Shown one piece after another: positions 1-64,000 of a stretch of 64,000 nucleotides of DNA; position 1 is the stretch's first letter, and each line of letters opens with the position of its first letter. The DNA lies in the NCBI GenBank assembly GCA_050173015.1, contig JBFXLE010000004.1:200133-264132 (forward strand), given 5' to 3'. Origin of the DNA: Calditrichaceae bacterium (GTDB lineage: Bacteria; Calditrichota; Calditrichia; Calditrichales; JBFXGD01). The notes under the pieces were generated by a model that searched no databases, was not told the DNA's origin, and saw nothing but the letters and a program-made list of their open reading frames with translations. Position numbers and translations under genes: made by a program.

Positions 1-1
1 C

Positions 2-544
2 GTCGCCAATGTTGACATCCGCAAAAAAGAAGTACCAAATATCAGCCAGATTGTCAACGCGAAAATGAAGAAAATTACGGATGACCTGAGAACGGTGCTG
101 TCTGATAATAATCTTGAAGACTATCGTGAATGGGTTGCGCAACTTACCGCGAATAATTCACCGGAAGATATTCTGGCGGCTATTCTGAAATATTCATACG
201 GAAAGCAGCTGGATTCCAGGAATTACCGTGAATTGAGACCCATTTTAAAAAACACGGAGCGGAAGAGGGGCAGAACCTTGGTGGAGGAAGAGGGGAAAAC
301 AAGGCTGTTTATCGCCAAAGGGAAAAATGGCCAGACGACGACGGCAAAACTGCTGGATTTTATCACCAGAAAAACGGGTACCCCGAAAAATCTGATAGAA
401 AACATAGAGATCTATGATGATTTCTCCTTCATCACAGTACCATTCGCCGAAGCGGAATTTATTCTGAAGAAATTCAGAAAAATTAAAGTGGGGAGAAGAT
501 CAATCGTAATGAAAGCCAAAACAGAAGGCAGAAGCAGAAGGTAA
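2..544 (+). CDS. DEAD/DEAH-box RNA helicase, C-terminal part with DbpA RNA-binding domain (5' truncated by window edge)
   Basis: Frame is open from nt 2. The RLFIAKGK...IENIEIYDDFSFITVP segment is typical of the DbpA RNA-binding domain. Confidence 0.8.
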   Translation, partial: VANVDIRKKEVPNISQIVNAKMKKITDDLRTVLSDNNLEDYREWVAQLTANNSPEDILAAILKYSYGKQLDSRNYRELRPILKNTERKRGRTLVEEEGKTRLFIAKGKNGQTTTAKLLDFITRKTGTPKNLIENIEIYDDFSFITVPFAEAEFILKKFRKIKVGRRSIVMKAKTEGRSRR

Positions 545-548
545 GTTC

Positions 549-590
549 AAAAAAGCCCAACGGGTAATGTGGAGCCGCATTGCCCGGTGG
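549..590. terminator. Hairpin between convergent helicase and nhaA; probable terminator
   Basis: Stem CGGGTAATGTGG / CCGCATTGCCCG (561-586), flanked by an A6 tract that reads as a U-tract on the minus strand. Confidence 0.45.
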
Positions 591-645
591 ATTTATGCAT
601 CCAAAGCTATAACTAAAATAAAGACGATTGCCAAAAGATATCATC

Positions 646-1729
646 TTAAGAACGAAAACTCGCGCGAAGTACAAAATAGCCGACAACGCCCGAGACAAGT
701 GAACCCAGGATAATACCCAGCCTCTCATCAAACAATAAATTAACACCCGTTTCTTCAAAGGCGAGGGAGCCGATAAACAGGCTCATGGTAAAACATACAC
801 CGCACAACAAAGCCGTACTGTACAACGACATCCAGGACATTCCGGAGGCAATCTGGTAAATTTTAGTTTAATGCAAAGCCAGCACATCCCAAAAACCCCG
901 ACCTGTTTGCCTATAAATAAGCCGAGGGCAATACCCATCGGAACTGTGTGAAAAAATTGTTCAGAACCAATATCAAGAAAACTTAATCCCGCATTTGCAA
1001 ACGCGAAGACGGGCAAGACAAAAAAAGCGACTACTGTATGAAGATCGTGCTCCAAACTTTTCAGGGGCGAATAATGAGGCTCGGTTTTAGATTTTATGGG
1101 AATAAACATAGCCACTATCACACCGGTAAGTATCGCGTGAACACCCGATTTTAACATTGCCACCCACATTATGACCCCGACCGGCAAAAACGCGCTTTTT
1201 GATTCCGTCCCGCGTTTACTTAGAAAGAAAAGCATGGATACACAAGAAGCAACGACCAAAAGGGCGTTAAATGATATAGATGCTGTGTAGAAAAGGGCTA
1301 TTATTAAAATAGCGCCTATATCATCAAATATTGCTAGCGAAGTGAGAAATACCTTAATGCCGGCAGGAACTCTTGACCCGAGCAAAGATAATATGCCCAG
1401 TGCAAAAGTAATATCGGTCGCCGCGGGAATTGCCCAGCCTTTTATGGCCACGGGATCTCCCGCGTTAAAATAAGCATAAATTAAGGCCGGTAGCAACATG
1501 CCGCCAATCGCCCCAATAAACCATCATTAATCCAGAGTAATAGTGGTTTCGCTATCTCAAACACGCCAACCCGAATTACAACGGGAGTATCAAGAAGCAA
1601 TGTGAATTAAGATTGCAGGGGTGTATTTGCCAGCAACATGGCAAGCGCAGCGGTGAACATAAGCATAATGCCGCCGGCAAATTCGAGTTTGAAAAAGCTT
1701 GCTATGAAAGATTCATTGTTATTGTTCAT
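646..1729 (-). pseudogene. nhaA: Na+/H+ antiporter NhaA pseudogene
   Basis: NhaA motifs are spread over three frames: [45 protein letters not shown]. In-frame TAA at codon 41 (1607-1609). The MAxFF..GLELKRE segment is deleted near 1515, and there is a frameshift near 840. Confidence 0.9.
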
Positions 1730-1862
1730 GGTATTCCATCCATTCCGGATATGAAAAATTCGAACAGACACTGTTTGGTAGCGCTTAGTAACACGTAATT
1801 TCTGAAATTTATCATTATTGTGTTGTTTAACTCTTAGCCGCTGTAATTAAGGGAATCGCGTC

Positions 1863-2912
1863 TTATTTTTTATCCTTAATTTTTAGATTTTTTTTACGAA
1901 TTTCCCATTTTTTCTTTGCCAGTTCCTGCATATTTACTTCAATGTCCTTCTCATCCATAATTTCTAATCCAAGCAATGTCTCGATTATATCTTCCATCGT
2001 AACCAAACCTTGCATACCACCATATTCATTGATAATCAATGCTATATGTTCTTTTTTTACAAGTAATTCTTCGAGTAGTTTTGAAATAGAAAAGTTCTCG
2101 TAAAAGACGATTATAAAACGCTTTAAATCTTTAAGTTTTAGACTGTGCTTATCATTAGCCAGTTCTTCCAGTACATCCGATTTAAGAATATATCCCGTCA
2201 CGTTATCAATACTTCCTGAATAAACAGGGATTCTGGAGTATTGCAGATATTCCTTCTGCTTTATAAAATCATCAAGAAACATTTCTTCAGGCGCCGATAG
2301 GACAACAGTGCGCGGAGTCATAATTTCACGTACATTAATCTTCCTAAGTCTGATTAAATTGTCTATAACTTTACTTTCACTTTCTTTTAGCGCGCCGTCT
2401 TTTGTGCCTATATGCGCCAAGGCGACAACTTCTTCCCTGCTAACCTTTTGGGGTTTTTTGTTTTTTGAAATAAGTTTTGTTATGAATTCAGACAAAATTA
2501 CCAACGGATAAGAAATGTAAATCATCCCTATTATTACAAAGGCCGATGGCAAAGCCAGTTTTCTCCAGAAGATAGCTCCGATGGTTTTCGGAATAATTTC
2601 CGAAAAAAACAAAATCAAAATGGTAAGAGTGGCTGAAATTACTCCAAAATAGATCTCACCAAATACGGCGACCGCCTGGGCGCCGACACCGGCCGCGCCA
2701 ATCGTATGCGCCACCGTATTGATGGTTAATATTGCCGATAGAGGCCGGTCGATTTTGTTTTTTAGATCTTTTAGATATTTGGCGGATGCCTTTCCTTCAA
2801 TTTCTTTGATTTTAATGAAAGGGGCTGAAACTGACAGAATTACAGCTTCAGCGATTGAGCAGACAAAGGATACAACCAAAGCTAAAGCTAAATAAAAAAG
2901 AAGAAGCGTCAT
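1863..2912 (-). CDS. CNNM (DUF21) + CBS domain protein (hemolysin/CorB-like)
   Basis: CSIAEA, AILTINT and EIIPKTIG motifs; tandem CBS domains (MTPR, YSRIPVY, GLVTMEDIIE). Confidence 0.9.
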   Translation of the reverse strand: MTLLLFYLALALVVSFVCSIAEAVILSVSAPFIKIKEIEGKASAKYLKDLKNKIDRPLSAILTINTVAHTIGAAGVGAQAVAVFGEIYFGVISATLTILILFFSEIIPKTIGAIFWRKLALPSAFVIIGMIYISYPLVILSEFITKLISKNKKPQKVSREEVVALAHIGTKDGALKESESKVIDNLIRLRKINVREIMTPRTVVLSAPEEMFLDDFIKQKEYLQYSRIPVYSGSIDNVTGYILKSDVLEELANDKHSLKLKDLKRFIIVFYENFSISKLLEELLVKKEHIALIINEYGGMQGLVTMEDIIETLLGLEIMDEKDIEVNMQELAKKKWEIRKKNLKIKDKK

Positions 2913-3009
2913 AATTATATATGTTCCTATGATAAAACTTTTAGAATAATTAAGTATAAAAGGGTATTATGTAGTTTTCAATACTTTTATCAGATAAGTT
3001 CTGTCAAGC

Positions 3010-3092
3010 GGAGTAACCTTATTTTATAATACAAAGGTCAAAAAAACAAAAATAAGGTGAGAAGAGTTTAGCGAATCAATTAGGCGCATAAC
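3010..3092 (-). repeat. Truncated third copy of the start of the non-coding element
   Basis: AAGGTCAAAAAAACAAAAATAAGGTGAGAAGAGTTTAGCGAAT matches 7649-7691 and 5841-5884. Confidence 0.8.
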
Positions 3093-3188
3093 GGATAAAG
3101 CTTGGTGTCGTCCGTCGATTGACAACGATTGAAATTCATGACGGCAACAACAAGGCTCCATAAAGCACGTTTTTTGGCGTAGGTTAGT
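3086..3188 (-). other. attC-like integron cassette recombination site (degenerate)
   Basis: Minus strand: TACTAAC just after the stop codon, then GTTATGC core. Imperfect arms GAGCCTTGTTGTTGCCGTC / GACGGACGACACCAAGCTT. Confidence 0.6.
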
Positions 3189-3190
3189 AT

Positions 3191-3772
3191 TTATTTTACA
3201 ATGCTTTTAAACAAAGCCCCAAATTTTGGGATATACATGGGTGTCGTTTCCTTGTATTTCAGGTAATCAACTCCAAGTCTTTTTTCGAGTTCCGGCTCTT
3301 CGATGTATTTCAATTCAAGACTGTTAAACAGTATATATAATGGTGTAAAAATTACGACAAGAGAAAAACTCTCAATCATGATACCAAGGCCGAATAAAAA
3401 TAAATACAAACCGCTAATCATCGGATTTCGTGTATAGCCATACGGTCCTGCTTTAACTATTTCCGGCGGAGGATTTATAGGTACGGGTGTCCCATTAACT
3501 TTTAAAAAACAGAAGGCGGACCAGAAGGTCAGAAAAGAACCGAAGATGATCAGAGGCGCTGATAAATATAGATTGTACGGATAGCTTAGAATTGGAGCTA
3601 TATTTAGAAATTTATCTGTTTCAACGGAAATCAGAATGAATATGAATGTAAAAACGCCAAAAATCAGCACTCCTAAAGGTGTCAGAACATTTCTGACATG
3701 TTTCGCGCTTGTAGCAGCTTTATATATGAGATTGATCCAGGAAGACTTTAATCCCATTGAACATGTTCCCAA
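3191..3772 (-). CDS. Isoprenylcysteine carboxyl methyltransferase / PEMT family membrane protein (gene cassette); ATG at 3757 is an alternative start
   Basis: GTPVP..PP, GPYGYTRNPM and EEPELEKRLG.DY..YK motifs; flanked by attC-like sites. Confidence 0.85.
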   Translation of the reverse strand: MGTCSMGLKSSWINLIYKAATSAKHVRNVLTPLGVLIFGVFTFIFILISVETDKFLNIAPILSYPYNLYLSAPLIIFGSFLTFWSAFCFLKVNGTPVPINPPPEIVKAGPYGYTRNPMISGLYLFLFGLGIMIESFSLVVIFTPLYILFNSLELKYIEEPELEKRLGVDYLKYKETTPMYIPKFGALFKSIVK

Positions 3773-3798
3773 TGTATTGATATCACTAAATTACGTAG

Positions 3799-3929
3799 GT
3801 CTAACGACCCGGCATAAGCGGCGCGCGACCAGGCGGCCGCTACTTTTGACGAAACCGCTGCTCGACCGGATTGAAAAACCGCAAAAACCGCCCGGCTGTT
3901 AACCTCCGCCTTAATGCCGTTTGTTATGG
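3799..3929 (-). other. attC site
   Basis: Minus strand: CCATAAC-aaac-GGCATTAAGGCGG ... CCGCTTATGCC-gggtc-GTTAGAC. The arms pair with two extrahelical bases, as in canonical attC. Confidence 0.85.
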
Positions 3930-4036
3930 CGCCAACCACAAAACAGCAGGGTAGCCAAACATACAAAACCCGCTGAAACCAGCCCAAAAAAACTTATACA
4001 TAAAAGATAATTTCACATAGAGCATAAGCCGGGCTT

Positions 4037-4103
4037 GCCCAACAAAGGGTTCAGATTGTGGTTTGCAAAAAACGCTCATACAATCAAACCCTATTCGTTA
4101 TAC
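4037..4103 (-). other. attC site (short)
   Basis: Minus strand: GTATAAC-gaat-AGGGTTTGATTGT ... ACAATCTGAACCCT-tt-GTTGGGC, lying immediately after the stop of the 4110 gene. Confidence 0.75.
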
Positions 4104-4109
4104 GCTCAC

Positions 4110-5096
4110 TCAATCATTTATCATTTTAATCACTTTATAGCTGAAGTTGATTAGATTTTCAAGCCCAGCTGAATAAGTAGTATGAAAATAATAAACTTTA
4201 TTATCAATTTTCATAAGTAACATCTGGTTTGCCATCATGTCCCCATCATAATAGACCACAGTTCCCAAATCTCTATAATTTTGTAAGCCATATATTCCCA
4301 TTCCGACTAAATGATTTTGCTTATCTTGATCTTCAATCCAATTAGTCATCAGCTTATACTCCGGTTGCCTGGATATGTATGAAAATGTTTTTATTGCGTC
4401 TTTTGCTGGTGAAATCAATCCACCTGCAAACCCTGTAGCCGACCAATGAAATGGCCAGGGATTTTGATAGCCGAGTGGGTAATTTCCTTTTCCGTCATCC
4501 ATTCTAAGCGACGGAGCGATATTACCAAAATACTCTTTGATAATCGTATTAAAATCCTTTTTTAAAATCTTCTCAAGGATTATTCCTAAAATATTGTAAT
4601 TTGTATTTGAATATTGAAATTTTCCCCCTGGTTGGAATTCCAGTTCTTTATCCTGATATGCTGCCTGAATAGTCTGTAATGGGGTAATTATTAGGTTGGG
4701 ATCAATTTTAATGTATTTGATATATTCTTGTATACCACTTGTGTTATATAAAAGCATTTTTAGTGTAATAGAATCGGATTTTGTATATCCATATTCTTTG
4801 GGAAACCATTTTTCAATGGTCAAATCTAAGTCTATTTTTTCTTTTAAATATATATAACTAATACACGATTTAGTGCTCGGACAAGCGAGTTTCAAATCAT
4901 TATTCTCATTAATTCTTCCAGCGGTTAAAATGGTTAAACTGTCTGTAATTTCATCATAGAATCCGAACAATAATCCGTTGTCATCATTCTGAATAAATTG
5001 TTTCATAGATATTTGAACAGAATCGAGTATGGTTTGCGGAAAAACGGAGTTGGAACTTAAAAATAAAAACAACAATAGAACTTTAAACTTTCTCAT
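4110..5096 (-). CDS. Secreted serine hydrolase / beta-lactamase-like (AmpC family) protein, gene cassette
   Basis: Signal peptide MRKFKVLLLFL; ITLKMLLYNTSGI, F.PG.KFQYSNTNY.ILG.I.EK and AGGLIS motifs. The SxxK motif is non-canonical (CPSTK). Confidence 0.75.
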   Translation of the reverse strand: MRKFKVLLLFLFLSSNSVFPQTILDSVQISMKQFIQNDDNGLLFGFYDEITDSLTILTAGRINENNDLKLACPSTKSCISYIYLKEKIDLDLTIEKWFPKEYGYTKSDSITLKMLLYNTSGIQEYIKYIKIDPNLIITPLQTIQAAYQDKELEFQPGGKFQYSNTNYNILGIILEKILKKDFNTIIKEYFGNIAPSLRMDDGKGNYPLGYQNPWPFHWSATGFAGGLISPAKDAIKTFSYISRQPEYKLMTNWIEDQDKQNHLVGMGIYGLQNYRDLGTVVYYDGDMMANQMLLMKIDNKVYYFHTTYSAGLENLINFSYKVIKMIND

Positions 5097-5131
5097 AATT
5101 TCCCCTTTTGGCGTATAGCATTTTGATTCGA

Positions 5132-5902
5132 CGTCTCTGTTAATCGTCATTTTATTCTGATATTAGAAAAATTAATCGTCGAAAACAGTTCGCTCCTCCG
5201 TTTAATAGAATAGGATTTTTTTTAGACACACCACAAATCACTAGTTGCATGTTTTCATAAATCCGGCCCGATATTGTATCCAAATAATGAGCTGACATCT
5301 ATATCAAAAAATCAACTGTCATCGTTTTCAAGGATTGAAGCAAAAAGAAAAGATTAAATAAAATCGATATAATTATAATTAAAAGAAATGTAAATTTCAA
5401 CATCTAAAAATTCACATGCTATTCTTAATTCATAACACCATTATTTTGCCGGTCCATCGGCCAATTGCCGGGAGGAGATTCCGATAATCCACTTCGTCCC
5501 TCCCTGGCAAAGGGAAAGCATCTTATTCATCTTTAATAAAGGGTAGGGGGGTGATTCTACGGTGGGTTTGGCATGAGTAATCCGCGCGTCATATACAGAT
5601 ATAAAATGAAGCTTATTAAAAATATGTAAAAATTTTTAACCCGATGTCGGGAATTTTAAATTCCGTTTGGCAATAGATTTCAACCTTAGTGGCAAAACAG
5701 CACCACACCATTCCTTTATTATTCGGCATTAATGGTTGCCGTTCAAAATCGCTAAATATTAAATGGGTGAAAGATTGTTGGATTAAGTTCGTACCCAATA
5801 AGGTAATAAGGTTTGAAAGATTGGTTGATTTTATCCTACTAAGGTTAAAAAAAACAAAAATAAGGTGCTAAGAGTTTAGCGAATCAACTTTACGCGCATA
5901 AC
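5132..5902 (-). repeat. ~0.8 kb non-coding element, copy 1 (gene-less cassette-like)
   Basis: Colinear homology with 6881-7705 in two blocks, and with 3010-3092. Starts at a GTTATGC core on the minus strand. Confidence 0.85.
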
Positions 5903-5992
5903 GTTTGACATAAGCTGTGCGTAAGTCCGATGCTTTAAAAGTTGCCATTTTATGCTCCGAAGTGTGCGTCCTACTCAATGCCATTGGTATGT
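5896..5992 (-). other. attC-like site, degenerate left arm overlapping the gene end
   Basis: Right arm GCACAGCTTATGTC-aaac-GTTATGC is clear. Left arm ACATACC-aat-GGCATTGAG is degenerate. Confidence 0.5.
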
Positions 5993-6849
5993 TTACTTTT
6001 AATGATATCAACTATATTGTATTTGTTTTTAGAGATTATTCGCCAGACATTTTCCTTGTCATAGTCAATTTCAGACTTCACAATGTTAATGCTGTTTTGA
6101 TTAGAGTCGAATGAATATTCCAGTTTTTCACTATGTGGATTTGCTTCAGCCGAGGGAAAACATTTTTCCAGGAGAAATGTTTCGTTCTTCATATTTTTAG
6201 GAAAGTAATGAATAGCTATCGTTTGATAACCTTCCTGCTGATTGTTTCCAATATAATAAAAGCTTGAGTCATTGAAAATCTTGTGATCTTCAAATTTTAT
6301 TTCACCAATTCCGGTAATATCCATTTTTGAAAACATTCTATCAATAGTATAACCATTATCGCCAACTTTAAGTAATCCGTATGCATAGCAGATTCTTTCA
6401 AAACCAAAATACTCAACAAAAATCCCTAGTTGTAGCGTATCATTCACATCCTTTATTTCTTTTAAATAAAACAATCCATCATTCACATAGTGGCTCCTGG
6501 ATCGCAAATGATTTTCTTTTACAAAATATTCAATTATCCTCGAGAATTTATCTTTTCTTAACTGAAAGTTAAAAGCAAAACTCGTATCGATACTATTATC
6601 AAAAAGAGTAAAATTACTTGAATTTTCTTTTCCTCGCGCTTGATCATGATATTTTATCACATACAATCGATAAAATAGTGAGTCGTGAGTCAAAATTGAA
6701 TTTTTTGATTCTATTTCTGGCTTGGTTTTGTTTACTTTTAACTCATTATCCTGTGAAGTGACATGAGTTTTATTCTCATCAGAAGGCTTATTTTCATTTT
6801 GTTGACAGGAAAGAAACAAAAAAAATAAAATAAGAAGGATTTTCATCAT
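5971..6849 (-). CDS. Hypothetical lipoprotein (probable gene cassette)
   Basis: MMKILLILFFLFLSC lipobox; AT-rich; followed by an attC-like site. Confidence 0.75.
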   Translation of the reverse strand: MMKILLILFFLFLSCQQNENKPSDENKTHVTSQDNELKVNKTKPEIESKNSILTHDSLFYRLYVIKYHDQARGKENSSNFTLFDNSIDTSFAFNFQLRKDKFSRIIEYFVKENHLRSRSHYVNDGLFYLKEIKDVNDTLQLGIFVEYFGFERICYAYGLLKVGDNGYTIDRMFSKMDITGIGEIKFEDHKIFNDSSFYYIGNNQQEGYQTIAIHYFPKNMKNETFLLEKCFPSAEANPHSEKLEYSFDSNQNSINIVKSEIDYDKENVWRIISKNKYNIVDIIKSKHTNGIE

Positions 6850-6880
6850 TGACCCTGTAAATATGACATATTGCGTAATT

Positions 6881-7705
6881 GTCTCTGTTAATTATCGTTT
6901 AGTATTATGTTAGAAAAAATCTTTCTAATATTAGAAAAATTAATCATCGCAAACAGTTCGCTCCTCCGTTCTACAGAATAAAAACTTTTTAAGATTCACC
7001 CCAAACCATTCTTTGTATTTGAAATCCGGAATGAGATTCTATCCAAATAATGCGCTGACATCTATATCAATAAATCAACTGTTATCGTTTTCAACGATTG
7101 AAGCAAAAATAAAGGCTTAACTAAATACGTTATTATTATAAACAAATGTCATAAAGTTTTCAACCATTAAAAAATCTTCTGCTGTATTTTAAAGAATAGC
7201 TTGTGATAAGTACAAGCACAAAGGCATTTACAGCCAGAGCTTTTGATAAGACACTTAGTTCCCGATTGACATGGTGGAAACGCCTGAGCCTCACTAAAAA
7301 AATAGGTAGGGCAGGGGGCTAATGTGATTTTGGCCCGGGTAATCCCTGACCCATTGACTGATATAAAATGATACATATCTGACGATGTCTAAATTAGTAA
7401 CCAAAAGTGGGGAATTTTAAATAATGCCACCTACCGAAAATACTTTCATTCGAGACTCTCAATCGGTAAAACCTTATTTCCTAGTCTTTAACCTTAGTAG
7501 AAAAACAGTCCCACACAATTCCTTTACGTTTTGGAATGAATGGTTGCCTTTCAAAATCGCTAAATATAAAATGGGTGAAAGATTGTTGGGTTAAGTTCGT
7601 ACCCAATAAGGTAATAAGGTTTGATCGTATGGTTGGTATTATGCTACTAAGGTCAAAAAAACAAAAATAAGGTGAGAAGAGTTTAGCGAATTAACTTTAC
7701 GCGCA
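6881..7705 (-). repeat. ~0.8 kb non-coding element, copy 2
   Basis: Shares long near-identical stretches with copy 1, e.g. AAACAGTTCGCTCCTCCGTT, GCTGACATCTATATCAA, TTCAAAATCGCTAAATAT and TTAAGTTCGTACCCAATAAGGTAATAAGGTTTGA. Confidence 0.85.
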
Positions 7706-7722
7706 GGACTTCTGTTCTTTTA

Positions 7723-9042
7723 TTATTCAGAGAAATGCGACAATACCTGTTGGATATTCGCTACAAACGGCGTGGATGAATAACGGCTGATGGTCCAGGG
7801 GTTGATGAGTCCAATGACGGAAATGATCAATGAAATCGTAAAAAATATATTGAAAACACGCTGTCTGGCCACGCGGGATATCCGGAGGCGCGGATAAAGA
7901 AAGAAAAACCACAGGGGAATAAAGGGAACAAACCAGCGGATACTGTAGCTGTCCCCCGCGTAATTGTTTGTCATCAGCAGATAATACAAAATCATGATCA
8001 GCGAGGCGGTTCCAATCACTAATGCTTCTTTGCGGAATTTGCTTTTATTTTTGATTTCCCTGATTAAAAGGGGTAACGCGATCCATAAAAATGGATTATA
8101 AAGCAGAAAACCTTTCGGCCCGATCATCATCTGCGCACTGTATTCTAAAAAAACCGGCAGCGAATTCACCGAAATACCTGATAATTCATTGGATCCGTTC
8201 CAGGGGGAACCGGGATATTCAAAATAAGAACGGTCAATCTGAGCGGGAATGATACTGCCCGTGATCAGATAGCTCAGAAGAAGGGCGGGCAGGGCGGTAA
8301 ATAGGAGTGGTATAAAATAAAACACCGCTTTTTTTCGTAAGGGTGGATTTGTCAGGATATACGCGGCGAATCCCGCGTAGAAAACAGATGTCGGAATATC
8401 CATCGCCGCGGCTAAAGCAAGAAAGAATCCGCCGTAAAACACATCTTTACTGTCAGATTCAGCATATCGCGCCCGGAGCAGAAAATAATATCCCGTCATT
8501 AGCATTGACGCGGCCAGGGAATGATTGTTAAAGGTGGATGACCATGTAAAATGAAGCGAAGCAATTCCCAGCGCCAGAGTCAGCCAGAATCGTTTCCTGT
8601 TGCTGATTCCGGTGAATCCAAGCGCGGAATAGAAGGCGGCCAATCCGATAATCCAGAATAATTTGACCGTAAATAAAGTGATCAGGTAATACGACGCGTT
8701 CCATCCATAATCAAGTCTTATTCCGAGATGATACAGCGGCCAATAAACCGCCGCGCCAAGTATCGCCGGAAGCGCCGGTTTGTCGGAATAAAAATGCCCG
8801 TTTACAAAAATTTTATCTCCCGTGTCGGAAAAAACCGAACGGTCGATGGCAAAGGTGCCATGCTCCACCAGGGACTGCACAACGGCCATGCGACTGGAAT
8901 CATTCCACGAAGCCGCTTTGGGTTTAACAGAGATGATTGAAATGAGAATCAGCAGTAAAATTAAATTGCGAAGCGCGAATTTACGGTCTGCAGATAAAGC
9001 GGGTGTATTACTTCCGGAAATAACTTGAGAAACAAAACGCAA
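7723..9042 (-). CDS. Polytopic membrane protein, possibly a GT-C fold glycosyltransferase
   Basis: About 11 hydrophobic segments; first loop SWNDSSR...FYSDKP; GFLLYNP and IRWFVP motifs. Confidence 0.6.
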   Translation of the reverse strand: MRFVSQVISGSNTPALSADRKFALRNLILLLILISIISVKPKAASWNDSSRMAVVQSLVEHGTFAIDRSVFSDTGDKIFVNGHFYSDKPALPAILGAAVYWPLYHLGIRLDYGWNASYYLITLFTVKLFWIIGLAAFYSALGFTGISNRKRFWLTLALGIASLHFTWSSTFNNHSLAASMLMTGYYFLLRARYAESDSKDVFYGGFFLALAAAMDIPTSVFYAGFAAYILTNPPLRKKAVFYFIPLLFTALPALLLSYLITGSIIPAQIDRSYFEYPGSPWNGSNELSGISVNSLPVFLEYSAQMMIGPKGFLLYNPFLWIALPLLIREIKNKSKFRKEALVIGTASLIMILYYLLMTNNYAGDSYSIRWFVPFIPLWFFFLYPRLRISRVARQRVFNIFFTISLIISVIGLINPWTISRYSSTPFVANIQQVLSHFSE

Positions 9043-9096
9043 TATTATTCTCCATATTCGGCTTTATTTGTCTGAACTCTGACCGGATGAAAGCTA

Positions 9097-9127
9097 AAGT
9101 AGGAAGTAGGAAGTAGGAAGTAAGAAG
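9097..9127. repeat. Heptamer tandem repeat (AAGTAGG)n
   Basis: Read directly from the sequence. Confidence 0.8.
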
Positions 9128-9328
9128 GTCAGGAATAATCTGTTTCCCCCTTGATCAAAGGTGGACTAAGGGGGTTGTTTCTTGACCCGAGAAAGTAAAA
9201 TGAAAAAGTGTCTGAACTGTGATTATCGGTGTTCTAATCATAGCCCGTCATTTAATCATTTCCACCCGCCAGAGGCGGGCAGGTCAGAGTTCAAACCGTT
9301 CTTCATCTTTTTTCTTTTTTCGTTTATC

Positions 9329-9444
9329 TTTTTTCTTATCCTTCCTACTTCTCAAGGCGCATGATCATGCACCCCTACAGTTTCTTGCTTCTTCCCAGGG
9401 CGCGAGCATCGCGCCCCTACTTCCTACTTCTTACTTCTTACTTC
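9329..9444. repeat. Composite GTAG-type REP pair plus heptamer repeats
   Basis: Hairpins AAGGCGCATGATCATGCACCCCTAC and AGGGCGCGAGCATCGCGCCCCTAC, then (CTTCYTA)n. Confidence 0.75.
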
Positions 9445-10048
9445 AGATTTTTTCTCCGTGCGGCGGGATCGGTTTTAGTATCAAAACGGTAGCGTTCCCC
9501 AGCCGGACTTCAATTAATTTAATATCCTCTTTCAGATTTCTCAAAGAATTTTCACCCTTCCAGAATTCTTCCATATATTCGGCGTTGTGAGATTGGGGAT
9601 TGCGCATACCGATGATTTTCCAAAAATCGGATGGCAGTTCCAGCTTGAATTCAACTGCTTCATTTGGTCTGATCAGGTTTTTGGACGGGTATTTTTCCCG
9701 GCTTCCCTTGATAAGAATCATTTTATCATCACTTACGGTATAAATGATAAACTGGTCGGAATTATAATTATAGGTCAATGGATAAACATCTGTATTTACC
9801 ACCTTAATCATCACCGCCTCGATGTCGAATTCCGCGTAGGCGTATATTTTCGGATTCATGTCGCTGGTTCGTTTATACCGGGCGCCTTCCGCCTGAGTGT
9901 AAGATACAATTTTGAATTCGTTTGATTCATCGGCGTTCATTTTTATGCCAAAAAAGTCATTCATACTTCTGGGCGAACAGGAAAGAATGATGAGCATAAT
10001 TAAAAAAATGGCAAATACATTTTTTAAAAAAGCAATATTTTTATCCAT
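9443..10048 (-). CDS. Hypothetical lipoprotein
   Basis: AAGGCGGTG RBS before MDKN; hydrophobic stretch ending in an ILSC lipobox. Confidence 0.7.
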   Translation of the reverse strand: MDKNIAFLKNVFAIFLIMLIILSCSPRSMNDFFGIKMNADESNEFKIVSYTQAEGARYKRTSDMNPKIYAYAEFDIEAVMIKVVNTDVYPLTYNYNSDQFIIYTVSDDKMILIKGSREKYPSKNLIRPNEAVEFKLELPSDFWKIIGMRNPQSHNAEYMEEFWKGENSLRNLKEDIKLIEVRLGNATVLILKPIPPHGEKI

Positions 10049-10094
10049 TTTCACCGCCTTTCTGATTAAACGATTAAATACTACTATCAACCAT

Positions 10095-10245
10095 TCCCCT
10101 TTTCGAAAGGGGACAAGGTGTTTCCCCCTGGCCAAACGGGGACTAAGGGGGTTACTTCCACAAAAACGTTTTAAATGAACCGGACCGAAGAATCACAACC
10201 CCCTAACCCCCTTTATTAAGGTGTTCCCCCCTTGCCAAACGGGTT
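10095..10245. repeat. Cluster of CCCC..GGGG / GGACTAAGGGGGTT palindromic repeats (another copy at 9145-9177)
   Basis: GGACTAAGGGGGTT occurs near 9164 and 10140; several CCCCCT...AGGGG hairpins. Confidence 0.6.
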
Positions 10246-10343
10246 ATTATCTATTCGTCTTCCTCGCCCAAACCACCGCGAATAATATACCGATGCCAAT
10301 CCTTACGTACCAGAAAAATTATCTTCGGCGGATCTGTGCCGGA

Positions 10344-11237
10344 TTATTTAGTGACAGCGCTTTTAATCACAGAACCCTTAGCATAGGGGAGATCGAGACC
10401 CAATAAATAACCGATGGTCGGCGCCATATCGAACTGTGTATATTCGTTGGAGTCGATGAGACCCGCGGGTGTATCGGGTCCGATGACCAGCAGCATAATA
10501 TGCCGGCATCCTTCGCATCCATCGCCGTGACCGCTGAAATCGCGCGTATGTCTTCCGTGATCATTGGTGATAAACAACGCCGTTTGATTCGCGTAAAAAG
10601 AATCGGTTTGTACCACTCGCCAGAGTTCATTTACAAGACTGTCCGCTTGACGCAGCGCCTGTGTATATTGCTGTTGGTTACCGCTGTGTCCCCCAATATC
10701 CGTTTCCGCCAGATTCACCATGACTAGGCGGGGATGTCGCGTTGAAATGATACCCCTGAGATTTTCCCAAGTGACGAGATCGCTTTCCGGCTCTGCCGAT
10801 GGTTTTACAAATGCTCCATAACTTTCACCATAATCCGGATGATCGCTAAAGGCCGTAATATCCAGTTTGTCCTTTCCTAAAATGACAAAACAGTCATTTT
10901 GAGCCGCTCCGGTTTGTTTCCGGAAATATTCAAAAAGTGTCGGTTGACGCGGGCGTTCGGAACCGTCATTGGCGATATCCTGCCGGGTTCCGGTCAGGAT
11001 GGCCGAATGTCCCGGATTGGTCAGTGTTGGCCCGGCGTTATAAAACGAAGTGAAAATAACTCCTTTCGGTCTCAGCTCATTCCAGATTTTCGGGATAAAC
11101 CGATGTGACTCATCGCCAAAGGTTTCAGAATACCTCGCGCCGTCAATCACGATGATAAATACATTATTAGTCGAAGCGGAATTAACATCACCGATTTTCA
11201 GAAAAATTACGGTAGTGATCATAAGCAGATATTTCAT
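10344..11237 (-). CDS. Alkaline phosphatase superfamily metalloenzyme (sulfatase/PGM-like), secreted
   Basis: VIDG, TNPGH, ETDIGGH and TNDHGRH motifs; signal peptide from MKYLL. Confidence 0.8.
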   Translation of the reverse strand: MKYLLMITTVIFLKIGDVNSASTNNVFIIVIDGARYSETFGDESHRFIPKIWNELRPKGVIFTSFYNAGPTLTNPGHSAILTGTRQDIANDGSERPRQPTLFEYFRKQTGAAQNDCFVILGKDKLDITAFSDHPDYGESYGAFVKPSAEPESDLVTWENLRGIISTRHPRLVMVNLAETDIGGHSGNQQQYTQALRQADSLVNELWRVVQTDSFYANQTALFITNDHGRHTRDFSGHGDGCEGCRHIMLLVIGPDTPAGLIDSNEYTQFDMAPTIGYLLGLDLPYAKGSVIKSAVTK

Positions 11238-11544
11238 CGGTTCCCCTGTCTTTACCATATAGAACATGAGTGGCAATATGAATATTTCAGCATGAAAACG
11301 CGTGGAAAATTTATCATTTTTCGGCGGGGTTTTAGAAAGGGGAAATACTCGGGACCATATAATCAGTACCAGCTGTGATCCTTTACGCGAAATATTCATT
11401 GATGGCGTTGATTGGAGAATAGTCTGAACTTTGATTAGTGTGATTAAAGGATGGCCTATGATTTGAACATGGTAATCATGCGCATTCGCCAAAGGCGGAC
11501 AGGTCACGGTTCAGACATTTTCCCATTCTTCAAGTCTCACTTCC

Positions 11545-11675
11545 AGCTTCTTGCTTCTTTCCAGGGCGCGAGCATCGCGCCCCTACTCTTTTTTCTTATC
11601 CTTCTTACTTCTCAAGGCGCATAATCATGCGCCCCTACTCTTAACTTCCTACTTCTTACTTCCTACTTCCTACTT
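11545..11675. repeat. Composite GTAG-type REP pair plus heptamer repeats (second copy, modules swapped)
   Basis: Same two REP hairpins as 9329-9444, in reverse order. Confidence 0.75.
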
Positions 11676-12195
11676 TATCTTCCACGTTATCAGCCGGCGC
11701 GTAAAGCTTCAGTTCCGCGCCGTCCCCCGGTAAACTGATCATTTTTTCAAATCTCATACCCAGCTTTTCAAGAACTTTGATCGATTTGTCATTGTCGCGC
11801 GTGGTGATGGCCACAATCCGCTCCAAACCAAAAACATCTTTTCCATAGGTTAACAGGGTGGAAGCCGACTCGGTCGCGTATCCCTTACCGGTAAACGCCG
11901 GCATAAAGGCAAAACCGATGTCCACATCCGTCAGATAATCCCTTTTTATCAATCCGCACATCCCAATCGGGATACCGCTGTCTTTTAATCCGACCAGGTA
12001 CAGCCCGAATCCAAACTGTTTATAGCTTTGAACCGGTCCGTTCAATATATAGTCACGCGCGTCATCAAGCGTACGCACACCCTTGTCACCGATATAACGC
12101 AGCCATGAAGGGTCATTGACGAGCTCAAGGATAAACGGAGCGTCCTCAACGGTAAGCTCCCGCAGCGCCAGCCTTTCAGTTTCAAGAATTGTCAT
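11656..12195 (-). CDS. GNAT N-acetyltransferase, RimJ/RimL family
   Basis: LETERL.LR, GKGYATE and N.KS.KVLEKLGM motifs. Confidence 0.9.
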   Translation of the reverse strand: MTILETERLALRELTVEDAPFILELVNDPSWLRYIGDKGVRTLDDARDYILNGPVQSYKQFGFGLYLVGLKDSGIPIGMCGLIKRDYLTDVDIGFAFMPAFTGKGYATESASTLLTYGKDVFGLERIVAITTRDNDKSIKVLEKLGMRFEKMISLPGDGAELKLYAPADNVEDKVGSRK

Positions 12196-12404
12196 GTAGA
12201 AAATCCATTCATTTTCTCTAAAATATATATAGTAATTTTAATACAACCGGCTTTCCCCCAAAAAACGGAAAGTTAAAAGTACACTCAAAATCATTTGAAG
12301 ATAATCGTTTAGAAAGAATATTCCAAAGGATATTCCCGGTGATGATCATAAATTGATACCTTGTCGAGAATATTTGAGCCTCCGCAGAGCGCATCAGGCA
12401 ATTT

Positions 12405-13151
12405 TCAGCGGGAAACACCAACCGCTTTTCCCAAATATGTGTTGTCCGATAACCGGTTTAGCATAAAATCGGCCACATCCGCCCGTGAAATGCGCGCCGT
12501 CCAAAGGTAATTACCGATACCCGTACCATGCCGGTATTTACCGCTCCGTTTACCGTTGGTCAGCATGGAGGGACGGACGATTACCCATTCCGTAGCACTT
12601 TCCGAAATGATTCGTTCCTGACGGGTTTTATCCCAAAAATAGAAGGGCAGGATAAAAGGAATGACAAAAAAGGTGTAATACAATCCCATTCGTCCGGCGC
12701 TGGCGCCGATACCCAGGGATGTTTCGCAAATTAAGCGCTTTACTCCCGTTTTTTCCATAGCGCGGATAATATTAGCGGTGCCTTCGGACAGAATGCGGGT
12801 CGGACCGAAAAACTGTTTATGGCCGAGAGCGGATACCACCGCGTCCTGACCTTGTACCGCCTTTTCAATTGACCCGAAATCCAAAACATCTCCCTTTACC
12901 ACCTGAAGTTGAGAATGTTTGATTTTGAATTTGTCAGGATTTCTTACCAATGCCGTGACGAAAAAACCTTTTTCAATGGCTTGCTCCACAAGTTGAAGAC
13001 CGGTGCCGCCGGTCGCGCCGATGATCAGAATACGGTTTATTTTGTCACCGGCCGGGTGAGACGGGATGTCATTATCCTCACGAAGTCCGTTGTAAGCGAG
13101 CAGGGCAGTAAGGATGAGGGCATAAATAACAAGGATCGCTAACGTAATCAT
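12405..13151 (-). CDS. NAD(P)-dependent oxidoreductase (flavin/biliverdin reductase-like atypical SDR) with N-terminal TM helix
   Basis: GATGGTG Rossmann motif; WVIVRP and ISRADVA motifs. Confidence 0.85.
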   Translation of the reverse strand: MITLAILVIYALILTALLAYNGLREDNDIPSHPAGDKINRILIIGATGGTGLQLVEQAIEKGFFVTALVRNPDKFKIKHSQLQVVKGDVLDFGSIEKAVQGQDAVVSALGHKQFFGPTRILSEGTANIIRAMEKTGVKRLICETSLGIGASAGRMGLYYTFFVIPFILPFYFWDKTRQERIISESATEWVIVRPSMLTNGKRSGKYRHGTGIGNYLWTARISRADVADFMLNRLSDNTYLGKAVGVSR

Positions 13152-13608
13152 TGCAGTTACTCCATTTGATTAAAAGGCGAATATTCAGGAAATTCAGCCA
13201 AAATATATTTAAATTTTAATTTGGAAATACGATAAATATTACTATTCGATCAAAAACAGCATCAAAATGTTAGTTCACAACGGATTTCCCGGAAATAAAA
13301 ATTGAAACCGGCTACAATCATAGATTAATCCTTATGGTTATAATAATGAATGTTTTTAAAATTGATGTTCTAAACCCTTATCAATTTGATCTTGATACGA
13401 AAAATGCAAAGGAAAGTTTAAAAATTTGATTTGGGAATATTCCGGGAATCATGAGAGTTTTTAAAAAGAATTTTTATTTTTAATCAGACCGTCGGGAAGC
13501 GCTGAAACCGCCTTTCTTTCGTATGACTTTTATGCAGTGGGGCAGAACTGTCACCGGTTCCGCTCATGGCTATAAATAGAATGACCGGATGATGAAAGGA
13601 AATTTACT

Positions 13609-14262
13609 ATGTTTATTGGACATTTTGGTGCCGGATTGGCAGCAAAGAAACTGGATAACAGACCATCTTTGGCTACCTTTTTCATGGCCGCGCAATTTAT
13701 TGATCTGATCTGGCCAATATTTTTGTTGTTTGGGATAGAGCGTGTGGAAATTGATCCCGGAAATACCGCGTTTACGCCATTGAATTTTGTGTATTACCCG
13801 TTCACCCACAGTTTTCTCGGTGTGTTGTTCTGGGCTGTTCTTTTTGGGGGCGTGTACTACATTATTAAAAAAAATCAAAAAAGCGCCTTAATACTTGGCG
13901 GCTTGGTCATGAGTCACTGGGCGCTGGATTTATTGGTTCACCGTCCGGATCTTCCGTTATTTCCCTGGACCGATTTGAAAGTTGGATTAGGTCTCTGGCA
14001 GTCAGTACTTCTGACGATTGTGGTAGAAGGATTAATCTTTTCCGCCGGTGTTTATTTTTATTTAAAAACAACAAAAGCGGAGAATAAAAAGGGAGTGATC
14101 GGTTTCTGGAGTCTGATTGTATTTTTAGTGTTGGTTTATTTCATGAATGTCTTTGGCCCGCCACCGGAGACCGCGGAACCTATCGCCGTGCTGGGATTGT
14201 CACAATGGATACTGGTGGCCTGGACATATTGGATTGATAAAAACCGTAAAGTGATCAATTAA
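13609..14262 (+). CDS. Membrane-bound metal-dependent hydrolase-like protein (YdjM-related)
   Basis: MFIGH, DL.WP, THS and SHW.LD..VH motifs. Confidence 0.75.
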   Translation: MFIGHFGAGLAAKKLDNRPSLATFFMAAQFIDLIWPIFLLFGIERVEIDPGNTAFTPLNFVYYPFTHSFLGVLFWAVLFGGVYYIIKKNQKSALILGGLVMSHWALDLLVHRPDLPLFPWTDLKVGLGLWQSVLLTIVVEGLIFSAGVYFYLKTTKAENKKGVIGFWSLIVFLVLVYFMNVFGPPPETAEPIAVLGLSQWILVAWTYWIDKNRKVIN

Positions 14263-14417
14263 ATTTTGTCTGCCGGAAACCTGTCATCACGGACAAATCT
14301 GTTAGGGTGTCATGTCTCGCGGGGAACTAAAACAGGCTTTCGAAGATTCCACGATGGGGGGGGCTCTCTTTTCGCCTGATCTAAATCAGGTGTTATGATG
14401 CACCGGTAATGAATTTG

Positions 14418-15023
14418 TTATTCAGCCAAATATTTTAAACTGGACAGTTCAGACAACTGATTCACTAATTTATTCCTGGCAGAACCAATGGGTTCCTTTT
14501 CGAGTAAAATCCTGAGTTCGATGTTTCTTTCCCGGTATTTCCTGAATCTTTCTGATTCACAGGTTTGAGTCAGCCAGATTCTCGATTCATTATCCCATAA
14601 TTTTTCATATTCAGGAGGAATATAATCGATATACAATTTATCTTCGGATGATGAATCATGATAAATATCTTTTTGATCCTGAGCCTTCCCAAGAATGGCT
14701 GGAATTAGATACAAATTCAAAAGCATAGTCTGAATTAATTTGTTTTCAGCTTCTTTCAGCTTCCCTTTTTTAAAAAGGGTTAAGGACCAGCAAAGATATT
14801 GCAGAGGATCACCCACATCATCCGGGAAGTTTTTTTCAAACCAACGAAATGATTTTAATGCTGAATCTACGTCATCCATCAATAGATACAACGGTCCAAT
14901 CGTATATCTCAAACCGGCGCCGTCGATAAAATCTCCGTATGTCCTTTTTTCATAGCGCAGCGCTTTCTCATACCGGGATATCAATCCCTTTATACCCCTT
15001 GGAGTTTTTGGCATATCCGTCAT
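14418..15023 (-). CDS. Hypothetical helical-repeat (TPR-like) protein
   Basis: 201-aa ORF with helical repeat pattern; no firm family. Confidence 0.6.
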   Translation of the reverse strand: MTDMPKTPRGIKGLISRYEKALRYEKRTYGDFIDGAGLRYTIGPLYLLMDDVDSALKSFRWFEKNFPDDVGDPLQYLCWSLTLFKKGKLKEAENKLIQTMLLNLYLIPAILGKAQDQKDIYHDSSSEDKLYIDYIPPEYEKLWDNESRIWLTQTCESERFRKYRERNIELRILLEKEPIGSARNKLVNQLSELSSLKYLAE

Positions 15024-15267
15024 ATCAATTTTCCCGTTAGTGATATTCGTTTATTTTATCGGTTATATCCAAGATAAAAATTTTTTGAATGCAATCAAAC
15101 AAGAACCGAAGCATCAGGTAATTCTTTTATCAGCGGATTTACATCGAGCTTCGGTTCAGGCGGAGTGGACCGGACGCTATGATCATCTACAAATGATCTA
15201 CTGATCCGGGCGACGGTCTCTTAAATATTGATATTGAAAATACATTCTGTGTTTGCGTGTCGCCTTT

Positions 15268-15669
15268 TCATTTTAGTTTAGAATAAGGCGTGGATCGTAA
15301 GAATTTTGTAGTGATTTTTTTGGCGTACAAATCCAGCTTTTTGCTCATCACCTTCCATTCATCGCTGCCCAGCCATTTTATACGCGCCTTGTTGTAGGCC
15401 TCCATATTGACAAATTCCGCGACGAAAATCACCTGCTCAATATCTCCGACGATGGTCTGCCATACGACCACAGGTTTGTATCCGTATCTGTCCATAGCGG
15501 GAGACATTTCCTTACCGTTAAAATCATGGAAGTCGGCAAGTTTACCCATGGATACATCGATCGTGACCATCCAGTAAACTTTTTCGTCCATTTGCTGCCC
15601 GTAACCGTTGTACGGGTGAATCGATAACAAAGCGATAATTATAGCGATGATGATTAAGAACTTATGCAT
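15268..15669 (-). CDS. Secreted NIPSNAP-family protein
   Basis: Signal peptide; W.T.VG and FL..TPYS.L C-terminus. Confidence 0.75.
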   Translation of the reverse strand: MHKFLIIIAIIIALLSIHPYNGYGQQMDEKVYWMVTIDVSMGKLADFHDFNGKEMSPAMDRYGYKPVVVWQTIVGDIEQVIFVAEFVNMEAYNKARIKWLGSDEWKVMSKKLDLYAKKITTKFLRSTPYSKLK

Positions 15670-15768
15670 TTTTCCCCCCTGGAAGTGTCTGTTATGCGTT
15701 CCCGGAATGATAAAAAAACATCCGGGATTGTTTAGTTAATTTCATTAAAAACGCTGAGAGATGCCCGG

Positions 15769-15819
15769 TCATATAGGCGGGATGTCCGGATGCGGGATTT
15801 GACTGGTCGGGAACATCAT
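15769..15819 (-). CDS. Putative 16-aa Pro-rich small protein (MMFPTSQIPHPDIPPI)
   Basis: Perfect SD AAAGGAGGT 5 nt before the first ATG; ORF is below the track's length cut-off. Confidence 0.45.
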   Translation of the reverse strand: MMFPTSQIPHPDIPPI

Positions 15820-16163
15820 ACGTTACCTCCTTTCCGGAATGCGGTACGGATCACCGGTTTTATTAAATAGAGTGGTCATTGACAGATTGTGTCACATCAA
15901 TATTTTTTTCACTGAAATCAATCCTCAGGATAGTCATATCCGTGAGTACATTTATGTTTTATGGAGTCAACCGCGCGGAATATGGTTAAAGTAAATCCAT
16001 ACTATATTTGGGGGGATTTTTAAACCGTTAACATAAAATAAAAGTCTGAATATTCCCGTATAAAAAATAAAGCGCAATGGCGCGGGTACGGTAATGATAT
16101 TTACCCGCGAGAGTAAATCTTTGGTATTTGTACTGTTTTTGTGTGATTTCGTTTATTACCGGT

Positions 16164-16568
16164 TTACCGCGGCATCCGGGCGGGATCCATCCAAAACACT
16201 TCCCAGATATGGCTGTCCGGATCTTCGAAAGCCCGTCCATACATGAAATCATGGTTTTCCGCTTCACGCTGTTCCTTCCCGCCGGCGGACAAGACCTTGC
16301 TCATAAACTGATCAACCTGTTCTCTGCTTTCAACCTGAAGCGCCAGAAGCATTTCAGTAGTATTTGCCGAATTTGCAATTTCCTTCCCGGTGAAGCGTCG
16401 GATGCTGTCATGAGTGTGAAGCATGGCATGGATGTGATCTGAAATCACAAGAGCTGCCGCCTGATCATTTGAAAACTGCTTATTAAAAGATAAACCCAGC
16501 GCCTCAAAAAAAGTCACAGACCGTTTAAGATCCGCGACGGCTAGATTGATATATATGGCCTTTGGCAT
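16164..16568 (-). CDS. VOC/glyoxalase family protein
   Basis: INLAVADL.RS..FF..LG and FMYGRAFEDPD.HIWE motifs; AGGAG RBS. Confidence 0.9.
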   Translation of the reverse strand: MPKAIYINLAVADLKRSVTFFEALGLSFNKQFSNDQAAALVISDHIHAMLHTHDSIRRFTGKEIANSANTTEMLLALQVESREQVDQFMSKVLSAGGKEQREAENHDFMYGRAFEDPDSHIWEVFWMDPARMPR

Positions 16569-16611
16569 GTATTTCTCCTTATTGGAAAAGATTGACAAAT
16601 GAATTATCAAT

Positions 16612-17556
16612 TTATTCAAGAACTTCCACAAAGACAGGCGCCTGCTGATATTTATAAGAAGAATCCGTCAGGACGGTCATTTCTTTCGCGCGCCAGTCCA
16701 TCAGAGCAATATGAAACTGAGATTCCGATAAATCGAATATCTCTACGGCCAGCCAGTTACCATCGCTGCTCCATTCATGCCAGCCCTCATTTACAGGATT
16801 GCCGGTCAGTTTCCACTGTTTTTCGCCGTCAGGGGTTACCGCGAACAGACTGTACTTACCTTTTTGTTGAGATTGATAACTGATAAAATTGTCCCTATTA
16901 TTCCATTTTGGGGGCCCCGCTTTATAGGCGTACCACTTTGCGGTGGTGTCATTCGGAGGGTAATGGGTTAACCGGCGTAAGTCGGATCCGTCTTCATTGA
17001 TGGAATAAAGTTCGTCAACAAATCCTTTTTCTCTTTTGGATTTTTTTATACTTCCTCTGAAAATAATTCTCGAGCCATCCGGCGAGAAAATGGGGTCACT
17101 GGCGAAGGCTAATCCGGTTTCCACCGTCTTCAGCTTTTTTCCGTCTAAATCCTGAATATAAAATACAGAATCTATTGATGGATGCGGGTTAACGATTATT
17201 TGAGTGCCATCGTAACGGCTTCCAAGCCAGCTGTCCCTGAGTTTTAAGTCCGAAATCTTTCTGACATTTTTGCCCTCAGCATCCATTTCATATAAAAAAT
17301 AAGATCTATGGGTTGTGTCCCGGTCAGAGATAAAATAGAGTTTATCCTTCCAGGCATAATAAACCCAATCGACACCTTCCCGATTTGAAATATTTTTTTT
17401 GTTATGGCCGTCCATATCCATGACAAATACTTCGTAATTATCTTTTTCCATATCATATAATACATTATAGGCGATCTTATATTTTTTTTCGGACCGGCAT
17501 CCGGAAACCGCGATCAATACCGCGGACATAATAATAAATAGTTTAAATTTCATCAC
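16612..17556 (-). CDS. TolB-like / PD40-repeat beta-propeller lipoprotein
   Basis: VSGC lipobox; P.FSPDG and WSSDG repeats. Confidence 0.8.
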   Translation of the reverse strand: MMKFKLFIIMSAVLIAVSGCRSEKKYKIAYNVLYDMEKDNYEVFVMDMDGHNKKNISNREGVDWVYYAWKDKLYFISDRDTTHRSYFLYEMDAEGKNVRKISDLKLRDSWLGSRYDGTQIIVNPHPSIDSVFYIQDLDGKKLKTVETGLAFASDPIFSPDGSRIIFRGSIKKSKREKGFVDELYSINEDGSDLRRLTHYPPNDTTAKWYAYKAGPPKWNNRDNFISYQSQQKGKYSLFAVTPDGEKQWKLTGNPVNEGWHEWSSDGNWLAVEIFDLSESQFHIALMDWRAKEMTVLTDSSYKYQQAPVFVEVLE

Positions 17557-17701
17557 TACAATTTCCCCATGGTTAGATGAGTATTATTTTTAATCCGGAG
17601 TCAGAGAGATTTTTATAATTATCCGGTGGACGTGGGGAGAGGGTGAATGGTCCTCGCGGGAGACGGGAATGCGGTTTTTCGCGATTCTGCAACCGGAGCC
17701 G

Positions 17702-18085
17702 CTAAACCTGATGAAGTTGAATGAGATTACCGCAGGTATCATTAAATATGGCGACGGACGCCCAATCCGTTTTTGTCGGTTTCATGGTAAATACGACTCC
17801 CCGTGAAATAAGCCTTTCGTATTCCTTTTGGATATCTTTCACGGCAAAAGAAGTTGCCGGTATGCCATCTTTGAATATGGCTTTCTGATAGGTCTTTGCC
17901 GCGGGGTGAGCGTTTGGCTCCAGGACTAATTCCACGTCATCCGGTCCTTCCGGAGAAACGACGGTTAGCCAGCTGAATTCCCCAAAAGGCAGATCCGTTT
18001 TTTTTATAAATCCCAGAACTTCGGTATAAAATTGAAGCGCCTTTTTCTGATCGTTTACAAACACACTCACCAATTGAATTTTCAT
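17702..18085 (-). CDS. VOC/glyoxalase family protein
   Basis: V.DQ.KAL.FYTEVLGF and FNDTCGNLIQL motifs. Confidence 0.9.
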   Translation of the reverse strand: MKIQLVSVFVNDQKKALQFYTEVLGFIKKTDLPFGEFSWLTVVSPEGPDDVELVLEPNAHPAAKTYQKAIFKDGIPATSFAVKDIQKEYERLISRGVVFTMKPTKTDWASVAIFNDTCGNLIQLHQV

Positions 18086-18291
18086 GATTCCCCCGCCTTT
18101 TATAAATTCGCATCAGTTGCATTAACATTATAGCCTTCACAAAAGGACTTTACCGTCAAACGGGGAAGTCTGCCGCATACGATTGTAAAGGAGTCCCATT
18201 AACAAGCACCTGATGTTTGGGAAAAAAGTAAAATTATACTACTTCCTGATTTATTTAATTAAACAATTTTCTTCGACATAATATTTTCGTT

Positions 18292-18921
18292 TTAAAAATT
18301 TATGTCTTCTTTCTGCAAGCGTCTCAAAATGACACCGTCGGATACCTTAAATTCTGTACATATAACTCTGGAAATTGCTCCCATTAATAAATCATTATTT
18401 TCATCCCCAATAACTGAGCGATATTTTTCAATTTTATCCTTTTGATTTTGAATGGATCGTTTTAAAGCATTTATTGGAACGAGTAATCTACCAGCAAACT
18501 CATATGCCTGCTGTTCAAAAAAGAATAAATCTTCTTCTTGCATATCTTCCCTGAAGTGCAACCAGTCATTTTCGTTACGAAATTGACATTGTTGAATTTC
18601 TTTGGCATGGAGGACAAAATGTCCAACTTCATGTGCAAACGTAAATCTTAATCTATTTAAATATCGATCATCGAAATACATATCCTGATCCACATAAATA
18701 GACTTAAGATCATTTGATAGAAACGCATCTACATCAATTGACTTTTGCATATTAGGGATTGGAATAGGAGTTATTTGTAATTTTAGTTCGACGATATCAA
18801 TAATGGGTACAGGAATTATTTCTGGTGGATTTACAAACTCCTGCCTGAACTCTTCGGCTTTCGATCTAATAAAGTTACGACAAAGTTTTTGCGGTCTTAT
18901 GTAGTCCACCCATAACCTCAT
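18292..18921 (-). CDS. ImmA/IrrE family zinc metallopeptidase
   Basis: RFTFAHEVGH..LH and E.QA..FAGRLLVP motifs. Confidence 0.9.
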   Translation of the reverse strand: MRLWVDYIRPQKLCRNFIRSKAEEFRQEFVNPPEIIPVPIIDIVELKLQITPIPIPNMQKSIDVDAFLSNDLKSIYVDQDMYFDDRYLNRLRFTFAHEVGHFVLHAKEIQQCQFRNENDWLHFREDMQEEDLFFFEQQAYEFAGRLLVPINALKRSIQNQKDKIEKYRSVIGDENNDLLMGAISRVICTEFKVSDGVILRRLQKEDINF

Positions 18922-18927
18922 AGATTG

Positions 18928-19293
18928 TTATTCATTTTCATCCGCCAGAATTTTTAAAATTTTTTCTAATTCTTGTCTTGTTGGTTTTTCACCACGTAAA
19001 GTTCTAAAAAATATAGGCAATTTATCTAAAATTGTTTGATCAGAAACTAAATGTGCAGGAATTTGACTGATCGCTGCCAAGTCTAATAATGTCTGAAAGT
19101 CCTCTGAACCGGCCGTCATATTTAATGATTTTGCGATAGAAGTAAGAACTTGTCTGCTTTTAGGTGGTGATAAAATTCCACGTTCAATTTTGCTCCAATT
19201 GCTGGGATCTAATTTATTTATTCTGCAAAATTCTCTTAAAGTCATTTTTTGCTTAATCCGGTAATTCTTTACAAATTCACCAAAATTAACCAT
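18928..19293 (-). CDS. XRE-family HTH transcriptional regulator
   Basis: FGEF...R....TLREFC...DPSNWSKIERG.L.PP. Confidence 0.9.
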   Translation of the reverse strand: MVNFGEFVKNYRIKQKMTLREFCRINKLDPSNWSKIERGILSPPKSRQVLTSIAKSLNMTAGSEDFQTLLDLAAISQIPAHLVSDQTILDKLPIFFRTLRGEKPTRQELEKILKILADENE

Positions 19294-19323
19294 ACTTTAC
19301 ACCCCTTTTAATAAAGTACAATT

Positions 19324-19377
19324 GTGGTATGATTTTTACTACGTGGTAAATATATACCACACTAAATGTGATGTCAA
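19324..19377 (-). promoter_or_regulatory. sigma70 promoter overlapped by a tandem palindromic operator
   Basis: TTGACA (19377-72)-17 nt-TATATT (19354-49). Palindromes GTGGTA-N7-TACTAC and GTGGTA-N6-TACCAC. Confidence 0.75.
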
Positions 19378-19519
19378 GAAAATTTTATAAATGTGTGAGA
19401 TTTTGACAGAATTTGATTTTTTTAAACATCTTTATAACCCTTTAAAATTTTACAAGAAAAAAATTATACTTTTGTTTTGCGTCTGAGTAGACAAAAGGGA
19501 AGAATTAAAATGGCGGCAT

Positions 19520-20815
19520 TTATGAATTTAGCCCGGTGCCGATCACATTCTTCACTGCCCGGTTCAAACTGGTTTTTATTTTAGCCGGGGAGACTTTTTC
19601 AAATTGTATGGACTCACAAACGTTGAACCGCGCGAATTCCGCCAGCTTGTTTGCGAAAACGGCAAAAAACTTATCATACTCGTTAAAATGGGGCTCAAAA
19701 ACAAGATTTTGGATCAGAAGAGTTTTCTTCTTCCTGTCCGCTTTTGGATCCAGTCTCGCCACAAACCGTTCCCCGAAGAGAATGGGTAATGTGAAATAAC
19801 CAAATTTTCTTTTCTTTTCGGGTAGATAGCATTCAAGGGTATAGTCAAATCCAAAAAGGCTTTTGAGTCTGTCCCGCTGAATAATCAGGTTATCAAACGG
19901 GGACAGCAGATGGATCCGCGGCGGATCTGATTGAAGATGGGCTGAATATTTTAGCGCGGCGGACTGCGCGTAGAATACACTGTTGTCGATTCCTTCAATT
20001 TTTATCGGGGTAATCTCTTTTTCTTCCAGCAAATGATTAATGGCGGTCTTCAAAACATCCTTATTCGCCACCTGAAGATCTGAGTCTCTGGATGTTTCCG
20101 GCTGAAGATATTTTTGTATTTCCCCGGCGTTGGCCACACCAAAGGCTGATAGCGCGCGTTTTACGAGAAACCGACCGAGTTCTTCTTTATCCGGCATCGT
20201 AACATTTAACGTTGACGGCAAAACCCGTTCGGTCAGATCATAAATTTTCTGAAAGTTTTTTCTTTCGGTAATCATAAGATCACCCCTCCAGAATAGCAGC
20301 TCAAGTGCGACTTTAGCGGGTTTCCAGTCCCACCAGGTTCCACCTTTTTTATCGGACGGATGAGAAAAATCCTTCGAGCTCAGCGGTCCTTCATCGCGGA
20401 TACGCTCCAGAACCGGTTGGAGCAAATGTCCGCTTTGTTGGAATTGATGTTTTGCCCATTTACTGGATGGATTTTCAAAATTTTTCATCCTGGGTAAAAA
20501 AAAGCGGTAATCGGACATGGGGAGATAAGACATGGCGTGTCCCCAGTATTCAAAAACGGCCCGGTCAGTAGTCTGGAGATCATGGAGCATATTTTCATGA
20601 TAATCTAAGGCGCGTGTCCAAAAGGTGTGATGATGAGCCCGCTTGATAATAGCGATGGTATCGATCTGAACATATCCGAGTTTATTGATGATATGAAGTA
20701 TGCCCTGCCTGCCCTCGGGGAGCGTTTCCGCTCCGTCCAGTAGTTGGGATTTCAAAATCAAATTTCTGGCTTTTTCGAGTGGGATAGAAATTGTTTCCAT
20801 GTTTACCCGGATCAT
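19520..20815 (-). CDS. ycaQ: YcaQ/AlkZ-family (HTH_42) crosslink-repair DNA glycosylase
   Basis: VQIDTI (QxD), FEYWGH, LLSPFDNL..RDR and LECY.P..KR.FGYF.LPIL motifs. Confidence 0.85.
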   Translation of the reverse strand: MIRVNMETISIPLEKARNLILKSQLLDGAETLPEGRQGILHIINKLGYVQIDTIAIIKRAHHHTFWTRALDYHENMLHDLQTTDRAVFEYWGHAMSYLPMSDYRFFLPRMKNFENPSSKWAKHQFQQSGHLLQPVLERIRDEGPLSSKDFSHPSDKKGGTWWDWKPAKVALELLFWRGDLMITERKNFQKIYDLTERVLPSTLNVTMPDKEELGRFLVKRALSAFGVANAGEIQKYLQPETSRDSDLQVANKDVLKTAINHLLEEKEITPIKIEGIDNSVFYAQSAALKYSAHLQSDPPRIHLLSPFDNLIIQRDRLKSLFGFDYTLECYLPEKKRKFGYFTLPILFGERFVARLDPKADRKKKTLLIQNLVFEPHFNEYDKFFAVFANKLAEFARFNVCESIQFEKVSPAKIKTSLNRAVKNVIGTGLNS

Positions 20816-21206
20816 TTTTGGAATTAATCATTTCAATGGATTATATCGCTCAAATATTTCGGAATGCCTGAGCAAATGATTCAATATTGCAAAATTTAAA
20901 ATAAATTTGGCAAAAAAACCAAAAAAAAGGGCGTGATTAAATGCATGAAGTTCGATGATAAAATGACAGGGATGTATGAACGGGTGTTGTTAGACAACGC
21001 ATACGAGCCGAATTAGCGAAACTGATTTTATGGGAGAAAACAGGGGATTCTGACCTGTCAAACAGAATTCATAAAAGTTGTATTCAGCAAATCAATGATA
21101 TTGTCAGAATCCCCGGACTAAAAAGTCAATAAAACGATCCACGAGTAAACACCAAAGTCCATTCGCAAATTCTTAATGACCCGTTTTTGCGGGCAAAGCA
21201 ATAATA

Positions 21207-21416
21207 TTATTCACGAAATTTAAAAGAAAGGCTGAGTTTTGTCCTGAAGGCCACGACTTTGCCTTTCTCAATTTTTACATCCTGGGCCATTACCTGAGCG
21301 ATGCGAAGATCTTCCAGGGTTTGGCCGGCGCGTTCAACCGCTTTTTTTGCGGCGTCTTCCCAGGAAACGGTGCTTGTCCCGACCACATCCACTACCTTAT
21401 AAATACTGTCTGACAT
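21207..21416 (-). CDS. Dodecin (flavin-binding)
   Basis: YKV...VGTS..SWEDA...AV..A..TL..LR and LSF motifs; GAGGAGG RBS. Confidence 0.9.
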   Translation of the reverse strand: MSDSIYKVVDVVGTSTVSWEDAAKKAVERAGQTLEDLRIAQVMAQDVKIEKGKVVAFRTKLSLSFKFRE

Positions 21417-21554
21417 AATAACCTCCTCATTTTGTTAGATGATAATTGATTTATGTTTTGCTGACCAGAGAATTCTATATTACTGTTTATCCCTTTTCAA
21501 GCAGGATCAATTTCAATTTCATCGGATATTGAGAGTATCAGGTGTAAATAATGG

Positions 21555-22088
21555 TTATTCAGACCGCGGAGTATTTCCTGTAAATTGAACCGGCAGATCG
21601 CGCCGTTCCGTCATAATCATGTGGAGAGGGGAAACACATGCATCGCACATGCCTAAAGGCTTAAGATCTCCGACGGGAACAAATAAAGTATCCGCGTAAA
21701 TATAAATATTTTCAATCGACGGACTTTCATTGCCGCATCCCGAATATTTACAATAATCGCCCCAGAATACCCCGATGACCATATTGTTAGAAAAGTCGAT
21801 GGATGGCGGCGGGGTTTTTTGACCGGTTCCGTCGAACGCGTTCCAGTAAAGATCCCAAAACCCGATCCAATCGTTGCTGTCCTTAAAAACACGGATACCG
21901 GGGTCTTTTACAAAAAATGTTCCGTACCCCTCAACATCCTGAAAACTAACCTGAATGGTATCTTCCGTACTTATAAGGCGAATAGGTGGTTTTTCATTTT
22001 CTGCTTCAGATTCGTCGGTAATCTGTGTGCATGTGATTATGAGCGAGAGGGGTAGGATCACAGAAAGTATATAAACAACTACTTTCAT
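21555..22088 (-). CDS. Secreted/lipoprotein with a PrcB C-terminal-like domain
   Basis: Signal peptide; PPP.IDFS..MVI.VFWG motif; paired Cys. Confidence 0.55.
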   Translation of the reverse strand: MKVVVYILSVILPLSLIITCTQITDESEAENEKPPIRLISTEDTIQVSFQDVEGYGTFFVKDPGIRVFKDSNDWIGFWDLYWNAFDGTGQKTPPPSIDFSNNMVIGVFWGDYCKYSGCGNESPSIENIYIYADTLFVPVGDLKPLGMCDACVSPLHMIMTERRDLPVQFTGNTPRSE

Positions 22089-22214
22089 CTGGTTACTCCT
22101 AACTGTGTGTTTAGGAAATCATGCTGCTATACTTTACAAAAATATTTATCGGATAAACAAGAGATAAAAATTATTTTTGCGAATGAGGGGATTTTAAAGA
22201 TGATGCTATAAGAT

Positions 22215-22253
22215 GGGTTAAGGGTTAAGAGTTAAGGGTATAAGAGTTAAGAG
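22215..22253. repeat. Heptamer repeat (GRGTTAA)n
   Basis: gggttaa gggttaa gagttaa gggtataa gagttaa gag. Confidence 0.7.
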
Positions 22254-22350
22254 AAAACCACGAAATGAAGTGAGTTGTTATAAGCGATTCGAACTTTACC
22301 GGGGCAGGCTCTATGATTGGAAGCCAATGTTAATCAAGTTGATATAAACT

Positions 22351-22385
22351 AAAATCCCCCGGCGGTTCAGGGACCACCGGGGGAA
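22351..22385 (-). terminator. Rho-independent terminator after the DUF6448 gene
   Basis: Minus-strand stem TCCCCCGGTGG / CCGCCGGGGGA followed by a U-tract. Confidence 0.75.
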
Positions 22386-22412
22386 GTTATGTGATAACCG
22401 CGGCGCGGTTGA

Positions 22413-23042
22413 TTAGTGTTGATGAGCGCCTGCTCCGCCTTCAGAATGACCGGCTTCAGCGTGGCCGTGGCCGGCTGCTTTTGTCGCGGTCTCATAGATC
22501 GGTTCTACGTAGTGTAAGTATTCGACGTACGCTTTTACAAAATCGCGTCCGGCTTTAACATCGTTTTTATCATAATTCTTTTTTTCCTGAACTTCCATAA
22601 ATCTGGTGTGCAAGCCGCCGTGGACCGCGTCATTTAGCATCTGAAGTACTTCTTTTGCTGAACCGGATTCAATGGATTTGTCAGCCGCGGGAATTGCGGG
22701 GCCAAGGTCACGGCCCGCGGGTTTAATTCCTGTATAGGGAGCGCCTTCACCGGCGCGATGGACGCGTACTAATGTTTCAAAAAAGTACATATCGGCAAGT
22801 TCTTTGGCTTCCGCGCCAAGTTTGCGAACTTTAATCGTGTGATCAAAAGCGGCTTTTATGTTCGCTTCATCATCCGGCTGAACCCAGATAAGAATAAGAT
22901 TGACATTGTTGGTGTCAAGGGCTTTTATCGCGGCTGTAACAACGGGGCCGTCAAGACCGTCACAATGGGCCGAAGCGGTGTCCGGTTTAAAAAGAACGAC
23001 TGCTAACATTAAAGCGAAAATTGAAAATAAATAACGTCTCAT
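22413..23042 (-). CDS. DUF6448-family exported protein with His-rich tail
   Basis: ASA|HCDGLDGPVV, FFETLVRVHRAGEGAPYTG.KPAG and AYVEY.HYVE motifs. Confidence 0.85.
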   Translation of the reverse strand: MRRYLFSIFALMLAVVLFKPDTASAHCDGLDGPVVTAAIKALDTNNVNLILIWVQPDDEANIKAAFDHTIKVRKLGAEAKELADMYFFETLVRVHRAGEGAPYTGIKPAGRDLGPAIPAADKSIESGSAKEVLQMLNDAVHGGLHTRFMEVQEKKNYDKNDVKAGRDFVKAYVEYLHYVEPIYETATKAAGHGHAEAGHSEGGAGAHQH

Positions 23043-23083
23043 GATTCTCTCCTTTATGGGTTTGGTTTGTAACTTTCACTACC

Positions 23084-23134
23084 AATATAAATACTACATG
23101 TTGGTAGTTAAATGATATAGATTAATTAACTGCA
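23084..23134 (-). promoter_or_regulatory. Class II Crp/Fnr-type promoter for the DUF6448 gene
   Basis: TTAAT-N4-ATCAT box, then exactly 22 nt, then TATATT. Confidence 0.7.
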
Positions 23135-23143
23135 TTATTTTAT

Positions 23144-25051
23144 TTATTTAATTCGTAATAATCGCATTCCGTTAAATATGACGATCATAACCGATGCTTC
23201 ATGAATCAGCATTCCTCCGGCCATGTGGACTTCGCCGAGGAGGACACCGGCCAACAGCGCGGAAACAGTAGCAAGCGCCACAAATACATTCTGGCGGATA
23301 TTCTTTAATGTCGCTTTAGAGATACGGATCGCTTCCGGTATTTTCATCAGGTCATCGGACATCAGCGCGATATCCGCCGTTTCAATGGCGATATCTGTGC
23401 CGGCGGCGCCCATGGCGATACCAATATCCGCGGCGGCAAGCGCCGGAGCGTCATTGATACCGTCTCCAACCATCGCGACGACCAGTTTTCTGGATTTTAA
23501 CTCATGGATGGCCGCCAGTTTGTCCTCCGGCAGTAATTCCGCCCGGATATTTGTAATTCCGGTTTCCCTGCCGACAACTCGCGCTGTTTTTTCGTCATCG
23601 CCCGTAAGCATGACAATTTCCTTTAAATCCATACTTTTTAATTTATTGATCATAGAGGAAGAGGATTCTCTTATGGTGTCCGCGATGCCGAGAATTCCCA
23701 TTGCGAATTTATCAACAGATACTATCACCGCCGTTTTACCCGATGATTTTAATTGATCAAGATGAAATCCGGTTTCATCCGGAACCAGTACATCAAGTTC
23801 TCTCATTAATTCAAAATTTCCAATACTGATTAACCGGTTCCCAAAAAGGGCAGTGATGCCTTTGCCGGGATAATTATTAAACTCCCTTGCATAGGGAATG
23901 TCTCCCAGATATTGTATTTGATCCATTATGGATCTCGCGAGAGGGTGTTCTGAGCCTGCTTCGGCAATGGCAGCCCATCTCAGCAATTCTAATTGTTCCT
24001 TTGTCCAGGGTGTATTAGTATCTTCGTCGATGCTGACAAAATCACCCGCCGGGATAAGAGCGTGTTCCAGAACAACGATATCTGTCAGACGCGGTTTTCC
24101 ATAAGTTAGAGTTCCCGTTTTGTCCATTGCAATCGCGGATATTTTGCCGGCATTTTCAAGGTGTTCCCCTCCTTTTATCAGGATACCGCTCTTCGCGGCG
24201 CGCCCAATTCCAGCCACAATAGAAACCGGTGTTGATATCACAAGCGCGCCGGGACATCCGATGACGAGAAGCGTAAGCGACAGTTCAATATCCCATGTAA
24301 TCAAAAAGACAACCACACTCAATCCGATGATAAACGGGGTATACCATTTCGCGAATTTTTCGATAAATCTCTGTGTGGGCGCTTTTTCTTCCTGTGCTTC
24401 TTCGACTCTTCGAATGATACGGGCCAGGGTTGTATCCGCTCCGATACCGGTTGCCCGTACTCTTATCAGTCCATCCTGGTTCACCGTACCCGCGAAAACT
24501 AATGAATCCAACGATTTTTCCTCCGGCATCGGTTCACCGGTGATCGAGCTTTCATCAACAGATGAGCGTCCGTCAATGACTTTGCCGTCAACAGGTATTT
24601 TGGTACCGGGTTTAATAATAACGGTCTCATAGGGCAAAACTTCGCGCGGCATAACCTCCTGCTGCCGTCCGTCACGAATCACAATAGCGGTTGTTGGTGT
24701 CAGATCCAATAATCCTTTCAGAACATTCCGGGTTCTGCTAAGTGTGCGCGCCTCAAGATAAGCGCCGAAAATGAACAGGAAAGTTACCGCGGCGGATTCC
24801 CAGTATTCACCAATAAATAAGGCTCCTGTCGCCGCGATGGTAACAAGCAGTTCGATACTGATGTATTTATTCATCAGATTCTTCCAGGCTCGAACGGCAA
24901 TATCCGAACCCGCCACAATGGCCGCGCCGATCATTAATAAATTTTCAATATTCTGAGCGCCAAACTGTCCGGCGGTAAAAGCCGCTAATATCAACGACGC
25001 GCTGCTGATCGTCAGTACTTGTTTGCGTTGTTGCAGATTTAATTTTTTCAT
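23144..25051 (-). CDS. Heavy-metal translocating P1B-type ATPase (CPG / HEAS type, no N-terminal metal-binding domain)
   Basis: TGE, GCPGAL, DKTGTLT, SEHPL and GDGINDAP motifs. Confidence 0.95.
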   Translation of the reverse strand: MKKLNLQQRKQVLTISSASLILAAFTAGQFGAQNIENLLMIGAAIVAGSDIAVRAWKNLMNKYISIELLVTIAATGALFIGEYWESAAVTFLFIFGAYLEARTLSRTRNVLKGLLDLTPTTAIVIRDGRQQEVMPREVLPYETVIIKPGTKIPVDGKVIDGRSSVDESSITGEPMPEEKSLDSLVFAGTVNQDGLIRVRATGIGADTTLARIIRRVEEAQEEKAPTQRFIEKFAKWYTPFIIGLSVVVFLITWDIELSLTLLVIGCPGALVISTPVSIVAGIGRAAKSGILIKGGEHLENAGKISAIAMDKTGTLTYGKPRLTDIVVLEHALIPAGDFVSIDEDTNTPWTKEQLELLRWAAIAEAGSEHPLARSIMDQIQYLGDIPYAREFNNYPGKGITALFGNRLISIGNFELMRELDVLVPDETGFHLDQLKSSGKTAVIVSVDKFAMGILGIADTIRESSSSMINKLKSMDLKEIVMLTGDDEKTARVVGRETGITNIRAELLPEDKLAAIHELKSRKLVVAMVGDGINDAPALAAADIGIAMGAAGTDIAIETADIALMSDDLMKIPEAIRISKATLKNIRQNVFVALATVSALLAGVLLGEVHMAGGMLIHEASVMIVIFNGMRLLRIK

Positions 25052-25154
25052 TGTTATCTCCGTTAGTTATAACCCGGAAGTTAGACCGACTCCCAATTCG
25101 GAACTTGAATACGAAGCCGGCCTATATTCCGGAAGATGCATATGACCGCCTGTT

Positions 25155-25370
25155 TTAGAATGCGGACACTTTGGATTCATACCCGATTTCACGAACTTTT
25201 TTTACAAAATCTTCGCTTTTGGCGGTTTCGGGATTGTGCTCGATTTCAATGCGTCCCGTGTTGAAAAATACTTTCGCCTTTTCGACACCCTCAATGGCCG
25301 ATAATCCTTTTTCAATTTTGACAATACATGAAGGGCAGGAAAGATCGTCACTTCTCAATATGGTTTTCAT
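25155..25370 (-). CDS. Heavy-metal-associated (HMA) domain chaperone
   Basis: LSCPSC motif; 71 aa. Confidence 0.9.
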   Translation of the reverse strand: MKTILRSDDLSCPSCIVKIEKGLSAIEGVEKAKVFFNTGRIEIEHNPETAKSEDFVKKVREIGYESKVSAF

Positions 25371-25413
25371 TTGGTACTCCTTGATTTATTTGATTGTTTT
25401 TAAACTCGGTATC

Positions 25414-25464
25414 ATAATAAGGAATCGGATTCTGCAACTAAATGATCTGGCTTAATTAACTGCA
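25414..25464 (-). promoter_or_regulatory. Class II Crp/Fnr-type promoter for HMA-ATPase
   Basis: TTAAG-N4-ATCAT box, then exactly 22 nt, then TATTAT. Confidence 0.7.
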
Positions 25465-25622
25465 GGAGATGAAATTTTTTGATGAAATCGCAAAGAAATC
25501 CCGGTGAGATGTGAGTAATGCTAAGAATGGAGCAGGCGGAAGGTATAATAAAATAATCCGGTTTTCTTGTATTCCGGATTAAAAACAATATTTTATTTTA
25601 CGTATTGATGGGGGATAAAAAA

Positions 25623-26375
25623 TCAATCGACTTCGGCAATGGCCGATAGTTTTTTAATATCGGTGATCGCTACCCACTGCCTGCCGGTTTTAATAAGCCC
25701 GTCTTTTTGAAAGTGACTCATTATTCTGCTGGCGGTTTCGGTTGTAGTGCCGGTCATTTCCGCCAAATCATACCGGGAGAGAGGAATCTGGATAAGCAGG
25801 CCGATATCCTTTTGTTCTCCCAGCTTATCACTGAGTTTGAGCAGGGTGTAGGCGATTCTTCTTTCAACAGAATGCGTACTGAGCTGCCGCATCATTTCAT
25901 GCGCGCCGCGCAGTCTCTCGGCGGTGATATCAAGAACGCTGAGAGCGGCAGTCGGATAATTGTTAAGAATTGTGCGAAAATCTTCAGCGTTTATTGTCAT
26001 GATACAGGAGACGGTCTGCGCTTCGGATGTTTCGGAATAAACATTGTCGCCAAGAGCCGAAAGACTTCCAAAAAATTCGCCCGGTTTTAAAATATCGATG
26101 AGCACATTCTGACCGATAGCGCTGTGCCGCAGAAGTTTTACGCTGCCGGAAGCCACTACACAAAGACGTGTCGCGGTATCGCCCGTAAAATAAATGGTGT
26201 CGCCGGGAGCATAATGATAATCCCTGAACAGTTTATTGATTTCATGAATATTTTCATGGGTGAGATTCTTGAAAAACGGGAGATTATGAAGGATTTCCAG
26301 ACGTAAATCGATTGTACAACTATGCGCGTCCACTTCATCATGATCAATAGGAGATTTTCTTCGTTCACTCATCAT
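25623..26375 (-). CDS. Crp/Fnr family transcriptional regulator (Flp-like)
   Basis: cNMP-like domain (G.VKL...PGEFFG); HTH LSR.DLAEMTGTT.ETASR. Confidence 0.9.
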   Translation of the reverse strand: MMSERRKSPIDHDEVDAHSCTIDLRLEILHNLPFFKNLTHENIHEINKLFRDYHYAPGDTIYFTGDTATRLCVVASGSVKLLRHSAIGQNVLIDILKPGEFFGSLSALGDNVYSETSEAQTVSCIMTINAEDFRTILNNYPTAALSVLDITAERLRGAHEMMRQLSTHSVERRIAYTLLKLSDKLGEQKDIGLLIQIPLSRYDLAEMTGTTTETASRIMSHFQKDGLIKTGRQWVAITDIKKLSAIAEVD

Positions 26376-26582
26376 TTGCCTCATAAATAGATGGGTCAAT
26401 TTTTAGCTCATAACAAACGCGTTAAGCTTTACTTTGTTTCACATAGTCATTAAAATTCCACCGAAACCGATTGGTCTGTTTATGAATCGGATTTTTGGAA
26501 TGAGAAAAGATACTGAATCAGATCTTGATGATCAATGGTTAAAATGGTAATCATTCCTTTTCGCGCTACTATATGGTCTTGG

Positions 26583-27230
26583 TTACTGACTTAATTGCCA
26601 CAAAAGGATGTTTCGATAAATACTTTTAACATAAGTTGTGGGCATGCTTTTTGACCGGGCGAATAGTTCAATCATTTTTTCATCAATGTCATCCAGGGAA
26701 GAGATCGATGATATATGATAATTCATCAGATCATTAAAAATCTGTTTTTCCTCCGGCAACGGTTCGGGAGGTATGGGTGTGGTCTCCCATGAATAAAGAC
26801 GGACGGTTAATCTTCCATTTTTTTTGTAGTGGCTGATTAAAAAAGGTTTGTCATGGATAGAATAAAAGTATGGATATACCCGTACTTCTTCTTTGGCTTT
26901 CTCGGCCTCGGTCGGACATAAACCATAGTAAATGATCAGCTGGATCAGGACCTGATCAAGTTCATAGGTTTGAGGGATTCTAATTATTGTTATATTTCTA
27001 CCGTTCTTCGATTCAGATCTCACAATTGAAAAACGAATATCTGACATCCTGAAATGATTTTTTATTGAGTCAATTAAATTCGGTTTAATATCACGGGAGG
27101 AATCGTTGACAATAATTTGCATATGATCAGATAAAGTAAGCGCCGGCATCTCCTGCGCCCGGCCGGGAATTAGCAATATTAGTGTAAAATATATTATAAA
27201 ATAACAATGTTTCAATCTGCCATCCCTCAT
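26583..27230 (-). CDS. Hypothetical exported protein
   Basis: Signal-like N-terminus; no family recognised. Confidence 0.55.
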   Translation of the reverse strand: MRDGRLKHCYFIIYFTLILLIPGRAQEMPALTLSDHMQIIVNDSSRDIKPNLIDSIKNHFRMSDIRFSIVRSESKNGRNITIIRIPQTYELDQVLIQLIIYYGLCPTEAEKAKEEVRVYPYFYSIHDKPFLISHYKKNGRLTVRLYSWETTPIPPEPLPEEKQIFNDLMNYHISSISSLDDIDEKMIELFARSKSMPTTYVKSIYRNILLWQLSQ

Positions 27231-27481
27231 ATGAAGATCATCTTATAATATTCAGCTCTGATAATCACTGAAATCAAAATCATCTCACCAACGATGACTA
27301 AAAACCGTCACCACTCAGATAGTTTCGCTTATAAAATCAAATTTGGTTCTGAACAGACCTAATCTCCCGGTGACGGTCTGAATATTTTCGCCATATCAGT
27401 TTAACGAGCAATCAGATCAAAATATTCATCACCGGAACCAATCCTATTTTCAGTTGCTGATCTGCCTGAGACAGGTGTCGT

Positions 27482-27859
27482 TTAATTTTGATTGATAAGA
27501 TCGATCAGTGATGGAAGATTAAAGCCGAGCGCCATCAATCCTATCAGCATGCCGCCAAAAATAATGATGATCAATATCCCCTGCACGACAAAATATAAGC
27601 GCAGCTTATCCAGCATTATCATCAGTTCCAGGGGATTGTTCCTCAGTTGCGCGTCACTCGCGCGTGATCCCGCCTGCCACAACAAAACACCAAGCCAGAT
27701 AGGCAGCCAGGCGATCAGGATACCAATGATGGACAAGGCGGAAATAATGCCGCCGATGATCGTTACAATACCGACAAATTTTAACCAGCCTGACATATTC
27801 AGGGCGGAGATTTTTAGATCATTCAATAATTTTGTCTGATCCTGCGCGGATATTTCCAT
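27482..27859 (-). CDS. DUF5362-like membrane protein
   Basis: GWLKFVGI..II.G...IIGILIAWLPIWLG.LL.Q and L..YF..QGI motifs. Confidence 0.7.
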   Translation of the reverse strand: MEISAQDQTKLLNDLKISALNMSGWLKFVGIVTIIGGIISALSIIGILIAWLPIWLGVLLWQAGSRASDAQLRNNPLELMIMLDKLRLYFVVQGILIIIIFGGMLIGLMALGFNLPSLIDLINQN

Positions 27860-27994
27860 GATTTGTACCTCATTCATGAGTTTTGATTGATTTTTTATTC
27901 GGGGATAGCTTGAATATAAATATAGATAATGAGTAAGGGAGATCAAATGCAATAAATAAAGAAAAAAATTTCGCGGGATTATTTCGTTAAATGT

Positions 27995-29158
27995 TTATTC
28001 TTTACGAATGGACTCAAATTCTATAAGTGAAAGAGGCTTGCTGATGTTAAATTCAGGATGCCTCTCAAACAGAGCGTGTTTGGTTTCAGTTACCGTATAA
28101 CCGGAAGCGAATGAGTTAAGAATGGCGTGTCTGACTCTTCTGAACTGAAGAAAAATATAACTTATGGGAAGCCAGCGGTAAAAGACATCGGCCAGGCGTC
28201 GGCTGTTAAAGAGATCTCTTCTCATATCTTTTATGGCATCGCGGAAAAGATGATTTGCATTTTCACCATCACGACGAGCGGAAATAATGGCTTTTGCGGC
28301 CAGCTGACCGGAATGAACGGCATTATGAATTCCTTCTCCCCAGATACATTCGGCAAAACCCGCGGCGTCGCCCACCAAAAATATTCTCGCGGATTTCGGT
28401 TCATAGTGGTCTCCGCCGGTGCCAATAGGATAACCGGTGATTCTATCAATTTGATCTGTGCCCAGCCTTTTTTGTACATATTTTCTGAGTCTGGATTTAT
28501 TGATCTCATCTTCTTCCGGTTTACGGGTGTAAATTCCGACATTGATGTGATTATCTTTGGGGAATAACCAGCCGTAACCGTTTTTCACGACTCCATAGTC
28601 AAATGTGAGTTCAGGAATTGATTTGCATCTCGATAAAGGAACGATACCTTCCAGGGCGAGTGCGCTCGTATCAGGTACAAACTCTCCTGTTATCGTACGG
28701 ACACGGCTGCGCGCGCCGTCAGCGCCGATGAGATAACGGCATTGAAGCTCTTCCTGTCCATCAATATCTAAAGAGACTAAATCACTTTTTTCAACAATTC
28801 CTAAAATTTGATCTATTTGCAGAAATTTTACACCCTTCGCGAGAGTCCGTTCAAAGCAGTATTGATCCAGTTCTTCGCGCACAGTTGTGACCAGAATAGG
28901 ATACTCGCCCCTGAGGTGAGACTGACTCAACGTGCCATACCCCACGACTTTGGAAGAAACTGCCGTCTTAATTACCGGAGCGATGGAAAAACGAAACCGG
29001 TTTAATGTTTTGATGGTCAATGCACCGCCGCATGCTTTGAATCGGGGAAAAGTCCGTTTGTCGATGAGAAGGACATCCAGGCCGGCATCCGCCATGTCAT
29101 ATGCTGCGGAAGAACCCGCGGGGCCTCCGCCGACAACGATGGCATCATATATATGCAA
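27995..29158 (-). CDS. Geranylgeranyl reductase family FAD-dependent oxidoreductase
   Basis: GGGPAGS, FPR.K.CGG, GADG..S.V, GYGWLFPK and GDAAG....GEGI motifs. Confidence 0.9.
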   Translation of the reverse strand: MHIYDAIVVGGGPAGSSAAYDMADAGLDVLLIDKRTFPRFKACGGALTIKTLNRFRFSIAPVIKTAVSSKVVGYGTLSQSHLRGEYPILVTTVREELDQYCFERTLAKGVKFLQIDQILGIVEKSDLVSLDIDGQEELQCRYLIGADGARSRVRTITGEFVPDTSALALEGIVPLSRCKSIPELTFDYGVVKNGYGWLFPKDNHINVGIYTRKPEEDEINKSRLRKYVQKRLGTDQIDRITGYPIGTGGDHYEPKSARIFLVGDAAGFAECIWGEGIHNAVHSGQLAAKAIISARRDGENANHLFRDAIKDMRRDLFNSRRLADVFYRWLPISYIFLQFRRVRHAILNSFASGYTVTETKHALFERHPEFNISKPLSLIEFESIRKE

Positions 29159-29283
29159 TTTCTAATCTCTCCAATGAATTTATCATGATGTATGATTGTA
29201 ATATAAGCCGTCTGAATTATTCTATCAATTCAATCCGGAAGAAAGTATCTAATTTGTTATTAAAATCGGGATTGACTGTCCGT

Positions 29284-30156
29284 CTAATTTCCCGATATCG
29301 CTTCGAAAAGTTTTTGCAGATCAGATTTAAGCGAAGGATCGGCGGAGATTAAATAATCGATATACCAGGATCCGCCTGTGTAAAATACGATTCTGTTAAA
29401 CGGCGGCTCATTGCCATAATTATTGGAGGGGATTTCCAATTTTGCCAGTATCTTGTTTTCTACATATCTCGCGAAACCCTCCTTCCATTCCTGCCAGCAC
29501 ATGTATTCAAAATCGAGCGGATTTAAATGTTCTTTCAGCATTCTTCGGTCCATTATTATTTTTGTATTGTCCCGTTCTTTAAGATGCTCAAGAAAATCCC
29601 CGTAAATTTTAGTGAAAACCGGATCATCATAAGGGAATGAATGGTTCAGTTCCCACATAAAATTTTTATTACGCATGGCGTTTTGATAAATCAGCAATTC
29701 CTGCTTAATTTTTTGTTCGGATGTATTCATTTGTTTGCAATGTATAAATTCATGAAAAATAGTCGCGTATCCCTGCGGAGAAGCAAACACGGCGCCGTCT
29801 GTCACACAAGCGGGGCGGTTTTCATAAAAATCAAGCGGAAATGAGGCGCGGATTTCTTTTGAGATTGACCACGCGACAGGCGCGTCTTTCTTAAAAACAT
29901 ATCTTGTTCCCGAAGAGTCAAGATCAAATACATAAAACCGGTCGTTTTCAACGATGGCGACGGGATAGAGTTCAGCAAGAAACGGATGCGCGTCTTTGAT
30001 GGTATCCCGCATTTCAAAAATTTTCTGAAGACTTTCATGATATTTTCGCGCCACAGAATCGGCTTCAATCCCGGATGTAAAAACGAAACCGGGGATAGAG
30101 AGAAAAAGAATCAGGATGGAAAGATTGATTTTTAAAAATCCGGCATATTTCTTCAT
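29284..30156 (-). CDS. Exported hypothetical protein with HEXXH (gluzincin-like) motif
   Basis: Signal peptide; FHEFIH and downstream EGFARYVE. Confidence 0.6.
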
Positions 30157-30560
30157 ACTGAATTGTACTCCGGATCATCAGTAACCGCGTCGGCTTCAAT
30201 TTCAACAAGTATTTTAGGATCAATCAGCCTTCTGACCTCAACCATTGTCGCCGCGGGACGGATATGGCCAAAGTATTCCCCGTGCGCTCGTCCGATTTCT
30301 TCCCAATCATCGATGTTCACCACGTAGATTCTTGTTCGGACAACGTTTTTAATTGAGGCGCCGGCTTTATTCAATGCGCTTTCAATGTTTTTGAGAATCT
30401 GGATTGTCTGCGCGTACGGATCGTTGATGCCGGTGATATTTCCATCTTTGTCGGTTGAGGTTGTGCCGGAGACAAATATGAGGGAGCCAAAACGGACGGC
30501 GCGGGAGTATCCCACAAGGGACTCCCACTTTGCGCCCGAAGAGATATTTTTTCTTTTCAT
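30153..30560 (-). CDS. RidA/YjgF family protein
   Basis: [24 protein letters not shown] and VEIEA motifs. Confidence 0.9.
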
Positions 30561-30598
30561 ACCCAAACTTGGCGATGAAAAGAAAAAAATGCAAGAAG

Positions 30599-31483
30599 TT
30601 ATTTCATCAGAATCATGCGTTTCATTTCCTGAAAATTATTTGCCTGAATCCGGTAGAAGTAGATTCCGCTGGCTATATTATCCGCCGCAAATTGAATTTC
30701 ATGGTAACCGGCTTCTTTGTTACCATCGAACAGAGTTTTGATTTTCTTTCCCGTTACGTCAAAAATATCGATCCGGACAAGGCCGGATTCAGGCAAACCG
30801 AATTTTATTCGGGTAGTAGGATTGAACGGATTGGGATAGTTCTGCAACAATGTTATCCGGTCGGGAATCTGAGACGCGAACGGATCGTCTCCGATTCCGG
30901 TGACAACGGATGTAACATCGATCTGAATTGATTTTGTATCCCAGAAACCATAAGGATCCTGTACTTTTAGAGAAAATCCTGCCGGTCCTGTATATGTGGC
31001 CGGTGAAGGAATCAGAATAAGTTCAGATCCATTCTGTGTCACTTCCAGATGATTTAATTGTGATATTTCAAGTTCTAATTCCCAAAGCTCATTGTCCCGG
31101 TCAGAAAGAAAATCCTGAAAGGGGACATAGGTTGACTGGTTTGTGAAAATGTCATCTGTTCCCCAGTCTATTTTCGGGAGGGCAACGGAGACCACATCCG
31201 ACATATTGGATTGATTTCCGTATATATCAACAGCACAGACGCCATAGGCATACTGATCACCGGGTGTGATGTTCTGATCATCGGTGAATGTGGTATCCGG
31301 ATGGGTTACGGTTGCGTGATATTTTAAATCGGTTGTGCTGTTAACTCCGCGGTAAACACGATATTGTGCAATATCAGGTTCCCCGTTTGCGAGCCATACT
31401 AACGTTAATGAGCTGGTCTGAGCAAATAGCTGATTTAGTCCAAAAAGGATTAAGAGAGCGGATAGTAAAATTTTGTATTTCAT
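30599..31483 (-). CDS. Secreted FN3-domain protein with a T9SS-type/FlgD-like C-terminal domain
   Basis: Signal peptide; FN3 pattern (W....[19 protein letters not shown]); [10 protein letters not shown]...SGIYFYRI tail. Confidence 0.85.
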
Positions 31484-31561
31484 CTGATTCTCCGACTGTT
31501 ATATTCATCATTTTGTGTTCAGGTATTTTCACATCATAGGATGCAACCTGTCATCTACTAT

Positions 31562-31578
31562 CTCAAACATTGTGCCAG
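31562..31578 (-). promoter_or_regulatory. Possible sigma54 promoter for the FN3 gene
   Basis: CTGGCAC-AATGT-TTGA against consensus TGGCAC-N5-TTGC; the -12 C is mismatched. Confidence 0.4.
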
Positions 31579-32048
31579 TTTGGAAACCGGGAGAACCGGA
31601 TGATGAAAAGCGGGAGAATCACACCAGCTAAATATATAAATAACAACAATATAATGAATTCAATAATTTAATCGGTTACATTTCAGGATTTGAATACCGA
31701 AAAAATCTATCACTGATGAGAATTGAAATAAAATAAAATGTGGTAATTGATTGATATTACAAGATTTGTCTATTCTAATTGTGACATATTTTGTTAGAGC
31801 AAAAAATGCCCGGAAAAAACTCTTTACACCATCTAAGTTTAAAAAATATAATATATTATGTGTAATTTTACCTGGGTAGGAAAGTAAATAAATTAAATCA
31901 GACGGGAAACGAGAAAAAATTTCACAGTCCGGCATGAATTTATTCTTTAATTCAAATCGGGGGATGTTGATCTTCAGAGGATAACACTTAGAGAGTCCAT
32001 TAAATATAGAGACTCTTTATGGTGACTTTTTAAATGTCATGACCCATT

Positions 32049-32609
32049 TTAATAGTGAAACTGTGGTTTCCATTCGTTGATCCCGTCTGATAAAAGAGCG
32101 AATAAATGCCAAACACTGTTATAAGGGTCAAAAGGGCCGAACACAGCCTGTGCTACCCTATAAATACTTCCGTCATCCGATTTTGTAAATGTTGAAACAC
32201 CGGGCATCCATCCGAGTTCAGATTTAAAACCCATGTCATTTATGAATGTTGAATCTTCCCCGGAGTACATTTCAAATTTCCAGCCTCTTTCGCGCGCGAA
32301 ATTTTGCTGAACCAATGGCCCGTCCGGGGAGACTACGGCAAAAGCGGTCCTGTTTTTAAGATGATCCAATAGTCCGTTAAATCCGTCAGCCCAGAGCGTG
32401 CAATATTTGCAACCGATTCCCATATTATGGATAATGATCAAATCTTTTTTTCCATTGAACAGGGAGGATAAGCTGACCGGTCCCTTGATACCTTTCAGTA
32501 TATAATCATCAATTTTTTCCCGGGGTGATTCGCGTTTTAGTTTTGCCAGTAGTTTCTGTTTTTCCATTATTTCCGATTCAAGGGTCAGTATATCAGAATT
32601 TGGTTTCAT
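32049..32609 (-). CDS. DUF899 family thioredoxin-like protein
   Basis: LS.LF.GK.DLI..HNMG..C.YCTLWADG and PGVS.F motifs. Confidence 0.85.
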   Translation of the reverse strand: MKPNSDILTLESEIMEKQKLLAKLKRESPREKIDDYILKGIKGPVSLSSLFNGKKDLIIIHNMGIGCKYCTLWADGFNGLLDHLKNRTAFAVVSPDGPLVQQNFARERGWKFEMYSGEDSTFINDMGFKSELGWMPGVSTFTKSDDGSIYRVAQAVFGPFDPYNSVWHLFALLSDGINEWKPQFHY

Positions 32610-32739
32610 GATTAAAGTTACCTCCATTAAAGATAGGAAAACGGAATACCAGATTTAACTTAAATCATGGAAAATATATTCTGGGCTGATTTTTTATTAA
32701 AATTAAACATTGGGAGGAAGTGGATGTGGTTTTTGTAAT

Positions 32740-33687
32740 TTATAACCAGGGAATTTTGGACAGATCGACATTGCCTCCGGTCAAAATGATTCCGGTTCGT
32801 TTATTTCTGAATTTATCCGGATTCGCGAGAACCGCGGCCAACGGCACCGCGGAAGACGGTTCGATGATAATCTTCAGACGCTCCCAGGTGAGCCGCATGG
32901 CGTTAATGATGTCCTGTTCATCGACGGTAATGATTTCGGAAACGTATTTTTGAATAATGGGGAATGTAAGGGATCCCAGAGAAGTACGCAGACCGTCGGC
33001 GATGGTATCGGGATTGATCACGGGAATAATTTTTCCGGCTTTGAATGACCGGAACGCGTCATCCGCCTGTGACGGCTCCGCGGCAATTACGGATGTCCCC
33101 GGGAAGAGAGCGGAGGTTGTCAGGCATGTCCCGCTCAGCAAGCCTCCTCCCCCGACCGGGGTGACAACAATATCCAGCTCACCGGTTTCTTCCAGAAGTT
33201 CCAATACCGACGTCCCCTGACCGGCAATTACTTTTGGATTATTATAAGGATGAATAAACCCGGCGCCGGTTCTTTTTACAACATCGTCGAGTGTCTTTTC
33301 GCGGGCCTGCAAGGTTGGCTCGCAAAATATGATTTCCGCTCCGTAACTTGCAACGGCATCCTTTTTGACCTGAGGGGCATTTTCGGGCATGACGACAAAT
33401 GCTTTTATACCGCGCCATTTAGCCGCCAGGGCGATGGCCGCGGCATGATTCCCCGATGAATGGGTGGTGACTCCGGCGGATGCTTCATCCTGAGTGAGTG
33501 ATAACACCGCGTTGCAGGCTCCGCGGATTTTGAATGCTCCGGCTTTTTGGAAATTTTCACATTTGAAGTAAATATCCGCGCCGGTAATTTGGTTCAGATT
33601 TTCAGATGTCATTACGGGAGTATGATGTATAAAAGGTTTGATTATTTTATGCGCCTGTTGAATATCGGATAAGGTCGGAAACTGCAT
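32740..33687 (-). CDS. PLP-dependent serine/threonine dehydratase (serine racemase-like)
   Basis: KCENFQK.GAFKIRGA, HSSGNH, PVGGGGL and TGGNVD motifs. Confidence 0.9.
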   Translation of the reverse strand: MQFPTLSDIQQAHKIIKPFIHHTPVMTSENLNQITGADIYFKCENFQKAGAFKIRGACNAVLSLTQDEASAGVTTHSSGNHAAAIALAAKWRGIKAFVVMPENAPQVKKDAVASYGAEIIFCEPTLQAREKTLDDVVKRTGAGFIHPYNNPKVIAGQGTSVLELLEETGELDIVVTPVGGGGLLSGTCLTTSALFPGTSVIAAEPSQADDAFRSFKAGKIIPVINPDTIADGLRTSLGSLTFPIIQKYVSEIITVDEQDIINAMRLTWERLKIIIEPSSAVPLAAVLANPDKFRNKRTGIILTGGNVDLSKIPWL

Positions 33688-33847
33688 CTCTATTCTTCCT
33701 TTAAGGATTATGCCGGACTTTTATTAAGAAACAGGTAAAATATTCTAATTGTTAAACTTCAAATAAGATAAATCATTCGTCTGTATTTTGCATATAAAAA
33801 TTGCCGTGTTTGAATTCGTTTATTTCGGACGACAGGCAGCATGCGGA

Positions 33848-34720
33848 TTATCGGTGGGGGTGAGACTGAAGTATTTGATTGGCTTTTTCCCTGATTTCTG
33901 TCAAAGATGCCGGTTTTAATATAAATGGCAGATTATTTTCTTCAAGAAACCGGCTATGATCAGGAGAGGATAAGGACGTTAGGAACAGGATGTTCTTTTT
34001 TATTTCAGGATCCTGTTTGACCGCTTTTTCATAAAACTCGATACCGCTCATAATCGGCATATCGATATCGGTGATAATCAAATCATAATAATTGTTCATG
34101 GTTTTGTAAAATCCTGTTTCGCCGTTCTCCGCCGTTTCGGTGATGCCTTCCTGTTCAAATAAGCTTTCCAGTAACTCCAGGATCGCGCGCGAATCATCAA
34201 GAATGAGTATATTTGGTTTCCAAATTTGAGAGAGTTTCCTCAGTTGATTCAAATATTTTTGTCCTTCGGGTATTGAGGCAAACAGTTTTTCCGTTTCTGA
34301 TTTATGTTTTTGGATTATTGATACCGCCCGCTGGAAATCACGGGATTCATTTTTTAACATAGTTACTACATATAAAAACAGTTCATTCCACTCAGAAAAT
34401 TCAATGGATGCGATACATTCAAGTATATCATCTTTTGTCAGTTTACCTGTTTTCAGAAGTTGTTTGTTTTTATTAATCGGACCTTCCACGTTTTTCTTTG
34501 TTTGCTCGTCAATTCGAATATCTGATATATATTCCACTGACTCATTTCCGAGCAGGCGTGAGGCCGACATCATGGTATGTCTATGCCATAACTCATCCCT
34601 GGAAAGCAGAGTTAATTGTTCTGAAAGTAATTCATCGTCTTTAAAGTAATTCGCCGCATCGCGGTAGAGCTCAAAAGCGTGATTCTCAATTGATACCAGC
34701 CAATCCACAAGATTTTTCAA
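33848..34720 (-). CDS. Ferritin/rubrerythrin-like domain fused to a response-regulator receiver
   Basis: N-terminal E..A..LY...DE.WH helical bundle; C-terminal ILILDD, TDIDMP.MSG, FLTS and KP. Confidence 0.75.
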   Translation of the reverse strand: MKNLVDWLVSIENHAFELYRDAANYFKDDELLSEQLTLLSRDELWHRHTMMSASRLLGNESVEYISDIRIDEQTKKNVEGPINKNKQLLKTGKLTKDDILECIASIEFSEWNELFLYVVTMLKNESRDFQRAVSIIQKHKSETEKLFASIPEGQKYLNQLRKLSQIWKPNILILDDSRAILELLESLFEQEGITETAENGETGFYKTMNNYYDLIITDIDMPIMSGIEFYEKAVKQDPEIKKNILFLTSLSSPDHSRFLEENNLPFILKPASLTEIREKANQILQSHPHR

Positions 34721-34815
34721 TTTGTTCTCTGCATTTGTTTCAAATGGTTTATATATTTTCGTATGAAATTCAATTCAACAAAGTTTCATTCACCGGAGAT
34801 TCAATTTTAACCGGC

Positions 34816-35469
34816 TCAATCTTGTTTCAAATATGCTTTGGCGGCGTTTAAAAGGATTTCAGATTTAATCCTGACGCGATGATCGGGATTTACATATTCG
34901 AACTTGATAAGACCATCCGTTCCGATGATAAAAACGGCGGGAACGGGTAAAATATGATGATTTTCCCCGGAAGCCGCCTCTATATCCATTTCATGCGATT
35001 TATACATAGCCACTTTCTCATCATCAAGTTTGTAGGCAACGCCAAAGGCCTTCGCGCTTTTTAACTTGCTGTCTGAAAGCAGTTTGTAAGTTAACCGGTG
35101 GCGATTGACACTTTCAGAAAGTTTTTCCGGCCGATCGGCACTGATCCCGATGATCTGGTATCCTAAATTTATTAAATCCTGCTCAATGTCCTGCAGTTGA
35201 CCCAACTGCAAATTACAATACGGTCACCAACCGCCGCGGTAGATGATCAGAATGGTCGGTGTTTTTGAAACTGATTTTGTTAAATCATAAGAATTGCCAT
35301 CCAGGTCCTTAAGAACCAGATTCGGTACCTGACTACCCACAAGCAGCGGGCAGATCTCGGTCGGCGAAGACGCGACTTGTCGCGATCCTTGTGAGACGCT
35401 TGAAAGTGGAAATAAGAGCAAAATCAAAGGTATGATTAGTACTGCAAAGTTAATCAATTTAAAATTCAT
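34816..35469 (-). CDS. AhpC/TSA peroxiredoxin-like selenoprotein (UxxC), exported
   Basis: ORFs 35224-35469 and 34816-35211 are in one frame, joined by TGA at 35226-24: YRGGW-U-PYCN. SECIS-like hairpin follows. Confidence 0.85.
35191..35211 (-). promoter_or_regulatory. Bacterial SECIS-like hairpin
   Basis: TGCAGTTG-GGT-CAACTGCA: perfect 8-bp stem with G-first loop, starting 13 nt after the UGA. Confidence 0.7.
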
Positions 35470-35517
35470 TGATTCCCCCGGTTTTATTTATAAAGTAAAA
35501 TTCTTTAGTTCGGAAAA

Positions 35518-36234
35518 CTATCCCGCCTGATCCAGGCAGACGATCTCTTTTAAGGCCTCCGTTCTAATTGAGCCGTTGTAAAGCGCGCTTCCAAACATGA
35601 TCGAGTCGGCGTCGGATTCCCGGATACGTTTAATGTCATTTGTTTGGCTGAAATCAGAATTTATAATTAATTTAATTTCCGGAAATTGCCGTTTGATCTG
35701 AAGGCAAATGTCTGAAATACTCTGATTAAACTGAAAGTCCCTGTTTGACAAGGTGCAGATGAATTCTCTGACACCGGCTTGATAGAATCCGCCTATAAAT
35801 TGAAGGACATCAGAATCCGGTAAACTGGATTGATTCGCCATTTCGGCTTCGATGATAATATTTGACGCTCCAAATTTGGTAAGCCATGAGCGTACCAGGA
35901 TTTTCCTTCGGTCGGCGATATTACCGGCGGATATTTTATCCGCTCCGCATTCAAGGGCTGTCCGGACATCATCGGTGGATTCGACTCCTCCGGCTAAAAT
36001 GACGTTCGCGCCGGGAAGTTCGGAAAGACGCTCAAGCGTCTGCCAATTGACAAGAGTTTTTTGCAGCACTCCGTCAAGATCAAACATATAGAATCTATAA
36101 ACTCCCAAATCCATAAAATACCGGGCGACCGATACCGGATCTTCAGTATAGATATTTTTTTCGAATTCATCGTCGGAACTCAATTTACGGCATTTCCCGC
36201 CGGTTACTTCTATGATGGGTACGATAGATTTCAT
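35518..36234 (-). CDS. Divergent HisA/HisF-like TIM-barrel protein
   Basis: DPV.VA..F...G, DLDG, GGV.S..DV...L..GA and GSALY.G motifs. The catalytic PAID motif appears as PIIE. Confidence 0.7.
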   Translation of the reverse strand: MKSIVPIIEVTGGKCRKLSSDDEFEKNIYTEDPVSVARYFMDLGVYRFYMFDLDGVLQKTLVNWQTLERLSELPGANVILAGGVESTDDVRTALECGADKISAGNIADRRKILVRSWLTKFGASNIIIEAEMANQSSLPDSDVLQFIGGFYQAGVREFICTLSNRDFQFNQSISDICLQIKRQFPEIKLIINSDFSQTNDIKRIRESDADSIMFGSALYNGSIRTEALKEIVCLDQAG

Positions 36235-36324
36235 GAAAAGATGATCCTTAAAATTTTATCTGGCGTCAATTACAGTTTTTGTTTCTGTCGATTAAAAATT
36301 TAAAAACTTACAATAATTTTTATT

Positions 36325-37194
36325 TTATGATTCAAAAACATCTTTAAATGTTAATAACCTTTTCGATACCGCGGGGTGAGAATAATTTAGACCGTCAAAT
36401 CCTCTTCCGCCGATAAACAATTTTATGCTGAAACGGTCGCATAAGTCGCAGATGTTATCAAATTCGGCCTGGGTACGCACGGGATCTTCAAAATAGGTGC
36501 TGGAAATGTACATTCGCTCAGGCGCGAAATGTTCAAATATGTGTTCCAAACGCGTCTGTGGCGTTTTTTGTCCGCTAAAAAGCACTTTGAAACCGCGTAG
36601 TTCCAATATATGATCGACCATTTTCAGCGCGATATCATGAAGTTCAAGATCGAAGTTCATGCACATTGCCATCCCGACCCTTTTTTGTGGCATTCGAATA
36701 ATTCCCTGCAGACGAATGAGACTATCTTTTATAGTCTGAGACGCGAAATGTTCCTCCGTGATCGAGATGATCTCTTTTTCCCACAGGTCACCAATTTGAT
36801 AGAGAAGTGGGGTGACCAGCCGGTCATAAATTTCATATAACGGATATTGCGCAAGATATAAGCCGTTCAATACCTGTTGTACACGGCTCCGGTTACAGTT
36901 TAACGCCTGCTGTAGTGTGTAGGCAATAAGATAGTCGAAATCATGATGAAAAATATGGTAACTGATCTGTAAATCTTCTTCTTTTTCAATAGGAATGACC
37001 TGAATTTTTGATGAATATTTATTATTCTCGTCAATAAATTTTTTCAAATGTTCAATTAAAAATTTCCGGTGACCGCCTGCTGTCTTGACACACTCCAGCT
37101 TACCTGATTCCGTCCATCGTTTGATGGAGGATACATTTACACCGAGCAGGACTGCTGCCTCCTCCGTACTAAAATATTGTATTTTTCCTTTCAT
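36325..37194 (-). CDS. CarH/LitR-like B12-dependent photoreceptor repressor (MerR/excisionase HTH + B12-binding domains)
   Basis: HTH S..EAA.LLGV..SSIKRW...G.L...KT.GGHR; W-x9-EH (WEKEIISITEEH); ELH; GG. Divergent from the crt operon. Confidence 0.8.
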   Translation of the reverse strand: MKGKIQYFSTEEAAVLLGVNVSSIKRWTESGKLECVKTAGGHRKFLIEHLKKFIDENNKYSSKIQVIPIEKEEDLQISYHIFHHDFDYLIAYTLQQALNCNRSRVQQVLNGLYLAQYPLYEIYDRLVTPLLYQIGDLWEKEIISITEEHFASQTIKDSLIRLQGIIRMPQKRVGMAMCMNFDLELHDIALKMVDHILELRGFKVLFSGQKTPQTRLEHIFEHFAPERMYISSTYFEDPVRTQAEFDNICDLCDRFSIKLFIGGRGFDGLNYSHPAVSKRLLTFKDVFES

Positions 37195-37584
37195 CGCTAC
37201 CTCCCTATGAACAGAGCCGGCTTAAAATACAATCTCCCGGATGATTAAATTAGTTGTACCCAATAAAAAACGCTTATTTCGCTCATAAAATGAATTTAAG
37301 CTGAAAATATTGAAAGAACAACAGAAAATGAATAAAATCACCATCTCCCGGCTTTAGTATATCTAAACGGTTCTCTATAATGAAAAAAATATATTAAAAA
37401 TTCCGGAATTATTTTTAGATGTATGAAGTTATTTAAAACAAAATGAGCGATATGAGCGAAATAATTTTGATTTGGACAAAAAGTATAACTCGAGGCGATA
37501 ACCTATACAAAGCTGTTCGGATCAGTTAAATGAAAAATCTATGAATAGTTTAAAACAAGGCAGATCAGGGAGAAATAAATAATA

Positions 37585-38265
37585 GTGATGAAAGCAGAAT
37601 ATCTGATTTTTAATTTACTGATTGTTTCGGGCCCGGTTGTTCTGAGTTTTGACCGCAGAGTAAATTTCTATGGATTGTGGGCGAAAGCATTGACGGCATC
37701 GATAATCACGCTTGTGCCGTTTGTCATATGGGATATACTGGTTGCCGGAAAACACTGGTGGTTTAATGATGCCTATATAACGGGAATCAGGATTGCGGGA
37801 CTACCTGTCGAAGAACTGATGTTTTTTGTGACCGTTCCATTTGCCTGCATTTTCATCTGGGAAGTTCTCGGCGCGTATGTTTCTGATTACAGAATAGAAA
37901 AAGCAGCCCTGTTTAGATTTATCCTGTATTTTTTGTTATTTCCGGCCGCCTTTTATTTGTTGAACGGCAAAATATACACGGCGCTTGTCCTTACTGCCAT
38001 CAGTCTGACGGCGTTGCTGGACAGGATTCTCCAAACGGATATTTTTACCAGATCGAGAACATATCTGCAGTTTATGCTTGTTACATTCTTAATTTTAATA
38101 TTTAACGGATATCTTACCTCGAGACCAATCGTATTGTATGATCCCGTTTATCAAATCAACTTTAGAATTATGACGGTGCCTTTGGAAGATTTCTTTTACG
38201 GATATGCTCATGTTTTCTCATCGGTCATAGTTTATTTGAAACTGAAAGGAGATATCCGTGGCTAA
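37585..38265 (+). CDS. crtYcd: Lycopene cyclase, fused CrtYc/d type
   Basis: Two repeats: WD...W.FN...LPVEE.MFF and NGYLT...VPLEDFFY. Confidence 0.8.
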   Translation: MMKAEYLIFNLLIVSGPVVLSFDRRVNFYGLWAKALTASIITLVPFVIWDILVAGKHWWFNDAYITGIRIAGLPVEELMFFVTVPFACIFIWEVLGAYVSDYRIEKAALFRFILYFLLFPAAFYLLNGKIYTALVLTAISLTALLDRILQTDIFTRSRTYLQFMLVTFLILIFNGYLTSRPIVLYDPVYQINFRIMTVPLEDFFYGYAHVFSSVIVYLKLKGDIRG

Positions 38266-39769
38266 ACGAGTGACAGTGATAGGAGCCGGCTTGGGAGGCT
38301 TATCGGCAGCGATTCGACTTGCAAGCATGGGTTTTAAAGTAACTGTTTTCGAAAAAAACGAGAAACCCGGCGGCAAGATGAATGAAATAATAAATCATGC
38401 ATATCGTTTTGACACGGGGCCATCCCTGCTTACCATGCCGTTTGTAATTGATGAGTTGTTTGAATACGCCGGTTTTAAACGCTTTGATTTTCTTGAATTC
38501 AAACCTGTTGATCCGGTGTGCCGCTACTTTTTTAACGATGGCAGTACGTTTGATACCTTTAATAATCCTGAGGAAATGATCTTTTCTCTCGCGGGCTTCG
38601 CGCCGGAGGAAGTTGAAAATTACCAAAAATTCATGGCTTATTCCCGTGATCTTTATGAAAGAGCCGGTCACCTGTTTTTGACCACACCTATTCATGAGAA
38701 AGCTAAAATGTTCAGGCCGGGCATCTTCTCCCTCATCGCGGGGATACATAAAATAGATCCATTCCGCACAGTCCACCAGGGAGTATCCGGTTTTTTTAAT
38801 GACAAGCGTCTCATTCAGTTATTTGACCGTTACGCGACGTACAACGGATCAGATCCCTACAGGGCGCCGGCTACGCTTAATATGATTCCTTATCTGGAAA
38901 CTCATCCGGGGGCTTTCTATATAAGCGGAGGGATGTACCGGCTGGTTGACACAATGGTAAAAATCGCGGAAACACTCCAAATCGATATCCGGACTTCCAC
39001 AATTGTAGAACAGATTATACATAAGAACAAAAAGGTGGAAGCGGTGAGTATCGACGGGCATGAATTGAAAACAGATTATGTGGTATGCAACGCCGACGTT
39101 GTTTCCGCTTATACCGGATTGATAGACGGTTTGCCCAAAAAAACAAAACGTTACCAGAAACTGGAACCATCGCTTTCCGGGATGGTATTCCTGTGGGGAA
39201 TTAAAGGGACTCATTCAGGGTTAAAACATCATAATATCCTTTTTAGCAAAAACTATAAAAAAGAATTCGCTCGTATATTTAATGATCTTCAACATCCCGA
39301 TGACCCCACGGTTTATATTGCCATAACCAGTAAAACAGATCCGGAACACGCCCCGGAAAATGGTGAAAACTGGTTTGTACTTGTGAATATGCCTTATCTG
39401 GCTGTTCAAAATAAATGGACATCTGACATTGATTCGGTTCGAAAAACTATATTTAGAAAACTTGCTGAACACGGGATTGATGTAGCCGGTAAAATCGAAA
39501 CAGAGAAGGTGCTCACCCCCGAAACTTTTCAAAATTTATATGGCGCGAACCGCGGCAGTATTTACGGGTTATCTTCAAATAGTCGGTTAAGCGCGTTCTT
39601 AAGACCGGCCAACCGAAGCCGTGAAATCGAAGGCCTGTATTTTGTCGGTGGATCCGCGCATCCGGGCGGCGGAATTCCACTTGTCATTTTATCGGGAAAA
39701 ATGACAGCTGACCTGATCGGCGAAACGGTTAGCTTCACACAAAAAAACAGATATAAAGTAAAGGCTTAA
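38258..39769 (+). CDS. CrtI-family desaturase, probably CrtD-type 1-hydroxycarotenoid 3,4-desaturase
   Basis: GAGLGGL, FDTGPSLLTMP, FDRYATYNGSDP and GSAHPGGGIP motifs. Confidence 0.75.
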   Translation: MAKRVTVIGAGLGGLSAAIRLASMGFKVTVFEKNEKPGGKMNEIINHAYRFDTGPSLLTMPFVIDELFEYAGFKRFDFLEFKPVDPVCRYFFNDGSTFDTFNNPEEMIFSLAGFAPEEVENYQKFMAYSRDLYERAGHLFLTTPIHEKAKMFRPGIFSLIAGIHKIDPFRTVHQGVSGFFNDKRLIQLFDRYATYNGSDPYRAPATLNMIPYLETHPGAFYISGGMYRLVDTMVKIAETLQIDIRTSTIVEQIIHKNKKVEAVSIDGHELKTDYVVCNADVVSAYTGLIDGLPKKTKRYQKLEPSLSGMVFLWGIKGTHSGLKHHNILFSKNYKKEFARIFNDLQHPDDPTVYIAITSKTDPEHAPENGENWFVLVNMPYLAVQNKWTSDIDSVRKTIFRKLAEHGIDVAGKIETEKVLTPETFQNLYGANRGSIYGLSSNSRLSAFLRPANRSREIEGLYFVGGSAHPGGGIPLVILSGKMTADLIGETVSFTQKNRYKVKA

Positions 39770-39771
39770 TA

Positions 39772-41310
39772 ATGTTAAAAATAAAAGAGAGCACTCAATC
39801 ACATAAACTAAAAGCAGTGGTGATAGGTTCGGGTTTTGGAGGTTTGGCTGAAGCAATTCGCTTGCAGGCCCGTGGTTTTGAAGTCACCATCATTGAGAAG
39901 CAGGATAAGGCAGGCGGCAAAGCTCATCAGATAAAAAAAGACGGGTATGTGTTTGATATGGGACCGTCACTCATCACAGCTCCGGATATCATAAAACGGG
40001 TTTTTGATGCGGCCGGAAAGCGGATGGAAGATTATATCGATCTGATCCGTCTCGATCCCGGTTACAGGATCTATTTTCATGACGGAACACATATTGAGTA
40101 CACCTCCGATTCACAAAGAATGAAAGAACAAATGCGCGCGTTCCATCCCGGCGACGCGGAAAACTATGATGAATTTATGGAACAGACGCGAAAGCTGTAT
40201 CATGCGGTTATAACCGAAGGTATGGGTTCGACACCTTTTCATGATATAAAAAAGTTGATCCAGTTTTTACCGAGAGCCTTGAGATTAAGCGCGCTTACCC
40301 CGGCTTATAGCTTTGTGAAACGGTATTTTGATGACCCCAGACACCGGTTTACTTTTTCGTTTCATCCGCTTTTTATCGGTGGAAGTCCTTTTAAGATCCC
40401 TTCTGTCTATCTGATGATCCCCTACCTTGAAAAAACGGGTGGAATCTGGTTTGCCCGCGGAGGCATGTATAGTCTGGTAGAAGCCTTTGCCAAAGTATTT
40501 GTGGAAATCGGCGGAACGCTTATAACAGGGGTTCCGGTGGAAGAAATCATCACGGAAAACGGCAAGGCAAGAGGTGTCAGAACTTCGACTTCATTTTATG
40601 AAGCGGATGTGGTCATATCCAACGCGGATTTTGCGCATACTTATAAAGATTTAATCAAGTCTGAAGACCGTAAGAAATGGACGGATAGAAAAATCGATAG
40701 TTTAGATTATTCAATGAGCGCGTTTCTAATATATTTGGGAGTGAAAAAGCAGTATCCCAAATTACTCCATCATACACTGATTCTTTCAGAAAGATATAAA
40801 AAATTGGTCACTGATATTTTTGATAAAAAAATACTGCCGGATGATTTTTCAATGTACCTGCACGCGCCTACGCGTACCGATCCGTCAATGGCGCCCGATG
40901 GACATGAAAGTCTATATGTGCTCATACCCGTGGCCAATCTGAAGGGTAAGATTGACTGGGAGAGTGAAAAGAAAAAGTACGCGGATAAAGTCATTGATTT
41001 TCTGGAGAAGGATTTTGGGATGATTGATCTCAGGGAAAATATCGAAGTACAGGAGATTTTCACACCGGTTGATTTCAAAGAAAAACAAAATGCCTATCTC
41101 GGCAGCGCCTGGGGAGTGGAACCAAAGTTGATGCAAACCGCTTATTTCAGGCCGCACAACCGGAGCGAAGATATCAAAAATCTATATTTTGTTGGAGCAA
41201 GCACTCATCCGGGAGCGGGAGTTCCCGGCGTGTTGCTTACCGCGGAAACGACAGAAAATGTAATATTGTCAGATTTTGGATTGCAGCAATTTAATCTAAA
41301 GAGCGCCTGA
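39772..41310 (+). CDS. crtI: Phytoene desaturase
   Basis: [37 protein letters not shown] and [10 protein letters not shown] motifs. Confidence 0.9.
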   Translation: MLKIKESTQSHKLKAVVIGSGFGGLAEAIRLQARGFEVTIIEKQDKAGGKAHQIKKDGYVFDMGPSLITAPDIIKRVFDAAGKRMEDYIDLIRLDPGYRIYFHDGTHIEYTSDSQRMKEQMRAFHPGDAENYDEFMEQTRKLYHAVITEGMGSTPFHDIKKLIQFLPRALRLSALTPAYSFVKRYFDDPRHRFTFSFHPLFIGGSPFKIPSVYLMIPYLEKTGGIWFARGGMYSLVEAFAKVFVEIGGTLITGVPVEEIITENGKARGVRTSTSFYEADVVISNADFAHTYKDLIKSEDRKKWTDRKIDSLDYSMSAFLIYLGVKKQYPKLLHHTLILSERYKKLVTDIFDKKILPDDFSMYLHAPTRTDPSMAPDGHESLYVLIPVANLKGKIDWESEKKKYADKVIDFLEKDFGMIDLRENIEVQEIFTPVDFKEKQNAYLGSAWGVEPKLMQTAYFRPHNRSEDIKNLYFVGASTHPGAGVPGVLLTAETTENVILSDFGLQQFNLKSA

Positions 41311-41327
41311 ACAAAAATGGGGGATGT

Positions 41328-42269
41328 ATGGACCTTTTTAATGATAAATCAATGGAAGCCGCGTTTCGCTATGCCAGGGCGCAAACCGCCCATTATTCAA
41401 AAAGTTTTTATCTCTCGTCGGCAATGTTACCTAAGGAAAGGCGCTGGGCAACGTATGCTCTTTACGGTTTTTGCAGATACGCGGATAATATTATCGATAA
41501 TCCGAGAAACAGGTCTGCCCAGGAGTTAATTGATGAAATCGATTATATGTCGAATGAGCTTGTCATCGCTTACCACAGATGGGAATCTGAACATCCGATT
41601 TTAAAACCTTTTATCTGGGTTGCTCAAAAACACGGAATACCCATTGAATATCCCCTCGATCTGTTGAAGGGGGTAAAAATGGATATTCAAAAAAACAGGT
41701 ATGAAAATTTTGATGAATTGTATCTGTTCTGCTATCGTGTCGCTGGTGTTGTCGGCCTTATGATGACGCATGTTCTCGGATATAAATCAAAAGACGCTTT
41801 CTTCTATGCGGAAAAACTCGGGATAGCCATGCAGCTTACAAATATCCTGAGAGATGTGCAGGAAGACAAGAATATGAACCGCATTTATCTGCCTATGGAT
41901 GAATTGGAAGCCCACGGCCTTGTCACGAAGGATGTGATGAATGAACGGATGAACGGTAAAATGAAAAAATTTATGCGCTTTCAGATTAAACGCGCGCTTC
42001 AGTATTATTCTGAAGCAAATCAGGGTATTCGTCTGCTCAACACAGAGACACAATTCGCGATTTACGCGGCAAGCAGAATTTATGAAGGCATCTTAAAGAA
42101 GATAGAAGCCCGGAATTATGATCCCTTTAAAGGACGGGTTTATGTAAAACAGGGAAAAAAATTCTTGATTTTGCTATTCGAAATAATAAAAACAAAAATC
42201 AATCAGTTTGGAGAATTAATTTTTCCTTCAGCTTATATGGCGGGAATGGATGATAAGGGCAAAGCATAG
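41328..42269 (+). CDS. crtB: Phytoene synthase
   Basis: SKSFY, YGFCRYADNIID, YCYRVAGVVG-like (FCYRVAGVVG) and LGIAMQLTNILRDV.ED motifs. Confidence 0.95.
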   Translation: MDLFNDKSMEAAFRYARAQTAHYSKSFYLSSAMLPKERRWATYALYGFCRYADNIIDNPRNRSAQELIDEIDYMSNELVIAYHRWESEHPILKPFIWVAQKHGIPIEYPLDLLKGVKMDIQKNRYENFDELYLFCYRVAGVVGLMMTHVLGYKSKDAFFYAEKLGIAMQLTNILRDVQEDKNMNRIYLPMDELEAHGLVTKDVMNERMNGKMKKFMRFQIKRALQYYSEANQGIRLLNTETQFAIYAASRIYEGILKKIEARNYDPFKGRVYVKQGKKFLILLFEIIKTKINQFGELIFPSAYMAGMDDKGKA

Positions 42270-42945
42270 TATCTGGGCAGACAAGCTATTTGAAAAGTAT
42301 TTGAATCGTCTATTAAAAAATCATTTTTATTCAATCAATGTGTTGTCAGAGTATCCGGTTATAAAAACCGATTTACCATTGATTATTATACCGAATCACA
42401 GTACCTGGTGGGATGGTTTTCTCATTTATCATTTAAATAAAAGAATTTTTGGCCGCCGGATGTTTGTGATGATGGAGGAGAAACAATTAAAAAAATTCCC
42501 TTTTTTTTCCAAACTTGGAGCTTTCGGTGTTAACGCGAAAAGTGTAAAAAGCATATTAAAATCCCTTAAGTACGCAAACAGCATTCTTAAAAACGCCGAA
42601 AGTATGCTCTGTGTTTTTCCCCAGGGAGTTCTGGAAAGATGGCACAAAAGACCCGTGAAGTATAAAAGGGGTATAGAGAAGATTGTTGAAAGCATGGAAG
42701 GAGATTCGGTTCTGCTTCCGCTGGGTATTCGCGCGGAATTTACCGGCGAGCAACGGCCTGAAATTTTTCTGAATTTCGGAAAATCAATGTTGGTGAATAA
42801 AACAAATTTTCCCGGTATTCAAGCGTTGGAATCACAACATGAACGGTTGTTGGATCAGCTTGAAAACAAAGTAAAAAATGGTGATAAAGGGGAAAAAATT
42901 TTTACGGGAAAAAAATCTCTGAGTGAAAGCAAATTAAAAAGATGA
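42250..42945 (+). CDS. PlsC-family acyltransferase (CruD-like carotenoid glycoside acyltransferase)
   Basis: NHSTWWDG (NHx4D) and FPQG motifs; operon context. Confidence 0.8.
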   Translation: MIRAKHSIWADKLFEKYLNRLLKNHFYSINVLSEYPVIKTDLPLIIIPNHSTWWDGFLIYHLNKRIFGRRMFVMMEEKQLKKFPFFSKLGAFGVNAKSVKSILKSLKYANSILKNAESMLCVFPQGVLERWHKRPVKYKRGIEKIVESMEGDSVLLPLGIRAEFTGEQRPEIFLNFGKSMLVNKTNFPGIQALESQHERLLDQLENKVKNGDKGEKIFTGKKSLSESKLKR

Positions 42946-44078
42946 TAGAGATATCCTTAATTCTGTTGGTATTAATGTTGATCGTTGCTATAGAAAACAT
43001 AGTGAACGGACCTGATTTGCGAAAAAAGCAGGACGGGAAAGGTTTTCTGAAAGTTTCCATATTGATCCCGGCGCGTAATGAAGTAGATGTTCTGGAATCA
43101 TGTCTCGAAAGTCTGGTTAAACAAAAATATGCAGATTTTGAAATTATTGTTTTGAATGATCAATCAACTGACAGCACAGGTGATGTGATAAAACAGTATG
43201 CCGGAATGTATCATACAGTACGCGGGGTTGAAGGAAGTCCGGTTCCTGACGGATGGATCGGAAAAAACTGGGCGTGCTGGCAGCTAAGCCTTGAAGCTTC
43301 GGGAGATATTTTATTTTTCACTGACGCGGACACTATTCACAGACCCGATTCCGTTTCTCACGCGGTAAGCTGGATGCAATCCCGACAGGCTGAGGCTTTT
43401 TCAGTTTTTCCCCAACAAATCACAGGGACGACGGCTGAAAAATTATTGGTGCCGTTGATAGATTTTATTCTCTATAGTCTTTTACCGCTTCGGCTGATAT
43501 ATAAATCATCTTTTCCTTCGCTGTCCGCCGCAAACGGGCAGCTGCTTGTTTTTACCAGGCGGGCGTACAACAGCATAGGAGGACATCAGGCGGTAAAAAA
43601 TAAAATTGTGGAAGATGTGGAACTGTTCCGAAAGGCAAAATCAATAAAACTAAAAGCTATGACGGTAAGCGGAACCGGAGTCGTTTTCTGCAGAATGTAC
43701 AGAGGGCAACGACAGTTAATGAACGGATTGACTAAGATTTTGTTTGGGTTGACAGGAAATAAAATCGTAGCGCTCCTGATTTTTACCGGGATCATGTTTA
43801 TGGCAAATCTCTATCCGTTCGTTTACCTGTTTAGCCAGAAATTCACAATCGCCTTATTCATCCCGGCAGGTATGGTTTTAATAATCAGGCTGGCAGTGGC
43901 ATTAAGATACCGGCACCCGGCTTTTATTAGTGTTTTTTTGCATCCGCTGGCGGTGACAATCATTATTTTTATGGCCTTTAATTCATTTTTAAAAACAAAA
44001 TGGGGTCGTTTCGAGTGGAAGGGTCGCGACATTGTTCTGAAAAAAATTAATCATTATCCGAATCATATTATAAAATGA
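42942..44078 (+). CDS. GT2 glycosyltransferase (CruC/CrtQ-like carotenoid glycosyltransferase)
   Basis: IPARNE, DQSTD, GW.GK.WAC.QL, FTDAD, ANGQ, VEDV and CRMY motifs. Confidence 0.85.
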   Translation: MIEISLILLVLMLIVAIENIVNGPDLRKKQDGKGFLKVSILIPARNEVDVLESCLESLVKQKYADFEIIVLNDQSTDSTGDVIKQYAGMYHTVRGVEGSPVPDGWIGKNWACWQLSLEASGDILFFTDADTIHRPDSVSHAVSWMQSRQAEAFSVFPQQITGTTAEKLLVPLIDFILYSLLPLRLIYKSSFPSLSAANGQLLVFTRRAYNSIGGHQAVKNKIVEDVELFRKAKSIKLKAMTVSGTGVVFCRMYRGQRQLMNGLTKILFGLTGNKIVALLIFTGIMFMANLYPFVYLFSQKFTIALFIPAGMVLIIRLAVALRYRHPAFISVFLHPLAVTIIIFMAFNSFLKTKWGRFEWKGRDIVLKKINHYPNHIIK

Positions 44079-46408
44079 AGAACTTAAAATATTTAATACT
44101 AATCATCTTTTTAATATCGTCAGCTCTGGCTGATGCTACCGGCCGAATCACCGGAAGGATTATCGATCGGCAGACCAAAGAACCGCTCGCGGGAGTGAAT
44201 GTGAGTTTACTCCTGACAAGCCTGGGATCTTCATCCGGGGAGGATGGGCGGTTTTTGATAAGTAATGTGCCGGAAGGCACACATCGACTTGAGTTTACTT
44301 ACGCGGGTTACCAAAAACGAGTCGTGTCTGATATTCCTGTTACCTCCGTTAAAGCCGCTATCGTAAATATACAGCTGATTGAGGAGATTTATGAAGGTGA
44401 AAAAATTATAGTGACAGCCGGTTATTTTTCGGAAGAAACGCAAGTTCAGCCGGGTGTCTTTTCATTGTCAAGAGAGGAAATCCGCAGATTTCCGGGGGGA
44501 TTTGAAGATGTGGTTCGTACTGTTTCCACATTGCCCGGAGTCGCAATAAATGTAACAGGTGGGAGAAATGATCTCCTTGTGCGCGGCGGCGGGCCTTCTG
44601 AAAATCTGTATGTAATTAACAATATCGAAATACCAAATATAAATCATTTTGGCGGACAGGGAACCGGCAGCGGTTCTCTGAGCTTTCTAAATCTTGACTT
44701 TGTAAATAATGTCAGTTTTTCAACAGGTGGTTTTTCAGTGGACTACGGCGATAAAATGTCGTCTGTATTGGAATTGACTATGACTGAAGGGCGTTCAGAC
44801 AGGATCGGCGGCAAACTTCTGCTATCCGCGACACAATTTGGTTTAAATGGCGAAGGGCCTTTGGGAAATAATGGTAATTTTATTGTATCCGCCCGGAAAA
44901 GTTACCTGGATCTGATTTTTAAAGCGGCCGGATTACCCTTTATTCCTGTTTATACGGACTATAATGTTTTGTTAAATTTTCAACCAACTAATCGGGACAG
45001 GATTGTGCTTTTGGGATTAGCCGCGGTGGACCGGGTGGAACGGGATCAGAGCTCTCAGGAAAATCGCGTAACGAACTCCGGCATCCTCGGAAACTCGCAG
45101 AATCAGTTTATCGCGGGAATGGATTACAGACACCTTTTGAACAGCGGCTATATAAATCTGACAACAAGCTGGAATTTGAATCAATTTCGTCTGAATCAGA
45201 AGGATGAAAATGAAATTGATTATTTTAACAGCAGGGCAGATGAACAAGAGCTGAATTTAAAGCTACAGCATTTTACGCTTATGAGTAAAAAACTGGGGAT
45301 TAAGACCGGATTATCCCAAAAGTTTATTTTCAGTGACAATCAGTCTGTTTTTGCGGACAGCATTTTTGACAGAAACGGGAAAAAACTGCCGGTCGAAGCG
45401 ATCGGTGTCAGTAAAGAAAATTTTCAAAATATCAGTGCATCCAAATCAGCACTGTTTTTTGAAGCGGAATGGTTCGCGAATAAAAATGTGACCGTGAAGA
45501 GCGGATTTCGCGCGGATTACTTTTCCTTTCTTGAACAGCCCCTCTATATCGCGCCCAGAATGGCTTTGAAATATCAGATATCGCCCCGGTTTCAATTGAA
45601 GACAAGCGGAGGCGTTTACTATCAGTCCCCGTCCTATGTGTGGCTTGTGAATCGGGAGAACAGATACCTAAAAGCGCTTGAGAATAAAATGATTGTCGCG
45701 GGTTTTGATTATCTCCTTCGGGAAGATACCAGGGTGTCACTGGAGACCTATTATAAACGTTACGACAATTTGCCCTCAGGGGCTGCTGCCGGTCTGAATG
45801 ATTACCTGGTAATAACCAACACGGGAACTTCTTACGGAGGGCGTGATGATGATTTCCAGTCCTTCGGTTATTTTCCTCTTAAATCATCCGGAGATGGTTA
45901 CGCGTATGGATTCGAATGGCTGGTTCAGAAACGGTTTTCTGATATACCGCTTTATGGACAGATGAGTTTTTCGTATGCCAGGTCCGGGTATAAGGCAGAA
46001 AACGGTAAGATTTATCCCGGTCAGTACGATCAGCGGGTCATCTTCAATATATCAAGCGGTTATATATTTAATAAAAAGTGGGAGATGAGCGGAAAATTCA
46101 GATATTTTACCGGGATTCCCTATACGCCGGTTTACAGACCGTCAGAAAACAATATTCAACCCGGATCCGTTCAGAATTTACCGGATGAATATCTTTCGGG
46201 GAGACTTGCCCCGGCGCATCATCTGGACTTACGGGTTGACCGGTATTTTAACTTTCCCAAATGGATGTTGATAATATTCGTAGACATCCAAAATATCTAT
46301 AACTTTAAAATTCCGTCCCCTCCGGAGTATGATTTTTGGGAAGATAAGATTGTCACCGCGTCGAACATTGGAATATTACCGTCAATTGGTATCAGCTTTG
46401 AGTATTAG
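44075..46408 (+). CDS. TonB-dependent receptor 1
   Basis: Signal peptide, carboxypeptidase-regulatory-like N-domain, plug (LPGV...RGG), beta-barrel, C-terminal FEY. Confidence 0.9.
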   Translation: MKNLKYLILIIFLISSALADATGRITGRIIDRQTKEPLAGVNVSLLLTSLGSSSGEDGRFLISNVPEGTHRLEFTYAGYQKRVVSDIPVTSVKAAIVNIQLIEEIYEGEKIIVTAGYFSEETQVQPGVFSLSREEIRRFPGGFEDVVRTVSTLPGVAINVTGGRNDLLVRGGGPSENLYVINNIEIPNINHFGGQGTGSGSLSFLNLDFVNNVSFSTGGFSVDYGDKMSSVLELTMTEGRSDRIGGKLLLSATQFGLNGEGPLGNNGNFIVSARKSYLDLIFKAAGLPFIPVYTDYNVLLNFQPTNRDRIVLLGLAAVDRVERDQSSQENRVTNSGILGNSQNQFIAGMDYRHLLNSGYINLTTSWNLNQFRLNQKDENEIDYFNSRADEQELNLKLQHFTLMSKKLGIKTGLSQKFIFSDNQSVFADSIFDRNGKKLPVEAIGVSKENFQNISASKSALFFEAEWFANKNVTVKSGFRADYFSFLEQPLYIAPRMALKYQISPRFQLKTSGGVYYQSPSYVWLVNRENRYLKALENKMIVAGFDYLLREDTRVSLETYYKRYDNLPSGAAAGLNDYLVITNTGTSYGGRDDDFQSFGYFPLKSSGDGYAYGFEWLVQKRFSDIPLYGQMSFSYARSGYKAENGKIYPGQYDQRVIFNISSGYIFNKKWEMSGKFRYFTGIPYTPVYRPSENNIQPGSVQNLPDEYLSGRLAPAHHLDLRVDRYFNFPKWMLIIFVDIQNIYNFKIPSPPEYDFWEDKIVTASNIGILPSIGISFEY

Positions 46409-46452
46409 ATGTAGAGTGTTTTGCCATTATGCGAATTGAATAAAGAGTCAGA

Positions 46453-47175
46453 ATGAAAGAAAAATCAATTTTATTGTCATTGGTATTTACCCACAAAGAT
46501 TCCATAAAACTTCTGGTCCTATATGTATTAATGATCGCCGGAGGCATATGGCATCTTTTGGGATGGTTTCAACCGGTTATGCAAAATTCGGCATCACTGG
46601 CCATGGGATTGATCACGCTCTGGATTGTTTATGAATATTACGGGCTATACCAATCCGTGAAAAAGAATGACCGGGATAAAAGAAGTGATTTTTTTCGTTT
46701 ACTTATATGGATCATGTCAGTTTTTATTATTTCTATTGCCATTGAAGAGATTGGCGTATCTACCGGTATGATTTTCGGCGAGTATAAATACGGGGAGACG
46801 CTCTTTCCGTTTTTTATAAATGTCCCGGTCGCGATCGGATTTTCCTGGATAAATCTTTTGCTCGGATCCATGGCGGTGGTCAGTGTGATAATTCCCGGAT
46901 ATTCCCGCGCGAATCCTGTTCTGATTTCTATAATGATCGCGGTATTGATGGTCGTGTTCGATTTTCTGATGGAGCCCGCGGCCATAAAGCTGGGTTATTG
47001 GGAATGGAAAGATAGCATGATTCCGGTCTGGAATTATCTTTCCTGGTTTGTCTTTGGGTTTTTGTTTGCCTGGTCCGCCTTCGGAACAGGTATATTGAGA
47101 CGGGGAATTCCCGGCATTACGATGCATGCCTGGTTCGCGCAATTAGCTTATTTTTTTATGGTTACCCTAAAATAA
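46453..47175 (+). CDS. cruF: Carotenoid 1,2-hydratase CruF-family protein
   Basis: E.IGV.TG.IFGEY.YG, VP..IG..W, D..MEP.A..LGYW.W and P..NY..W motifs. Confidence 0.8.
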   Translation: MKEKSILLSLVFTHKDSIKLLVLYVLMIAGGIWHLLGWFQPVMQNSASLAMGLITLWIVYEYYGLYQSVKKNDRDKRSDFFRLLIWIMSVFIISIAIEEIGVSTGMIFGEYKYGETLFPFFINVPVAIGFSWINLLLGSMAVVSVIIPGYSRANPVLISIMIAVLMVVFDFLMEPAAIKLGYWEWKDSMIPVWNYLSWFVFGFLFAWSAFGTGILRRGIPGITMHAWFAQLAYFFMVTLK

Positions 47176-47185
47176 GGTCTTACGG

Positions 47186-47938
47186 ATGAACACGCTTTCA
47201 GAGACATCAAGAAATTCGGGTGGTTTAATGATAGCTTTTGGGATCATTTTTACCTGGGGTATTAGTCTGATATATTTACTGTCTCTGCATATTAAATGGT
47301 CGATGTTTTTCTGGATTCCGCTGGTATTATGGCAGACTTTTTTCTATACCGGTTTGTTTATAACCGCTCATGACGCGATGCATGGCAGTGTATATCCGCG
47401 AAATAGAAAATTAAATGACGCCATAGGCGCCATGGCGGTTATGTTATATGCTTTGTTTTCATACAGGAAATTAAAGCAGAAGCACTCCGAACATCATCAG
47501 TTTCCGGGGACCCGGAAGGACCCTGATTTCCATGACGGGCATAAAAGAGGCATTGTAAGCTGGTATTTTCATTTTTTAAGAGGCTATATCGGCTGGACAC
47601 AACTGACCGGAATGGCGGTTATTTTTAATATTCTTGAACATTTGTTCAATGTACCGGTTCTGAATTTGCTTGTTTTTTGGATTATACCGTCGCTTATGAG
47701 CACGGTCCAACTGTTTTATTTCGGCACCTATCTGCCGCACCGTGAAACGGAGATCGCCTTCGCGGACCGCCACCGGGCGAGAAGTAACGATTATCCGGTA
47801 TTCTGGTCGTTTCTCACGTGTTATCATTTCGGATATCACTTGGAGCATCATCTTGTTCCGTCGGCTTCCTGGTGGAGATTGCCGGTGGTGAGGAATAAAT
47901 TGAAAGATCGTTTATTGATGCAAAATAAGGATGAATAA
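47186..47938 (+). CDS. crtW: Beta-carotene ketolase (fatty acid desaturase fold)
   Basis: [18 protein letters not shown]...[15 protein letters not shown] and [12 protein letters not shown]...WW.LP motifs. Confidence 0.85.
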
Positions 47939-49440
47939 TGAAAAAAATTATTGTCATAGGAAGCGGATTTGGAGGTTTGGCCGCGGCCAACAGGCTTGCG
48001 TCCATGGGACATGAGGTTCATATTTTCGAAAAACGTGACCGTCTGGGCGGAAGGGCGTATCAGTATGAAATAAACGGTTTTAAGTTCGACGGCGGACCCA
48101 CGGTGATAACAGCGCCGTATATTTTTGATGAAATTTTTGAAGCCGCCGGGAAAAAGCGTGATGATTATTTTAAGCTTGTGCCGCTCGATCCATTCTATCG
48201 TCTGTTCAATCACGAAGGACGTTCTTTTGATTATCGTCATCTTTTTGAAGACACGCTAAAGGAGATCGCCAAATGGAATCCCTCAGATCAGGAAGGATAC
48301 CGAAAGCTACATAAACATACGCGCTCCATATTTGAATTTTTTCACCCCTATACCGATCAGCCATTCCTAAAATTGAGCGAGATGCTAAAAATTATGCCTC
48401 AGGTGATTCGATTGGAAGGGTACAGGGGCACCTACGGCTATGTCTCCAAATTTATCAAAAATGATTTTCTCAGAAGAGCGTTTTCATTCCATCCTCTTTT
48501 GATCGGCGGTAATCCGTTTGATACGCCGTCGCTATACACGCTCATCCTCCAGTTCGAAAAGGAGTGGGGCGTCCATTATGCCATTGGCGGAACCGGAGCG
48601 ATCGTTGATGGGCTTGGCAGATTGTTTGCCGAATCAGGAGGAAAGGTCCGATTAAACACGGAAGTCAGTAAAATTCTTGTAAAGGGTCACCGTGTGACGG
48701 GGGTAAAATTAGCAGACGGGACCACACATGAGGGGGATATCATAGTCAGTAACGGAGATGTCGCGTTTACTTACAGAAATCTCATCGAAGAAAAATACCG
48801 TCGAAAATATTCCAACAAAAAAATAGAACGCATGGACTACAGCATGTCCCTGTTTGTAATCTATTTCGGGACGAAGAAAAGATATCTTGATTCCAAACTT
48901 CACCACCACAATATCATATTGAATAAAAGGTATAAAGGACTTCTCAAAGAAATTTTTAACGGTCATAAGATGCCGGAAGACTTTTCTCTCTATCTTCACA
49001 TGCCGACGCTAACCGATCCGTCTATCGCTCCGGAGGGTTGTGAATCTTTTTATGTCCTTTCTCTGGTGCCCCACCTTGATTCCGGTGTGGACTGGAAGAC
49101 GGCAGCCAAACCATATCGTGATAAGATTATGCAATTTCTTGAGGATAATTATTTGCCGGATTTACAAAATAATATTATCGCGGAACACTATATCGATCCT
49201 TTACATTTTCAGGACACACTCAACAGTTACAAAGGCGCGGCTTTTTCGGTAAAACCAAGTTTAATCCAGTCCGCGTATTTCAGGCCGCACAACCGGTCTG
49301 AAGATTTAGAAAATCTTTATTTCGTCGGCGCCGGCACTCACCCCGGAGCCGGAGTCCCGGCGGTGTTGTCTTCGGGAAAGATAACGGCAAATTTGATACA
49401 ATCATCAAACGGGACGGGAAAAAATGACAGAATTCTTTGA
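47938..49440 (+). CDS. crtI: Phytoene desaturase, second paralog
   Basis: [34 protein letters not shown] and THPGAGVP motifs. Confidence 0.9.
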
Positions 49441-50836
49441 GCTTGGATTTTCACAAACAAAAAATGAAATTCAACTGGACTCCATCCCGGTTAAAGGTGT
49501 GATTCCACCATGGCTGACGGGGACATTGATTCGCAACGGGCCCGGCACTTTTAATGTTGGAAATAGAAGTTACCGTCATTGGTTTGACGGTCTGGCAATG
49601 CTTCACAAATTTTCATTCAAAACCGGTGAAGTGTCCTATTCGAATAAGTTTCTAGAATGTAAGGCATATAACGAGGCAATGGAGAAGGGGAAGATATCGT
49701 ATTCTGAATTTGCCACAGATCCCTGCCGTTCGCTGTTCGGAAAACTAACGGCGGTCTTTAATCAAAAAATCACCGACAGCGCCAAGGTCAATGTAGGGCA
49801 GATAGGGGAGCAGTTTTTGGCGCTTGGCGAAACTCCGATGCAGATCGAATTTGATCCGATCACCCTGGAATCGCTGGGTGTGTATAAATATGAAGAGAAA
49901 TTTAAACAGCATATCACCACAGTTCACCCGCAATTCGATTTTAAAAGCGGTGAAGTGTACAATTTGGTAACACGATTTAACCGGATCAGCCACTACAGGA
50001 TTAAACGGGTTTTGGATGGCCGTTCTGAGGTGGCGGCGGAGATACCTGTAAAAGAACCGGCTTATATACACAGTTTCGGTATGAGTGAAAAATATCTAAT
50101 TCTGACCGAGTATCCTCTGGTGGTAAATCCGCTCAAATTATTGTTTCAGATCAAGCCGTTCATCGAGAATTTTATCTGGAAGCCCAAAAATGGCGCCCGC
50201 TTTCTTATCTTTGAAAAGAAAACAGGCAAATTAGCGGCTGAAGTCAAAACCGATGCCTTTTTCGCTTTTCATCATATCAACGCGTTCGATGATGGAGAGG
50301 ATCTTGTCATCGATATTAACGCGTATCCCGATGCTGACATTATTCACGCATTTTATCTAAACAGATTGAAGGACAAAAAATCCCGTCTGCCATTCGGAGA
50401 ATTCCGTCGTTATCACCTCAATCCGGCAAACGGAAGCATCCGATATGAAAAGATCTCCGATGAATGCATCGAACTGGCGAGGTACGATTATGAACGGCTG
50501 AATATGAATAAAGACTATCGGTATGTTTACGCCGTCAGCGTCAATAAAAAGGCGCCGGAGGGATTCTATAATCAGTTAGTAAAAATAGACATACACAATA
50601 AGAAATCTAAAAATTGGTTTACTGAACATTGCTACCCGGGAGAACCGGTATTTGTCGGCAGGCCCGGACGTACAGATGAAGATGAAGGAGTGGTGCTTTC
50701 GGTGGTGCTAAATGAAAAAAAGGGAAACTCGTTTTTACTCATTCTTGACGCGGCTACATTCACTGAAATTGCCAGAGCAGAAATCCCGCATCCCGTATTG
50801 TTCGGTTATCATGGAGAATTTTTTGATCAAATTTAA
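49424..50836 (+). CDS. Carotenoid cleavage oxygenase (RPE65/CCD family)
   Basis: G.L.RNGPG and HWFDG; four Fe-ligand His (TVHP, YIHSF, FHHINAF, YHG); EPVFV. Confidence 0.92.
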
Positions 50837-53222
50837 TCTGAATTTAAAAGCAACCATAGCGATCTTTAATTTGCTTGCCGTGACTATCTTATTCGCCGCG
50901 GGAAACAAAGGACATATCGGCGGTATGGTTTCCGATAAACGGACGCTGCAGCCCCTGGCCGGCGCGAATATAGTCATTGAAAGTCTCGGCAGCGGGGCGG
51001 CAACCGATACTGACGGTCATTTTTCCATTTTAAATCTGGAACCCGGGAGCTACAATATCGACGTGTACTATCTCGGATACAAGACGCTTAAAAAGGGGAA
51101 TGTAATCGTCAATCCAAACCGCACTACGGTTTTGGAACTGGTGATGGACGAAGACCTTCTCGAAAGCGAAACCATTGACGTAACGGCAAGCTATTTCGAC
51201 AAACCGAAAAACGCGGTTGTCAGCGCCCGTTCAATGGATTTTGAGGAAATCCGCCGCAGTCCGGGGGATGTTCTGGATATACAGAGGGCGGTTCAGGCCC
51301 TGCCGGCAGTGGTATCGGGCAGTGATCAGCTTAATGAAATCATTATCCGCGGGGGGTATCCGGGTGAAAATCTGTTCATAATGGATAATATCGAAATTCC
51401 CAATCCGAATCATTTTGCGATCCAGGGAGCCGGGGGCGGGCCGATTAACATGCTCAACAGCTATATGGTTCGTAATGTGGATTTCTACGCGGGAGCGTTT
51501 TCCGCGAAATATGGGGATAAGGCCTCATCTGTCATGGATATATCCCTTCGAAACGGATCCACCGAGCGGTTTCGGGCTGAAGGCAGTCTGGGAATGGCCG
51601 GTGTAGGCGGTCTTATCGAAGGACCGGTCTCGGACGTGGGCAGTTACATTTTTTCAGCCAGAAAAAGTTATCTTGATCTAATCATTTCTTCAACCGGTCT
51701 GACTGCGGTTCCTCATTACTACAATCTACAGGGGAAAATGACACTGAATCTGAATCCAAAGAACACTTTATTTTTTAATGCTGTATACGGACGTGACAGG
51801 ATAAATATTGAAGATGAGGAAGAAGCCGGTTATGGGCGCGGCGCGGAAAATGTAAATACACATAACAGCCAGACCATTGCCGGTCTGACTCTCCGAACTT
51901 TCTGGGCGAAAAAACTTTATTCCTTCACTACTTTATCGGCGGTTCAAAATGACTATGATGTGGATGTGTATGAGTTCAGGCCGGAAAGACACACGTTTTT
52001 CACCAATCGTTCAAAGGAAACAGAATACACATTCAAGTCAGATTTTGTATATCAGTTGAGTAAACATATTGAGTTTGATTTCGGCGCCTCGGTTAAGCAG
52101 CTTAATTTTGATTATGATGTCTGGTCGGAAGCGGATACTCTGTTTCTTTATGATCCGGGAACATCAAATTCTGATTCAGCAATCGGTATTTTCCGGGCCT
52201 ATCCGGAATATTTAATTGATCAAAATGAGAAAACGTATAAAAGCGCGGGATACTTACAGGCATCCGTGGATTTAATAAAAAAATTCCGCTTAACCGGCGG
52301 CCTGCGTTATGATTATTTTGATTATAATAATTTTAGCTCAGTCAGTCCGCGTACAGGTCTGTCTTATTTTTTTAGTCCTAAAACCACATTCAATCTGGCT
52401 TACGGCAAACATTTTCAGTCACCCGCCTATGTTGAACTTGCCGCGAACATTAATAATAACAAATTAAAAAGCAAATACACCGATCAGTATGTGGTTGGCA
52501 TTGAACATCTTTTCCGGGATGATATGAAACTTGTGGTCGAGGCTTATTATAAAACTTACAAAGATCTGGCAGTAAAGAAGACTTTGACGACGCCCGATCC
52601 ATATGATTATGATGACGGGACCTATCTCAATGCCGGCAAAGGCGATTCAAAAGGAATTGAATTTTTTTTCCAGAAAAAACTGACCCGCAGTTTCTCAACC
52701 ATTATTAGTTATTCCCACTCCATTTCACAGGCGGAAGATCCAAGGTACGGTACAAAATTTGACTGGGATTATGATTACAGAAATGTATTCACGTTTATTA
52801 CCGGGTACAAATTCCGGTGGATGAATGATAAATGGTACCGCGATTTAAAAAATAAATGGTGGTTCCACGGTTTTTCATGGCTGCCTATCGCTCCGGCTGA
52901 TGAATTGGAAATCAGTATGAAATTCAGATATCTGGGCGGCCGTCCTTATACACCGCCTGTCTATCATCCGGAACTGCAGGAATGGGTGGTGGAAGAACAG
53001 CAGATTCTCAATCCGGAGCGGTATCCTGAATATCATCGTCTGGATTTGCGAATCGACCGCCGGTTTATTTTCAATTCCTGGAATCTGGTTGTATTTTTTG
53101 ATATCATGAATATTTACGGACGGGATAATATCTGGAGTTATCAGTATAATGACGACGGCACCAGAGAACGGGTGCTTCAGTACGAAACCTTACCGATCGG
53201 CGGTGTTTCCATCGAATTTTAA
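50811..53222 (+). CDS. TonB-dependent receptor 2 (paralog of receptor 1)
   Basis: Same architecture as receptor 1; RGG.P.EN....NIEIPN.NHF; C-terminal IEF. Start inferred at ATG 50811. Confidence 0.9.
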   Translation: MENFLIKFNLNLKATIAIFNLLAVTILFAAGNKGHIGGMVSDKRTLQPLAGANIVIESLGSGAATDTDGHFSILNLEPGSYNIDVYYLGYKTLKKGNVIVNPNRTTVLELVMDEDLLESETIDVTASYFDKPKNAVVSARSMDFEEIRRSPGDVLDIQRAVQALPAVVSGSDQLNEIIIRGGYPGENLFIMDNIEIPNPNHFAIQGAGGGPINMLNSYMVRNVDFYAGAFSAKYGDKASSVMDISLRNGSTERFRAEGSLGMAGVGGLIEGPVSDVGSYIFSARKSYLDLIISSTGLTAVPHYYNLQGKMTLNLNPKNTLFFNAVYGRDRINIEDEEEAGYGRGAENVNTHNSQTIAGLTLRTFWAKKLYSFTTLSAVQNDYDVDVYEFRPERHTFFTNRSKETEYTFKSDFVYQLSKHIEFDFGASVKQLNFDYDVWSEADTLFLYDPGTSNSDSAIGIFRAYPEYLIDQNEKTYKSAGYLQASVDLIKKFRLTGGLRYDYFDYNNFSSVSPRTGLSYFFSPKTTFNLAYGKHFQSPAYVELAANINNNKLKSKYTDQYVVGIEHLFRDDMKLVVEAYYKTYKDLAVKKTLTTPDPYDYDDGTYLNAGKGDSKGIEFFFQKKLTRSFSTIISYSHSISQAEDPRYGTKFDWDYDYRNVFTFITGYKFRWMNDKWYRDLKNKWWFHGFSWLPIAPADELEISMKFRYLGGRPYTPPVYHPELQEWVVEEQQILNPERYPEYHRLDLRIDRRFIFNSWNLVVFFDIMNIYGRDNIWSYQYNDDGTRERVLQYETLPIGGVSIEF

Positions 53223-53338
53223 TTTCGAATTGATACGCGTCATGAGTCCGATGTTGCAATGTCCTCCGGAACTTTTATAGGTTTTATTCGTGTTGTAGTT
53301 TTTAAATATCTTGTCAAATTCGGAAACGGGATAATAAA

Positions 53339-54091
53339 ATGGCTTCATCAGAAAACGGTATCTGGAATGAATCCTTCAAAGTTAGGGCTTATGAAGTGGA
53401 CCCGACCGGCAGAGCGACGATTCAATCCATCTGCAATTATTTTCAGGAAACAGCCGGAAATCACGCGTCGGACCTGGGTGTGTCGGTCGATACGCTGATC
53501 AAAAAAGGTTTGACCTGGGTGTTGTCAAGGCTGCATGTACAAGTCACCAAATATCCTTTCTGGCGGCAGGATGTACGTCTGGAAACCTGGCCTTCGGGTT
53601 TGGACCATTTGTATGCCACACGCGATTTTAAATTATTCAACGAAGCCGGTCAGCTGATCAGTATAGGGACCAGTTCGTGGATGTTGCTTGATATCGCCGC
53701 GCGAAAACCGATCCGGATGCCTGATTTTATGAAGGAGATCAGAAAAAACACCGGCGGAAGGGCTTTGCCTGACGACTTTGACAAATTACCGCAAATGGAA
53801 CGGACGGATCATGAAACCCTGTTTAATGTCAGGTTGAGTGATTTGGATATGAATCAGCATGTCAACAATGTAAATTATATTGAGTGGGGACTTGAATCGG
53901 TTCCCACAGAGTTCCGGGACACGCGTCATCTTGCCGGCATGGAAGTGAGCTTTCGCGCTGAAAGCGTTTATGGTGACCGGGTGATTTCCAGAAGTGAAAT
54001 ACGTGATGAGAACACTCTGATTCACCGGCTGATTCGGGAAGGGGATGAAAGGGAACTGGCACAGATGCGTACCAAATGGATCAAAAAATAG
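53339..54091 (+). CDS. Acyl-ACP thioesterase (FatA-like double hotdog)
   Basis: VRAYEVD, QE.A..HA, WVLSR and DLDMNQHVNNV.Y..W motifs. Confidence 0.9.
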   Translation: MASSENGIWNESFKVRAYEVDPTGRATIQSICNYFQETAGNHASDLGVSVDTLIKKGLTWVLSRLHVQVTKYPFWRQDVRLETWPSGLDHLYATRDFKLFNEAGQLISIGTSSWMLLDIAARKPIRMPDFMKEIRKNTGGRALPDDFDKLPQMERTDHETLFNVRLSDLDMNQHVNNVNYIEWGLESVPTEFRDTRHLAGMEVSFRAESVYGDRVISRSEIRDENTLIHRLIREGDERELAQMRTKWIKK

Positions 54092-54093
54092 AC

Positions 54094-54130
54094 AAAAAAA
54101 TCCCCCGCGGATTATTGTCCGTGGGGGATT
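54094..54130. terminator. Bidirectional terminator
   Basis: Stem AATCCCCCGCGGA / TCCGTGGGGGATT with an A7 tract; lies between convergent genes. Confidence 0.8.
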
Positions 54131-54147
54131 AAAATGCATAAAACCTG

Positions 54148-55332
54148 TCAGATTAAATTGAGCGCCTGATCAAGGTCTGCCATAATTTCTTCCATGTCTT
54201 CAACGCCCACAGAAAGCCGAACAAGCCCGTCTGTAATTCCTGCCTGCTGCCTTAATTCAGGAGACATCCCCGCGTGTGTCATGGACGCCGGATGTTGGAT
54301 AAGGGTTTCAACGCCGCCGAGACTTACAGCCAACTGGCATAAATGTACATTATTCATAACCGTTTTTCCGCCTTCAATCCCGCCGGTAACCTCAAAACTT
54401 ATCATCGCGCTGAAATCACTCATCTGCTTCTTTGCGAGTTCATGCTGCGGATGGGATTTTAATCCGGGATACAAAACTTTTTGCACCTTTGGGTGAGATT
54501 CGAGAAATTCGGCAATTCTGCGCGCGTTCCTTGAATGACGTTCCATACGCATGGCGAGTGTCTTGATGCCCCGGTGAACGAGAAAAGAATTCATCGGATC
54601 CAGCACGCCGCCGGTAAGATTGAGTGTTCCCCTAAGTTTTAGATAGCTTTCTTCGGTATCGGTGACGATCATACCCGCCACCACATCGGCGTGGCCATTC
54701 AGAAATTTAGTCATGCTGTGCACAACGATATTGACTCCGTGTTTCAGGGGTTTTTGCAGAATAGGGCTGGCGAATGTGTTATCTACTACATGCAACGCTT
54801 TTATTTTTCGGGCGATTTCGCTGATTCCGGCCAGATCCGAGACACAAAGAGTGGGGTTGCCCGGGGTTTCGATATAGATCATCTTTGTGTTTGGTTTTAC
54901 CGCGGCTTCCACAAGAGAAAGATCACTTGAATCAACGAAAGAGGTTTCCACCCCAAATTTCTCAAAAAGAGTGCTCAGGAGTGTTGTCGTAGGGCCGTAA
55001 ACCGATTCGGAGCAGATCACATGATCGCCTTTTTGTAGATAGGCAGCGAAGACCGTGTGGATAGCCGCCATCCCGCTGGCGCAGGCAAGTCCCTTATGTC
55101 CCTGCTCAAGCTGAGCGACAGCATTCTCAAGCGCTTCGACCGTCGGATTGCTCATACGCGTGTAAATATAGCCTTCTTCTTTTTTTGCGAAGAGCGCCGC
55201 GCCGTGATCGGTGTTTTTAAATTTAAAAGTGGATGTCTGATAAATTGGTGTCGCTACCGCGAGATGTTCATTATCGGTCATGCCGGCATGAACGCTTTTA
55301 GTGGCGTCGGTGTAATTCATGTCAGTTTTCAA
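54148..55332 (-). CDS. megL: Methionine gamma-lyase / Cys-Met metabolism PLP enzyme
   Basis: PIYQTSTF, YTR..NPT, SGMAAI, ETPGNP, DNTF, HSMTKFLNGH.D, AVSLG..ETLIQHPASMTH. It has YGPT where canonical MGL has YGC, so specificity is uncertain. Confidence 0.7.
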   Translation of the reverse strand: MKTDMNYTDATKSVHAGMTDNEHLAVATPIYQTSTFKFKNTDHGAALFAKKEEGYIYTRMSNPTVEALENAVAQLEQGHKGLACASGMAAIHTVFAAYLQKGDHVICSESVYGPTTTLLSTLFEKFGVETSFVDSSDLSLVEAAVKPNTKMIYIETPGNPTLCVSDLAGISEIARKIKALHVVDNTFASPILQKPLKHGVNIVVHSMTKFLNGHADVVAGMIVTDTEESYLKLRGTLNLTGGVLDPMNSFLVHRGIKTLAMRMERHSRNARRIAEFLESHPKVQKVLYPGLKSHPQHELAKKQMSDFSAMISFEVTGGIEGGKTVMNNVHLCQLAVSLGGVETLIQHPASMTHAGMSPELRQQAGITDGLVRLSVGVEDMEEIMADLDQALNLI

Positions 55333-55428
55333 AATGTCTCCTCAATATTTCAAGGTTCGAAGTTATAATTCTGTCGCCTCTAATATAAGGAATAAATTCA
55401 CTTAATATAAACCTTTTTCAGGAATGGA

Positions 55429-55530
55429 AAAGTAGGAAGTAAGAAGTGAGAAGTAGGAAGTAAGAAGTAAGAAGTAGGAAGGAAGAATTAAGAAAAAAGA
55501 TAAAAGACAAAAGAATAAAGATTTAAGAAT
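55429..55530. repeat. Heptamer tandem repeat (AAGTARG)n decaying into a purine-rich tract
   Basis: Read directly from the sequence; same unit as at 9097. Confidence 0.8.
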
Positions 55531-55962
55531 TGGAAATGGGGGTATGGGGTGTGTGGCAGAATTGGAATAGAAAAAAAGATAAAATATGGCCGCGGCAAAG
55601 GAGTCAGTTAGTTACGGGACGTTTCAGTGGTATAGAAATCAGTATTCTTTGGTAAAAAATAATTGGTGTTCCGGCCGAAATCCTGTGTAAAGCATGGAAT
55701 AAAAATATTATGATAGGTTGAAAATAAACAATTTGCCATAATTGGAATGTGGCGTTTTTTTGTATAATTATAAATGTTGATGCATATATAAAACATGGAT
55801 AGGTAAGTTACATAAATTCAATAATTTAATTAGTGGGGGGTTGTCTCCGATAATGGTTGCTTTTGTTTACGGCTCATTTTATATTAAAGCATTCATTTGT
55901 TGAATTTAAAGTCAATAATATTCACCTGTCTTTCATAGACCCATCCAAGATGGAGGATCGTT

Positions 55963-57594
55963 ATGTCCAATGCCTTTTTCAAAGTACCCGTTCCATCTAA
56001 TGAACCGGTCAAAAATTATGCTCCCGGTAGTCCGGAAAAAGCGGAATTGAAAAAAAAGCTCGCTGAATTAAAGTCTAAACAGATTGAAATACCGATTGTG
56101 ATCGGCGGCAAGGAAATCAAAACCGGAAAAACGGCTGAAATTACAGCGCCCCATGATCATTCTCTCGTTCTGGGCAAATATCATAAAGCCGGCGCGGAAG
56201 AAGTGACTCTGGCCATAGATGCTGCTCTGAAAGCGCGTCAGGAATGGGCGGATATGCCCTGGGAACAACGGGTTTCCATATTTCTAAAAGCAGCAGAATT
56301 ACTCGCGGGTCCGTGGCGATCCACTATTAACGCCGCCACCATGCTTGGTCAGTCCAAGACGGTATATCAGGCAGAAATAGATTCCGCTTGTGAGCTGATC
56401 GATTTCTGGAGATTCAACGCCTATTATATGAGTCAGTTAATGGCGGATCAGCCGGAATCCTCAGCGGGAATGTGGAACCGGATGGAATATCGTCCGCTGG
56501 AAGGATTTGTTTTTGCGATTACCCCATTCAATTTTACTTCAATCGCCGGTAATTTGCCGACCGCCCCTGCAATGGTTGGAAATGTTGCCTTATGGAAACC
56601 GGCGTCAAGCGCGGTTTATTCAGCATATTTTCTGATGAAATTGCTTGAAGAAGCCGGACTTCCAAAAGGAGTTATCAATTTTGTGCCGGGTTCAGGCGGA
56701 CAAGTCGGCAATCCCGTGATGGCGAGTCCCGATCTGGCCGGAATCCATTTCACTGGATCAACCGAAGTGTTCCAAAATATGTGGAAAACGATTGGAAATA
56801 ATATTCATAAAGCAAAATATTATCCGCGTATTGTCGGTGAGACCGGCGGAAAAGACTTTATTTTCGCGCATAATACCGCGGATGTAGATGGATTGGTAGT
56901 CGCGGCGCTTCGCGGCGCGTTTGAGTATCAGGGGCAAAAATGTTCGGCCGCTTCGCGGATGTACATTCCCAAATCTATCTGGGCCGATTTTAAGAATAAG
57001 TATACCTCTGAAGTTTCCAAAATAAAAATGGGTGATCCTGAAGATTTCACGAATTTTATGTGCGCCGTTATTGATAAAGGCGCATTTGAGAGTATCAAAT
57101 CGTACGTTGATTTCGCCAGGGCTTCATCTGAGGCTGAAATAATTACGGGCGGCGGATGCGATGATTCTAAAGGGTATTTTATTGAGCCAACCACTATCGT
57201 GACAACGAATCCAAAATTCAAATCCATGGAAGAAGAAATTTTTGGACCGGTGTTGACGATATATGTATATGAAGATAACAAATTCGATGAAGCGCTTGAA
57301 TTGTGTGACACTACATCGATGTACGCGTTAACCGGGGCGATTTGGTCGCAGGATCGTCAAATACTCATCAAAATGGCCGACAAATTAAGAAACGCGGCAG
57401 GAAACTTTTATGTAAATGATAAGCCAACCGCGGCCGTTGTGGGTCAACAACCATTCGGAGGAGGACGCGCCTCGGGTACAAACGATAAGGCCGGAAGCGC
57501 GATGAATATCTTGCGATGGATGACCGCCAGAACGATCAAAGAAACGTTTGTTCCGCCGCATGACTGGCGTTACCCGTTTTTGAATGAAAAATAA
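55963..57594 (+). CDS. pruA: L-glutamate gamma-semialdehyde (P5C) dehydrogenase
   Basis: QAEIDSACELIDF, PFNFTSIAGNL, GETGGKDF, FEYQGQKCSA and GTNDKAGS motifs. Confidence 0.95.
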   Translation: MSNAFFKVPVPSNEPVKNYAPGSPEKAELKKKLAELKSKQIEIPIVIGGKEIKTGKTAEITAPHDHSLVLGKYHKAGAEEVTLAIDAALKARQEWADMPWEQRVSIFLKAAELLAGPWRSTINAATMLGQSKTVYQAEIDSACELIDFWRFNAYYMSQLMADQPESSAGMWNRMEYRPLEGFVFAITPFNFTSIAGNLPTAPAMVGNVALWKPASSAVYSAYFLMKLLEEAGLPKGVINFVPGSGGQVGNPVMASPDLAGIHFTGSTEVFQNMWKTIGNNIHKAKYYPRIVGETGGKDFIFAHNTADVDGLVVAALRGAFEYQGQKCSAASRMYIPKSIWADFKNKYTSEVSKIKMGDPEDFTNFMCAVIDKGAFESIKSYVDFARASSEAEIITGGGCDDSKGYFIEPTTIVTTNPKFKSMEEEIFGPVLTIYVYEDNKFDEALELCDTTSMYALTGAIWSQDRQILIKMADKLRNAAGNFYVNDKPTAAVVGQQPFGGGRASGTNDKAGSAMNILRWMTARTIKETFVPPHDWRYPFLNEK

Positions 57595-57608
57595 ATAATC
57601 ATTTTTGG

Positions 57609-57634
57609 AAAGGGGGCGAAAGCCCCTTTTTTTT
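57609..57634 (+). terminator. Rho-independent terminator
   Basis: GGGGC-GAAA-GCCCC followed by T8. Confidence 0.9.
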
Positions 57635-57856
57635 ATTTGAAAACATCTCCCGTTTTTTAGTTTTGTGGACTGCCCGGTATTTAACCGGTATTGGTCATCG
57701 CCTGATTTGGGCTGAAGCCCGGGTTTTGTGTGGTTTGTTTGAGACCGCCTCATATTTGATTTGATTACAATCCCAGATTTTTAGTTTTTTTTATGTTTCC
57801 GGATAAAAAACATCAATTATTAAAATGATTGAATTTGTTGTTTTAATATATTAATT

Positions 57857-57875
57857 TGTTACAGTAACTATAACA
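57857..57875. promoter_or_regulatory. Inverted repeat, probable Rrf2 operator
   Basis: TGTTACAGT-A-ACTATAACA (8/9 symmetric), 10 nt before the Rrf2 ATG. Confidence 0.6.
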
Positions 57876-57885
57876 TATAGGCATT

Positions 57886-58302
57886 ATGTCAGCTTCAACC
57901 AAAATGTCAACCGCCGTAAAAGCATTGTGTTTTTTGGCCGGATCTCCGGATCAACCGAAGACAAGCGGTGAAATAGCGTCAGATATCGGTGTGAACGCTT
58001 CCAAGCTCAGAAGGATACTCTCCATGCTTGTCAAAAGCGGGATTGTGGAGAGTACACAGGGAACGAGCGGCGGATTTATTATCATAAAGGATATGAGAAG
58101 AATTCATCTGCAGGAGATTTACTGTGCGGTTGAAGACCAAAAGGCATTTCATCTGGATGTAACAAATAGTAACGGGAAACAGGGGGCAGAGTCGGCAAAA
58201 GTGAATCAATTTTTTCTGAATCTCTTTTCTGAGATACAGATTGATATTGAAAATAAAATGCGCAATATATCACTGCACGATATTGTTGAGTCTGGTAAGT
58301 AA
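57886..58302 (+). CDS. Rrf2 family transcriptional regulator
   Basis: TS.EIA...VN...LRRIL..L...GIV.S..G..GGF and I.L.EIY.AVE motifs. The three-Cys Fe-S motif is absent. Confidence 0.9.
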   Translation: MSASTKMSTAVKALCFLAGSPDQPKTSGEIASDIGVNASKLRRILSMLVKSGIVESTQGTSGGFIIIKDMRRIHLQEIYCAVEDQKAFHLDVTNSNGKQGAESAKVNQFFLNLFSEIQIDIENKMRNISLHDIVESGK

Positions 58303-58368
58303 TCATTGCCGGGAAGGCATAATTACATAAATTTAAATCATCCTAAAATGTAAAAGGAGAGGTGTGTT

Positions 58369-59901
58369 ATGGAATTCTTGAAAGTTTTGGGGATCAAAGA
58401 TAAAAACTTTGGTTCGTCAACCGGCTTAAAATGGAATGAAACTACGGATCAGGGTGAGCTAAAAATACATTCACCGGCAACGGGAGAATACATCGCTTCG
58501 GTCTATCAGGCGTCTGAAAAGGATTACGATAAAATAGTAGAACAAGCAGAAAAATCATTTAAATTCTGGCGTACCGTCCCGGCTCCGAAGCGCGGTGAGA
58601 TTGTTCGTCAAATCGGTTTGAAGTTAAGAGAATATAAAGAACCTCTTGGCACACTGGTTTCACTGGAGATGGGGAAATCCCTGCAGGAAGGTCTTGGTGA
58701 AGTGCAGGAAATGATTGATATTTGCGACTTCGCGGTGGGACAGTCACGTCAATTGTACGGTTTTACCATGCAGTCTGAACGTCCGAATCACAGAATGTAT
58801 GATCAGTATCACCCACTGGGCATTGTAGTTACGATTTCAGCATTTAATTTTCCGGTTGCCGTATGGTCCTGGAACGCAATGATTGCCGCGGTTGCGGGGG
58901 ATGTGAATATCTGGAAACCGGCATCAAAGGTACCTTTGACCGCCATAGCGTGCCAGAACATTCTCCGTGATGTATTGAAAGAGAACGATATTCCTGAAGG
59001 CATTTTTAACCTGATTGTCGGGAAGGGATCAACAATCGGTGAGAAAATACTGAATGATAAAAGAATCCCGTTAGTCTCCCTTACCGGCTCAACTTCAGTC
59101 GGTCGTCATGCCGCTCAGGTTATATCAAAAAGATTGGGCCGTTATATCCTCGAATTAGGTGGCAATAACGCCATCATTTTAACACCGGACGCCGATTTAA
59201 AAATGGCCATGCCGGCCATCGTATTCGGGGCTGTCGGGACAGCCGGACAGCGCTGCACAAGCACCAGACGTCTTATTATTCATGAGTCGATCTATGATAA
59301 GGTCAGGGAATCATTGGTGAAAGCATATTCAGGATTAAGAATCGGCAATCCGCTGGACGCGGCTAATCATGTCGGCCCGCTTATCGATAAAAGCGCGGTG
59401 GAGACAATGCAGAGCGCGCTTGAAGAGGTCAAAAAAGCAGGTGGGAAAATTATATTTGGCGGTGAAGTGCTTTCAGGAAGTGGATACAAGTCCGGTTGTT
59501 ATGTGAAACCCGCGATTGTCGAGGCGGAGAATCACTTTGAGATCGTTCAGGAAGAGACATTCGCCCCGATTCTTTATCTTATCAAATACAAAGGCGATGT
59601 AAATAATGCCATTGAACTACAAAACGGTGTTGTACAGGGGCTCTCTTCAGCGATATTTACAAAAGATATGCGGGACGCCGAAACATTTTTATCAGCATGG
59701 GGATCGGATTGCGGTATCGCCAACGTCAATATCGGTACATCCGGCGCCGAAATCGGCGGCGCGTTTGGCGGTGAGAAAGAAACGGGCGGAGGCCGGGAAT
59801 CGGGCTCAGACGCCTGGAAAGCCTATATGCGCCGACAAACCAATACCATCAATTACGGTACTGAGCTGCCATTGGCGCAGGGAATCAAATTCGATATTTA
59901 G
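58369..59901 (+). CDS. ALDH7-family aldehyde dehydrogenase (piperideine-6-carboxylate dehydrogenase-like)
   Basis: GEVQEMIDICDFAVG.SRQLYG, AFNFPVAVW.WN, GTAGQRCT and GRESGSDAWKAYMRRQT motifs. Confidence 0.92.
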   Translation: MEFLKVLGIKDKNFGSSTGLKWNETTDQGELKIHSPATGEYIASVYQASEKDYDKIVEQAEKSFKFWRTVPAPKRGEIVRQIGLKLREYKEPLGTLVSLEMGKSLQEGLGEVQEMIDICDFAVGQSRQLYGFTMQSERPNHRMYDQYHPLGIVVTISAFNFPVAVWSWNAMIAAVAGDVNIWKPASKVPLTAIACQNILRDVLKENDIPEGIFNLIVGKGSTIGEKILNDKRIPLVSLTGSTSVGRHAAQVISKRLGRYILELGGNNAIILTPDADLKMAMPAIVFGAVGTAGQRCTSTRRLIIHESIYDKVRESLVKAYSGLRIGNPLDAANHVGPLIDKSAVETMQSALEEVKKAGGKIIFGGEVLSGSGYKSGCYVKPAIVEAENHFEIVQEETFAPILYLIKYKGDVNNAIELQNGVVQGLSSAIFTKDMRDAETFLSAWGSDCGIANVNIGTSGAEIGGAFGGEKETGGGRESGSDAWKAYMRRQTNTINYGTELPLAQGIKFDI

Positions 59902-59926
59902 AATAAAAAGACAAATAAATTATCTC

Positions 59927-59961
59927 AACGCCTCATAACCCGGATTATGAGGCGTTTTTTT
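59927..59961 (+). terminator. Rho-independent terminator
   Basis: Stem AACGCCTCATAA / TTATGAGGCGTT followed by a T-tract. Confidence 0.9.
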
Positions 59962-60054
59962 ATGATTCAGCAAACATTACCCTCATGATATTGTAAAATA
60001 CTGAAGCATAGGTTATATTCTCCTTTTTTAAAATTAGAAGACACCCGGGGGAAA

Positions 60055-61383
60055 ATGATCACGACAGATGTTCCGAGCTATCGTAAAATAATCAGTTTTT
60101 GGCTTCCGCTTGCGGCAACCTGGCTTATGATGTCGGTCGAAGGGCCATTTCTGGCCGCGGTGATTGCCCGGCTCAATGATCCTAAATTTAATCTCGCTGC
60201 TTACGGTGTGGCTTATTCTTTTGCCCTTATTATCGAAGCGCCAGTTATTATGATGATGAGCGCCTCCACGGCGCTCGTAAAAGATTTTCAGCCCTTCAAA
60301 AAACTTAGAAACTTCACTTTCTATCTCAGCGGATTTATCACATTGTTTATGATAATAATCGTGATTCCTGATATATTTTATTTCATCACGATAGATCTAA
60401 TTGCTCTGCCGGAGAATGTGGCCCGCATAACCTATTATTCAACTCTGATTTTACTACCCTGGCCCGGAGCAATCGGATACAGAAGATTTTATCAGGGGAT
60501 TCTGATCCGTAATAAATTAACGAGACGTGTCGCCTACGGGACCATCATTAGATTGCTGGCCATGAGTCTTACCGCGATGTATTTGTATTGGGGCGAAGCA
60601 ATCCCGGGGGCATATGTCGGCGCCGCCGCTCTCTCCGCAGGTGTTGTTCTGGAGGCGCTGGCGAGTCGCCTGATGGTTCACAATATCCTGAAAAAAATCA
60701 TTTCAAAATCAGAGCCGGACGATAAACCGGTACAATATCTGTCCTATCGGTCAATTTCAAAATTTTATTACCCGTTGGCGCTTACCTCAATCCTCGGATT
60801 GGGGGTCCATCCCATGGTGACATTTTTTGTTGGGCAGAGCCGGCATTCCATTGAATCTCTGGCAGTTCTCCCTGTGATTAACTCACTGGTTTTTATTTTC
60901 AGAAGTGTGGGGTTATCTTATCAGGAAGCGGGCATCGCGCTGATGGACGGATCAGCGGAAACTTACCAACGTGTCAGAAATTTCGCGATCATTCTGTTTG
61001 CCGCGGTGATCACCTTGCTGGGAATCATAGCTTATTCTCCACTGGCTGAACTGTGGTACCGCGAAGTCTCGGGGTTATCCGCGGTATTAACCGGTTTTGC
61101 CATCATACCGACCCAAATATTAGCCATCATGCCCGGGCTTACGGTAATACTGTCTTTTCAGCGCGCGATTCTTGTTTACTCGGAGAAGACCACTCCTATC
61201 ACCGGCGCCACGATGACAGAGGTGCTGAGTATCATTTGTGTACTCTTTATACTGATCAAATTCTGCGATTTTATTGGGGCGACAGCAGTTGCCGTTGCTC
61301 TTCTCACAGGCAGATTAGGTGCAAATCTGGTTCTCATTCAACCTTTCCGGATGGCGACCGGTAAACTCTTTAAAAGAACTTAA
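60055..61383 (+). CDS. MATE/ANKH-like 12-TM membrane protein
   Basis: Two-fold internal repeat (FW.PLA / FY.PLA); RRFYQG.LI motif. Confidence 0.7.
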   Translation: MITTDVPSYRKIISFWLPLAATWLMMSVEGPFLAAVIARLNDPKFNLAAYGVAYSFALIIEAPVIMMMSASTALVKDFQPFKKLRNFTFYLSGFITLFMIIIVIPDIFYFITIDLIALPENVARITYYSTLILLPWPGAIGYRRFYQGILIRNKLTRRVAYGTIIRLLAMSLTAMYLYWGEAIPGAYVGAAALSAGVVLEALASRLMVHNILKKIISKSEPDDKPVQYLSYRSISKFYYPLALTSILGLGVHPMVTFFVGQSRHSIESLAVLPVINSLVFIFRSVGLSYQEAGIALMDGSAETYQRVRNFAIILFAAVITLLGIIAYSPLAELWYREVSGLSAVLTGFAIIPTQILAIMPGLTVILSFQRAILVYSEKTTPITGATMTEVLSIICVLFILIKFCDFIGATAVAVALLTGRLGANLVLIQPFRMATGKLFKRT

Positions 61384-61532
61384 GCTGTATGGGATTTATC
61401 GGATTAATATTCAACCATCCTCTAAAAACATCTGCAATGGGTTCATTTATCTTTGCTCACTAAAAATTAATTTTCTGGAAAAATGGATATCCTCTATTTA
61501 TAATGTATATCATCTTGTAGAGGGGATAGCAT

Positions 61533-61877
61533 ATGGCGGAAGTGGTTTACAAAAAATTAGCAAATGGCGTGATTGTGATAAACGGACCGGAGAGATTGAC
61601 GTCGGATAGTTCTGATGATTATAAAAAACTCCTCAGCGCTCTTGTCGATGATGGAAATTTTAATATCGTTATTGATCTTTCCGCAACGGTGTATATGGAT
61701 TCACGCGGACTTGGAGCTATTGTCTCAAAGATATCGGTACTAAGATCCAATAATGGCGATATACGAATCACCGGTATAAATACACAGATCAGACAACTTC
61801 TTGAGATCACACATCTGAATCAAATTCTGAAATCTTATCCGGATCTGCCTACCGCGGTAAATAGTTTTAAGGAATAA
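61533..61877 (+). CDS. STAS domain anti-sigma factor antagonist
   Basis: IDLS...YMDS.GLG and LLEIT.L motifs. Confidence 0.9.
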   Translation: MAEVVYKKLANGVIVINGPERLTSDSSDDYKKLLSALVDDGNFNIVIDLSATVYMDSRGLGAIVSKISVLRSNNGDIRITGINTQIRQLLEITHLNQILKSYPDLPTAVNSFKE

Positions 61878-61879
61878 TC

Positions 61880-63763
61880 ATGGCCAATACCGTCAGACGA
61901 ACCGATATGTCCCTGTTTCATTATCTGGAACCGGATTACAAGCGTCCCGTTTATGAGATCCCCTCGGATTCCGAAAAAAAAATCAGGGAAAAACTAAATC
62001 TTCTATATGGGTCAGATTGCGGTGACAGTTGTTATAAAGAAATCGCCAGGACCATGAAAGTATATTATGCGCACAAGACGCCGGAAATGATAAAATTTGA
62101 AGAATTATTTAACGCCGCGAATCGCCTAACAGAAAAAGACACCATTTTGATTACTTATGGGGATCTGATAAGCAGCACAAATGAGAAACCTCTGGAGACC
62201 ATGGCGGAATTATGCAAAACTTATCTGGAAGGGGCGTTTAATACGATTCATATTCTTCCGTTTTTCCCATATTCATCTGACCGCGGATTTGCAGTGATGG
62301 ATTTTGAAGAAGTAGATCCGAATTTAGGGACCTGGGATGATATTCTGAACTTAAAAAAAGATTTTCACCTGATGTTTGACGGTGTTTTAAATCATGTCTC
62401 GTCAAAAAGCCGCTGGTTTCAGGAGTTTTTGAATCAAAATCCCGATTATGAACACTTTTTTACAGTGTTTTCCACCAAGGACGAGCTTTCCCCGGATCAT
62501 TTGAAAATAATTGTCCGGCCTAGGACTTCAGATATACTGACACCCTTTGATACATTAAACGGTAATAGATTAGTATGGACCACGTTTTCCACGGATCAGA
62601 TTGATTTGAATTACAAAAATCCTAAAGTGCTGATTAAAATGATAGAAATCCTTCTTACATACGTGAGAAGAGGAGCGGATATTATTCGTCTGGATGCGGT
62701 GACCTACCTTTGGGAGGAATTAGGAACCAGTTGTGTTCATCTGGAACAGAATCACATCACCATTAAATTATTCAGAACGATTCTTGATGCCGTCGCGCCG
62801 CATGTGACTCTTATAACTGAAACAAATGTGCCACATACGGATAATATTAAATATTTCGGATCCGGAAACGATGAAGCGCAGATGATATATAACTTCGCGC
62901 TTCCGCCTCTTGTACTATATACATTTCAGACAGGAAACGCTTCCCGGCTTACTGAATGGGCTGCCGGCCTTGAAAAAATATCGGATACGGCGACCTATTT
63001 TAATTTTCTGGATTCACACGACGGGATAGGAGTAATGGCGGTAAGGGACATCCTTTCCAAAGATGAAATTGAGATGATGGCATTAAGGATTCTGGAGCAT
63101 GGCGGATATATATCTTATAAGGATAACGGGGATGGCACAACGAGTCCGTACGAATTTAATATTACCTGGTTTAGCGCCATAAACCGGGAAGACTCGGATG
63201 AACCGGTGGATTTACAGGTTAAACGCTATCTCGCTTCGAGATCGATCGCCCTTGTGTTAAGAGGCATCCCCGGAGTGTATCTGCATGGACTTTTGGGGTC
63301 TAAGAATGACGCGGAACTTGTAATTGAACAAAATGAAACCCGCAGCATCAATCGTAAAAATATCAATAAAGAAGAATTAATCAAGGCTCTTGAAAATCAC
63401 GATTCCACCACATTCAAAATCTCATATAAACTAATACGCCTGATCCGGAAACGGGGTAATGAAAAAGTATTTCATCCTAATGCTCTGCAGAGAGTGCTTA
63501 ATCTTTCGGACACTTTGTTTTGTGTGCTAAGGACATCATCGGACGGGAATGATTGTTTACTCGCAATCACAAATATAACTAATCACTTACAATATCTTGA
63601 AATTGATATGAACCGGCTGGGTTTGACTGCTAAAAAATGTTATGATATTCTATCCAGAGTTGAATATCATTCACACAATGGCAAAGTAGGACTTCATATT
63701 GAACCGTATCAGGTGATCTGGATGAAGAGTAGAAAAGAATCAGCAGACCGGTCAAAATCCTAA
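61880..63763 (+). CDS. GH13_18 sugar phosphorylase, probably glucosylglycerate phosphorylase
   Basis: ITYGD, HILPFFPYSSD.GF, RLDAV, ITETN and SHDGIG motifs. VRPR and YEFN loops, not the YQVN of sucrose phosphorylase. Confidence 0.85.
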   Translation: MANTVRRTDMSLFHYLEPDYKRPVYEIPSDSEKKIREKLNLLYGSDCGDSCYKEIARTMKVYYAHKTPEMIKFEELFNAANRLTEKDTILITYGDLISSTNEKPLETMAELCKTYLEGAFNTIHILPFFPYSSDRGFAVMDFEEVDPNLGTWDDILNLKKDFHLMFDGVLNHVSSKSRWFQEFLNQNPDYEHFFTVFSTKDELSPDHLKIIVRPRTSDILTPFDTLNGNRLVWTTFSTDQIDLNYKNPKVLIKMIEILLTYVRRGADIIRLDAVTYLWEELGTSCVHLEQNHITIKLFRTILDAVAPHVTLITETNVPHTDNIKYFGSGNDEAQMIYNFALPPLVLYTFQTGNASRLTEWAAGLEKISDTATYFNFLDSHDGIGVMAVRDILSKDEIEMMALRILEHGGYISYKDNGDGTTSPYEFNITWFSAINREDSDEPVDLQVKRYLASRSIALVLRGIPGVYLHGLLGSKNDAELVIEQNETRSINRKNINKEELIKALENHDSTTFKISYKLIRLIRKRGNEKVFHPNALQRVLNLSDTLFCVLRTSSDGNDCLLAITNITNHLQYLEIDMNRLGLTAKKCYDILSRVEYHSHNGKVGLHIEPYQVIWMKSRKESADRSKS

Positions 63764-64000
63764 TTGCGGGCATAAATCCGACTATATAAGAAATTTATTT
63801 TATCCTCCCGAAAATATAATATTAATATTTTTTGTTTTAACTCTGGGCGGAAAACATAACCGGAACCGATTAATTAGCCTGACTAATTCATAAAAGTGTA
63901 AAAAAATATTTTTATTAAAGAGCTGAACATTATTTCTCACCAATCCAACATTTACATGCTCTGTTTTTAACATGGTATTATAAAAAGTTCATTTTTCATC

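Follow-up and report, generated by a model that had tools for sequence, protein, structure and literature searches.

The window, by which we mean the whole 64-kb stretch of Calditrichaceae DNA analysed here, carries two minus-strand genes for secreted proteins, each standing behind one copy of a non-coding repeat of about 0.8 kb. The gene behind copy 1 encodes a protein with a beta-lactamase fold, and the gene behind copy 2 a lipoprotein-like protein. Both products have signal-peptide-like N-termini, in agreement with an earlier description made from the sequence alone (the sequence-only reading), which had placed a secreted-protein gene behind each copy. Paralogy of the two genes was considered and rejected, as their proteins show no similarity (best E 0.49). 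Table 1 lists the features of the locus; P and B denote the head and tail blocks of the repeat.

Table 1. Features of the repeat-bearing locus, in positions of the window
Feature	Position	Strand	Remarks
B stub, ahead of CNNM gene	3019..3092	-	nhmmer E 2e-12; 74 nt
attC-like site A, behind PEMT gene	3089..3158	-	imperfect hairpin, z -1.3; ends GTTATGC where stub begins
attC-like site B	3800..3928	-	CCATAAC to GTTAGAC; long imperfect hairpin, z -0.7
attC-like site C, behind beta-lactamase-fold gene	4016..4109	-	single imperfect hairpin, z -2.0
Secreted beta-lactamase-fold gene (PF00144), behind copy 1	4110..5096	-	likely start ATG 5096, not 5150
P module, copy 1	5118..5436	-	promoter, ~270-nt leader, sharp junction before beta-lactamase-fold gene; nhmmer E 4e-92 and alignment
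P core, copy 1	5273..5362	-	most conserved 90 nt, first 90 nt of leader; identity 0.89-0.91 in all three pairs
Predicted sigma70-type promoter, copy 1	5372..5400	-	TTGAAA-17-TATAAT, 11/12; putative TSS near 5365
Middle of copy 1	5437..5672	-	segment S 5557-5661, decayed REP-like hairpin ~5478-5522; repeat families D6, D8 and alignments
B module, copy 1 (tail block)	5673..5906	-	nhmmer profile match E 1e-76
attC-like site D, between 292-aa gene and copy 1	5903..5960	-	degenerate, by eye; z +0.41, no better than shuffles
292-aa lipoprotein-like gene, behind copy 2	5971..6849	-	no Pfam family
P module, copy 2	6867..7200	-	promoter 7135-7163, core 7036-7125
Middle of copy 2	7201..7479	-	tail common with L001, segment S 7319-7422, decayed REP-like hairpin ~7238-7282
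B module, copy 2	7480..7713	-	nhmmer E 2e-76

The duplicated repeat

Copies 1 (5132-5905) and 2 (6881-7712) align with 70.7% identity over 795 columns (blastn, E 2e-122) and are linked by colinear repeat families: D1 (186 nt, 85%), D3 (162 nt, 80%), D7 (96 nt, 80%) and D8 (60 nt, 70%). A third, short stub (3021-3093) matches copy 1 with 86.8% identity over 76 columns and copy 2 with 89.6% over 67. The duplication and the stub, first pointed out in the sequence-only reading, are therefore real, and the 0.8-kb stretch is confirmed as a conserved non-coding repeat.

The edges lie where that reading had put them. On the minus strand all three begin with GT(TA/CC)TGCGC: the attC-core-like GTTATGCGC opens copy 1 (5902 to 5894) and the stub (3092 to 3084), and an altered form, GTCCTGCGC, opens copy 2 (7709 to 7701). 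The 3' ends of both full copies are formed by ATTAACAGAGAC (5133-5144 and 6881-6892), which stands 36 and 31 nt before the likely ATGs at 5096 and 6849, within the 30-40 nt given earlier. The pattern TTCGCTAAACTCTTNNCACCTTA, common to all three copies, has 0 matches among 185,579 species genomes; the window's own genome is thus not among these representatives, nor is a close copy.

Comparison with a related locus

A locus in a Calditrichaceae MAG (L001) has the same flanking genes as the window and runs in the order GT gene, P, three ORFs, B, DeaD, with P (2568-2876) directly behind the GT gene and B (4574-4804) adjoining DeaD. With its two halves separated here and their order swapped, the repeat is not a single unit. 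For P, identity is 0.84 between copy 2 and L001 and 0.76 between copies 1 and 2; for B, it is 0.875 between copies 1 and 2 and 0.75-0.77 between either of them and L001. P and B, as aligned, have differing divergence histories and form a mosaic, in which P of copy 2 is likely the ortholog of P in L001. By these alignments, the repeat read along the minus strand resolves into B, the short segment S, the decayed REP-like hairpin and P; it is the junction of two separable modules and not a single element.

All comparisons draw on three copies of P and three and a third of B, from two genomes, and nhmmer profiles of the two modules turned up no additional copy, either in the window or in 7 fetched loci. 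Loci L002-L007 belong to other phyla, and all that they contain is distant homologues of the neighbouring gene.

The head module

The two best promoter-like matches on the minus strand of 2800-8000 occupy homologous positions in the two copies of P (5400 to 5372 and 7163 to 7135, each 11/12). Their hexamers are identical at 12 of 12 bases and their spacers at 8 of 17, and L001 has TTGAAA-16-TAAAAT at the equivalent place. A point against the promoter is that promoter-like hexamers are frequent in this AT-rich region, with 30 matches against 21.5 +/- 4.9 in shuffles. Because the predicted outward promoter is kept in three of three copies, the 'portable promoter' is the part of the sequence-only reading that fits best. 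P is predicted to be active as a promoter.

The P core of the two window copies is identical to that of L001 at 82/90 and 80/90 positions, compared with four-fold sites in the flanking genes, where 154 of 234 (66%) are identical (p about 1e-5 to 1e-6). The core is thus conserved well above four-fold sites, which argues that the repeat is under selection. It contains the palindrome TTCAA-N3-TTGAA, found within the window only in the two P cores, and, in copy 1, the direct repeats GATGACAG and GATGTCAG, 22 nt apart; a protein-binding operator is more likely to be its role than an RNA fold. The earlier proposal of a mobile non-coding cassette under selection accordingly holds as to non-coding character and selection, but not as to one mobile unit, given the separated halves, swapped order and unlike divergence seen with L001. 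That proposal had also denied any ORF with a shared start, which is close to correct: one short ORF does share its ATG (5298 and 7061), but its copies diverge after 13 conserved codons (48, 21 and 13 aa in the three copies of P). The N-terminus of this uORF is the only coding stretch conserved, and the repeat holds no protein-coding gene.

Homology among the copies of P stops at one nucleotide (...CAAWAT) in all three, ahead of three unrelated sequences. This raises the possibility that the end of P is an attI-type site with a Pc-like promoter, belonging to a platform that lacks an integrase or is served in trans, and that B was its original right-hand neighbour. Such a site would be in keeping with the direction of the promoter, into the inserts, and with two direct repeats of GAYGATTAAY 20-60 nt ahead of the junction, where the window's only three exact matches to that motif are found. 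The inserts fit as well, one starting with TTGGAT, as expected from TTRRRY, and another with CTATACGC, which matches its own attC-like core. However, neither the window nor L001 has yielded an intI; GTT is absent as a triplet from the junctions, which read G|CT, G|TC and A|TT; an AAC box comes no nearer to the junction than 19-20 nt, too great a distance for a simple core site; and an empty P|B site is not seen. On balance, we regard an attI-type end of P as rather unlikely.

The tail module and the middle

In copy 1, B starts with G|TTATGCGCG; a lead of 45 nt, which includes a T-rich run, is followed by an imperfect palindrome of about 175 nt closed by AACCTTAGT...ACTAAGGTT (inverted self-match 5678-5850). 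In copy 2, it starts with G|TCCTGCGCG, 13 nt past the stop of a 439-aa glycosyltransferase-like gene, and homology with L001 breaks at 7709/7708. The stub consists of the first ~45 nt of B and then ACCTT-N13-AAGGT, so that the long palindrome appears to have collapsed there. Homology of B begins at GTTATGCGC in three of four copies (copy 1, the stub and L001), each preceded by a different palindrome-like sequence whose attC identity is judged by eye; copy 2 begins with GTCCTGCGC straight after the gene stop, with no attC-like site upstream. The 5' edge of the repeat appears to coincide with a crossover-like point, G|TT.

The sequence-only reading had listed repeated TAAGGT boxes, and their positions are correct: TAAGGT is found in copy 1 at 5799, 5807, 5840 and 5861, with an inverted ACCTTA at 5683, and copy 2 keeps all five (7607, 7615, 7648, 7668 and 7491) and has an extra one at 7471. 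TAAGGT occurs 22 times in the window against 24.6 expected, i.e., at chance level, and 13 of the 22 are in or at the three copies. As protein-binding sites of a platform, the function envisaged for them, the boxes fit poorly: they belong to the tail block, 550-750 nt from the point at which genes are swapped, and L001 retains only three of five.

The middles of both copies align with the hairpin repeat GTTTCCCCCTTG.CAAAGGGGGACTAAGGGGG. This REP-like repeat is decayed within the two middles, and is also found at 9144-9181, at 10121-10158 and three times in L001, where it lies ahead of P and behind B. Segment S is present in both window copies and absent from L001, so that the whole junction did spread as one piece at least once; a mobile unit would fit this as well.

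attC-like sites and the integron context

The four attC-like sites of Table 1 were called by eye and not by covariance model, and their fold z-scores range from +0.4 to -2.0. Site B closes a cassette of about 240 nt without a convincing gene, its small ORFs having no Pfam match. At site C, GCGTATAAC (4097-4105) is complementary to GCTATACGC (5111-5119), at the front of the same gene, in 8 of 11 positions, 7 of them contiguous, as had been noted. A crude AAC...GTT hairpin scan of our own for attC gave as top matches chance pairs inside coding genes. The 55 ORFs of 120 aa or more in the 64-kb window contain no match to PF00589 or another recombinase, and neither do 50 additional stop-to-stop frames (60 aa or longer) from 1-13.9 kb or the 4 ORFs scanned in L001, of which the two long ones are GT and DeaD homologues. 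The 'integron cassette array' described earlier is therefore borne out in part: attC-like imperfect palindromes are there, confined to about 3.1-6.0 kb, but the window has no integrase, and the minus-strand gene run at 9-37 kb is without such sites. The integron context of the locus is only suggestive.

Within such a context, the repeat could be a single gene-less integron cassette, one 0.8-kb piece moved by the integron integrase and ending in a degenerate 3' attC of its own. Copy 1 does have an attC-like site on one side and, on the other, a gene with GCTATACGC at its front, complementary to that gene's own attC-like site, which suggests two fused cassettes, and both copies have S and the REP remnant in common, which L001 lacks at a junction. 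Near the end of P, the stems TTCGACG...CGTCGAA in copy 1 and TTGCG...CGCAA in copy 2 seem compensatory. They were tried as an attC and rejected, as L001 has no stem partner by eye and a consensus fold computed from the three copies of P over their last ~110 nt has no conserved hairpin across the junction; single-strand DNA folds at the ends of P gave z +0.17 and -0.32. The 3' end is thus closed by no conserved attC-like hairpin, contrary to what a single cassette calls for. Further points against it are the order P...B, with the halves apart, in L001, the different divergence of the halves, the start of copy 2 without an upstream attC-like site, and the integrase not found in 64 kb. We consider a single mobile cassette improbable.

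Coding, RNA and mobile-element tests

The sequence-only reading had also offered a long structured RNA as an explanation. A large ncRNA or riboswitch-like leader, transcribed from one strand, would be compatible with strong conservation without coding potential and with the inverted repeat in B (10-13 bp closing ~150 nt). In B, 1 of 44 predicted pairs shows a compensatory change (T-A to C-G in L001, in the closing helix), and in the P leader 0 of 66 do (covariation penalty +5.45), both with the low power of three sequences; many substitutions disrupt predicted pairs. No Rfam 15 family matches the window at gathering score, and at E <= 10 the region 2800-8000 gives only three chance-level matches (15-21 bits against thresholds of 46-70). 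The tRNA/tmRNA scan of 1-12 kb found none. A long-range helix between the start of B and the end of P, obtained in two-sequence folds, was rejected: it rests on invariant columns, and the changes in L001 (TTCGCT to TTAGCT, GGAGGAGCGAAC to GGAGCAGCGAAT) are by eye non-compensating. We therefore hold a structured RNA to be very unlikely.

The sequence-only reading would have given way if the copies had been fragments of an IS or a decayed gene. Two frames are open across the B core in both window copies, with synonymous to non-synonymous changes of 6:15 and 2:18, i.e., about neutral, and codon-position and synonymous/non-synonymous counts come out near neutral whichever frame is taken. In L001, both frames are interrupted by a 1-nt indel, which falls in the best-conserved core. 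No Pfam match of meaning was obtained for the frames of the element at E <= 10 (best PFV_capsid, E 0.16), no homologue of the 60-aa plus-strand ORF or the 48-aa leader ORF among 5.8 billion proteins, and no blastn match in plasmid and phage collections. By eye, GTTATGCGCG... and ...ATTAACAGAGAC at the two ends do not form an inverted repeat, and no target duplication is seen. A decayed gene, IS or MITE fragment is hardly credible on these results, even with the two open frames and with B being a long imperfect palindrome like many MITEs.

Proposed origin and function of the junction

The explanation that we favour, with a confidence somewhat better than even, is a composite junction, in which an internal module of promoter and leader, from which expression of the downstream cassette starts anew, has been joined to an array-tail block by duplication. 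P would be the head module, with a sigma70-type promoter directed toward the next gene and a leader of ~270 nt, stopping at a fixed nucleotide before unrelated genes; B would be the tail module, beginning at the G|TT point behind an attC-like palindrome. In the relative, one P heads and one B tails a single variable insert between the same two core genes, and in the window the tail-to-head junction B...P occurs twice.

The likeliest origin may be that a P-genes-B unit was duplicated in tandem, through unequal crossing-over between the REP-like repeats on either side of it, after which inserts would have been exchanged or decayed. Copy 2 sits directly behind the GT gene with no P ahead, and the duplication model therefore needs an extra deletion. 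Each junction would restart transcription within the array, providing its own promoter and a common leader/operator for the downstream gene, so that two unrelated secreted proteins may be expressed and regulated alike.

Relation to known systems

Among known systems, the repeat appears to resemble most the promoter-carrying, gene-less integron cassettes. For Vibrio superintegrons, Blanco et al. (2024, PMC11014356) give experimental evidence of gene-less cassettes that carry sense-strand promoters, and ORF-less cassettes of Treponema were reported by Tansirichaiya et al. (2019, PMC6557892). In both settings, a non-coding stretch lies amid cassette-like genes, here with no ORF above 70 aa conserved between copies, and a sense-strand promoter, here a predicted one, would activate the next gene without a platform promoter. 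Unlike those cassettes, the present repeat is ~0.8 kb long and composite, has no recognisable attC of its own, carries a conserved leader of ~270 nt and belongs to Calditrichaceae; its promoter half and its other half are separate in a related genome, no integrase is in view, and its promoter is predicted from sequence.

The locus also recalls CALINs, which Cury et al. (2016, PMC4889954) define as attC clusters lacking an integron integrase; according to this source, the Pc of an integron does not drive a CALIN that has split from it. The likeness lies in several attC-like palindromes that follow small, mutually unrelated genes on a single strand, with neither an integrase nor a pseudogene of one in the vicinity. 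The differences are that attC sites are called here by eye instead of by covariance model, and that the locus appears to bring its own promoter. Dispersed intergenic hairpins of the REP type are represented as well, since the middle of both copies aligns with such a repeat, but it explains only ~45 nt of the element, and the copies within the element are decayed.

In integrons, 5' and 3' conserved segments and a Pc-attI platform flank the variable genes. The head block with its predicted outward promoter, the tail block, and inserts joined at one fixed nucleotide are reminiscent of this arrangement, whereas here no intI lies beside the head block, the triplet is not GTT, and the head-plus-tail junction is repeated within the array.

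Significance

For the search for repeats, the locus carries a caution: what looked like a convincing 0.8-kb element is a two-module junction, and this became visible only through the locus of a relative.

A bolder reading, which we think doubtful, is that P and B together constitute an integrase-less cassette-capture locus of Calditrichaceae not described before, with the end of P and the start of B as a new attI-type site. If this were true, its own promoter and the 90-nt operator/leader would impose common regulation on any inserted gene, and the B...P junctions in the array would represent copies of the platform, making it an array with further arrays nested in it.

Under the composite junction that we favour, the significance lies in how cassettes are expressed. 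Cassettes far from, or without, an integron promoter are usually assumed to be silent, and gene-less promoter cassettes have only recently been shown to wake silent cassettes in Vibrio. The locus points to a comparable solution in a phylum that has hardly been studied, and it adds two things: a head-block/tail-block architecture that could be duplicated inside an array, and a long leader, highly conserved from species to species, by which secreted proteins of unrelated kinds would come under a single control.

Composite nature of the gene-less element

The ~0.8 kb gene-less repeat on the minus strand had been described as duplicated, and this stands: four colinear repeat families (D1, D3, D7, D8) joined 5155-5859 to 6923-7667 in a repeat search of the window, and blastn aligned copy 1 with copy 2 over 795 columns (70.7% identity, E 2e-122). 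The third, stub copy was likewise recovered by blastn (87-90% to the full copies over 67-76 nt), and the repeat search placed one of three copies of a 60-nt family at 3040-3099. As previously reported, copy 1 and the stub open on the minus strand with GTTATGCGC and copy 2 with GTCCTGCGC, while both full copies end in ATTAACAGAGAC. TAAGGT boxes number 22 in the window against 24.6 expected, that is, chance level, and 13 of the 22 fall in or at the three copies. The genes downstream of copies 1 and 2 showed no mutual relationship in protein comparison.

A 23-nt pattern common to the three copies had no match in 185,579 species genomes. The 439-aa membrane glycosyltransferase-like (GT) neighbour protein shares 82% identity with one from a MAG named 'Calditrichaceae bacterium', which assigns the window to Calditrichaceae. 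A second collection scan with this neighbour protein as query gave 7 loci, only one of which, L001, is a close relative. Nucleotide identity between L001 (7,455 nt) and the window is 82% in the GT gene and 86.5% in DeaD, the gene at the other flank. L001 holds both conserved halves of the element, the promoter-proximal half (P) and the TAAGGT half (B), separated and in reverse order: GT, REP-like hairpins, P, three ORFs, a palindrome-like site ending G|TTATGCGCC, B, a tail, a REP-like hairpin and DeaD. The window reads GT, B-S-REP-P (copy 2), the 292-aa gene, B-S-REP-P (copy 1), the beta-lactamase-fold gene, a small insert, PEMT, the B stub, CNNM, broken NhaA and DeaD. Because the halves lie apart and swapped in L001, what the sequence-only reading took for a single element is two modules joined tail to head. 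Searches with profiles built from P and from B revealed no additional copy in the window or the 7 fetched loci.

The divergent middle noted earlier is present; it proved to be made of a ~105-nt segment, S, plus a decayed dispersed hairpin repeat. S lies between B and the REP remnant, its copies are 70-79% identical to each other, and it has no counterpart in L001. The REP-like hairpin, decayed inside the element, also occurs at two other window sites and three times in L001. Three intergenic regions of the window carry dense heptamer tandem repeats (GAAGTAG/GAAGTAA) and two kinds of GC-rich hairpin repeat (families D2, D9-D12), which include this REP-like hairpin.

Coordinates of the element, its modules and other features (window positions unless marked L001)
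Feature	Position	Description
Copy 1	5132-5905 (-)	full copy
Copy 2	6881-7712 (-)	full copy
Stub	3019-3092 (-)	B only
D1		186 nt, 85% identity
D3		162 nt, 80% identity
D7		96 nt, 80% identity
D8		60 nt, 70% identity
Predicted promoter, copy 1	5400->5372	
Predicted promoter, copy 2	7163->7135	
P core, copy 1	5273-5362	first 90 nt past -10 box
P core, copy 2	7036-7125	first 90 nt past -10 box
S, copy 1	5557-5661	
S, copy 2	7319-7422	
REP-like hairpins	9144-9181; 10121-10158	outside the element
Repeat-rich intergenic regions	9089-9455; 11544-11680; 55408-55502	
P in L001	2568-2876 (L001)	
P-B insert in L001	3014-4344 (L001)	ORFs of 138, 170 and 154 aa
B in L001	4574-4804 (L001)	
Gene downstream of copy 1	ATG 5096	PF00144 beta-lactamase-fold protein, signal peptide
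Gene downstream of copy 2		292-aa lipoprotein-like protein, without family
Gene after stub		CNNM/CBS
Segment between two attC-like sites	3800-4035 (-)	~240 nt
NhaA Na+/H+ antiporter	646-1846 (-)	Pfam profile 2-30, 100-320, 312-374 in frames 1607-1846, 783-1523, 646-867
AhpC-TSA gene	34816-35469 (-)	peroxiredoxin/thioredoxin fold
MerR/B12 regulator and carotenoid cluster	36325-50836	

Tests for coding, RNA and mobile-DNA origin

Coding capacity was rejected on several grounds: in the best-conserved block two frames remain open, yet their altered codons count 6 synonymous against 15 non-synonymous in one and 2 against 18 in the other; neither small ORFs nor stop-to-stop frames of the element matched Pfam; two element ORFs had zero candidate homologues in 5.8 billion proteins; and in L001 a 1-nt indel within the most conserved core disrupts both open frames. 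A short ORF with a common ATG (5298, 7061 and L001 2705) is a minor exception, with 13 conserved codons and total lengths of 48, 21 and 13 aa, respectively; since nucleotide homology extends beyond the L001 stop codon, the ORF itself is probably not what is conserved. A known RNA family was ruled out by Rfam, with zero families at the gathering score in the entire window and only three matches of 15-21 bits, chance level, at E <= 10 in 2800-8000; a tRNA/tmRNA scan of 1-12 kb found none. Known mobile DNA was dismissed as carrier, as nothing in plasmid and phage collections resembles the element.

The P and B modules

The best two minus-strand promoter-like matches in 2800-8000 are homologous sites of the form TTGAAA-17-TATAAT, and the equivalent position of L001 reads TTGAAA-16-TAAAAT. 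Such hexamers are frequent in this AT-rich region (30 found against 21.5 expected), so the argument rests on conservation rather than on the hexamer match: the two window copies have the same hexamers, whereas their spacers match at 8 of 17 bases. P is predicted to carry a sigma70-like promoter directed at the next gene, with inferred transcription starts at ~5365 and ~7128 and leaders of ~270 and ~280 nt. The P core is 89-91% identical in all three pairs, compared with 66% (154/234) at four-fold degenerate sites of the flanking genes (one-sided p 1e-6 and 1e-5). It contains a palindrome, TTCAA-N3-TTGAA, absent elsewhere in the window, and near-identical octamers, GATGACAG and GATGTCAG, spaced 22 nt. 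The proposal of a structured RNA found no backing in RNAalifold covariation for the P leader: none of 66 predicted pairs is compensatory and many substitutions disrupt pairs, three sequences giving this check little power. The core therefore appears conserved as primary sequence, and on these three sequences a protein-binding operator fits better than an RNA fold.

P ends at the identical nucleotide in 3/3 copies (...ATTAACAGAGAC, then ~13 nt to ...CAAWAT), beyond which three unrelated sequences begin G|CTATACGC, G|TCATAT and A|TTGGAT. The complementarity claimed between CTATACGC, at the front of the beta-lactamase-fold gene, and GCGTATAAC, within the palindrome that follows this gene, was borne out at 8 of 11 positions, 7 of them contiguous. 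As the last ~110 nt of P hold no conserved hairpin, the end is not attC-like; a recombination site here, if there is one at all, would be of attI type. Two GAYGATTAAY direct repeats lie 20-60 nt ahead of the P junction, and all three exact matches in the window belong to direct repeats near P ends.

B starts at G|TT in 3/4 copies, with different upstream sequence each time. A lead of 45 nt that includes a T-rich run precedes an imperfect palindrome of ~175 nt, whose closing stem is an inverted repeat of 10-13 bp; in the stub this palindrome seems collapsed to ACCTT-N13-AAGGT. Identity to the L001 copy is 75-77%, slightly above the neutral yardstick (p 0.008-0.02), 3/5 TAAGGT/ACCTTA boxes are kept there, and a switch of one pair of that closing stem from T-A to C-G in L001 is the sole compensatory change among 44 predicted pairs. 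B may serve as a protein-binding block or insulate transcription units from one another, or it may just be the conserved right flank of the insertion point. Of the three ORFs between P and B in L001, the second encodes an HTH_3 domain, the first and third being without family; this insert may represent a small module of regulatory or defence type.

History of the modules

For P, identity between copy 2 and L001 (0.84) exceeds that between copies 2 and 1 (0.76), and the flanks of the copy 1 core show neutral-like divergence (0.63-0.65); the B copies are 0.875 identical to each other and less so to L001. Judged by these identities, the two halves differ in history, and S with the REP remnant is nonetheless common to copies 1 and 2. 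We infer a three-step route, in which a REP-flanked P-genes-B unit, as in L001, would have been tandemly duplicated by unequal crossing-over at REP-like repeats, giving a B-REP-P junction; this junction would then have been copied a second time, and later deletion (GT|B at copy 2), gene conversion and insert exchange would have followed. Alternatively, the B...P junction may travel as a pseudo-cassette.

CNNM and NhaA are both missing from L001 at the corresponding place. In the window, NhaA is scattered across three reading frames, reflecting either pseudogenization or an error of assembly.

Other features of the window

The AhpC-TSA gene is interrupted by an in-frame TGA exactly at its redox motif and, translated with TGA=U, reads ...IIYRGGWUPYCN... 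after a signal peptide; the gene is better viewed as a candidate for a selenoprotein than as truncated. A carotenoid cluster and a MerR-type regulator that has a B12-binding domain are arranged divergently; the cluster has genes for lycopene cyclase, three phytoene-desaturase-like oxidases, phytoene synthase, a glycosyltransferase, an acyltransferase and an RPE65 oxygenase, a layout that looks like light-controlled carotenogenesis.

Integron context and comparison with known systems

Homology breaks aligned at G|TT, such as those seen here, are left by integrase crossovers, and the core consensus is RYYYAAC/GTTRRRY. Of the four palindrome-like sites that lie behind genes at 3.1-6.0 kb, three form a single long imperfect hairpin when folded (z -0.7 to -2.0), and the fourth fails to (z +0.4). 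The minus-strand gene run at 9-37 kb has no such attC-like sites, and no integrase or remnant was found in 55 ORFs of at least 120 aa or 50 more frames of at least 60 aa. In the terms of Cury et al. 2016 (PMC4889954), the locus would be at best a small CALIN. The segment at 3800-4035 has only 51-aa and 79-aa ORFs without Pfam family and may be a second, unrelated gene-less cassette.

The P/B head-tail layout resembles the 5' and 3' conserved segments of integrons. Gene-less cassettes with sense-strand promoters, experimentally shown in Vibrio superintegrons (PMC11014356) and also reported as ORF-less cassettes of Treponema (PMC6557892), are the closest known counterpart of the element. The element is predicted to work alike but has no attC of its own, a defining feature of such cassettes; it further differs in being composite, in its head-block/tail-block architecture, in its long, highly conserved leader and in its Calditrichaceae origin. 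The boldest reading, based on three junctions in two genomes, is a self-promoting, integrase-less capture locus of attI type with duplicated platforms; we consider it unlikely, and such a locus would be notable if true.
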